From an archaeon (GTDB lineage: Archaea > Iainarchaeota > Iainarchaeia > Iainarchaeales > CSSED10-239), in NCBI GenBank assembly GCA_035400625.1, contig DAOMZT010000003.1:60001-92000 (forward strand): a stretch of 32,000 bases of DNA, in the 5' to 3' direction. The notes under the pieces were generated by a model. The model saw nothing but the letters and a program-made list of their open reading frames with translations. It ran no database searches and was not told the origin of the DNA. The position numbers and the translations under genes are program-made. How positions within the stretch are numbered: the stretch's first letter is position 1; each line of letters opens with the position of its first letter. Below are positions 1 to 32,000 of this stretch, piece by piece.

Positions 1-724
1 TTCCTCCGCCATGTATATCAAACTTTTCTCCTAAATATTTTGTGCCCATAACAGAACACTCAAGATGCCAACCAGGATAGCCCTCTCCCCAAGGCGATGG
101 CCATTTTAGTATGTGTTCTGGCTTTGCTTTTATCCATAAAGCAAAATCTCCGATATTTTTTTTATTTGGGTCATTTTCAAATCTTGTGTTTTTCTCTAGT
201 TCTTCAAGATTTTTGTTAGCGAATTTTCCATAATCTTTGAATTTAGAAATATCATAATATACATTTCCGTTTACTTCGTATGCAATCCCTGTCTTTAACA
301 TTTTTTTAATCCATTCTTGCATCTCGATAATATGAGCAGAAGCTGTTGGCTCTAGATTTGGCCTTGAAATCTTTAAAGCATCAAAATATTTCCACATTCT
401 ATGCGAATAATTATAGACTAGTTCCATTGGGTGAACTTTTCTTTCGCTAGCCCTTTTCTGTATCTTGTCTTCGCCAGTATCTGATAGGCCATCATCTGTC
501 AGATGTCCAACATCAGTTATGTTTCTAACATAAAGTATGTCATAATCTAGAAAATACCTAAAATAATTTACAAGAATGTCATAATTAATATATGAAAAAG
601 CATGCCCTAAATGAACATCATCATAAATAGTAACACCACACACATATATCTTTAATTGGTTAGGATTAACAGATTTGAAGATTTCTTTTTTCTTAGTTGC
701 GGTATTATATAATTTGATTGCCAT
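1..724 (-). CDS. cysS: cysteinyl-tRNA synthetase, N-terminal part (3' end runs off the window)
   Basis: Reverse-strand translation from the ATG at 722-724 reads MAIKLYNTATKKKEIFKSVNPNQLKIYVCGVTIYDDVHLGH (class I HIGH motif). Near position 1 it reads PGWHLECSVMGTKYLGEKFDIHGGG. Both are hallmark CysRS motifs. The ORF is absent from the ORF track because the window edge truncates it. Confidence 0.85.
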   Translation of the reverse strand, partial: MAIKLYNTATKKKEIFKSVNPNQLKIYVCGVTIYDDVHLGHAFSYINYDILVNYFRYFLDYDILYVRNITDVGHLTDDGLSDTGEDKIQKRASERKVHPMELVYNYSHRMWKYFDALKISRPNLEPTASAHIIEMQEWIKKMLKTGIAYEVNGNVYYDISKFKDYGKFANKNLEELEKNTRFENDPNKKNIGDFALWIKAKPEHILKWPSPWGEGYPGWHLECSVMGTKYLGEKFDIHGGG

Positions 725-777
725 AATATACTTTAAATAATATAGTTATTAAAAATATATCTTAATTAGATATATTT

Positions 778-1791
778 ATGGTTAAAGCAAAAATATGTCT
801 TGGAATAGAAAGCACAGCTCACACCCTTGGAGTTGGAATAATTGACTCTAATGGCAAGATACTAGCAAATTGTAAAAGGCAATTTGTAGCAAAGCCTGGT
901 AGTAATACAGGACTTAAGCCATTTGATGTTTCTGTTCACCATTATGCTTGTGCAGTTGATGTTGTTAAAGAAGCATTATCTGAAGCAAAACTAAAGATGA
1001 AAGATATTGATGTAGTTTCTTTTTCACAAGGCCCTGGCCTAGCACCTTGTCTTTCTGTTTCTGCAACATTAGCAAGAGCATTAGCAGACAAATATAATAA
1101 GCCAATAATTGGTGTTAATCATTGTGTAAGCCATATTGAGATAGGTAAAACAATTTTAAAATGTAAAGATCCTTTGGTGATTTATACATCAGGAGCAAAC
1201 ACTCAAATTATTGCAAAAGATAATGGATATTATAAGGTAATTGGAGAAACTCTTGATATAGGCATTGGTAATCTTTTTGATTCTTTTGCAAGAGACATGG
1301 GTTATGGTTTTCCTGGAGGGCCTGTGCTTGATAAAATATATATGGAAAACAAGGAAAGGAACTATATTGATCTCCCCTATTCAGTAAAAGGAATGGATTT
1401 GGCATTCTCTGGGCTTCAAACAGCTGCAAGAAAAAAGATAGCAACAGAAAAAAAAGAAGATCTTGTTTATTCTTTTATGCATACAGCTTATGCCATGCTA
1501 TTAGAGGTGACAGATAGGGCATTATCTTACACAAAGAAAAAAGAAGTGATAGTGATAGGTGGAGTTGCAGCAAGTTCGGCCTTAAAAGAAATGCTTGAAA
1601 AGCTTTGTAAACAAAACAAAATAAAACTTTATATTCCGCCAAGCATTGTTTGTCTTGATAATGGTCTTTTGATAGCAGATCTTGGAATCAAGCATTTTAT
1701 TCACACCTATAAAGGCAAAGGCGGAATGAAATTACAAGAAACCCTAATCAACCCTAAGTTTAGAACAGACCAAGTAAAGATTGATTGGTGA
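778..1791 (+). CDS. kae1: tRNA N6-adenosine threonylcarbamoyltransferase Kae1 (KEOPS catalytic subunit), stand-alone
   Basis: 337-aa ORF with N-terminal CLGIESTAHTLGVGII, metal-binding NHCVSHIE and C-terminal GGVAASSALKEM, as expected for Kae1/TsaD ASKHA-fold proteins. No Bud32 kinase domain is fused. Confidence 0.9.
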   Translation: MVKAKICLGIESTAHTLGVGIIDSNGKILANCKRQFVAKPGSNTGLKPFDVSVHHYACAVDVVKEALSEAKLKMKDIDVVSFSQGPGLAPCLSVSATLARALADKYNKPIIGVNHCVSHIEIGKTILKCKDPLVIYTSGANTQIIAKDNGYYKVIGETLDIGIGNLFDSFARDMGYGFPGGPVLDKIYMENKERNYIDLPYSVKGMDLAFSGLQTAARKKIATEKKEDLVYSFMHTAYAMLLEVTDRALSYTKKKEVIVIGGVAASSALKEMLEKLCKQNKIKLYIPPSIVCLDNGLLIADLGIKHFIHTYKGKGGMKLQETLINPKFRTDQVKIDW

Positions 1792-1795
1792 AAAT

Positions 1796-2815
1796 ATGGC
1801 AAATAGAGACATAGTTTATAATTTTTTAAAAAGAAGATTCAATGAAAATGAATCTGAATTAAAATATGGTGTATTTCCAGATAAGTATTTTAACCAAGAC
1901 ATAGATTCAGCAAAATCAAAATTATCAAAGATAGGAATAAAAGAACAAGAAGAAATTGTGAGAATTGTTGAAAAATTTAGTGCTAACCAACTATCTGCCG
2001 TTCTTGAAAATATAAGATTTAATTTGGCACACCAAAGAGAATTTAATAGTCTTTTAAGAGATACAAGAGATATACAAAAAGGCAGGTTTCTTAAAAAACC
2101 AAGAGGGAAAGCAAACCCAGAGAAGTGTATTACATCGTATATTGGTTTTATGAGAGCACTAAAGGAAGATACACTATATACTGCAAAATTAAATATTGAT
2201 GGCAAATTAAAAAGAGTGTTTATTAAAACACCTGTTGGTAGTTCTAAATCACAAGATTTAGACTATGGATTTTCAAGACTTGCAATAGACCCCGAAACTC
2301 TTAATATTTATTCTTTTATAAATCAAAAGGATGGTAAAATAAACAAAACAAAAGTAAGAAAAGTTTATTCAAAAATAGATTTAGATCGTGAGGCTTTAGA
2401 ATATCCTAACGATATATTTGTAAATATGGCTAAAGAAAATTATGTAAATTTCAGAAAAGTGCTTTTAAATAAACTTGATGCTGTATATGGCATTGAAAGA
2501 ATAGTTGATACTTATTTAAGAATGGGCGGAAAGATTGACCCAAAGAAATATAAAAACAAAGCATTTAAAGAAGAACTAATAAGGCATCTTGAAGGAAGAT
2601 TTGGGACTAATAAATTGCTTGAATGGGCCTCAAAAATCAAAAATCCAAAAGAAGCAGCAAAATTAAAGCTTGAAATATTAGAAAATCTAGGGAAATATCA
2701 TGGAAAAGAATATAGGGCGCATTATAGTAAGGAATACAATAGTAATCGCAAAAGACTACAAAAACGGAAATTAAGACGAGTTGTGCCAAAAAGAGCTATA
2801 AAACGGCCAATGTAA
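1796..2815 (+). CDS. hypothetical basic protein, translationally coupled to kae1
   Basis: The ORF track gives 1781..2815 from TTG. I prefer the ATG at 1796 because GGTGA lies a few nt upstream, across the kae1 stop. The tail is Lys/Arg-rich (KRLQKRKLRRVVPKRAIKRPM). I recognise no motif. Confidence 0.55.
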   Translation: MANRDIVYNFLKRRFNENESELKYGVFPDKYFNQDIDSAKSKLSKIGIKEQEEIVRIVEKFSANQLSAVLENIRFNLAHQREFNSLLRDTRDIQKGRFLKKPRGKANPEKCITSYIGFMRALKEDTLYTAKLNIDGKLKRVFIKTPVGSSKSQDLDYGFSRLAIDPETLNIYSFINQKDGKINKTKVRKVYSKIDLDREALEYPNDIFVNMAKENYVNFRKVLLNKLDAVYGIERIVDTYLRMGGKIDPKKYKNKAFKEELIRHLEGRFGTNKLLEWASKIKNPKEAAKLKLEILENLGKYHGKEYRAHYSKEYNSNRKRLQKRKLRRVVPKRAIKRPM

Positions 2816-2824
2816 AGAAATCTA

Positions 2825-2840
2825 TTTTTAAACTTATTTG
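2825..2840 (+). promoter_or_regulatory. candidate BRE/TATA element (tttttaaacttatttg)
   Basis: An AT-rich TTAAACTTATTT motif about 55-70 nt upstream of the ATG at 2894. The same motif recurs upstream of the next two genes. GGAGTGA follows at 2881-2887. Confidence 0.3.
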
Positions 2841-2893
2841 TCTTATTTTTATTAAGGAAAAATATATTAAACTTAAAAAAGGAGTGAAAGGTC

Positions 2894-3229
2894 ATGAAAG
2901 CAAAATTTCATATAGTAAAAAAAGTAGCAGATATGGAGCGTCCAAAAAATAATACCAAAATAGAGAAAGATATAGAAGTAGATGTTAATGAGCAATTTGA
3001 GTTAGAGGGTGGCATTTATGTATTTAAATTACTAGCAGCTAGATCAAATGGTGCACAAATAGAATATGATAGACATTACGCAGTTATGAACGAGCATAGA
3101 GGCTATGAATTTAATACAATATTTTATATAGGAGAACCAAAGATTGTTACTTCTATGTGGGGTAAGAACCAAATAACCTACACCATAACATATAATGGTT
3201 TAATTGCCGATTCAGAAGATCAAGAATAG
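2894..3229 (+). CDS. hypothetical protein (111 aa)
   Basis: Clean ORF preceded by GGAGTGA with 6-nt spacing. No recognisable motif. Confidence 0.5.
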   Translation: MKAKFHIVKKVADMERPKNNTKIEKDIEVDVNEQFELEGGIYVFKLLAARSNGAQIEYDRHYAVMNEHRGYEFNTIFYIGEPKIVTSMWGKNQITYTITYNGLIADSEDQE

Positions 3230-3248
3230 AGGATAAAATATTTTCTCT

Positions 3249-3262
3249 ATTAAACTTATTTT
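3249..3262 (+). promoter_or_regulatory. candidate BRE/TATA element (attaaacttatttt)
   Basis: Same TTAAACTTATTT motif, centred about 25 nt upstream of the pth2 ATG at 3279. This spacing would give a leaderless or near-leaderless transcript. Confidence 0.3.
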
Positions 3263-3278
3263 GTATTAAGGAAAAAGA

Positions 3279-3626
3279 ATGTATAAACAAGTTATAATTT
3301 ACAGAAATGATTTAAAACTTGGAAAAGGAAAGATTGCTGGGCAAGTTAGTCATGCAGCAGTCGAAGCCTATATTCTTACTTCTAAAAAAGACCCTAAGGC
3401 TGTTGAAGGCTGGCTAGAAGAAGGGCAGAAGAAAGTTGTCTTAAAGATTGATAGTAAAAAAGAACTTTTAGAGTTGTATCAAAGCATAAAAAACAAATTC
3501 CCTTGTGTTCTGATTAAAGATGCAGCAAAGACACAGCTACCTGCGCCAGACATAACTTGTCTTGGCATAGGGCCAATAAAAGAAACAGAGATTGACCAGT
3601 TTACAAGGAAGTATAAGCTTTTGTAA
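3279..3626 (+). CDS. pth2: peptidyl-tRNA hydrolase, archaeal/eukaryal Pth2 type
   Basis: 115-aa ORF. IYRNDLKLGKGKIAGQVSHAAVEAY and the C-terminal GIGPI region match the Pth2 family in sequence and length. Confidence 0.9.
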   Translation: MYKQVIIYRNDLKLGKGKIAGQVSHAAVEAYILTSKKDPKAVEGWLEEGQKKVVLKIDSKKELLELYQSIKNKFPCVLIKDAAKTQLPAPDITCLGIGPIKETEIDQFTRKYKLL

Positions 3627-3664
3627 CGCACTATTTCTTGGACAGACAATCCCAGACCCAACCG

Positions 3665-3690
3665 ACCGATATATATATATATATATCGGT
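3665..3690. repeat. 26-nt perfect palindrome ACCGAT(AT)7ATCGGT containing an (AT)9 microsatellite, followed by TTTT
   Basis: Positions 3665-3670 (accgat) are complementary to 3685-3690 (atcggt), and the alternating AT core is self-complementary. It lies 39 nt after the pth2 stop and is followed by t3690-t3693. Confidence 0.9.
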
Positions 3691-3703
3691 TTTAACTTAT
3701 TTA
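3690..3703 (+). promoter_or_regulatory. candidate BRE/TATA element (ttttaacttattta)
   Basis: Third copy of the (T)TTAACTTATTT motif, upstream of the ATG at 3746. AGGAG lies at 3731-3735. Confidence 0.3.
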
Positions 3704-3745
3704 CAAAAAATATAATTAAATAACTTAAAAAGGAGATGATTAAAG

Positions 3746-4510
3746 ATGGCAAAAGTAAGAAGGGTAAATGTAAAACCAAAAAATGTAAAACCAAAATCAG
3801 GAATTAGAAACAGAATAGCAAAAGGTGTTGGTACAGCAGCAATCGCAGGGGTAGTAACATTTGGTGCAATGTCAATTAAAAATCCGATAAGAAGGGTACA
3901 TCAAAGCGTTGCTAATGAAAGGGCAATTGAGCAAATTATAAAAACAAAAAAGATTAATGTTAATGCTAAAACGAAATCCAGAAATCCAAACCTGATAAGA
4001 GAAACAGTAAATTCTTATAACAGAAAAGCAAAAACAGGACAAGTTTATTTTTATGATGGTAAAAAAATAAATAGTGTTAATTTTGATCAAACCGGATTAA
4101 AACAAATAAGGCAGATATTGCCAGATGCAGAAAAAGCAAAGATTGATAGTTTAATTGCAAGAAAAGTTGCAAGAGTAGAAGCAACAGCAAAAAGTAATGT
4201 TGTTTTGAGTAAAAAAATAATAGATAGGGTTGGAAAATTAGATTATGCAAAATATTTATTGTCATTAACCCCTAGTGAATTTTCACGAGCATTTTCTGGA
4301 GCAGAAATAAAAGTAGTAAGACAAGCACTTGAAAGAAGCAATCCTCAAATATTTAAAAATATAAAATCACAACAGAATGCGCATACTAGACATAAGGTTA
4401 TTTACTCAATGATATTAGGTTTGTTGTGGGGAGGTATTATTTCTCCAAATATCGCAGAAATAAAAGTAACTAGGAAAAGAAATAAAACCTTAAATTCAAA
4501 TAATACATAA
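3746..4510 (+). CDS. hypothetical membrane protein (254 aa)
   Basis: AGGAG-preceded ORF with a basic N-terminus followed by a hydrophobic segment (GVGTAAIAGVVTFGAM). A second hydrophobic segment lies near the C-terminus (VIYSMILGLLWGGIISP). Confidence 0.55.
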   Translation: MAKVRRVNVKPKNVKPKSGIRNRIAKGVGTAAIAGVVTFGAMSIKNPIRRVHQSVANERAIEQIIKTKKINVNAKTKSRNPNLIRETVNSYNRKAKTGQVYFYDGKKINSVNFDQTGLKQIRQILPDAEKAKIDSLIARKVARVEATAKSNVVLSKKIIDRVGKLDYAKYLLSLTPSEFSRAFSGAEIKVVRQALERSNPQIFKNIKSQQNAHTRHKVIYSMILGLLWGGIISPNIAEIKVTRKRNKTLNSNNT

Positions 4511-4522
4511 AAGCTAAAAAAT

Positions 4523-4666
4523 TTATTTAATATTTAATTTTCTTGCTTTTAGTTCATTTAATGTTTTTATGGCAGATTCATAAAGACATTTGTTCCTTAA
4601 ACTCTTTTCTTTTTTTGCTTCTCTTTCAAGAGAATTGATTATGTCTTCTAGTTCTAGATATGCCAT
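4523..4666 (-). CDS. possible small coiled-coil protein (47 aa)
   Basis: Hand translation gives MAYLELEDIINSLEREAKKEKSLRNKCLYESAIKTLNELKARKLNIK*. GTGAT lies 5 nt upstream of the ATG. It fills the gap downstream of hjc and is too short for the ORF track. Confidence 0.3.
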   Translation of the reverse strand: MAYLELEDIINSLEREAKKEKSLRNKCLYESAIKTLNELKARKLNIK

Positions 4667-4744
4667 TTTTAATCACATTTATAAAATATATTTAACTAAT
4701 ATATATTTATGATAGAAAGAGTATTTAAACCTGTCTAGATGCCC

Positions 4745-5137
4745 CTAAAAATCGCTAATAAACTCTTCAAAGCCCTTTCCTTTAGCCCTTATCTCTTCTT
4801 TTTTGATAGCATAGGCCTTTTTGGTCTTGTTTAGCTTGTCAATACCTATAAAGAACCAAGCATCTTTGCCAAGCCTCCAGGCAATATAGGCCTTTAAGCC
4901 ACTAAGCTTCTCCCAAAGCTTTAATTCCTCTATTTGCTCTTCTCTAATGTTTAGATACTCGCCTTTCTTGGTCTTACATTCTATTGCAATGGCTTTTTTG
5001 TTCTTAAAGCCCAAAACATCAGGTGTTGGAAGCTGAGATGAGCCAGAACCAGCAACTCTTGACACTGCAAAGCCCTTGTTAAATAGCATAAACAACAGTT
5101 CTCTTTCAGCATTTGAGCCTTTTTGTTTGTTTTTCAT
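4745..5137 (-). CDS. hjc: Holliday junction resolvase Hjc
   Basis: 130 aa. GSNAERELLFMLFNKGFAVSRVAGSG ... PDVLGF ... AIAIECK gives the E / D / E-x-K nuclease layout and size typical of archaeal Hjc. Confidence 0.85.
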   Translation of the reverse strand: MKNKQKGSNAERELLFMLFNKGFAVSRVAGSGSSQLPTPDVLGFKNKKAIAIECKTKKGEYLNIREEQIEELKLWEKLSGLKAYIAWRLGKDAWFFIGIDKLNKTKKAYAIKKEEIRAKGKGFEEFISDF

Positions 5138-5289
5138 TATTTTTTCACATTTTTTAAAAGTAGCCTTTATATACTTTTTTATCTAATAATATATATAAAA
5201 ATAACAAAAAATTTATAATTATATTCAAAAATTAAAAGATTAGTTATTAGAAATTAAGAAGATTAACTTTAATAAGGTATTTGAAACAA

Positions 5290-5511
5290 ATGTTTGAAAA
5301 AAACCAGATATTTTCATTGCAAGTTATTTGCAATAGCGACAGGCAAGAAATCCAAAAGATTGATGATAATACTTATAAATTAAAGATAAGAAGCATTGCA
5401 CAGAAAGGCAAGGCAAACAAAGAAATCTTTGAGTTTTTCAAAGATAAGGGATTAAGGATTGAGATAATAAAAGGCGAAAAATCAAACAAAAAACTGCTTA
5501 AAATCCTTTAA
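5290..5511 (+). CDS. DUF167 (YggU-like) family protein
   Basis: AQKGKANKEIFEFF ... IEIIKGEKSNKKLLKI resembles the GKAN ... G-x-x-S-x-x-K core of DUF167. The ORF track starts at TTG 5281; the ATG at 5290 is in frame. Confidence 0.55.
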   Translation: MFEKNQIFSLQVICNSDRQEIQKIDDNTYKLKIRSIAQKGKANKEIFEFFKDKGLRIEIIKGEKSNKKLLKIL

Positions 5512-5548
5512 AAGTGTCTTCTTTTTATAATGTCTAATCTATTTTTGA

Positions 5549-7336
5549 ATGTCAAAACAATTAACAGGAGTGACATTTAAAATGGGAAAAACATATATTG
5601 AGACAATCAAGTACATGATTGTTGCTGATTTTGAAGTAAATGGTCTTGTAGAAAGGCCAGATGTGATTGGTGCGATTTTTGGACAATCTGAAGGTCTTTT
5701 AGGAGCAAACCTGGATATTAAAGAACTACAACAGAATGGAAAGATCGGCAGAATAGAAATAGAATATACTCAAAACCAAAACAAAGTAAGAGGCATACTT
5801 AGACTTCCATGTAGTGTTTCTATGGTTGAAACTGCTATCATTGCAGCATCCATTGAAACTATAGAAAAAGTAGGACCTTGTGATGCTGTCTTTAAAGTTA
5901 AGCAAATTGAAGACACAAGAGGCCTAAAGAGACAACAAATAAAAGAAAGAGCAATTGAGCTATTAGGAAAGCTAATGCAAGAAGAGATACCAGACACAAA
6001 AGAGTTAATGGATGACATAATGGATACTTTTAAAACAAAAGACATAATCTCTTATGGCTCAGAAAAACTAGCAGCAGGCCCAACAGTTGATTCAAGTAAA
6101 GAGTTGATTGTTGTAGAGGGCAGAGCTGATGTTTTAAATCTTCTAAGATATGGCTTTACTAATGTTGTTGCAACAGGTGGGGCAAGAATACCAAAGTCCT
6201 TAGAAGAAATCTCTAGAAATAAAATAGTAACGATTTTCTTAGATGGCGATCATGGTGCAGACATTCAGCAACAGCAATTACTTAAATCAATAAAAGTAGA
6301 TTATATTGCAAGAGCTCCAGATGGTAAAGAAGTTGAAGAGCTAACTCAGAAAGAAATAAATAAAGCATTAAGAAGAAGAATAAAAGCAAATTCTAATTAT
6401 TCCAGTAATAATCAATTTTCAACACAGCAATTTAATCCAAATCTAACAAAACAAGCAGGAATTGTTAAAGCAACAAAGTTTTCTACAACAAACGATCATA
6501 AGCTTGCAAATCCAAAGTTCTTTGAAAACAAACCAAACAAATATTTACAACATCAACAATCTACTAATAGACAAATGAATGATCATAACTCATCAGATGT
6601 TTTTAATCAATTGCTTTCTGAGATACCAGATATTGAAAGAGTAGATGTTTCAAGAGACAGGGATTTTAGAAGAAGCAATGATAGAGATAGAAGTAATTAC
6701 AATAGACAAAAATCATTTAATGATAGAAACCGTTTTGAGAAAAAAGAAAAACAAATTTATAATAAGGTAAAAGAAGAAACTGGGCGATTACAATCAAAGA
6801 CGAAATCTAGTTTGCCAGAAGCAAAACCTTCAATAAAAGAAGAATTGATTCAGCAAGTTTCTGAAGGTATGCAGGTTAAGTTAGATGTGCCACACACAAA
6901 AGGTATGGAAGCGCCAAATAAGCCAATTGATGATGTAAAACCAGAAATTACTAAAAAAGAAGAAATACAAGAGATACCTAAGAAAGAAAAGCCAAAAGAA
7001 GAGCCAAAGAAAAAAGCAATTGTTCTTCCAAAGATTACAGATGATATGAAAGCAAGTCTAAGCAAAATAATTGGAGACATTAAGGACAAAAAAGAAGCAA
7101 GACTTCTAAATGAAAAGTTTAGAAGAATAAGTAGCTGTAGTGCAACAGATCTTGAGAACAAGTTAAGAGAGTTTACTTCTGATAAATTGTTTGCTATAGC
7201 TGTAGATCAAGAACTTAATGACACAATTAAAGACCTAGCAAAAGAAAGAGGAGCAAGTATTCTTGTGGTTAAAAATTCCAATGGCATAAAAGATAGCCAG
7301 ATACATGTTCTAACTTATCAAGAATTAAATAAATAA
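5549..7336 (+). CDS. dnaG: archaeal DnaG-type primase (Toprim) with a long internal low-complexity linker
   Basis: N-domain YMIVADFEVNGLVERPDVIGAIFGQSEGLLG. Toprim ELIVVEGRADVLNLL ... IFLDGDHGAD ... APDGKEVEEL. C-terminal FAIAVDQELNDTIKDLAKERGASILVV. Residues ~281-490 are N/Q/S/R/K/E-rich filler. Confidence 0.85.
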   Translation: MSKQLTGVTFKMGKTYIETIKYMIVADFEVNGLVERPDVIGAIFGQSEGLLGANLDIKELQQNGKIGRIEIEYTQNQNKVRGILRLPCSVSMVETAIIAASIETIEKVGPCDAVFKVKQIEDTRGLKRQQIKERAIELLGKLMQEEIPDTKELMDDIMDTFKTKDIISYGSEKLAAGPTVDSSKELIVVEGRADVLNLLRYGFTNVVATGGARIPKSLEEISRNKIVTIFLDGDHGADIQQQQLLKSIKVDYIARAPDGKEVEELTQKEINKALRRRIKANSNYSSNNQFSTQQFNPNLTKQAGIVKATKFSTTNDHKLANPKFFENKPNKYLQHQQSTNRQMNDHNSSDVFNQLLSEIPDIERVDVSRDRDFRRSNDRDRSNYNRQKSFNDRNRFEKKEKQIYNKVKEETGRLQSKTKSSLPEAKPSIKEELIQQVSEGMQVKLDVPHTKGMEAPNKPIDDVKPEITKKEEIQEIPKKEKPKEEPKKKAIVLPKITDDMKASLSKIIGDIKDKKEARLLNEKFRRISSCSATDLENKLREFTSDKLFAIAVDQELNDTIKDLAKERGASILVVKNSNGIKDSQIHVLTYQELNK

Positions 7337-7348
7337 AAAGAAAGAAAT

Positions 7349-7735
7349 TTATTTTTTCTTTTTTTTCGATGTTTTTTTTGCAACTACTTTTTTAGTTTCT
7401 ATATATGTTCTTGATGAACGAGTATATAGTGTCATTCCTAGTATAAAGAAAGTAACCGACATCAATATCTTCAATAATGATTTAGTATAAACCATCAAAT
7501 ATTGATTTGTGGATAACCTTAATTGATTCTCCCTGATTTTAAAGCCTAGGCCATTAGATGCATTTAATTTACATGATGCTAATGTTTCTTCATTGTAAGA
7601 GTAATTTACACAAGTATCATATTCTACTATGTAGTCAACTTGGTTGAATAAATCTACAATAGAAAATACAAGAAACAATAAAGAAATAGTTGTAATGAAT
7701 GCACCAAGTGTTTTTGTTAAATTAACTTTATTCAT
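7349..7735 (-). CDS. hypothetical membrane protein (128 aa)
   Basis: ORF with two hydrophobic segments (GAFITTISLLFLVFSIV; LLKILMSVTFFILGMTLY) and a KKTSKKKKK tail. Confidence 0.45.
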   Translation of the reverse strand: MNKVNLTKTLGAFITTISLLFLVFSIVDLFNQVDYIVEYDTCVNYSYNEETLASCKLNASNGLGFKIRENQLRLSTNQYLMVYTKSLLKILMSVTFFILGMTLYTRSSRTYIETKKVVAKKTSKKKKK

Positions 7736-7803
7736 AATTTCCCCCTTTTTAAGTAAATATTATATTATATTTATAGTCTTATGTATTTAAATATTTTTTC
7801 ATT

Positions 7804-7821
7804 TTTATAATATATATAAAA
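7804..7821 (+). promoter_or_regulatory. candidate TATA box for the tRNA-Val/tRNA-Leu pair
   Basis: tttataatatatataaaa is centred about 26 nt upstream of the mature tRNA-Val 5' end at 7838. Confidence 0.35.
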
Positions 7822-7837
7822 ATCTAGTTTTTTATAT

Positions 7838-7910
7838 GGATCTGTGGTCTAGTGGTTATGATATCACCCTTACAAGGTGAGGATCGGCGGTCCGAATCCG
7901 CCCAGATCCA
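7838..7910 (+). tRNA. tRNA-Val (anticodon TAC), no encoded CCA
   Basis: Hand-folded cloverleaf. Acceptor GGATCTG/CAGATCC. Anticodon stem TCACC/GGTGA with loop CTTACAA. T stem GGCGG/CCGCC with loop TCCGAAT. Discriminator A, followed by a T-run. Confidence 0.9.
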
Positions 7911-7935
7911 TTTTTTCTTTAAATTGAAGATTGAT

Positions 7936-8017
7936 GCAGAAGTACCCGAGTGGTCAAAGGGGCACGGCTAAGAACCGTGTGCTTAGTGCTTCGCAGGTTC
8001 GAATCCTGTCTTCTGCA
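7936..8017 (+). tRNA. tRNA-Leu (class II, long variable arm); hand-folded anticodon AAG
   Basis: Acceptor GCAGAAG/CTTCTGC. D arm CCC..GGG. Anticodon stem CACGG/CCGTG with 7-nt loop CTAAGAA. 13-nt variable region. T arm GCAGG TTCGAAT CCTGT. Discriminator A. Confidence 0.8.
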
Positions 8018-8033
8018 TATTTTTAAAAAGCAT

Positions 8034-8669
8034 TTACTTTTTCTTGTAAATCACATAAGAATAAAGAAAAATAATTATTGAAGAACCTACTATTTCTGAG
8101 AAAAAGATAATTGTAAAATGTTTCACATAAACCAAAGCAATTAATGTAGTTATTCCAATTATTATAAATAACCAGCCACCAAGCTTATGTGTTTTTATCC
8201 AAACCTCATCATCAGTTAAGGTCCAAGGCGTTCTTATTCCAAAAAACAGATTTCTTTTTTTTATTTTCATTAAGATAATACCAAGAACAATAAATAATAC
8301 AGATGTTGCTGGGATAATAAAATAGCTAAAATTAAAATGAATTCCAACATTATAAATTAAGGAAAGAACAGAAATATAAAATAAAAATGACATTGCTAAA
8401 ATAATTGTCACATCAAGCTGTTTTTTTAAATTTGCATTTTTAAACATGTCGCTTCTAGAAAAAAGGACATAGACAAAAAATATAATCACGAAAAAGACAG
8501 GCATAATCATTACACCCCAAAGCTTTGGGGTAAAGCCATCTGCGACGCCATTAAAATTCCAATGTGTTGCTATTTTTTCTGGCATATGTGAATATAAGAA
8601 AAAAGCAACAACTGCATATAGTAATATTAATATTAAAATAAATAATTCTGTTTTATTTAATTTTGCCAT
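8034..8669 (-). CDS. polytopic membrane protein, DUF1648/SdpI-like
   Basis: 211 aa with multiple hydrophobic helices. HWNFNGVADGF resembles DUF1648, and GIRTPWTLTDDEVW resembles the SdpI/YhfL family motif. Confidence 0.55.
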   Translation of the reverse strand: MAKLNKTELFILILILLYAVVAFFLYSHMPEKIATHWNFNGVADGFTPKLWGVMIMPVFFVIIFFVYVLFSRSDMFKNANLKKQLDVTIILAMSFLFYISVLSLIYNVGIHFNFSYFIIPATSVLFIVLGIILMKIKKRNLFFGIRTPWTLTDDEVWIKTHKLGGWLFIIIGITTLIALVYVKHFTIIFFSEIVGSSIIIFLYSYVIYKKK

Positions 8670-8745
8670 ATAAAAAATAAAGGATGATTAGTATTATAAA
8701 CTGTTGTTTCTTTTATTTTTATTGAATAATCAAAAAAGAAAAAAT

Positions 8746-10509
8746 ATGAAAAAGATCGTAATTGTATTTTTATTTGTTGTTTTATTTTCTACTTTTGTTT
8801 ATTCTGAAGATCAAAACAATGTTTTAGAATTTGATGCAATAAAAACTAAATATATCTCTTTAGACGTGAATATGTTTACGCCAATTAATTTTTCAAACTA
8901 TACAAGCAATGATGAATTTACATTTAAGACTGCGATTTTTCAAAATTTAAAAAATCAAGAAGTGAATATTTCTGCATATTATTTTGATGATAATGGCGAA
9001 AAGATATTTGGAGAAATAATAGCTGATGGCGAAAACAAATATGCAACTTTTAAAGTTAAGCCAATTACTAAAAATCAATATGTGTTCTACATCTCAGGGC
9101 ATATAGTTTCAGAAGACAAATTTGTTTTAGAAGATTTAAAACCAGAGCTAATACCAATAACTGATGAAATTAAAGAATATACAAAATCAACTAGATATAT
9201 ACAATCAGATAGTAGCGAGATTAGAACATTAGCTAATTATCTTAAGAAAAGCGAAGATCTAGAAAATTTAGTTTATGTGACTAATTGGATTAATTCTTAT
9301 TTAACTTATGATGATGACAACAGTTATGTGTTTTCAATTTATGATTCTTTGTCTGTCTTATCAGATGCAAAGGGTGTTTGTGATGAGTTTGCAATACTTG
9401 AGGCAGCAATATTAAGAGCCCAAGGTTATCCTGTGAAATATGTTGTAGGATATACAAATACAGGCCAAAAATGGGGGCCACACGCATGGTTAGAGGTATA
9501 TGTACCTGGATATGGCTGGATTCCTGTAGACCCTACATATAACGAAATAGGTAGTGTTGATGCAACTCACATAATTTTAGAAAAATTAAAAGATCCAAGT
9601 TCAAAAGATACTGTGACTTATACAAATAATGTGCTTGTGAGTTTTGGAGAAAAAAAACAGTACTTTACCCATCACGATGTAAAAACCTATGAGCAATTAG
9701 GATTAGGCAATGATCTAGATATTGATGTTATAATGCAAAAAGAAGCATATCAAAGTAGCCCACATATTGTAAAATTACAATTAAAAAACAAAACAAATAA
9801 TCATTTGGTGGTTTTGATTGCGAGTCAATTAGCTTCTGATTTTAAGCAAATCTATCCAAAAACTAGAAAAACAGTTTATCATCTCAAGCCTTTAGAAACA
9901 AAGAAATTTGATTATTATTTTAAATTACCTGATTTAAATAATTCATATACTTTTAAGTTTAGTTATATTTCACAATATAAAGATAAAACTACAGAATTAA
10001 ATATTTATCATAATAGGGGCAATTATCAAGATCTTTTCTATGTTTATGAGCCGACAATATATTATCGAAATGGGTTGCTTGTTTTTGAAAATACTGTTTT
10101 AAATTATACAAAAAAAGAAAAGAATATATCTTATGCTTTTGATTATAACGGGACAGATTATTTTGAAAATCAAAAGATACCAAAATATTCAGAAATTACA
10201 TATCAAAAGATTTTTAAAAAGACAGAAGACGGATATTTAAGTTATATGTTGTCAGGAGATTATAATTCTTTTAAAATGGCACAAATATTACCTACCATAG
10301 AAACACCATATGTGTTTGATGTTAATATTGATAAAAACACCTTCCTTTCTGAAGAAGATAAAAACAAATCAGAAATTTTTGAAAAAATAAAAGAAGATTC
10401 TGTTGTTGAAAAGCCAAAACCAGATTATTTAATGATAATTTTTGTTTGTGTCTTTATAGTGGTGATTATTGGATTATTTATTTCTAAGATGATAAAGAAA
10501 GAACAATAA
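8746..10509 (+). CDS. secreted/membrane-anchored transglutaminase-like protein
   Basis: GVCDEFAILEAAILRAQGYPVKYVVGY ... GPHAWLEVYVPGYGWIPVDPT is the Cys-His-Asp transglutaminase-like core. N-terminal signal/anchor MKKIVIVFLFVVLF and C-terminal TM LMIIFVCVFIVVIIGLFI. I prefer the ATG at 8746 over the TTG at 8704. Confidence 0.8.
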   Translation: MKKIVIVFLFVVLFSTFVYSEDQNNVLEFDAIKTKYISLDVNMFTPINFSNYTSNDEFTFKTAIFQNLKNQEVNISAYYFDDNGEKIFGEIIADGENKYATFKVKPITKNQYVFYISGHIVSEDKFVLEDLKPELIPITDEIKEYTKSTRYIQSDSSEIRTLANYLKKSEDLENLVYVTNWINSYLTYDDDNSYVFSIYDSLSVLSDAKGVCDEFAILEAAILRAQGYPVKYVVGYTNTGQKWGPHAWLEVYVPGYGWIPVDPTYNEIGSVDATHIILEKLKDPSSKDTVTYTNNVLVSFGEKKQYFTHHDVKTYEQLGLGNDLDIDVIMQKEAYQSSPHIVKLQLKNKTNNHLVVLIASQLASDFKQIYPKTRKTVYHLKPLETKKFDYYFKLPDLNNSYTFKFSYISQYKDKTTELNIYHNRGNYQDLFYVYEPTIYYRNGLLVFENTVLNYTKKEKNISYAFDYNGTDYFENQKIPKYSEITYQKIFKKTEDGYLSYMLSGDYNSFKMAQILPTIETPYVFDVNIDKNTFLSEEDKNKSEIFEKIKEDSVVEKPKPDYLMIIFVCVFIVVIIGLFISKMIKKEQ

Positions 10510-10565
10510 AAACAATAGAGTTTATAAACATTTTTTATGCTAGATATATTATACAACACAATAAG

Positions 10566-10637
10566 ACGCCTGTAGTCTAGTGGTTAGGATGGGAGCTTGC
10601 CAAGCTTTCGGCCCGGGTCCGACTCCCGGCAGGCGTA
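10566..10637 (+). tRNA. tRNA-Gly (anticodon GCC), no encoded CCA
   Basis: Acceptor ACGCCTG/CAGGCGT (A1-U72, C2-G71, G3-C70). Anticodon stem GGAGC/GCTTT with loop TTGCCAA. 4-nt variable loop. T stem CCGGG/CCCGG with loop TCCGACT. Discriminator A, then a T-run. Confidence 0.85.
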
Positions 10638-10651
10638 TTTTTTGAAAAATT

Positions 10652-10963
10652 ATGAAAGGCAAAGACGAATACAAGAAAAGAGTTTATTTTTTAATTGATT
10701 TTGCGATTTCTGAAAATAATCTAAAAATAGGTAACCCCTATATCAAAGATTATATTGGGCTTGCTTTTGATATTTCTAAAAAGATCAATTTTAGATTTCC
10801 AAAAGAACTTCACAGAAAAGTATGTAGATATTGTTATGCAATAAGAACAAGTAAAAACACAAAAGTAAGAACAATAACTGAAAACAAAAATCATAAGAGG
10901 CAAAAATATCTTAAGATTCATTGTCTAGAGTGTGACAAGATAAAGAAAATTGCACTCAAGTGA
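10652..10963 (+). CDS. rnp4: RNase P protein component 4 (Rpp21/Rpr2 family)
   Basis: 103 aa. It has a helical N-terminal half and a zinc ribbon, CRYCYAI ... HCLECDKIKK (C-x2-C ... C-x2-C), as in archaeal Rpp21. It starts 15 nt after tRNA-Gly. Confidence 0.7.
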   Translation: MKGKDEYKKRVYFLIDFAISENNLKIGNPYIKDYIGLAFDISKKINFRFPKELHRKVCRYCYAIRTSKNTKVRTITENKNHKRQKYLKIHCLECDKIKKIALK

Positions 10964-11124
10964 AAACAAAACCTATTTAAATAAAACTATTCTATAAATA
11001 TATTGTAATACTTGTTTTTTGACAAAGCATTGGTTTTGCCAAGAAATCAGCAGAAATGCGAAATATTTTCTTGAGTTTTCCAGAAAGGAAGCCAGAGAAA
11101 TTTAAAAAACTAGAGGTGAATAAT

Positions 11125-11682
11125 TTGGCTAATGTAAAAGACGTTCCAGCTCAGATTATGATAGCTGAGATTGCAAAGGACTTAAAGACAAACAAAAAAG
11201 TAAAGATGCCAGAATTTGCAGAATATGTAAAGACTGGCTGTAGCAGAGAGAGAGCACCACAAGATGTTGATTGGTGGTATATCAGAATGGCATCTATTCT
11301 TAGAAAAGTTGCAATTAATAATAAGACAACAGTCAACTCATTAAGAACATATTATGGTGGAAAAAAGAATAGAGGAGTTAAGCCAGAAGAGTTTAGAAAA
11401 GCAGGCGGAAAAATAATAAGGGTTTGTTTACAAGATTTAGAGAAATTGGGACTTGTAAGTAAATCAGAAGAAAAGAAAGGAAGAATAATAACTCCTGCAG
11501 GACAAAGTTATCTAGATAAGATAGCTGATAATATATTAAAAGACTATAGCAAATACAAGATTGTCAAGAAAGAAAAAGATATTGCAATGACAAAAGACAC
11601 AAAAGAAAAGTCTGTGTTTGATGTTGCAGAAAAGAAAGGAAAGAAAGATAATAATAAAAAGAAACAGGAGGTTGAAGAATAA
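11125..11682 (+). CDS. rps19e: 30S ribosomal protein eS19 with K-rich C-terminal tail
   Basis: VKDVPAQIMIAEIAKDLK ... PEFAEYVKTGCSRERAPQDVDWWYIRMASILRKV is the eS19 core. TTG 11125 is preceded by GAGGTGA with 6-nt spacing and gives the canonical N-terminus. The ORF track extends upstream to ATG 11056. Confidence 0.85.
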   Translation: MANVKDVPAQIMIAEIAKDLKTNKKVKMPEFAEYVKTGCSRERAPQDVDWWYIRMASILRKVAINNKTTVNSLRTYYGGKKNRGVKPEEFRKAGGKIIRVCLQDLEKLGLVSKSEEKKGRIITPAGQSYLDKIADNILKDYSKYKIVKKEKDIAMTKDTKEKSVFDVAEKKGKKDNNKKKQEVEE

Positions 11683-11996
11683 TGGCAAAACAAAAAACAA
11701 GAGAAAAGAAAGAATTTCTAATTTCTCAGAGAGATAAAGTAGGTCCTGGTTATTTAAATACCCCTGTTTGGATTATTCAAAAAGCAGGAAAAAGAATATG
11801 GAATAGAAAACAGAAAAGAAACTGGAAACAAACAGAATTCGGAGACGAATTTAGAAAATTACAACTTAAAAAAGCAGATGCTGTTAAGAAAACAGCAAGA
11901 GTGAGCGGAAAGAAAGAAAAAACCGCAAGAAGAAAAGTAAGAAAGACAAGAAACACAGTAGTTGTAAGAAATCCAATAAAGAAGAAGAGGAAGTGA
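11682..11996 (+). CDS. rpl39e: 50S ribosomal protein eL39 with ~50-aa basic C-terminal extension
   Basis: TPVWIIQKAGKRIWNRKQKRNWKQTEF matches the eL39 core (PVW ... R-x-W-[RK]). The start overlaps the rps19e stop (TAATG). Confidence 0.7.
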   Translation: MAKQKTREKKEFLISQRDKVGPGYLNTPVWIIQKAGKRIWNRKQKRNWKQTEFGDEFRKLQLKKADAVKKTARVSGKKEKTARRKVRKTRNTVVVRNPIKKKRK

Positions 11997-12003
11997 TTAA
12001 GAT

Positions 12004-12495
12004 ATGCCAAGTGAAAATTATGTAATACCTTTAAAAAAGGTTTATGATAACAAACCAAGAACAAGAAGAGCAAATAATGCAATTGCTGAAATCTTTAGCT
12101 TTCTTAAAAAACATACAAGAATGGAAAAGAAAGATGTAATTATTTCAAAAGAGGTAAACGAATATATTTGGAAAAATAGTATTCAAAATCCTCCAAGAAA
12201 AATTGCAATAAGCTTAAAGATTGATTCTGGTAAGGCTTATGTCTTCTTGAAAGATTCAAAGGAATTTAAAGATTTTGGGAAGGCAACTCCTGAACCTAAG
12301 GAAAAGCCAAAATTTAAAGAAGCAGTACAAAAAGCAGTAAAGGAAGCTACCTCTCAAAAGAAAATGACAGCAAATACAGAAAAAAAGAAAACTGATAAAA
12401 TTGCAAAGACAAGTGATAAGCCAGAAAAACCAGAAAAGAAGGCAAGTGATAAAACAGAAAAGAAAACTGCAGAGAAAGTGGAGTCAACAAACTGA
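12004..12495 (+). CDS. rpl31e: 50S ribosomal protein eL31 with ~80-aa K/E-rich C-terminal extension
   Basis: IPLKKVYDNKPRTRRANNAIAEIFSFLKKHTR ... VIISKEVNEYIWKNSIQNPPRKIAISL is the eL31 core. Confidence 0.85.
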   Translation: MPSENYVIPLKKVYDNKPRTRRANNAIAEIFSFLKKHTRMEKKDVIISKEVNEYIWKNSIQNPPRKIAISLKIDSGKAYVFLKDSKEFKDFGKATPEPKEKPKFKEAVQKAVKEATSQKKMTANTEKKKTDKIAKTSDKPEKPEKKASDKTEKKTAEKVESTN

Positions 12496-12501
12496 AAAGC
12501 T

Positions 12502-13173
12502 ATGAAACTAGATAGATCAACAATTTATAATTCACCGTTTCTAAATATATATTCCTATTGTACAGAAAAGATTTGCTTAGTTCCACACAGCATTCTTGCA
12601 AAAGAAGAAAGAAAGATTGAAGAGATTTTAGATGTTAAGGTCATAAAAACTTCAATTAATAGATCTGGTCTGTTAGGTGTATATCTTTCAGGAATTAATG
12701 AAAAGATAGTTGTTGAGAAAAACAGCATTCATTCAGAAGAATTGGCACACTTAGAAAAAGAAGGACTAAAGGTAAAGACAATAGCTGATGATAACAATGC
12801 TTTTGGAAATCTATTAGCAATCAATTCCAATTATGGGATTGCAAGCCCTCTTTTCCGACCAGAAACTGTTTCTGAGATTAAAAAATTCCTTAAGGTAGAT
12901 ATTGAACAGAAGAACTTTGCTGGGTTTGATCTCCCAGGAAGCTCAATCTTTGTATCTGATTCTTTGTTTTTGATTAACCCAACAATCGATATTAAAGAAT
13001 TTAATTATTTTGTGAAAAAATTTAAAGTTCCTGGAAAAGCAACAACAGCAAATTATGGAGATGTATTTGTTGGTAATGATATTATGGGCAATAAAAATGG
13101 GATATTAGTTGGGGAAACAACAAGTAATATTGAGATGATAAAAATAGATGAGCTTGTTGTGGATTTAAAATAA
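12502..13173 (+). CDS. eif6: translation initiation factor 6 (aIF6)
   Basis: 223 aa with a pentein-like repeat pattern (GNLLAINSNYGIASP, GDVFVGNDIMGNKNGILVG). It occupies the conserved position after rpl31e. Confidence 0.8.
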   Translation: MKLDRSTIYNSPFLNIYSYCTEKICLVPHSILAKEERKIEEILDVKVIKTSINRSGLLGVYLSGINEKIVVEKNSIHSEELAHLEKEGLKVKTIADDNNAFGNLLAINSNYGIASPLFRPETVSEIKKFLKVDIEQKNFAGFDLPGSSIFVSDSLFLINPTIDIKEFNYFVKKFKVPGKATTANYGDVFVGNDIMGNKNGILVGETTSNIEMIKIDELVVDLK

Positions 13174-13191
13174 AATGAGGGGGAATTAATT

Positions 13192-13668
13192 ATGGCAAAA
13201 GAAAATAAAGAAATCAAAACTGAAAAAACAATAACACTTGATAAGAACCAGACTATCCAATTATATCAAAATAAAGAAAAAGAATTACAAGGTATATCTC
13301 AAAGAGTTGAACAAATAGATAGTATTTTACAAGAAATGCAGAAAGCAGAAGCCACATTAAAGCAAATAAAGAAATTAAAAAGTGAAGAAAAACTATTGGT
13401 AAATCTTGGCGCAGGGGTCTTAATGGAGTGTGAGGTTTCTAATAAATCATCAATTAAAGTTATGCTTCCTGGTCAGATAATGACAGAAAGAAGCATTGAT
13501 GAAGTAATTGAAGATATAGACAAGAGAAATAAGGAATTGCAATCAGCAAAAGAAAAACTAATAAAATCATATAACCAGACATCACAAATGCTTGAACAAA
13601 TATCTAATGTCTTTAGGGAGATGCAATTAAGGGAAGAGCAAAAGAAAAGATCAAGAGATATCAATTAA
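13192..13668 (+). CDS. pfdA: prefoldin alpha subunit
   Basis: 158 aa. Coiled coils flank a central beta-hairpin region (LVNLGAGVLMECEV ... VMLPGQIM). It sits in the conserved position before ftsY. GAGGGGG lies upstream. Confidence 0.8.
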   Translation: MAKENKEIKTEKTITLDKNQTIQLYQNKEKELQGISQRVEQIDSILQEMQKAEATLKQIKKLKSEEKLLVNLGAGVLMECEVSNKSSIKVMLPGQIMTERSIDEVIEDIDKRNKELQSAKEKLIKSYNQTSQMLEQISNVFREMQLREEQKKRSRDIN

Positions 13669-13690
13669 ATAAATAAAATGGGTTTTTGAG

Positions 13691-15145
13691 TTGTTTGATT
13701 TATTAAAAAACAAGTTTAAGAGCTTTACAGATAAGTTATTTGGAAAGGCCAAAGAAAAAGCAGAAGAAGAGCAAGTTGTCGAAACTAAACAAGAAATTGC
13801 TTTGCCACAAGAGCCCCAAATATCAACTCCTGAAGTTGCAGAATCCAAATCTGTTCAAGAGTTAACAAAAGATGCAGATAAGCTTGAGAAAGCCATAGAT
13901 AGTCAGACCACAGAAGATGCGCTTATTCTTGGACAGCCAGAAGTTAAAGTCCCTGAACCTGTTTTAGAAGAGCCAGAGGTTAAGCCAGAGGTTAAGCAAC
14001 CGGTTCTTGAAAAACCAGAAGTTAAGGTTTCAGAACCTGAAGTTAAGTACCCTGCTCCTGAAGTTCCAAAAAAAGATAAGCATTCTATTTTTGATATCTT
14101 TAAGCCAAAGCCTAAAGTTAAGCCAACAGAAGAAGAAATACCACAACCAACTTCTGTTGAGCCAGAACCTGTAGTTTCTGAGATTGAACAACCTACTCCA
14201 AAGCCACTATCTACAGAGCCACAAGAAGATTTGACAGTTAAGAAAACAACAGAAATAAAAAAATCATTTATTACTTCTGTTAAAAGTATTTTTACAAGCA
14301 AAATCACACTTTCAGAAAAAGAGATTTCTGATTTTTTAGAGGAGTTTGAACTCTCGCTTCTTGAGGCGGATGTTTCAATTGTTTCTGCTGAGAATATCTG
14401 TAAAGATCTAAAAGAAAAATTAATTTCTGCAAGCTTTTCAAAAGACAACCCTTTAGAAGACATAAAGCAACACATAAGAGAGTCATTAAAAACGCAATTA
14501 GACATTGATTGCGATATTAATAACTATATAGAAAAAACAAGAAAGCCAGATTTGCCTTTTGTAATAATGTTTATTGGTCCAAATGGAGCAGGCAAGACAA
14601 CTACAATTTCTAAGTTTGCTTATCACTATAAGAAAGAAAACAAATCTGTTGTCTTAGCATCAGGAGACACCTTTAGAGCAGGAAGCATCGACCAACTTGA
14701 AAAACATGCAAATGCAATTGGTGTGAAAATTATTAAGCAAAACTATGGTTCAGACCCTGCTGCTGTTGCCTTTGATGCTGTAACTTCTGCAAAGGCAGGA
14801 AAGATAGACTATGTGTTTATTGATACTGCAGGAAGACAAGAAAACAATATCAACTTGATGCAGGAACTTAAGAAAATAAAAAAAGTAGTTAGCCCTAATC
14901 TAACAATTTATATTGGCGAAGCACAAGCTGGTCAAGCAATTGTTGATCAGGTTTTAGGGTTTGACAAAGAGATAGGTGTTGATGGAGTAATTCTAACAAA
15001 GATTGATACTGACCCTAAAGGTGGAGTTGCAATTTCTATTTTAAACGAACTTAAAAAGCCAATCTTTTTTGTTGGAACCGGCCAGACATATGATGACCTA
15101 GAAGCATTCTCTCCACAATTTATAATAGACAGGGTTGTTGTTTGA
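13691..15145 (+). CDS. ftsY: signal recognition particle receptor FtsY with long acidic/Pro-rich A-domain
   Basis: TTG start gives MFDLLKNKFKSF. NG domain motifs are FIGPNGAGKTTTISK, DTAGR and TKIDTDPKGG. The A-domain carries PEVK-type repeats. Confidence 0.9.
   Translation: MFDLLKNKFKSFTDKLFGKAKEKAEEEQVVETKQEIALPQEPQISTPEVAESKSVQELTKDADKLEKAIDSQTTEDALILGQPEVKVPEPVLEEPEVKPEVKQPVLEKPEVKVSEPEVKYPAPEVPKKDKHSIFDIFKPKPKVKPTEEEIPQPTSVEPEPVVSEIEQPTPKPLSTEPQEDLTVKKTTEIKKSFITSVKSIFTSKITLSEKEISDFLEEFELSLLEADVSIVSAENICKDLKEKLISASFSKDNPLEDIKQHIRESLKTQLDIDCDINNYIEKTRKPDLPFVIMFIGPNGAGKTTTISKFAYHYKKENKSVVLASGDTFRAGSIDQLEKHANAIGVKIIKQNYGSDPAAVAFDAVTSAKAGKIDYVFIDTAGRQENNINLMQELKKIKKVVSPNLTIYIGEAQAGQAIVDQVLGFDKEIGVDGVILTKIDTDPKGGVAISILNELKKPIFFVGTGQTYDDLEAFSPQFIIDRVVV
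15086..15145 (+). repeat. left 60-bp direct repeat (functional 3' end of ftsY: last 19 codons plus TGA)
   Basis: acatatgatgacctagaagcattctctccacaatttataatagacagggttgttgtttga. It is 57/60 identical to 16613-16672. Confidence 0.95.
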
Positions 15146-15177
15146 AGATATATTTAAAAACTATTTGTGTCATCTCT

Positions 15178-15197
15178 ATATAACAATATTGTTATAT
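15178..15197. promoter_or_regulatory. 20-bp perfect palindrome ATATAACAATATTGTTATAT, candidate AbiEi operator/promoter
   Basis: Perfect dyad 43 nt upstream of the abiEi ATG at 15240, inside the only non-coding stretch of the cassette. Confidence 0.45.
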
Positions 15198-15239
15198 TGG
15201 AGTGACTATCTCGTCCAGATATTTATGGGGTTTTCATAG

Positions 15240-15824
15240 ATGAATTTATACGAAATAAAAGAATTAGCTAAAAAGTCAGGAAAAGCAGTGTATTCTACAA
15301 GGCAATTATCTAATCTTATTTCTAAGGATAAACTGTCTACTGCTGTGTATGTGTCTAGACTTATAAAAGGAAAATTTGCAAAAAAATTGCAAAAAGGCAC
15401 GATAAGCTTTACAGATAATGATTTTGTTATTGCCACTCAATTATATGAACCTGCTTATGTTTCTTTGGATTCTGCATTGTTATTTCACAATCTAATAACG
15501 CAAGTTCCAAAAGACATAGATTGTATAACTACAATCAATAGTAAATATTTTAAGTCGCATAATATTTATTATCATAAAATAAGTCCAAAGTTGTTTTTTG
15601 GTTTTAAAAAATATAAATTAGATAATAGCTATGCTTTTATTGCAGAACCAGAGAAAGCCACACTAGATGGGTTATATTATAATAAATATTCCATAGCTGA
15701 TTTAGAAGAATGGTTATCAAAACTTAATTATACAAGATTAAAGAAATATTCAAAACTTTATAATTCAAAAATACAAAATATGATTGAGAATGTTAGAAAA
15801 AGAAGAACTAAAAGAAATAGCTAA
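15240..15824 (+). CDS. abiEi: AbiEi-family antitoxin/transcriptional regulator (type IV TA)
   Basis: 194 aa. N-terminal wHTH-like segment (YSTRQLSNLISKDKLSTAVYVSRLIKGKFAKKLQKGTISF) followed by PAYVSLDSALLFHNLITQVP, the typical AbiEi core. It overlaps the downstream toxin gene. Confidence 0.7.
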   Translation: MNLYEIKELAKKSGKAVYSTRQLSNLISKDKLSTAVYVSRLIKGKFAKKLQKGTISFTDNDFVIATQLYEPAYVSLDSALLFHNLITQVPKDIDCITTINSKYFKSHNIYYHKISPKLFFGFKKYKLDNSYAFIAEPEKATLDGLYYNKYSIADLEEWLSKLNYTRLKKYSKLYNSKIQNMIENVRKRRTKRNS

Positions 15825-16599
15825 ACTAAAAGGTTTAACTTTATATCAACAGGAAAAACATTATGTTCAGTCATCGATATTAAGTATATTGTCAGATTAC
15901 CCTTTAATCTTTAAAGGTGGTACATATCTTTGGTTTTTTCATGGCCTAAACAGGTTTTCAACAGATTTAGATTTCACTTTAGAGATAGATAGATCAACGC
16001 CAAAAACATATTTAGATGTTGATATTTTTTCTAAACATATAACAGATAAAGTTTGTCAATCTCTGTGGCTGTTTCAAGGAATAAAAGCAACAGGAAAAAT
16101 ACAAAACACAACAACAAACAGTTTTTCTTTTAAGATTGCAGCAGAAGGCCCATTATATACTACTCCTAATAGTTTGTGTTATGTTGATGTGGACATAAGT
16201 TTAAGAGAAAAAATAATTAATGTCCCAAAGCCATATAATTTAAATTTTCCAGAATATAATTTTCCAATAAAAATAATAAAAGGGATGGATGTAGAGGAAG
16301 TTTTTGCAGAAAAGATAAGAGCAATAATTACAAGAAAACCAGTAACAAAAAGCGAAAGAGATATTTATGATCTTTGGTTTTTAATGTCAAAATATAATTT
16401 AAAGATAAATAAAGAAACTTTAAAATTAATAAATAAAAAACTTTCCTTTTATAAAATGAAATTTGATAAAAATGTATTTGATAAAAAATTAATTGAAAAA
16501 AAATCTAGTTTTAAGGATCTAAGTAATTTGATTTTTGGAGAATTAAAGGATTTCAATTATTATTATAAATACATACTAAACAATATATATGAAAAATAG
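15784..16599 (+). CDS. abiEii: AbiEii/AbiGii-family nucleotidyltransferase toxin (DUF1814)
   Basis: QQEKHYVQSSIL ... LIFKGGTYLWFFHGLNRFSTDLDFTLE and EKIRAIITR ... ERDIYDLWFL match the AbiEii signature (FKGGTaL ... RfSeDlDf ... RDlYDlw). TTG 15784 or ATG 15790 could be the start. It overlaps abiEi by about 40 nt. Confidence 0.85.
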   Translation: MRMLEKEELKEIAKLKGLTLYQQEKHYVQSSILSILSDYPLIFKGGTYLWFFHGLNRFSTDLDFTLEIDRSTPKTYLDVDIFSKHITDKVCQSLWLFQGIKATGKIQNTTTNSFSFKIAAEGPLYTTPNSLCYVDVDISLREKIINVPKPYNLNFPEYNFPIKIIKGMDVEEVFAEKIRAIITRKPVTKSERDIYDLWFLMSKYNLKINKETLKLINKKLSFYKMKFDKNVFDKKLIEKKSSFKDLSNLIFGELKDFNYYYKYILNNIYEK

Positions 16600-16612
16600 A
16601 CAATTTCTTCAT

Positions 16613-16672
16613 ACATATGATGACCTAGAAGCATTCTCTCCACAATTCATAATCGACAGGGTTGTTGTTTAA
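16613..16672 (+). pseudogene. right 60-bp direct repeat: orphan copy of the last 19 codons plus stop (TAA) of ftsY
   Basis: acatatgatgacctagaagcattctctccacaattcataatcgacagggttgttgtttaa. It translates to the same TYDDLEAFSPQFIIDRVVV* as the real ftsY end. The three differences are all synonymous. Confidence 0.9.
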
Positions 16673-16685
16673 AATAAAAAAAGAA

Positions 16686-16708
16686 AAAGATCTTAATTAA
16701 AGATCTTT
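16686..16708. terminator. hairpin at the 3' end of binding-protein gene 1
   Basis: aaagatct / agatcttt forms an 8-bp stem (9 with t16694-a16700) with a taattaa loop. It spans the stop codon of the minus-strand gene at 16693 and faces the orphan ftsY tail. Confidence 0.3.
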
Positions 16709-17844
16709 ACAAATTTCCCATCTTGTACTTGTTTTAAAATTACTTTTTTTTGAACATCTCCGTTCTTGTCAAAAGAGAATATTCCACTAACGCCTTGATA
16801 GTTTTTTGTATTTTCTAGTTCTGCTTTGACTTTGTCTGTGTTTTCTCCTGCTTTTTCAATAGCTTTTGCAAGAACCATTATTGAATCATAAGAGTTTGCT
16901 GCTGTACTGTCAGGATATTCATTGTATTTTGCTTTATATTTTTCAATAAATGATTGTGCTTGTGAGTTTTTATTTTCTGTATCATAAATGTATGGATAAA
17001 TCACACCATCAGAAACACTTTTGTAATCTGTAATTAATACATTTGTTTCTGCCCCATAGTGAGACAACCATACAACGTTCATACCAAGCTCTTTCCCTTG
17101 CTTAATCATTGCTCCAACTAATGCTGAGAACTGCAAATCAAGAACTGCATCAACATTCTGTGATTTAAGAAAGGATAATTCAGCTCTTGTGTCTGTTGCT
17201 CCAGGAGTTATCTTCTGAGAAACAACAGTTCCTCCAAGTTTTTCAAAGCTTTCTGTAAAGTCATCTAGATGTTCTTGGCTAAATGAGGTTCCAGGAAGTA
17301 TAACTCCGACTTTTCTTAATTTTAAATCATTGTAAGCATAGTTTGCAAGAACTTCCATCATGTCTTTTGTTTTTGGAGCAAGCCTAAACAAGTAATCGTC
17401 TTTACTTACTTGGTCTAGATTAACGTTTGGTGCGACAACTATTACTTTCTTATCGTTTGTCATTTGCATAAAAGAAATTGTTGTGTCATTCCAACAATCT
17501 CCAACAATAAACTTAACTTTGTCTGTATTTACTAACTTATTTACTGCGTTAACTGCTTCTTTTGGAACAGATTGTGAATCTTCGACTATCAGTTCTATTT
17601 TTTTGCCGTTTATGCCACCTTTTGCATTAATTTCTTCAACTGCCAGATTAACTGCTTTTATTTCTTGTTCTCCATGATATGCTCCAACACCTGTTTGTGT
17701 AGCGACAATTCCAATTTTAAGTGTTTCTGTTGGACCACCTAATGAAAGTAATCCTGTGCTACTAGAATTAAATCCAATTATTGCAATTACTAAAATTAGA
17801 ATAACTATTGCAATTGAAACTATTAACCACGTTTTATTTTTCAT
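16693..17844 (-). CDS. ABC transporter substrate-binding protein 1, Leu/Ile/Val-binding (HAAT) family, membrane-anchored
   Basis: LKIGIVATQTGVGAYHGEQEIKAVNLAVEEINAKGGINGKKIELIVEDSQS is the type I periplasmic-binding (LivJ/K-like) N-terminal signature. The N-terminal anchor is WLIVSIAIVILILVIAIIGF. I prefer the ATG at 17844 (MKNKTW), by analogy with the paralogs, over 17862. Confidence 0.85.
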   Translation of the reverse strand: MKNKTWLIVSIAIVILILVIAIIGFNSSSTGLLSLGGPTETLKIGIVATQTGVGAYHGEQEIKAVNLAVEEINAKGGINGKKIELIVEDSQSVPKEAVNAVNKLVNTDKVKFIVGDCWNDTTISFMQMTNDKKVIVVAPNVNLDQVSKDDYLFRLAPKTKDMMEVLANYAYNDLKLRKVGVILPGTSFSQEHLDDFTESFEKLGGTVVSQKITPGATDTRAELSFLKSQNVDAVLDLQFSALVGAMIKQGKELGMNVVWLSHYGAETNVLITDYKSVSDGVIYPYIYDTENKNSQAQSFIEKYKAKYNEYPDSTAANSYDSIMVLAKAIEKAGENTDKVKAELENTKNYQGVSGIFSFDKNGDVQKKVILKQVQDGKFVKIFN

Positions 17845-17981
17845 ATATTTTACCATCTCCATTATTTTTACTTTTTTATGTTAATAAATAACTTATCATT
17901 AAAGGGCGATATAAATATCTATTCTCCAATTTAGGAGGACAAAAACATAGTTATATATAATTAATTATTCCTGTAATATAT

Positions 17982-18713
17982 ATGGATTTACAAGTGTTAG
18001 AGGAGTTAGGCTTTACTTCTGGGGAAATTAAAGTATATGTATCTCTCCTTAAAACAGGCCCATCTCCAGCAGGAAAAATTATTTCTAAGGAGAATCTTCA
18101 AAACTCAGTATTCCATTTTAATATAAATAGATTAATAAACAAAGGGTTTGTTTCTTATACTCAAAAAGGCGGGAAAAAAATATATTTTGCAAAAGATCCT
18201 GAGAATATCTTTAGCTTTATTAAGGAAAAAGAAGCAAGGTTGGTGGGTGTTGTTTCTGATCTAAAAAGCCTACAAAACAAGATATCTGATGAATATGCAA
18301 ATAGTTTTGAAATATTTGTGGGATTTCCAGGAATTACAACTTTCAATAACACAATAATTGCAAATGCAAAGAAAGGAGAAGAATATCTTTTTTATCCGGT
18401 TGATAACCCTCAATTGGAAACAAACAAAGAAATAGTAAAATATTATAAAAAATTTGATATTAGACGAAAAGTAAAGAAAATTCTTGCTAAAGCTATAATT
18501 CCAACATCTCAAAAGAAGTTGTTTTCACAAAGAACTTTCCTTAAAACAAAAGTTACAGATTCAGCAATTCCTTCAAATAAAGTGATTTGCGGAGATTATG
18601 TTGGTTTTATTGATTGGCAAGATGATATTCCAAGAGCGATATTAATTAGATCAAAACAGATTGCTAATGTTGAAAGGAAGTTTTTTAATTACCTTTGGAA
18701 TACAATTAAATAA
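17982..18713 (+). CDS. TrmB-like transcriptional regulator 1
   Basis: The N-terminal wHTH LEELGFTSGEIKVYVSLLKTGPSPAGKIISKENLQNSVFHFNINRLINKGFVSY ... YFAKDPENIF matches the TrmB-family layout. It is divergent from binding-protein gene 1. Confidence 0.7.
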   Translation: MDLQVLEELGFTSGEIKVYVSLLKTGPSPAGKIISKENLQNSVFHFNINRLINKGFVSYTQKGGKKIYFAKDPENIFSFIKEKEARLVGVVSDLKSLQNKISDEYANSFEIFVGFPGITTFNNTIIANAKKGEEYLFYPVDNPQLETNKEIVKYYKKFDIRRKVKKILAKAIIPTSQKKLFSQRTFLKTKVTDSAIPSNKVICGDYVGFIDWQDDIPRAILIRSKQIANVERKFFNYLWNTIK

Positions 18714-18853
18714 TAATAGAGATACAAACAAAGAAAAAACACGTTAAAAATAAAAAATCTAATGTTGAAAGGAAGTTTTTTAATTACCTTTGGAATACAA
18801 TTAAATAATAAAAGAGATATAAACAAAGAAAAAACATGTTAAAAATAAAAAAT
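18664..18853 (+). repeat. 95-bp tandem duplication (2 copies, 92/95 identical) spanning the regulator 3' end, the spacer and the livG start
   Basis: Copy 1 is 18664-18758 and copy 2 is 18759-18853. Mismatches are at 18717/18812, 18725/18820 and 18742/18837. The last changes ACG (copy 1) to the functional livG ATG (copy 2). A 4-nt ctaa follows copy 2. Confidence 0.95.
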
Positions 18854-19573
18854 CTAAATAAAAGTTATGGCGCAATTAAGGCTGCAGACAATTGTAGCTT
18901 TACAATTAAACCAAACAAGATAACAGGATTAATTGGCCCAAATGGAGCAGGAAAATCAACTATATTTAATATTGTCTCTGGCTTTGAGACAGAAGATTCA
19001 GGAACAATAATACTTAACAAAATAGATATTTCAAAATTCCCGCCATATAAGATTGCAAATTCAGGGATATCAAGGGTTTTTCAAAAATCAAAGTTATTTG
19101 AAAATCTTTCAGTTTATGATAATTTATCTATTGCTATTCAAGAGGATAACACTAGTTTTTTCAAAAGCCTTTTTAAAACAAGTAAACTAACAGAAGAGCA
19201 AGAAAAAAGAATTACAGAAATATTAAAGCTTTTAAGAATCTACGATATCAAGGACAAGCAATGTAGAGAACTAAGTTATGGTCAAAAAAGGCTAACAGAA
19301 CTTGCAAGAGCCATAGTTAAAAAGCACAAGTTATTGATGCTTGATGAGCCTGTTGCTGGTGTTCATCCAAGTGTTAGAAACACAATTATGGATATTTTAA
19401 AATTACTAAAGGGAAACGGAGAAACTATTCTTCTAATAGAGCACGATATGTTCTTTACTCTTAAAGTTTGCGATGAGATAATTGTTATGGATGATGGCAA
19501 AGTAATAGCTCAAGGAACACCAAGCCAGATAAAGAACAATAAAAAAGTACTAGAAGCATATCTTGGAGACTGA
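18836..19573 (+). CDS. livG: branched-chain amino acid ABC transporter ATP-binding protein LivG-like
   Basis: Walker A GPNGAGKST, signature LSYGQKRLTELARA, Walker B LLMLDEPVAG and C-terminal LEAYLGD. Confidence 0.85.
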   Translation: MLKIKNLNKSYGAIKAADNCSFTIKPNKITGLIGPNGAGKSTIFNIVSGFETEDSGTIILNKIDISKFPPYKIANSGISRVFQKSKLFENLSVYDNLSIAIQEDNTSFFKSLFKTSKLTEEQEKRITEILKLLRIYDIKDKQCRELSYGQKRLTELARAIVKKHKLLMLDEPVAGVHPSVRNTIMDILKLLKGNGETILLIEHDMFFTLKVCDEIIVMDDGKVIAQGTPSQIKNNKKVLEAYLGD

Positions 19574-19576
19574 AAT

Positions 19577-20287
19577 GTGATAGAAATACAAAATCTTAAT
19601 GCAGGTTATGGAGAAAACCACGTTTTAAAGAACATAACTTTAAGAATAGAAGAGGGAACAATAGTTTCAATAATTGGCCCAAATGGTGCAGGAAAGTCTA
19701 CTCTTTTAAATTCTATATTTAATCTTTGTGATATTTATTCTGGAGACATTATTTTTAATAATAAAAAAATAACCAAAATTGCAACACATAAGCTTATAAG
19801 TGAAGGCATAAATTATTGCCCTCAAAAGAACAGAATTTTTTCAGACATGACTGTTTATGAAAATCTAGAACTTGGCCTTTTTCAATCAAAAGAACCAGAA
19901 AAGAAGAAAAAGGAAAAGATAGAAAAAATGTTAGAGGAATTTCCTGTATTAAAACAAAAAAAAGAGATGCTTGCAAACACACTTTCTGGTGGTCAGCAAC
20001 AAATCCTTGCTATTGCTAGAGCGCTTCTTCGAGACCCAAAGGTTTTATTGCTTGATGAACCATCAATTGGCCTTGACCCAAAAACCATGAAAGATGTCTT
20101 TGGAATTATTAAAGACCTAAACATTAAAAAGAAAATAACAATGCTAATTGTTGAGCAAAATGCAAAGCAATCTGCCGAAATCTCAGATAAGATTTATATT
20201 TTTGAAGACGGTAAGATTGCCTTAGAAGGAACAAAAGAAATCTTAAATGATAAGAAAATAAAAAACATCTACTTTGGTGGAAGATGA
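19577..20287 (+). CDS. livF: branched-chain amino acid ABC transporter ATP-binding protein LivF-like
   Basis: GTG start preceded by GGAGA. Walker A GPNGAGKST, signature LSGGQQQILAIARAL, Walker B LLLDEPSIGL and C-terminal IYFGG. Confidence 0.85.
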   Translation: MIEIQNLNAGYGENHVLKNITLRIEEGTIVSIIGPNGAGKSTLLNSIFNLCDIYSGDIIFNNKKITKIATHKLISEGINYCPQKNRIFSDMTVYENLELGLFQSKEPEKKKKEKIEKMLEEFPVLKQKKEMLANTLSGGQQQILAIARALLRDPKVLLLDEPSIGLDPKTMKDVFGIIKDLNIKKKITMLIVEQNAKQSAEISDKIYIFEDGKIALEGTKEILNDKKIKNIYFGGR

Positions 20288-21079
20288 TTATTCTTTAGCA
20301 ACTTTCCATATTATATCAAAGTAGTCTTCAAATCCTTCTGCTGTATTTTTATTCTTAATAACTATGCCAATCATTGATTCCCAAATAACTATTGCTGTTT
20401 TATCTCCATAAACCCATATTGCAAAAGGCAATTGATATCCTTTTGGCATGAACCTAATTTCAAAGTTGTGATTTTTTTGTATTTTTAGTGGCCTTGATTT
20501 TCGTAAATTAGATGTGTATATAATTTTATAATTTATTTTATTTAGTCTTTTTGTAAATGAATTTACATAAGTAGGATAGTATTTTGAGAATTCCCCATCC
20601 CCACCAAAACACAACATATTTTTATTTTCTGCAATGATATCTTCAAATATGTTTTTTAAACTCAATTTTCCATCAAAGACTATAACCGATTCTTTTGTAG
20701 TTATTATGTTTGAAGAAACAAAACTAGGAAGTAGTTCTTTGTATCTTTTTCTAAATTTTGCAATTGTTTTTTCTTTATTATTTATAAGGTCTATTATTTT
20801 ATTAGGGTTATCAGCATAATAAATTCTATTTTTGTTTTTTAGAATATAACCAATTAGTCCTTTTTCTGTTAGTTCATTTAATATATCATACATATAGCTT
20901 CTATTGATTCCTGTTTTTTTAACAATCTCAGGAAGATATAAAGAACCATATTTTAGAAATACTAGATAGACTATGGCATGATTTTTTCTAAATCCTATTT
21001 CTTCAAAGTAGTTTATTAATTCTTGATCATCTGTAGTTATTTTTTCCAAAAGTGTATTATTTATATTTGTTCTTGTCAT
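20288..21079 (-). CDS. TrmB-like transcriptional regulator 2
   Basis: LINYFEEIGFRKNHAIVYLVFLKYGSLYLPEIVKKTGINRSYMYDILNELTEKGLIGY ... YYADNPNKIIDLI. I prefer the ATG at 21079 (MTRTNIN) over the GTG at 21130 in the ORF track. Its stop abuts the livF stop with no spacer. Confidence 0.7.
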   Translation of the reverse strand: MTRTNINNTLLEKITTDDQELINYFEEIGFRKNHAIVYLVFLKYGSLYLPEIVKKTGINRSYMYDILNELTEKGLIGYILKNKNRIYYADNPNKIIDLINNKEKTIAKFRKRYKELLPSFVSSNIITTKESVIVFDGKLSLKNIFEDIIAENKNMLCFGGDGEFSKYYPTYVNSFTKRLNKINYKIIYTSNLRKSRPLKIQKNHNFEIRFMPKGYQLPFAIWVYGDKTAIVIWESMIGIVIKNKNTAEGFEDYFDIIWKVAKE

Positions 21080-21197
21080 ATATATGTTAAATATAGAAAG
21101 TTTTATATTGTTGTTGCAATAATACAACACAAAAATATAAATATAAAAAACAAGAAATATTTATTAATTAAATAAAATTAAAAAGAGGTAATGTTAT

Positions 21198-22313
21198 ATG
21201 AAAACAAAAAATAAAAATTGGCTTATAGCAATTGTAGCAATAGTTATAATTGCTTTAATATTGGTTATTGCGACTCATGCAACCAAAAAATCAGAACCAC
21301 AAAAAATAAAGGTAGGTTTTATAACTGGAATAACAGGAACAACAAGTTATCTAGGAGTGCCAAATTCTAAAGCTGTATTTTTAGCAGAAAAGAAACTAAA
21401 AGAAATATATGGCGAAGAAGCGGTACAAATAATTGTTGAAGATTCCAAGTCTGATTCAAAAGAAGCAGCAAATGCAGCAAATAAGTTAATCAATGTAGAT
21501 AATGTTGATGCTATATTTGTTGAATTTACAGGTCCATCAGGAGCTGTTGTTCCAATTGCAAAAGACAATGATATAGCTGTACTTTATAGTGCATATACAA
21601 CAGATCCTTTAACAAAATACGAATATTCATTAAAGACCTATAGAAATGCAGAAGCTGAGTGTACAATATATGCAAAAATAGCAAAATCAAAAGGAATAGA
21701 AAAAATCGCAATACTTGATGCTGTTGGTGGAACTATGGGTGTTGATTGTCAAAAAGGGACATTAAACTACTATACACCAGAAAATGTAAAAATAGAAAAC
21801 TTAGCTGGTGTTCAAGATATAAAAACAGCAATACTTAAATTAAGTAATGAAGGATATAATGGGTTATTTTCTTATCTTTATGAAAATGCAACAATTTCAG
21901 TACTTGCTGCAAAATTAGATTATGGTCTAGATAATATGTTTTTCTTCGGGGATGCATCAAATACATATACTGACAAAATAAAAGAAACAATAGGCACAAA
22001 TAATCTAAATGGAACAATAATCAGCACATTAAAATATTCAGATAAATTTACAAATGATTATTATTTAGAATATGGAAATACAGATGGGGTAACAGCAAAT
22101 GCGCCAACAAACTATGATGGAATAATAAAGTTATATTCTGCAGTAAAGAAATGTGGAAAAGAAAACAAAGATTGTATAGTGAATGCTGTGTTAAATGATA
22201 AATTAACAAGTACAGTAATAAACTACGGACCATCAATAGGCAGAGCATTAAATCCACATATAGAATACCACATTATTGAAAATGGAGAGCCAGTTCTTTT
22301 GAATATTGAGTAA
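21198..22313 (+). CDS. ABC transporter substrate-binding protein 2 (divergent HAAT-family paralog), membrane-anchored
   Basis: N-terminal anchor WLIAIVAIVIIALILVIA. IKVGFITGITGTTSYLGVPNSKAVFLAEKKL ... IIVEDSKSDSKEAANAANKLI. It lacks the EINAKGGI motif of paralogs 1 and 3. GAGGT lies upstream. Confidence 0.75.
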   Translation: MKTKNKNWLIAIVAIVIIALILVIATHATKKSEPQKIKVGFITGITGTTSYLGVPNSKAVFLAEKKLKEIYGEEAVQIIVEDSKSDSKEAANAANKLINVDNVDAIFVEFTGPSGAVVPIAKDNDIAVLYSAYTTDPLTKYEYSLKTYRNAEAECTIYAKIAKSKGIEKIAILDAVGGTMGVDCQKGTLNYYTPENVKIENLAGVQDIKTAILKLSNEGYNGLFSYLYENATISVLAAKLDYGLDNMFFFGDASNTYTDKIKETIGTNNLNGTIISTLKYSDKFTNDYYLEYGNTDGVTANAPTNYDGIIKLYSAVKKCGKENKDCIVNAVLNDKLTSTVINYGPSIGRALNPHIEYHIIENGEPVLLNIE

Positions 22314-22336
22314 AAGATATCTTTATAGATATCTTT
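22313..22336. terminator. perfect 10-bp-stem hairpin between convergent binding-protein gene 2 and regulator 3
   Basis: aaagatatct (22313-22322) pairs with agatatcttt (22327-22336), with loop ttat. A T-rich stretch follows. Confidence 0.4.
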
Positions 22337-22338
22337 CT

Positions 22339-23100
22339 TTATTCTTTAGCAATCTTCCATATCACATCAAAGTAGTCTTCAAAGCCTTTTGCTGCACTTT
22401 GACTTTTTATAACTATTCCTATCTGTGATTTCCAAATTATAATTGATATTTTATCTGCATATATGTGCATTGCAAAAGAATATGTATAATCTTTAGGCAT
22501 GTATTTTATTTCTGTAACTCCTTTATGTACAGCAAGTGGTCCTCGTTTACGAAGTGCTTCTGAAAATATTAATTGATATTTTATTTTATTCTTCTTGCAT
22601 CTTAGATTGAAAGTGGTTACAAAATCTTTATAGAAATCTGCAGGAAATCCTTCTCCAGCAAAGCATTTGAAATCTTTTCCTGTTTTTATAATGTCATCAT
22701 ATATATTTTTTATCCCTTTCTTTCCCTCATAAGAAAATATTTCATCTTTTTCTGTTTGGCTACTAATTGACACCAAGGTTGGTAATATCTTTGTGTAATC
22801 TTCTTTTAAAATTTTAATTTCTTCTTCTCTTTTATTTATTAATTTAAGAAGTTTTTCTGGGTCATCTGCAAAAAACACTTTTGTGTTGTTTTTAGTATAG
22901 TTTCCAACAAGTCCTTTTTCTATTAGTTCATCTAAGATGTCATAAATATAGCTTCTAGATATTCCTGTTTTTTTTACAAGGTCTGAAATGCCAAGATGGC
23001 CAAATTTAAGTAGTGAGAAATACACCTTTGAATGGTTTTTCTTTATATCTATATTCTCCAATTTTTTTAAATCCAATAATGGTAGAGTTTGCGAGTTCAT
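22339..23100 (-). CDS. TrmB-like transcriptional regulator 3 (close paralog of regulator 2)
   Basis: NHSKVYFSLLKFGHLGISDLVKKTGISRSYIYDILDELIEKGLVGN ... FFADDPEKLLKLI. The C-terminus GIVIKSQSAAKGFEDYFDVIWKIAKE is nearly identical to that of regulator 2. Confidence 0.7.
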   Translation of the reverse strand: MNSQTLPLLDLKKLENIDIKKNHSKVYFSLLKFGHLGISDLVKKTGISRSYIYDILDELIEKGLVGNYTKNNTKVFFADDPEKLLKLINKREEEIKILKEDYTKILPTLVSISSQTEKDEIFSYEGKKGIKNIYDDIIKTGKDFKCFAGEGFPADFYKDFVTTFNLRCKKNKIKYQLIFSEALRKRGPLAVHKGVTEIKYMPKDYTYSFAMHIYADKISIIIWKSQIGIVIKSQSAAKGFEDYFDVIWKIAKE

Positions 23101-23130
23101 AAATATGATATGTATGGTAACTTTTATAAA

Positions 23131-23149
23131 GTCGTAATATTTTTACGAC
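23131..23149. promoter_or_regulatory. 7-bp inverted repeat GTCGTAA-N5-TTACGAC in the regulator 3 / binding-protein 3 divergent control region
   Basis: Perfect dyad 31-49 nt upstream of the regulator 3 start at 23100. Confidence 0.3.
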
Positions 23150-23202
23150 ACACATATAACTAATTCTAAAACAATACATATTTAGTAACTAAAACAAATG
23201 AA

Positions 23203-23225
23203 CTCGTGAACAGTGGCAACACGAG
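23203..23225 (+). promoter_or_regulatory. relatively GC-rich hairpin in the putative 5' leader of binding-protein gene 3
   Basis: CTCGTG (23203-23208) pairs with CACGAG (23220-23225) around an 11-nt loop. It lies 45 nt upstream of the ATG at 23270 in otherwise very AT-rich DNA. Confidence 0.3.
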
Positions 23226-23269
23226 GGATGCAAAAAAACAAATTGCCACAAATAAAGGGGGTAAAAAAT

Positions 23270-24445
23270 ATGAAAAAAATTAATTCAAAAAAAATTATAT
23301 TTTCAGCTTTCGTTGTTTTAATTGTTTTGATAGTAGGAGTATTAGTTTTTACAAACTTAAGTAATAAAGAAAAGAATATACAAACAGATGTGTCTCCAAT
23401 AACAGGTGATATAGTTCTTACAAATCCAAGTAATGAAGAAACCATAGAAATAGGTGCAATTTTGCCATTAACAGGAACCACAGCATTTGCAGGAGAGGCA
23501 TTAAAGAATGGTGCTCTATTGGCAGTTGATGAGATAAATGCAAAAGGCGGAATAGATGGCAAAATGGTTAAATTGATTATAGAAGATAGTAAAAGTGCTC
23601 CTGCAGAAGGAGTAAATGCTTTCAATAATCTTGAACTAAAAAAACCAGATGTAGTAATATCTGCAATGGCTTCAGTCTCAGCAGCAGTAATACCAATAGC
23701 AAACACAACAGAAACTCCAATAATAGCAACTGTTGCAACATCTCCACAATTAATAACAGACTACGACAACGCTTATAGATATTTCCCAACAGCAAAGCAA
23801 GAGATCCCTCCAATCATAGAGATAGCAAATGAAAAGGGTATCAAGAAGATGGGCATTATATATTTAAATGATGAATTCGGAGCAGCAATGTTTAGCACAT
23901 TAACAGAAGAATTCGATGGAGAGGTAATTGGAGAGCCTTTTTTAATTTCAAATACAGATTACAGTACTTCAATACTTAAATTAAAAGAAGCAAAAGTAGA
24001 TGGAATATTAGTTGTTGGTTTTAGTTCACACATCTCAAAATGTATTCAACAAATAAAAGAGTATAATTTGGATGTTGTAATCTTTGCACCATCAACCTCT
24101 GCATTTCCAGACATAAGGAACACATTAGGTTCTGAAGAGATATATGCAGGCATTCCAAGTTTCTACAACACAGAATCATCAAACCCAGCAACAAAATTTA
24201 AAGAAGACTACAAAGCAAAATACGGTAAAGATGCAGACCATTATGCAGCAACAGGATATGATACAGTTATGTTAATTAAAAAAGCAATAGAGGAAGGTTC
24301 AGCAAACAGAGAAGGAATAATCAACGGCTTAAATAAAATAAAGGTTTATTCAGGAATCTTTGGGGATGTAACCAAAGATGGCAGAGAATTTGGGTTTAAT
24401 CTTTACCCCGCAGAAGTATCTAAAGAAAAAATTTCTTTTGAATGA
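23270..24445 (+). CDS. ABC transporter substrate-binding protein 3, Leu/Ile/Val-binding (HAAT) family, membrane-anchored
   Basis: The ATG at 23270 is preceded by GGGGGT. Anchor IIFSAFVVLIVLIVGVLVF. IEIGAILPLTGTTAFAGEALKNGALLAVDEINAKGGIDGKMVKLIIEDSKS. Confidence 0.85.
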   Translation: MKKINSKKIIFSAFVVLIVLIVGVLVFTNLSNKEKNIQTDVSPITGDIVLTNPSNEETIEIGAILPLTGTTAFAGEALKNGALLAVDEINAKGGIDGKMVKLIIEDSKSAPAEGVNAFNNLELKKPDVVISAMASVSAAVIPIANTTETPIIATVATSPQLITDYDNAYRYFPTAKQEIPPIIEIANEKGIKKMGIIYLNDEFGAAMFSTLTEEFDGEVIGEPFLISNTDYSTSILKLKEAKVDGILVVGFSSHISKCIQQIKEYNLDVVIFAPSTSAFPDIRNTLGSEEIYAGIPSFYNTESSNPATKFKEDYKAKYGKDADHYAATGYDTVMLIKKAIEEGSANREGIINGLNKIKVYSGIFGDVTKDGREFGFNLYPAEVSKEKISFE

Positions 24446-24480
24446 TTTCAGTAATTGAAATCATTCTTTTTTTCTTTTTT
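24443..24480 (+). terminator. hairpin plus long T-run between binding-protein gene 3 and livH (terminator/attenuator)
   Basis: tgatttca (24443-24450) pairs with tgaaatca (24456-24463), with loop gtaat. It is followed by ttctttttttctttttt. The stem starts at the TGA stop codon. Confidence 0.5.
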
Positions 24481-24552
24481 CTAATTGCTTTCCAATTACT
24501 TTATATATCTTTTTCTAAATATATATTTATTAATATAAATTAGGAAAAAAAG

Positions 24553-25425
24553 ATGTTTCTACAATTGCTAATAAATGGTCTGATTGCTGGTGCTATCTAT
24601 GCGTTAGTGGCTTGTGGTTTTTCTTTAATATATTCCACAAACAAGTTTGTCCATTTTGCTCATGGTGCAATTATTGTTGCTTCTGGCTATCTTCTTTTTA
24701 CTTTTTTTAATGTTATTGGAATTAATTTTTATCTTTCTATTTTTCTAACAATTATTGGTGGAGGCTTGCTTGGTTATCTTTCTAATCTTTTGATTTATGA
24801 GAGACTAAGAGAAAAGAAGGCTTCTGCATCAATTCTTCTTATTGCTAGTATTGCTTTATTAATCTTAATTGAATCCTTGATATTGATGATCTTTGGAGCA
24901 GACCTAAAAATAATATTGCCTTTTAGATATAATTCAATTTCTTTCTTGGGTGCAGTAATAACTCCCTTGCAAATAGCAATCATAGTTTCTTCTTTGGTTT
25001 TGTTTGCTCTTTTGTTTTTGCTTATGAAGAAAACAGAACTTGGTAAAAAACTAAGGGCTGTTTCAGAGTCAGGCACACTTGTTGAGATGCTTGGTATTTC
25101 TTCAAAGAAGTTATTTACATATAGTTTTGTTATTGGTTCAGCTCTTGGAGCAATAGCAGGTATCTTTGTTGCCTTAGAATATAATCTAGAGCCGACAATG
25201 GGTAGCAATCTTATGGTAAAAGGTTTTACTGGTGCGATAGTTGGGGGAATCACTTCTGTTCCAGGTTCAATCTTGGGTTCTTTTCTTTTAGGCACAATTG
25301 AAAACTTTGGGGTTTGGTTTTTACCAAGTGGTTATAAAGATGCTATTGCCTTTATGCTATTGTTTGCATTTTTGTTATTTAGACCAAGCGGGATATTAGG
25401 TAAAAAAGCGAGTTGGAAAAAATGA
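24553..25425 (+). CDS. livH: branched-chain amino acid ABC transporter permease LivH-like
   Basis: 290 aa and polytopic. The N-terminus MFLQLLINGLIAGAIYALVACGFSLIY is typical of LivH. Confidence 0.85.
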   Translation: MFLQLLINGLIAGAIYALVACGFSLIYSTNKFVHFAHGAIIVASGYLLFTFFNVIGINFYLSIFLTIIGGGLLGYLSNLLIYERLREKKASASILLIASIALLILIESLILMIFGADLKIILPFRYNSISFLGAVITPLQIAIIVSSLVLFALLFLLMKKTELGKKLRAVSESGTLVEMLGISSKKLFTYSFVIGSALGAIAGIFVALEYNLEPTMGSNLMVKGFTGAIVGGITSVPGSILGSFLLGTIENFGVWFLPSGYKDAIAFMLLFAFLLFRPSGILGKKASWKK

Positions 25426-26294
25426 TTTTAGAATATCTAATATATTTAGTAATAATTGTTGCAATACAAATTATTCTTTGCTTATCTTTACAGGTTGCTT
25501 TAGGTTACACTGGCTTATTTAACTTTGGGCATATTGCTTTCTTTGCAATAGGTGCTTACACATCTGCATTATTAACAGTTAATGGTGTTCCTTTTCTAAT
25601 TGCTTTTATATTGTCTGCAATTATCCCTTCTATCTTTGCATTTCTTTTATCTATTCCAACAAACAAACTTAAAGGAGACTATTTGGCATTATCAACTATG
25701 GCTTTTTCTTTTTTAGTTTATGCAGTTTTAGTCAATTGGATAACTCTAACAAGAGGGCCTTTTGGTATCTATGGCATTCCAAAGCCAAATCTTTTTGGTT
25801 TAGTTCTTAATACGAATTTTCAGTTTTTGATTTTTACTTTAGTTATACTTGTTTTGAGTTATCTTGCAATTAAAAGAATAGTAGAATCTAAGTTTGGCAA
25901 GGTTCTAGAAGCTACAAGAGATGATGAGCCATTAGCTCAGGCTCTTGGTAAAAACACATTTAAGATAAAAACAATAGCATTAATGATTTCTGCTTTCTTT
26001 GCAGGGATTGCAGGTTCTCTTTATGCTCATTTTATTACTTTTATTGATCCTTCTTCTTTTACTTTCGTGGCATTAATCCCAGTCATATCAATATTAATGA
26101 TAGGTGGGCTTGCAAGTCTTAAAGGAACAATCATAGCTACAATCATATTAACATTGATACCTGAAACACTTAGATTTGTTGGCTTGCCATCAAGCATTGT
26201 AGGGCCAGGTAGGCAGATTCTTTTTGCATTATTATTACTTGTAATACTAATATATTTCCCTAAGGGCTTCTTTGGCAAGATAAAGCTTGAATAA
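25413..26294 (+). CDS. livM: branched-chain amino acid ABC transporter permease LivM-like
   Basis: 293 aa and polytopic. GYTGLFNFGHIAFFAIGAYTSALL is the LivM signature. It overlaps livH by 13 nt. Confidence 0.85.
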   Translation: MEKMILEYLIYLVIIVAIQIILCLSLQVALGYTGLFNFGHIAFFAIGAYTSALLTVNGVPFLIAFILSAIIPSIFAFLLSIPTNKLKGDYLALSTMAFSFLVYAVLVNWITLTRGPFGIYGIPKPNLFGLVLNTNFQFLIFTLVILVLSYLAIKRIVESKFGKVLEATRDDEPLAQALGKNTFKIKTIALMISAFFAGIAGSLYAHFITFIDPSSFTFVALIPVISILMIGGLASLKGTIIATIILTLIPETLRFVGLPSSIVGPGRQILFALLLLVILIYFPKGFFGKIKLE

Positions 26295-26376
26295 TTCGCT
26301 ATTTTTTATTTTTTTTGTAATTAGATATTTTTAAAAAATGTAAGTAACTTAAATTATATATTAAAATATTAAAAAA

Positions 26377-26574
26377 ATGAACAAAAAATTAAAAATAATA
26401 TTTTCAATATATTTAATAGTTGCTTTTGCAGTAGGTTTAGTTGTAATCTCTAATTTTTCAGAAACAGAAGATAAATCAGAAATAGCAGATGCGACATTAT
26501 TGTCTAATTCAAAAATACCAGGAACAGTATTTAAAACACGTGGTAGTCTAATTAGAATAATAATGCTAAAATAA
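26377..26574 (+). CDS. small membrane-anchored hypothetical protein (65 aa)
   Basis: MNKKLKIIFSIYLIVAFAVGLVVISNF forms a signal/anchor. No homology recognised. Confidence 0.35.
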   Translation: MNKKLKIIFSIYLIVAFAVGLVVISNFSETEDKSEIADATLLSNSKIPGTVFKTRGSLIRIIMLK

Positions 26575-26645
26575 TTTTCTTAAATATATTTATATTCTAT
26601 TTGTTTCTTTAAATATATACTAAAATATATTTTAATTGATTCAAT

Positions 26646-28061
26646 ATGGGACTAGGCGAAAAACTAAGAGACGCTCTTGATAAAATCAAGAATTCAATGC
26701 ATGTGGATAAAGAGCTTATTAAAGAGGTAATTAAGGAGATACAAAGGGCTTTAATATCCTCAGATGTAAATATACAATTAGTTCTAAATATCTCAAAAGA
26801 AATAGAAGAAAATGCATTTAAAGATATTCCATCAGGAATTACAAGAAAAGAACATATTGTTAGGTTGTGCTATGAAACGCTTCTAAAATATATCGGAGGA
26901 GAAGTAAAGACATCTTTGCCTGAAAACCCAGAGACAATTCTTCTTTGCGGGTTGTTTGGATCAGGTAAAACAACAACTGCTGCAAAGCTTTCTAAGTTCT
27001 ATAAAAAAAGAGGGTTTAAGGTTGGTGTTATTTGTGCAGATACTTTTAGGCCTGCAGCTTATGAACAATTAAAACAACTTGCTGACATGGTTGGAGTAGC
27101 TTTCTATGGTAACCAAAATGAAAAATCTGCTCAAAAGGTTACAAAAGAAGGACTTGATTTTCATAAAAAAAATGGATGTAATCTAATAATTGTAGATTCT
27201 GCAGGAAGAAGTGCTCTAGATGATGAGCTTGTTAAAGAGATTAAAGAAATAGACTCTGTTTTAAATCCTAAATTTTCTTTACTTGTGATATCTGCAGATA
27301 TCGGCCAGGCAGTTAAAGATCAAGCAACTGCTTTTAATAATGCTATTGGTGTTAATGGGGTTATCATCACAAAACTAGATGGTTCTGCAAAAGGCGGAGG
27401 TGCATTAACTGCTTGTTATATTACAAAATCTCCAATCTACTTTATAGGAACTGGAGAAAAAGCAGACGACTTTGAAATCTTTGATGCAAACAGATATCTT
27501 TCAAGAGTTCTAGGCTTTGGTGATCTTGAAAGCCTGATGGAAAAAATAGCAGATGCAACAACAGAAGAAGAAATGGCAAAGATGAAAGATATCAATCCAG
27601 AAGATATTATGAAAGGTAATGTTACTTTTGGTATTTTTAAACAACAGCTTGAATTTTCTAAAAAGCTTGGGCCATTTAGCAAAGTTATGGGTTTCTTGGG
27701 TATTGGTAACAAGATTACTAATGAGCAAAAAGAGCTTGGAGAAAAGAAGATGGCTAAATATAGGGCAATTCTTTCATCAATGACAAAAGAAGAACTAAAT
27801 AATGGCCCTGATTTTTTAACACATTCTAGAATGACTAGAATCTCAAAAGGCTCAGGGACAAAGATAGAAGATATTAAAGAATTATCTTCTCACATAAAAA
27901 AGATGAAGAAAATGTTTAGAGGAATGGACAGCAAGAAAATGGAAGGGCTAGCAAAGCAATTTGAGGGCAAAGACCCTGAAAACATTGATATGTCAAAAGT
28001 CGATATGTCTCAATTTGCAAATATGAAAGGAATGAAGAAGAAAAAATTAAGATTTAAATAA
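26646..28061 (+). CDS. srp54: signal recognition particle protein SRP54
   Basis: NG domain motifs GLFGSGKTTTAAKL, DSAGR and TKLDGSAKGG, followed by a Met/Lys-rich M domain. Confidence 0.9.
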   Translation: MGLGEKLRDALDKIKNSMHVDKELIKEVIKEIQRALISSDVNIQLVLNISKEIEENAFKDIPSGITRKEHIVRLCYETLLKYIGGEVKTSLPENPETILLCGLFGSGKTTTAAKLSKFYKKRGFKVGVICADTFRPAAYEQLKQLADMVGVAFYGNQNEKSAQKVTKEGLDFHKKNGCNLIIVDSAGRSALDDELVKEIKEIDSVLNPKFSLLVISADIGQAVKDQATAFNNAIGVNGVIITKLDGSAKGGGALTACYITKSPIYFIGTGEKADDFEIFDANRYLSRVLGFGDLESLMEKIADATTEEEMAKMKDINPEDIMKGNVTFGIFKQQLEFSKKLGPFSKVMGFLGIGNKITNEQKELGEKKMAKYRAILSSMTKEELNNGPDFLTHSRMTRISKGSGTKIEDIKELSSHIKKMKKMFRGMDSKKMEGLAKQFEGKDPENIDMSKVDMSQFANMKGMKKKKLRFK

Positions 28062-28898
28062 GTGAAAATGATGTTTGAGACTATTTTTGTAATTAGAATA
28101 ATTCTGTTGTTAGTGGCAGTAGCTTTAGCAGCATATACTGACTATAAGACAGGATATATCTACGATTGGATAAGTCTTCCTCTTATAGCTATTGGTCTGA
28201 TCATAAATATCTTTACTTATCCTTTTAAAACTCTTATACCGATAATTCTAATTGCTGTAGGTATTTATCTTTTTGGATATTTTGCATATTATTTTGGAAA
28301 AATAGGTGGTGGCGACATAAAGCTGTTTATTGGAATACACTTGATTTTACCATATCTTAATAATCAATTATTTATTTTTTGGGTAATTATTGTTTCTTCT
28401 TTACTATCAGTAATGTTTGTTTCAATTTCTTATGCAATTAAGCTTAATAAAAAAATAAAAATAAACAAAAGGCTTTTGAAAAAGAAAAAATCAAAGATCT
28501 TTAAATCTGTGATTTTATTTTTGGTGTTTTTAGTGTTTGTGATTTTTGCAACAAGTACTGGAGACATGCCAACAATTGTTCATATCACGATTCCTCCAAT
28601 GTTTTTTGGTAGCATAATAATTATTTTTGAAGATGAGATTAAAAGGCATATTTACTTAAAGCAAAAACCAATATCAAAACTTGAAGAAGGAGATGTCTTT
28701 GCTAGCGAGTTTGCAAAAAAAGAGCTAATTACAAAACTAAAATTAGGTAAAAGAACAGTTCTTGAAAAAGAAGACATAGCAAGAGCAAAATCATTAAAAT
28801 TAAAAGCTCTTCCAATCTTTGATAATCTCCCAAGATTTGGGATATATATATTATTTGGAGTTTTGTGTGTTTTGATTTTTAGAAATTGGATATTTTAA
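28062..28898 (+). CDS. A24-family (type IV prepilin/preflagellin-like) aspartic peptidase with C-terminal extension
   Basis: AAYTDYKTGYIYDW and GKIGGGDIKLF supply the two catalytic Asp motifs in a polytopic protein. The GTG start immediately follows the srp54 stop; ATGs at 28068 and 28071 are alternatives. Confidence 0.7.
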   Translation: MKMMFETIFVIRIILLLVAVALAAYTDYKTGYIYDWISLPLIAIGLIINIFTYPFKTLIPIILIAVGIYLFGYFAYYFGKIGGGDIKLFIGIHLILPYLNNQLFIFWVIIVSSLLSVMFVSISYAIKLNKKIKINKRLLKKKKSKIFKSVILFLVFLVFVIFATSTGDMPTIVHITIPPMFFGSIIIIFEDEIKRHIYLKQKPISKLEEGDVFASEFAKKELITKLKLGKRTVLEKEDIARAKSLKLKALPIFDNLPRFGIYILFGVLCVLIFRNWIF

Positions 28899-28932
28899 AC
28901 ACTAAATCTTGGACGACTGAGGAACCAAAAAC

Positions 28933-29025
28933 ATGTATAAGATAACTAGTGAAACCAAAATATCTATATTTAAGTGCTATAAAGCACTAAAAACACATAA
29001 AAACTATGCTTTTACTACCAAATAG
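28933..29025 (+). pseudogene. decayed duplicate of the tgt 5' end (30-codon ORF MYKITSETK...)
   Basis: 28933-28960 (atgtataagataactagtgaaaccaaaa) matches the real tgt start at 29120-29147 (atgtttaagataactagtgaaaccaaaa) at 27/28 positions. Similarity fades after that, and the ORF stops after 30 codons. Confidence 0.6.
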
Positions 29026-29119
29026 CAAATAAATTTTATGTTGCCTAAATAGAAACGATTATGAGTTTTCTAAGTTAATGAAGTTAATTGTTTTAAAGAA
29101 TTTAGAGGATAAATAAGAA

Positions 29120-30220
29120 ATGTTTAAGATAACTAGTGAAACCAAAACAGCACGCTGTGGCGAGTTTAAGACACATCACGGAAAGATCAAGACTCCTTTC
29201 TATATGCCTGTAGTAACTAAAGGAGCAGGCAAGTTTCTAACTTTTGATGTTCTTAAAAATGCAAAAACACAGTGCTTTATCTCTAATGCTTATCTTCTCT
29301 ATTTAAAGCCAGGCCTTGAAACTATAAAAAGAGCAGGTGGCTATCATAATTTCATAAACTGGAAAAAGCCAATCTTTACAGACTCTGGTGGTTTTCAGTT
29401 GCTTGATCCTGAGTTTTTGATTTCTCTAAACGACAAAGGAGTAAAGTTTAGATCTCCATTTTCAGGAGAACCTCATTTCATTTCTCCAGAAAAGCTAATG
29501 GAGAACCAAAACATTATTGGCTCAGACATTGCTATGGTTCTTGATCATGTTCTTGGTCCCGACCATACAAAAAAAGAATTTCAAGAAGCAACAACAAGGA
29601 CAATTGCTTGGGCAAAGCGTTGTCTTGATAGCCACAAGAATAAAAATCAAAAAGTTTTTGGCATTGTCCAAGGTGGAACCTATAAAGACCTAAGAAAAGA
29701 ATGTGCAGTTAAGATCAACGATATGGGCTTTGATGGGCTTGCTATTGGTGGTCTTGCTATAGGTGAAAGCAAAGAAAGAATGTTTCAAGCAATTGATTAT
29801 TCTTTAGAGCATCTTGATTATGATAAGATAAAATATCTGATGGGTGTTGGCTCTCCTGAAGACATGGTTCTTTCAATAGGTAAGGGAGTAGACTGCTTTG
29901 ATTCTATCTATCCAACAAAGATGGCAAGGCATGGCGTTATCTTTACAAGAAACGGAATATTAAAGATTGGCAAAAGTTATAATGCTCATCTTTTCAAGCC
30001 TATAGAAAAAGAATGCGATTGCTATGCTTGTAAAAACCATACAATCTCTTATCTTCATCATCTTTATAGGCTTGATGAGCCAGCAGCAAAGATTCTTTTG
30101 TCTGAGCACAATATTAGGTTTATTCATCGCTTGATGGAAGACTCAAGAAAACACATAGAAAAAGGAACCTTTGAGAAGTTCAAAAAAGATTTTTTAAAAA
30201 GTTATTTGAAAAATAAATAA
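29120..30220 (+). CDS. tgt: tRNA-guanine transglycosylase, short form (catalytic TIM-barrel only)
   Basis: TDSGGFQ, GLAIGGLAIGE, GVDCFDSIYPTKMARHG and the zinc site CDCYACKNH ... YLHHL. At 366 aa there are no C-terminal PUA-type domains. Confidence 0.85.
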   Translation: MFKITSETKTARCGEFKTHHGKIKTPFYMPVVTKGAGKFLTFDVLKNAKTQCFISNAYLLYLKPGLETIKRAGGYHNFINWKKPIFTDSGGFQLLDPEFLISLNDKGVKFRSPFSGEPHFISPEKLMENQNIIGSDIAMVLDHVLGPDHTKKEFQEATTRTIAWAKRCLDSHKNKNQKVFGIVQGGTYKDLRKECAVKINDMGFDGLAIGGLAIGESKERMFQAIDYSLEHLDYDKIKYLMGVGSPEDMVLSIGKGVDCFDSIYPTKMARHGVIFTRNGILKIGKSYNAHLFKPIEKECDCYACKNHTISYLHHLYRLDEPAAKILLSEHNIRFIHRLMEDSRKHIEKGTFEKFKKDFLKSYLKNK

Positions 30221-30331
30221 TTAATACTGCAATTTCTTCAAATTCACAAAAAAGTCAAGCATTGCATTTTATATACCATGAAATATTATATAATGATTTA
30301 AAAAATAGCACTCGTTTTTAAGATAGAGAAA

Positions 30332-30472
30332 ATGTATTCTAATTTATGGAAATATAATTTATCAAATGGCTGGAGATTGACTTATACTATTCGTGGTGGA
30401 GAAATAGAAGTTATTTCTATAATTATTGAGTGGTTTTGCCATAAAAAGTATGAGAACAGATTTAAGTATTAA
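30332..30472 (+). pseudogene. RelE/ParE-superfamily toxin-like fragment (46 codons, C-terminal half only)
   Basis: Hand translation gives MYSNLWKYNLSNGWRLTYTIRGGEIEVISIIIEWFCHKKYENRFKY*. This resembles the C-terminal beta-sheet region of RelE/ParE/YoeB-type toxins (W-R-L-x-Y ... I-x-I ... H-x-x-Y). An in-frame stop lies 15 codons upstream of the ATG, and no antitoxin partner is present. Confidence 0.35.
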
Positions 30473-30878
30473 TTACTATTCTTAAAATTATTTCTTTACT
30501 ACTAATTATTGTAACAATATTTTGAGATTCTAATTCTTTGTCATTACTCCAAAGAGGCGTTTTTAAAAAATATGCAAGTGTAATAAAATCTATGTCATTT
30601 TTGTCTTTTATTTTATCTTCTGTATACTTAAAGAAATTTGAATATTTTTCTTTTGGGATAAATGAAACGATTTTTTTAAGTAGATTTATTTGTTCATTAA
30701 ATTCTTTTGTATTTATTTTTGTTTTTTTAATTATTTCTGATTTATATTTTAAAATCTCAGTAATTGCAAATTCTGGAGAATAGATTTTAAATTGCTTAGA
30801 TGTTATAATTTCTCTAGTCATTGAGTTTTTCCAAAAAAAAGAAAATAACACGTTAGTGTCTGCAACAATCTTTTTCAT
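30462..30878 (-). CDS. PIN-domain ribonuclease (VapC-like toxin)
   Basis: 138 aa. N-terminal MKKIVADTNVLFSFF carries the first acidic residue, and WSNDKEL lies near the C-terminus. The start overlaps the upstream gene's stop (ATGA). Confidence 0.7.
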   Translation of the reverse strand: MKKIVADTNVLFSFFWKNSMTREIITSKQFKIYSPEFAITEILKYKSEIIKKTKINTKEFNEQINLLKKIVSFIPKEKYSNFFKYTEDKIKDKNDIDFITLAYFLKTPLWSNDKELESQNIVTIISSKEIILRIVINT

Positions 30879-31183
30879 GAAATCAAACCTTCTTTTTTTA
30901 GTTGTTCGGCTCTATCTTTTCTAGATTTCTTTTGAAGATTGACCGCCCAATCACTAATTTCGCTTTCTTTTTCTAATAGTTGGTCTATTGCTTCTAATTT
31001 CTTTACTTTGTCAGCAATAGCTTTTCTAATAAATGATGACCAATTGATTTCATCGTATTTTTTCATTTTTTCTTTAATTTCTTTTGATACTGCTAAAGTT
31101 ACACTTACCATATTTATCACATAATTGTGTTTATATACATAATTATGTTTAGATTGGTTTTTAATGATTTCTATTCCGCTCAT
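30875..31183 (-). CDS. putative antitoxin partner of the PIN protein
   Basis: VSVTLAVSKEIKEKMKKYDEINWSSFIRKAIADKVKKLE resembles the small archaeal antitoxins encoded upstream of PIN genes. The ATG at 31183 has AAGGAG upstream and overlaps the radC stop. An alternative ATG at 31111 (MVSVTL) would give 78 aa. Confidence 0.55.
   Translation of the reverse strand: MSGIEIIKNQSKHNYVYKHNYVINMVSVTLAVSKEIKEKMKKYDEINWSSFIRKAIADKVKKLEAIDQLLEKESEISDWAVNLQKKSRKDRAEQLKKEGLIS
31118..31153. repeat. tandem 18-bp repeat, each unit containing a dyad (CACA-N4-TGTG; perfect ACATAATTATGT)
   Basis: cacataattgtgtttata (31118-31135) and tacataattatgtttaga (31136-31153) match at 15/18 positions. 31137-31148 is a perfect 12-bp palindrome. 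The repeat lies just upstream of the internal ATG at 31111 on the minus strand. Confidence 0.8.
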
Positions 31184-31875
31184 AATAACTCCTTTTCTCT
31201 AAAGCTGAATATTTCTTTTTCTGAAATTATGACATGATCAATAAGTCGTATATCCATTAATTTTGCTGATTTCTTTAATGCTTCTGTTGCCATCTTATCA
31301 TCAATTGATGGCTCACATATGCCACTAGGGTGGTTATGAGCAATAATGATCCCATCTGCTCCGTGCCTCATTGCCTCTAAGACAATATCTTTTGAAGAGA
31401 TTAATGTTTGGTTGCTTGTTCCAGTTGTTATTGTTTTATAGTCTATGACATCGTTTCTTTGAGATAAGAAGATAGCTACAAGTTTTTCCTGTGTTATTCC
31501 AAAAAAAACATCAAACAAAAGATTATAGACATCTGTGGCAGAAATAATCTTTGTTTTCTCTTTTGGGCTGTTAAGTGTTTTCTTCTCAGAACTTAATATT
31601 CTTTTAGATATTTCAAAAACTGCTTTAATCTGGCAAGCTTTGACTTTTCCAATTCCCTTGATTTTCTCAAGTTCAGTTATTGGTATGTTTCCAATATCCT
31701 TAAGTGAGAATTTAGAAAATATTTCCTGACAGATGTCAATAACATTATTTTCTTTAGTCCCGGTCTTAATAACAAGAGCCAGAAGCTCGGCTTGTGAAAG
31801 GCTTTCTGCTCCGCAATAGAGAAGTCTTTCAAGTGGCCTATTTTCGCAAGCCATTTCTTTTATTTTCATAGTCAT
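31180..31875 (-). CDS. radC: RadC-like JAB/MPN-domain protein
   Basis: N-terminal helix-hairpin-helix-like region (ELLALVIKTGTKENNVIDICQEI ... IKGIGKVKACQIKAVFE) and the JAMM motif AHNHPSGICEPSIDD. Confidence 0.8.
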   Translation of the reverse strand: MTMKIKEMACENRPLERLLYCGAESLSQAELLALVIKTGTKENNVIDICQEIFSKFSLKDIGNIPITELEKIKGIGKVKACQIKAVFEISKRILSSEKKTLNSPKEKTKIISATDVYNLLFDVFFGITQEKLVAIFLSQRNDVIDYKTITTGTSNQTLISSKDIVLEAMRHGADGIIIAHNHPSGICEPSIDDKMATEALKKSAKLMDIRLIDHVIISEKEIFSFREKELL

Positions 31876-32000
31876 TCACTTTTTATTTTTTTTATTTCTA
31901 TAATTATTTGTCTTTGTTTATGAAGCGGTCGAATTTCCCCGCTTTTAAATTGTGATTTATGATCATCAATAATATATTGTTTCACAAAAGGGGGGTATTT
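31872..32000 (-). CDS. hypothetical protein, C-terminal 42 codons (5' end off window), translationally coupled to radC
   Basis: Hand translation gives ...KYPPFVKQYIIDDHKSQFKSGEIRPLHKQRQIIIEIKKIKSE*. The stop overlaps the radC ATG (ATGA). Confidence 0.4.
   Translation of the reverse strand, partial: KYPPFVKQYIIDDHKSQFKSGEIRPLHKQRQIIIEIKKIKSE

What the first reader, a model, noticed from the sequence alone, without database searches (positions are those of the whole stretch)
15086..16672. Integrase-less AbiE cassette inside the conserved r-protein/aIF6/prefoldin/ftsY cluster, bracketed by 60-bp repeats that are the ftsY 3' end and differ only synonymously
Seen: 15086-15145 (last 19 codons plus stop of ftsY) recurs at 16613-16672 with 57/60 identity. 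The differences are 15121 T vs 16648 C (TTT/TTC Phe), 15127 A vs 16654 C (ATA/ATC Ile) and 15144 G vs 16671 A (TGA/TAA stop). Both copies therefore encode TYDDLEAFSPQFIIDRVVV*. The 1467 bp between them holds only a palindromic operator-like site and overlapping AbiEi-like and AbiEii-like genes, with no recombinase and no terminal inverted repeats. Established: elements that integrate into the 3' end of a gene carry their own copy of that end, so the target is reconstituted and the displaced end is left at the far junction. AbiE is a type IV TA / abortive-infection module. Inference: this is a minimal defence cassette, or the last remnant of a larger element, that uses the ftsY tail as its attachment or homology site. 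Purely synonymous divergence suggests the incoming copy evolved as coding sequence in another lineage. I do not know of ftsY as an integration target, or of a TA pair as the sole cargo of such an insertion.
Basis: partly seen in the sequence, partly recalled or inferred. Interest (0 to 1): 0.8.

Follow-up and report, generated by a model that had tools for sequence, protein, structure and literature searches.

The report
Displaced ftsY tail beside AbiE cassette
An intact AbiE toxin-antitoxin defence operon sits directly after the essential ftsY gene of a DPANN archaeon and is followed by a dead 60-base copy of the ftsY end, which is a real recombination scar at a cargo-swapping hot spot and not evidence that the cassette moves by itself.

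Summary
15086-15145 recurs at 16613-16672 with 57/60 identity, or 60/64 over 15083-15146 and 16610-16673. The three differences are synonymous. The 1467 bp between the copies holds only a palindromic operator and overlapping AbiEi and AbiEii genes.

The arrangement is in at least 9 independent assemblies, so it is not a misassembly. The host is an Iainarchaeia (DPANN) archaeon. In relatives the ftsY-SRP54 gap is a variable hot spot of 0.26-5.3 kb.

All conspecific strains carry AbiE plus the pseudo-tail, and no empty site was found. Copy 2 of this window is identical to the functional ftsY tail of other strains. In other strains copy 2 decays through non-synonymous changes and a frameshift. 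The synonymous-only pattern therefore reflects selection on copy 1.

A sister species keeps the AbiE promoter/operator after ftsY without AbiE genes or a repeat, so AbiE predates the duplication.

A mirror scar lies 12 kb away: a 28-nt copy of the TGT start beside a Fic remnant.

No recombinase was found. A co-occurring head-tailed virus recently captured a 172-bp host block (ftsY tail plus AbiE operator).

Best reading: homology-anchored recombination left a displaced gene end. An integrase-mediated remnant is the main rival.

The parts
13691..15145 (+). ftsY (SRP receptor), intact, 484 aa
   Evidence: TIGR00064 at 6.2e-88, 294.7 bits against a cut-off of 260.7; Pfam SRP54 and SRP54_N.
15083..15146 (+). 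Repeat copy 1: the functional ftsY 3' end (last 19-20 codons plus stop)
   Evidence: Among strains it changes almost only synonymously, 5 synonymous to 1 non-synonymous.
15033..15204 (+). 172-bp block (last 113 nt of ftsY plus 59 nt of AbiE promoter/operator) that is also carried, 100% identical, inside a head-tailed virus genome
   Evidence: L078 2093-2264 equals window 15033-15204 at 100%. Related viruses L082-L086 lack the block. Contigs from five assemblies break inside it.
15146..15168 (+). A/T-rich TATA-like stretch (AGATATATTTAAAAAC) upstream of the operator; inferred abiE promoter
   Evidence: Read directly from the sequence. Partly conserved in the sister species L077. Promoter function is an inference.
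15169..15206 (.). Extended dyad/hairpin with a perfect 20-nt palindromic core at 15178-15197 (ATATAACAATATTGTTATAT); putative AbiEi operator and recombination-prone site
   Evidence: Self-complementary hit. DNA fold of -7.6 kcal/mol, z = -5.2. The same 31-nt unit, 97% identical, lies 10 nt from another AbiEi gene that is 52% identical (L080). Three independent breakpoints fall at 15204-15207.
15240..15824 (+). abiEi (antitoxin/autorepressor), 194 aa, intact
   Evidence: PADLOC AbiEi at 5.9e-26 covering residues 7-189. NCBIfam TAA_AbiEi scores only 22.6 bits, below the cut-off of 150. No Pfam hit. Protein identity of 99.5-100% in 5 strains.
15784..16599 (+). abiEii (DUF1814 nucleotidyltransferase toxin), 269-271 aa, intact, overlapping abiEi
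   Evidence: PF08843 at 5.6e-23; PADLOC at 8.6e-53. It keeps every invariant column of a 23-sequence alignment, including G43, D59, D61, K175, R177, R190, D191 and D194. Protein identity of 99.3-99.6% in 5 strains.
16600..16609 (.). Junction spacer between the abiEii stop and the pseudo-tail; site of the non-homologous join
   Evidence: Similarity to ftsY starts abruptly at 16610, with only a 2-nt CA match before a mismatch.
16610..16673 (+). Repeat copy 2: displaced, non-coding ftsY 3' end (pseudo-tail)
   Evidence: It is 60/60 identical to the functional tail of L070, L072, L073 and L076. In L069 it carries a 1-nt deletion, and in L074 and L075 it carries Y>H, Q>H, D>N and Y>C changes.
16693..26294 (.). 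About 9.6-kb island: Liv-type ABC transporter (3 binding proteins, 2 ATPases, 2 permeases) with 3 TrmB regulators. Found only in this species and variable among its strains.
   Evidence: Pfam. Absent from the fetched loci of all 17 related species, L003-L019, and from sister species L077 (gene table). Gene content differs in L069 and L074.
26377..26574 (+). Conserved 65-aa membrane ORF that follows the ftsY stop directly in the closest insertion-free relatives
   Evidence: tblastn hits in L074, L077, L003 and L004; alignment A2.
26646..28061 (+). SRP54, the conserved right-hand neighbour that defines the ftsY-SRP54 hot spot
   Evidence: Pfam SRP54, SRP_SPB and SRP54_N; synteny in L003-L019.
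28933..28960 (+). Pseudo-head: 27/28 copy of the first 28 nt of the TGT gene. This is the mirror-image scar at the right end of block 16610-28960.
   Evidence: 0 expected by chance. Window 28897-28960 aligns with the Fic-less A24-TGT junction of L003.
28961..29119 (+). Remnant of a Fic/Doc-family cassette: promoter, first codons and last ~20 codons
   Evidence: tblastn of the L077 Fic protein (PF02661) hits window 29051-29110 at 90% over its last 20 residues. Fic is intact at this site in L077 and L004.
29120..30220 (+). TGT (archaeosine/queuine tRNA-ribosyltransferase), functional copy
   Evidence: PF01702 at 1.5e-131.

Best explanation
The cargo is an intact abiEi-abiEii operon, a type IV toxin-antitoxin / abortive-infection module. 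Its inferred promoter overlaps a palindromic AbiEi operator.

It lies in a narrow insertion hot spot between the ftsY stop codon and the promoter of the next conserved gene.

The 60-64-nt repeat is a displaced ftsY 3' end. It marks the point where two alternative cargo versions of this hot spot were joined. One version had ftsY followed by AbiE, which is the older state shared with the sister species. The other had ftsY followed by the ABC-transporter island.

The join was made by recombination anchored in homologous core genes, with a non-homologous join at the other end. This could be homology-facilitated illegitimate recombination (HFIR), also described as terminal displacement, or equivalently a Campbell-type single crossover on the ftsY tail. 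No cassette-encoded recombinase was involved.

The ftsY reading frame stayed intact, and the redundant tail (copy 2) was left behind and is decaying. A matching scar (a TGT 5' head copy beside a Fic remnant) marks the other end of the same 12.35-kb block (16610-28960).

Shown: the anatomy, the family assignments, the population and sister-species states, and the neutral decay of copy 2. Inferred: the direction and enzymology of the recombination, and the idea that toxin-antitoxin addiction favoured recombinants that kept AbiE.
For: - The repeat is real and the cargo is confirmed.
- The ftsY-SRP54 gap ranges from 258 to 5269 nt in 13 related species with different cargo. The closest insertion-free relatives (L003, L004) put the small-ORF promoter right after the stop codon.
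- Every strain with 98-100% identical FtsY, and every sufficiently long contig carrying the identical binding protein, has AbiE plus the pseudo-tail.
- Copy 2 equals a functional conspecific allele. Since the duplication, copy 1 has changed 5 synonymous to 1 non-synonymous, while copy 2 has changed 1 synonymous to 4 non-synonymous plus a frameshift.
- L077 has 59 nt of the AbiE promoter/operator directly after its ftsY stop at 83% identity. This matches the 83.6% divergence across 5.6 kb of flank. It has no AbiE genes and no tail repeat. Copy 2 differs from the L077 tail at about 10 of 60 positions.
- The ABC island is absent from all other species.
- The mirror scar at TGT/Fic is collinear with the pseudo-tail.
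- No recombinase, terminal inverted repeats or tRNA lie at the borders.
- Published precedent for displaced gene ends made by homology-anchored illegitimate recombination: PMC5361080, PMC3240628.
Against: - Neither parental haplotype was found. No contig shows ftsY followed directly by the island, or AbiE followed directly by the small ORF.
- The junction shows at most 2 nt of microhomology.
- The cassette borders are very tight: stop+1 on the left and 10-13 nt after the abiEii stop on the right. That is also what a site-specific event would give.
- A virus that carries the ftsY tail exists, and one MAG contig (L063) joins it to the host at this locus.
- The TGT-head scar could not be checked in other strains.
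- Gene conversion between the copies could make the duplication look younger than it is.
Confidence: 0.55

Rival explanations
1. This is a remnant of a site-specifically integrated element, either a provirus or a plasmid. The element's attP would have carried the ftsY 3' end, and an integrase would have recombined it with ftsY, as e14 does with icd. Later deletions would have removed everything except AbiE, which toxin-antitoxin addiction protects from loss.
For: - Direct repeats made of a gene's 3' end bracketing foreign DNA are the classic signature of this mechanism (e14/icd/icdC, PMC13626634).
- The borders are tight.
- The cargo is a toxin-antitoxin pair.
- A head-tailed virus (terminase phrog_2 at 9e-17; portal PF04860) carries 172 bp identical to 15033-15204.
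- MAG contig L063 runs from that virus into host AbiEi at 15033.
- Five assemblies break inside this block.
Against: - No integrase was found in the cassette, in the window, or in about 11 kb of virus on either side of the block.
- Related viruses join the same two arms directly without the block. The left junction lies in a 9-nt microhomology (TTTCTATTT). The block matches the most derived host allele. The block is therefore a recent capture and not an old attP.
- The AbiE promoter/operator is orthologous in a sister species that has no repeat.
- A second scar of the same type affects a different gene, TGT.
- No tail repeats flank the cargo in 16 other loci.
Confidence: 0.25
2. The abiE unit is itself a small mobile cassette. 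It would be moved in trans by a recombinase encoded elsewhere, or by recurrent homologous recombination, and it would use the ftsY tail as its site.
For: The unit is compact at 1467 bp, is flanked by direct repeats and carries its own promoter/operator. The same operator unit occurs next to a different AbiEi in an unrelated contig, L080.
Against: - No empty site and no second location were found.
- The closest AbiEii elsewhere is only 59% identical.
- The cassette diverges in step with its flanks, at 98.7-99.1% against 97.5-99.4%.
- Copy 2 decays, including a frameshift, so it is not maintained as a site.
- The sister species lost the AbiE genes by a deletion that starts at the hairpin foot, not by precise excision.
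Confidence: 0.07
3. The structure arose from a local tandem duplication of the segment 15083-16609, followed by replacement of the second AbiE copy by the ABC island.
For: Tandem duplications across gene ends do occur in this genome. One is the polymorphic 95-nt duplication at 18664-18853. Another is the 23-nt duplication of the ftsY end in L007.
Against: This needs a second deletion or replacement that starts exactly at the stop codon of copy 2. It does not explain the collinear TGT-head scar 12 kb away. No trace of a second promoter/operator or AbiE copy is present.
Confidence: 0.06
4. The repeat is an assembly artefact.
For: Contigs often break near 15033-15181.
Against: Both copies are spanned in single contigs in at least 9 assemblies from different projects and assemblers, with independent substitutions in each copy. 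The breaks map to the virus-shared 172-bp block and not to the 60-nt repeat, whose longest exact run is 35 nt.
Confidence: 0.01

Closest known systems
AbiE type IV toxin-antitoxin / abortive-infection system (Streptococcus agalactiae and Lactococcus AbiEi-AbiEii; PMC3985639, PMC7319586)
   Same: A two-gene operon with the antitoxin first and the genes overlapping. The toxin is a DUF1814 nucleotidyltransferase with its conserved motif residues. AbiEi is about 190 aa. A dyad-symmetric site overlaps the inferred promoter, matching AbiEi autoregulation through inverted repeats.
   Different: The host is a DPANN archaeon and the promoter context is archaeal. AbiEi has no Pfam hit and scores far below the NCBIfam equivalog cut-off. 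There is one long palindrome instead of two separated 23-bp repeats. Toxicity and phage defence have not been tested.
e14 (and phage 21) integration into the 3' end of icd in E. coli, which leaves the icdC pseudogene (PMC13626634, citing Hill et al. 1989)
   Same: The insert follows an essential protein-coding gene. The gene end next to the insert is functional, and a displaced end lies at the far junction. The two copies differ mostly synonymously.
   Different: e14 encodes its own integrase and excisionase and can excise. Here there is no recombinase, no excision evidence and only 1.5 kb of cargo, and the displaced end is decaying.
Terminal (C-terminal) displacement at Rhs/CDI/T6SS effector-immunity loci by homology-facilitated illegitimate recombination (PMC5361080; PMC3240628)
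   Same: A conserved gene acts as the homologous anchor. The new module sits next to the functional gene, and the older gene end and older cargo are pushed downstream. The cargo consists of toxin-type modules whose loss would be costly.
   Different: Here the anchor genes are housekeeping genes (ftsY and TGT) and not toxin genes. The displaced piece is only 28-64 nt. The organism is an archaeon in which DNA uptake and HFIR have not been demonstrated.
Genomic islands stacked at tRNA/tmRNA genes
   Same: There is a hot spot next to a conserved gene, partial copies of the gene end are repeated, and cargo turns over among relatives.
   Different: No tRNA lies at the site; the nearest tRNAs are at 7837-10637. 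No integrase or integrase remnants were found.

Membership tests
AbiE type IV TA system | Toxin belongs to the DUF1814/AbiEii nucleotidyltransferase family | tested here: met
   PF08843 at 82.5 bits against a cut-off of 22.5, E = 5.6e-23. PADLOC AbiEii at 8.6e-53 over residues 3-266. All invariant alignment columns are retained. There was no NCBIfam hit.
AbiE type IV TA system | Antitoxin belongs to the AbiEi family (N-terminal winged helix plus C-terminal antitoxicity domain) | tested here: inconclusive
   PADLOC AbiEi at 5.9e-26 over residues 7-189, and 19 further AbiEi models also hit. NCBIfam TAA_AbiEi scores 22.6 bits against a cut-off of 150, and Pfam gives no hit. The domain structure was not modelled.
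AbiE type IV TA system | Bicistronic operon, antitoxin upstream, genes adjacent or overlapping | tested here: met
   abiEi at 15240-15824 and abiEii at 15784/15790-16599, same strand, 35-41 nt overlap. The same arrangement is present in all strains.
AbiE type IV TA system | Inverted-repeat operator in the promoter, bound by AbiEi | tested here: inconclusive
   A 20-nt perfect palindrome lies 43 nt upstream of abiEi. A 97% identical 31-nt unit lies next to a second AbiEi that is 52% identical. Binding was not tested.
AbiE type IV TA system | Toxin arrests growth, antitoxin neutralises it without direct binding, and the system aborts virus infection | not testable with these tools
   This needs expression and infection assays.
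Site-specific integrative element (prophage or island of the e14/icd type) | Direct repeats (attL/attR) made of the target gene's 3' end | tested here: met
   60/64 repeat at 15083-15146 and 16610-16673.
Site-specific integrative element (prophage or island of the e14/icd type) | An integrase (tyrosine or serine recombinase), or its remnant, inside the element | tested here: not met
   The 1467 bp holds only abiEi and abiEii. No recombinase domain was found in the scanned window ORFs or in about 11 kb of the associated virus.
Site-specific integrative element (prophage or island of the e14/icd type) | Empty-site alleles or excised circular form in the population | tested here: not met
   Look-ups of five FtsY alleles and of the adjacent binding protein returned 20 contigs for the binding protein and 17 for the five FtsY alleles. 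Wherever a contig extends far enough, the site is filled. Raw reads were not available.
Site-specific integrative element (prophage or island of the e14/icd type) | A free element carrying a matching attP | tested here: inconclusive
   Virus L078 carries 15033-15204 at 100% identity. Its relatives lack the block, and the left junction is a 9-nt microhomology, so it is a recent capture.
Terminal displacement / homology-facilitated illegitimate recombination | A displaced end of the anchor gene lies distal to the module that abuts the functional gene | tested here: met
   ftsY pseudo-tail at 16610-16673. A TGT pseudo-head at 28933-28960 has the same logic in mirror image.
Terminal displacement / homology-facilitated illegitimate recombination | The non-anchor junction lacks extended homology | tested here: met
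   Similarity stops abruptly at 16610 (a CA dinucleotide only) and at 28960/28961.
Terminal displacement / homology-facilitated illegitimate recombination | Donor and recipient haplotypes exist | tested here: not met
   Only the merged form was found in this species. The sister species L077 and the relatives L003 and L004 show the component states separately, but no relative carries the ABC island.
Transposon / IS / casposon | Terminal inverted repeats, a short target-site duplication and a transposase or Cas1 | tested here: not met
   There are no inverted repeats at the cassette ends and no such gene. The repeat of 60 nt or more is a gene end and not a short target-site duplication.

The most novel reading that the evidence does not exclude
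The co-occurring head-tailed virus of this DPANN archaeon may have captured the host block (ftsY tail plus AbiE promoter/operator) because the block is useful to it. It could serve as a homology arm for integrase-free, Campbell-type lysogeny beside ftsY; contig L063 would then be the integrated form, flanked by 172-bp repeats. Alternatively it could act as an operator decoy that interferes with AbiEi/AbiE defence, comparable to phages that capture the ToxI antitoxin. On this reading the AbiE pseudo-tail is the fossil of an earlier event of the same kind. Toxin-antitoxin addiction, together with a break-prone operator palindrome, would drive cargo turnover at the ends of housekeeping genes in these reduced genomes.
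Probability: 0.2. Interest if true: 0.7.

Novelty: new member of a known kind. Interest (0 to 1): 0.42.

Why it matters
The locus gives a dated, population-level example of how defence and toxin cassettes (AbiE, Fic, RelA/SpoT-like, PIN) are swapped at the ends of essential genes in very small DPANN genomes, apparently without dedicated recombinases. It also shows how a synonymous-only repeat can arise from selection on one copy alone.

A 172-bp identical block links an uncultivated head-tailed virus to an Iainarchaeia host. Few host assignments exist for DPANN viruses. The link also suggests a testable interaction between the virus and the AbiE operator.

The cassette itself is an ordinary AbiE module. 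The displaced gene end has clear precedents in e14/icd and in Rhs/T6SS displacement.

Tried and rejected
1. Third, older ftsY-tail remnant left of the small-ORF promoter (window 26295-26324, and the equivalent in L077). Local alignment against three ftsY tails was no better than shuffles, p = 0.3-1.0. Rejected. Only the promoter itself aligns with L003 and L004.

2. The 172-bp viral block as an ancient attP. I held this view after and then rejected it. Related viruses L082-L086 lack the block, the left junction is a microhomology, the block matches the most derived host allele, and the shorter block in L079 is a secondary 205-bp deletion.

3. ftsY-tail repeats flanking other cargo in relatives. 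None was found in 17 loci, apart from a 23-nt tandem duplication in L007.

4. Attempts to extend the virus or find an integrase. IMG/VR searches with the ATPase and the terminase found nothing. IMG/VR pattern scans for the tail and for the operator gave 0 hits. tblastn of the terminase against INPHARED gave no match.

5. The single metagenome scan, run with the operator pattern, returned only one host contig and the unrelated AbiEi contig L080. It was not spent on the empty-site pattern. The empty-site question was addressed through exact-protein look-ups instead.

6. AbiEii relatives in IMG/VR are only 23-33% identical, which says nothing about this cassette's source.

7. Literature searches found no report of ftsY as an attachment site. 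The nearest is a phage attachment site in ffs, the SRP RNA gene (PMC12540744).

8. The resemblance of 15146-15161 to the small-ORF promoter (AGATAT.TTTAAAAA) is low-complexity A/T-rich similarity. I do not claim it as homology.

Full report
OBSERVATION

15086-15145 and 16613-16672 match at 57 of 60 positions, and no second match occurred in 100 dinucleotide-preserving shuffles of the window. Ungapped extension gives 15083-15146 against 16610-16673 at 60/64.

The three differences inside the 60-mer fall on two third-codon positions and on the middle base of the stop codon in the ftsY frame. Both copies therefore encode TYDDLEAFSPQFIIDRVVV*. Only 22.8% of all possible single-base changes in this 60-mer are silent, so three silent changes out of three has a chance probability of about 0.012.

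The 1467 bp between the copies contains three things:
- a perfect 20-nt palindrome at 15178-15197;
- a 194-aa ORF at 15240-15824;
- an overlapping 269-271-aa ORF at 15784/15790-16599.

There are no terminal inverted repeats.

GENE IDENTITIES

- The upstream gene is ftsY (TIGR00064, 294.7 bits against a cut-off of 260.7).
- The second cargo ORF is an AbiEii/DUF1814 nucleotidyltransferase (PF08843, 82.5 bits against a cut-off of 22.5; PADLOC 8.6e-53). It keeps every invariant column of an alignment with 22 homologues.
- The first cargo ORF matches 20 PADLOC AbiEi models, the best at 5.9e-26 over nearly its full length. It has no Pfam hit and scores far below the NCBIfam equivalog cut-off.

The family calls therefore hold. 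The AbiEi call is somewhat weaker than the AbiEii call.

CONTEXT

Record titles of the closest genome hits place the organism among Iainarchaeia/Diapherotrites, which are DPANN archaea.

In 17 related species the gene order is Rpr2, S19e, L39e-like, L31e, aIF6, prefoldin, ftsY, a variable gap, SRP54, A24 peptidase, TGT. The gap ranges from 258 to 5269 nt and holds different cargo in different lineages. The closest insertion-free relatives (L003, L004) have only a ~70-aa membrane ORF there, and in L003 and L004 its promoter starts right after the ftsY stop.

In this window SRP54 lies at 26646-28061, so the gap is 11.5 kb. It contains:
- the AbiE unit;
- the pseudo-tail;
- a 9.6-kb Liv-type ABC transporter/TrmB island at 16693-26294, which no relative has;
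- the conserved small ORF at 26377-26574.

The sister species L077 (FtsY GTPase domain 94% identical) has a RelA/SpoT-domain protein in the gap, as do L005 and L018. The interval is a cargo hot spot enriched in toxin-like genes.

POPULATION EVIDENCE

Exact-protein look-ups for five FtsY alleles (98-100% identical) and for the binding protein next to the pseudo-tail returned 20 contigs for the binding protein and 17 for the five FtsY alleles. Wherever a contig extends far enough, AbiE and both repeat copies are present.

Both copies are spanned in at least 9 independent assemblies. This rules out misassembly. It also means that no empty site was seen.

The AbiE proteins are intact and 99.3-100% identical in five strains. 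The cassette is 98.7-99.1% identical at the DNA level, against 97.5-99.4% for its flanks. It has been inherited vertically since before the strains split.

Comparison of the repeat copies among strains is decisive for the synonymous-only argument:
- Copy 2 of this window is 60/60 identical to the functional ftsY tail of strains L070, L072, L073 and L076.
- Taking that sequence as the state at duplication, copy 1 has since accumulated 5 synonymous and 1 non-synonymous changes across strains.
- Over the same period copy 2 has accumulated 1 synonymous change, 4 non-synonymous changes and a 1-nt deletion.

Copy 2 is a neutral relic. The silent-only difference in this window arises because all three changes happened in the copy that is still translated.

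TIMING

In L077 the ftsY stop is followed by 59 nt that are 83% identical to window 15149-15207. This stretch covers the A/T-rich box and the palindrome, which is preserved through a paired change (ACATAACAAAATTGTTATGT). After it the sequence is unrelated, and there are no AbiE genes and no tail repeat.

That identity equals the 83.6% measured across 5.6 kb of flanking genes. The AbiE promoter/operator was therefore already next to ftsY in the common ancestor of the two species.

Copy 2, in contrast, carries the window-species allele. It differs from the L077 tail at about 10 of 60 positions but from conspecific tails at 0-4 positions.

The duplication is much younger than AbiE's residence here. 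It coincides with the appearance of the ABC island.

A MIRROR SCAR

Twelve kilobases downstream, 28933-28960 is a 27/28 copy of the first 28 nt of TGT (29120-29147), with none expected by chance.

It is preceded by sequence homologous to the Fic-less A24-TGT junction of L003. It is followed by the promoter, first codons and last ~20 codons of a Fic gene that is intact at this position in L077 and L004.

The block 16610-28960 therefore starts with a partial ftsY tail and ends with a partial TGT head. In between it is collinear with a haplotype that lacks both AbiE and Fic and carries the ABC island. It is embedded between AbiE and the Fic remnant of an L077-like haplotype.

Two histories would produce this structure:
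- a single import of one donor fragment with non-homologous joins at both ends;
- two one-sided, homology-anchored events.

The data cannot say which parent contributed the rest of the chromosome.

THE VIRUS

One MAG contig (L063) is identical to the window from 15033 rightwards. To the left of 15033 it continues into 4.8 kb of small ORFs with 24% G+C.

The same DNA occurs in contig L078, where window 15033-15204 (113 nt of ftsY plus 59 nt of AbiE promoter/operator) is embedded, 100% identical, between viral arms. On one side of the block lie a small acidic protein, a HIRAN/nuclease-like protein and an AAA ATPase. On the other side lie an origin-like array of A/T palindromes and GGCGCACTAT repeats, a large terminase subunit and a portal protein.

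I first read this block as an attP. Several findings argue against that:
- Related viruses (L082-L086, whose small acidic protein next to the block is 79-86% identical) join the same two arms directly without the block.
- The left junction sits in a 9-nt microhomology (TTTCTATTT).
- The block matches the most derived host allele (TTT/ATA/TGA).
- The shorter version in L079 is a secondary deletion that fuses a viral ORF to the last nine ftsY codons.
- No integrase was seen in about 11 kb of virus.

The block is therefore a recent capture of host DNA.

Contigs from five assemblies end inside 15033-15204, as expected when virus and host share a 172-bp exact repeat in the same samples. L063 may be a provirus integrated by homologous recombination, or it may be an assembly chimera. 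Reads are needed to decide.

THE PALINDROME

The same 31-nt unit (CTAYATAACAATATTGTTATATTGGAGTGAC, 97% identical) lies 10 nt from the start of a different AbiEi gene (52% identical) in an unrelated contig. This supports the view that it is the AbiEi operator, in line with published AbiEi autoregulation through inverted repeats (PMC3985639, PMC7319586).

It is part of a longer dyad at 15169-15206 that folds as a DNA hairpin (-7.6 kcal/mol, z = -5.2). Three independent rearrangement breakpoints fall within 4 nt of its right foot:
- the end of the viral block at 15204;
- the end of similarity to L080 at 15206;
- the start of the AbiE deletion in L077 at 15207.

This suggests that the operator also acts as a fragile site. 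That is an inference.

MECHANISM

The best-supported account runs as follows. AbiE is a resident, functional-looking, autoregulated toxin-antitoxin / abortive-infection module in a very narrow permissive slot after ftsY. The pseudo-tail is the displaced ftsY end left when DNA from two cargo haplotypes was joined by recombination anchored in conserved genes, with a non-homologous join at the other end.

This is the logic described for the displaced 3' ends of Rhs, CDI and T6SS effector loci and for homology-facilitated illegitimate recombination (PMC5361080, PMC3240628). A Campbell-type single crossover of a circular DNA carrying a piece of the ftsY tail would give the same product. If L063 is real, the virus shows that such molecules exist.

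Recombinants that would have deleted AbiE by ordinary replacement may have been counter-selected by toxin-antitoxin addiction. This is my inference and was not tested.

The main rival is a decayed integrase-dependent element of the e14/icd type (PMC13626634). It fits the anatomy. It is weakened by the lack of any integrase, by the derived nature of the viral block, by the orthologous operator in a sister species without a repeat, and by the second scar at a different gene.

NOVELTY

The cassette is a new archaeal member of the AbiE family. The displaced gene end is a known kind of scar in a new setting.

I found no report of ftsY as an attachment site or recombination anchor.

The most unusual element is the virus that captured the ftsY tail together with the AbiE operator. 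This gives a direct virus-host link for an Iainarchaeia lineage and a testable idea about integrase-free integration or operator decoys.

Overall interest is moderate.

Noticed in passing
window 28928-29119: A 27/28 copy of the TGT start codon region lies upstream of a gutted Fic/Doc cassette (promoter, first codons and last ~20 codons remain). Fic is intact at this site in L077 and L004 and absent in L003, L019 and L005.
   Followed up: yes
window 18664-18853: A 95-nt tandem duplication (97% identical) covers the last 50 nt of a TrmB regulator gene, the intergenic region and the first 18 nt of the ABC ATPase gene. The first copy has ACG where the second has the ATG start. The duplication is absent in strains L065, L074, L075 and L076, so it is polymorphic.
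   Followed up: partly
window 30462-31183: A PIN_2-domain gene (138 aa, PF10130) and an overlapping upstream 102-aa ORF with no Pfam hit look like a third toxin-antitoxin pair. They lie between TGT and RadC, which are directly adjacent in L019.
   Followed up: partly
L078 2093-2950 (virus contig ERZ795061 NODE_10597); L079 1201-1350: The head-tailed virus carries the host block beside an origin-like region. That region has about 20-nt periodic A/T palindromes, one of which (ATATTACAATATTGTAATAT) shares the ACAATATTGT core of the AbiE operator, and five GGCGCACTAT repeats. In L079 a 205-bp deletion fuses a viral acidic protein in frame to the last nine ftsY codons (...EEFIIDRVVV*).
   Followed up: partly
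L063 (GCA_029563035.1, JAKQTP010000212.1, contig end), reverse complement 1-4986: This contig runs from the virus into the host exactly at window position 15033 and continues into AbiEi. It is either a provirus junction or an assembly chimera through the 172-bp shared block.
   Followed up: partly
L007 4996-5041: A more distant relative (80% FtsY) has a 23-nt tandem duplication of the very end of ftsY including the stop (TGACAGGGTTGTTGCCTGAAG twice), with no cargo between the copies. It may be the footprint of a lost insertion, or simple replication slippage.
   Followed up: no
L077 10782-12142; L005 4802-5887; L018 880-1272: A 361-aa RelA/SpoT-domain protein (PF04607) occupies the ftsY-SRP54 hot spot in three other species. 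This could be a toxic small alarmone synthetase, but that was not tested. In L077 it is preceded by three TTCTGCGCTTTTTGA repeats.
   Followed up: partly
window 15204-15207, with L078, L080 and L077: Three independent rearrangement breakpoints fall within 4 nt of the right foot of the operator hairpin. This suggests palindrome-stimulated breakage.
   Followed up: partly
window 16693-26294, compared with L069 and L074: The ABC-transporter/TrmB island varies among strains. L069 has an extra methyltransferase plus a further TrmB and binding-protein unit. L074 has one fewer TrmB and binding-protein unit. L076 has the first binding-protein gene split in two. Two TrmB paralogues share 174 nt of 3' end at 76% identity (20288-20461 and 22339-22512).
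   Followed up: no
window 13926-14125: The N-terminal acidic domain of FtsY contains degenerate PEVK-like nucleotide repeats. Its length varies strongly among relatives, from 430 to 549 aa in total.
   Followed up: no
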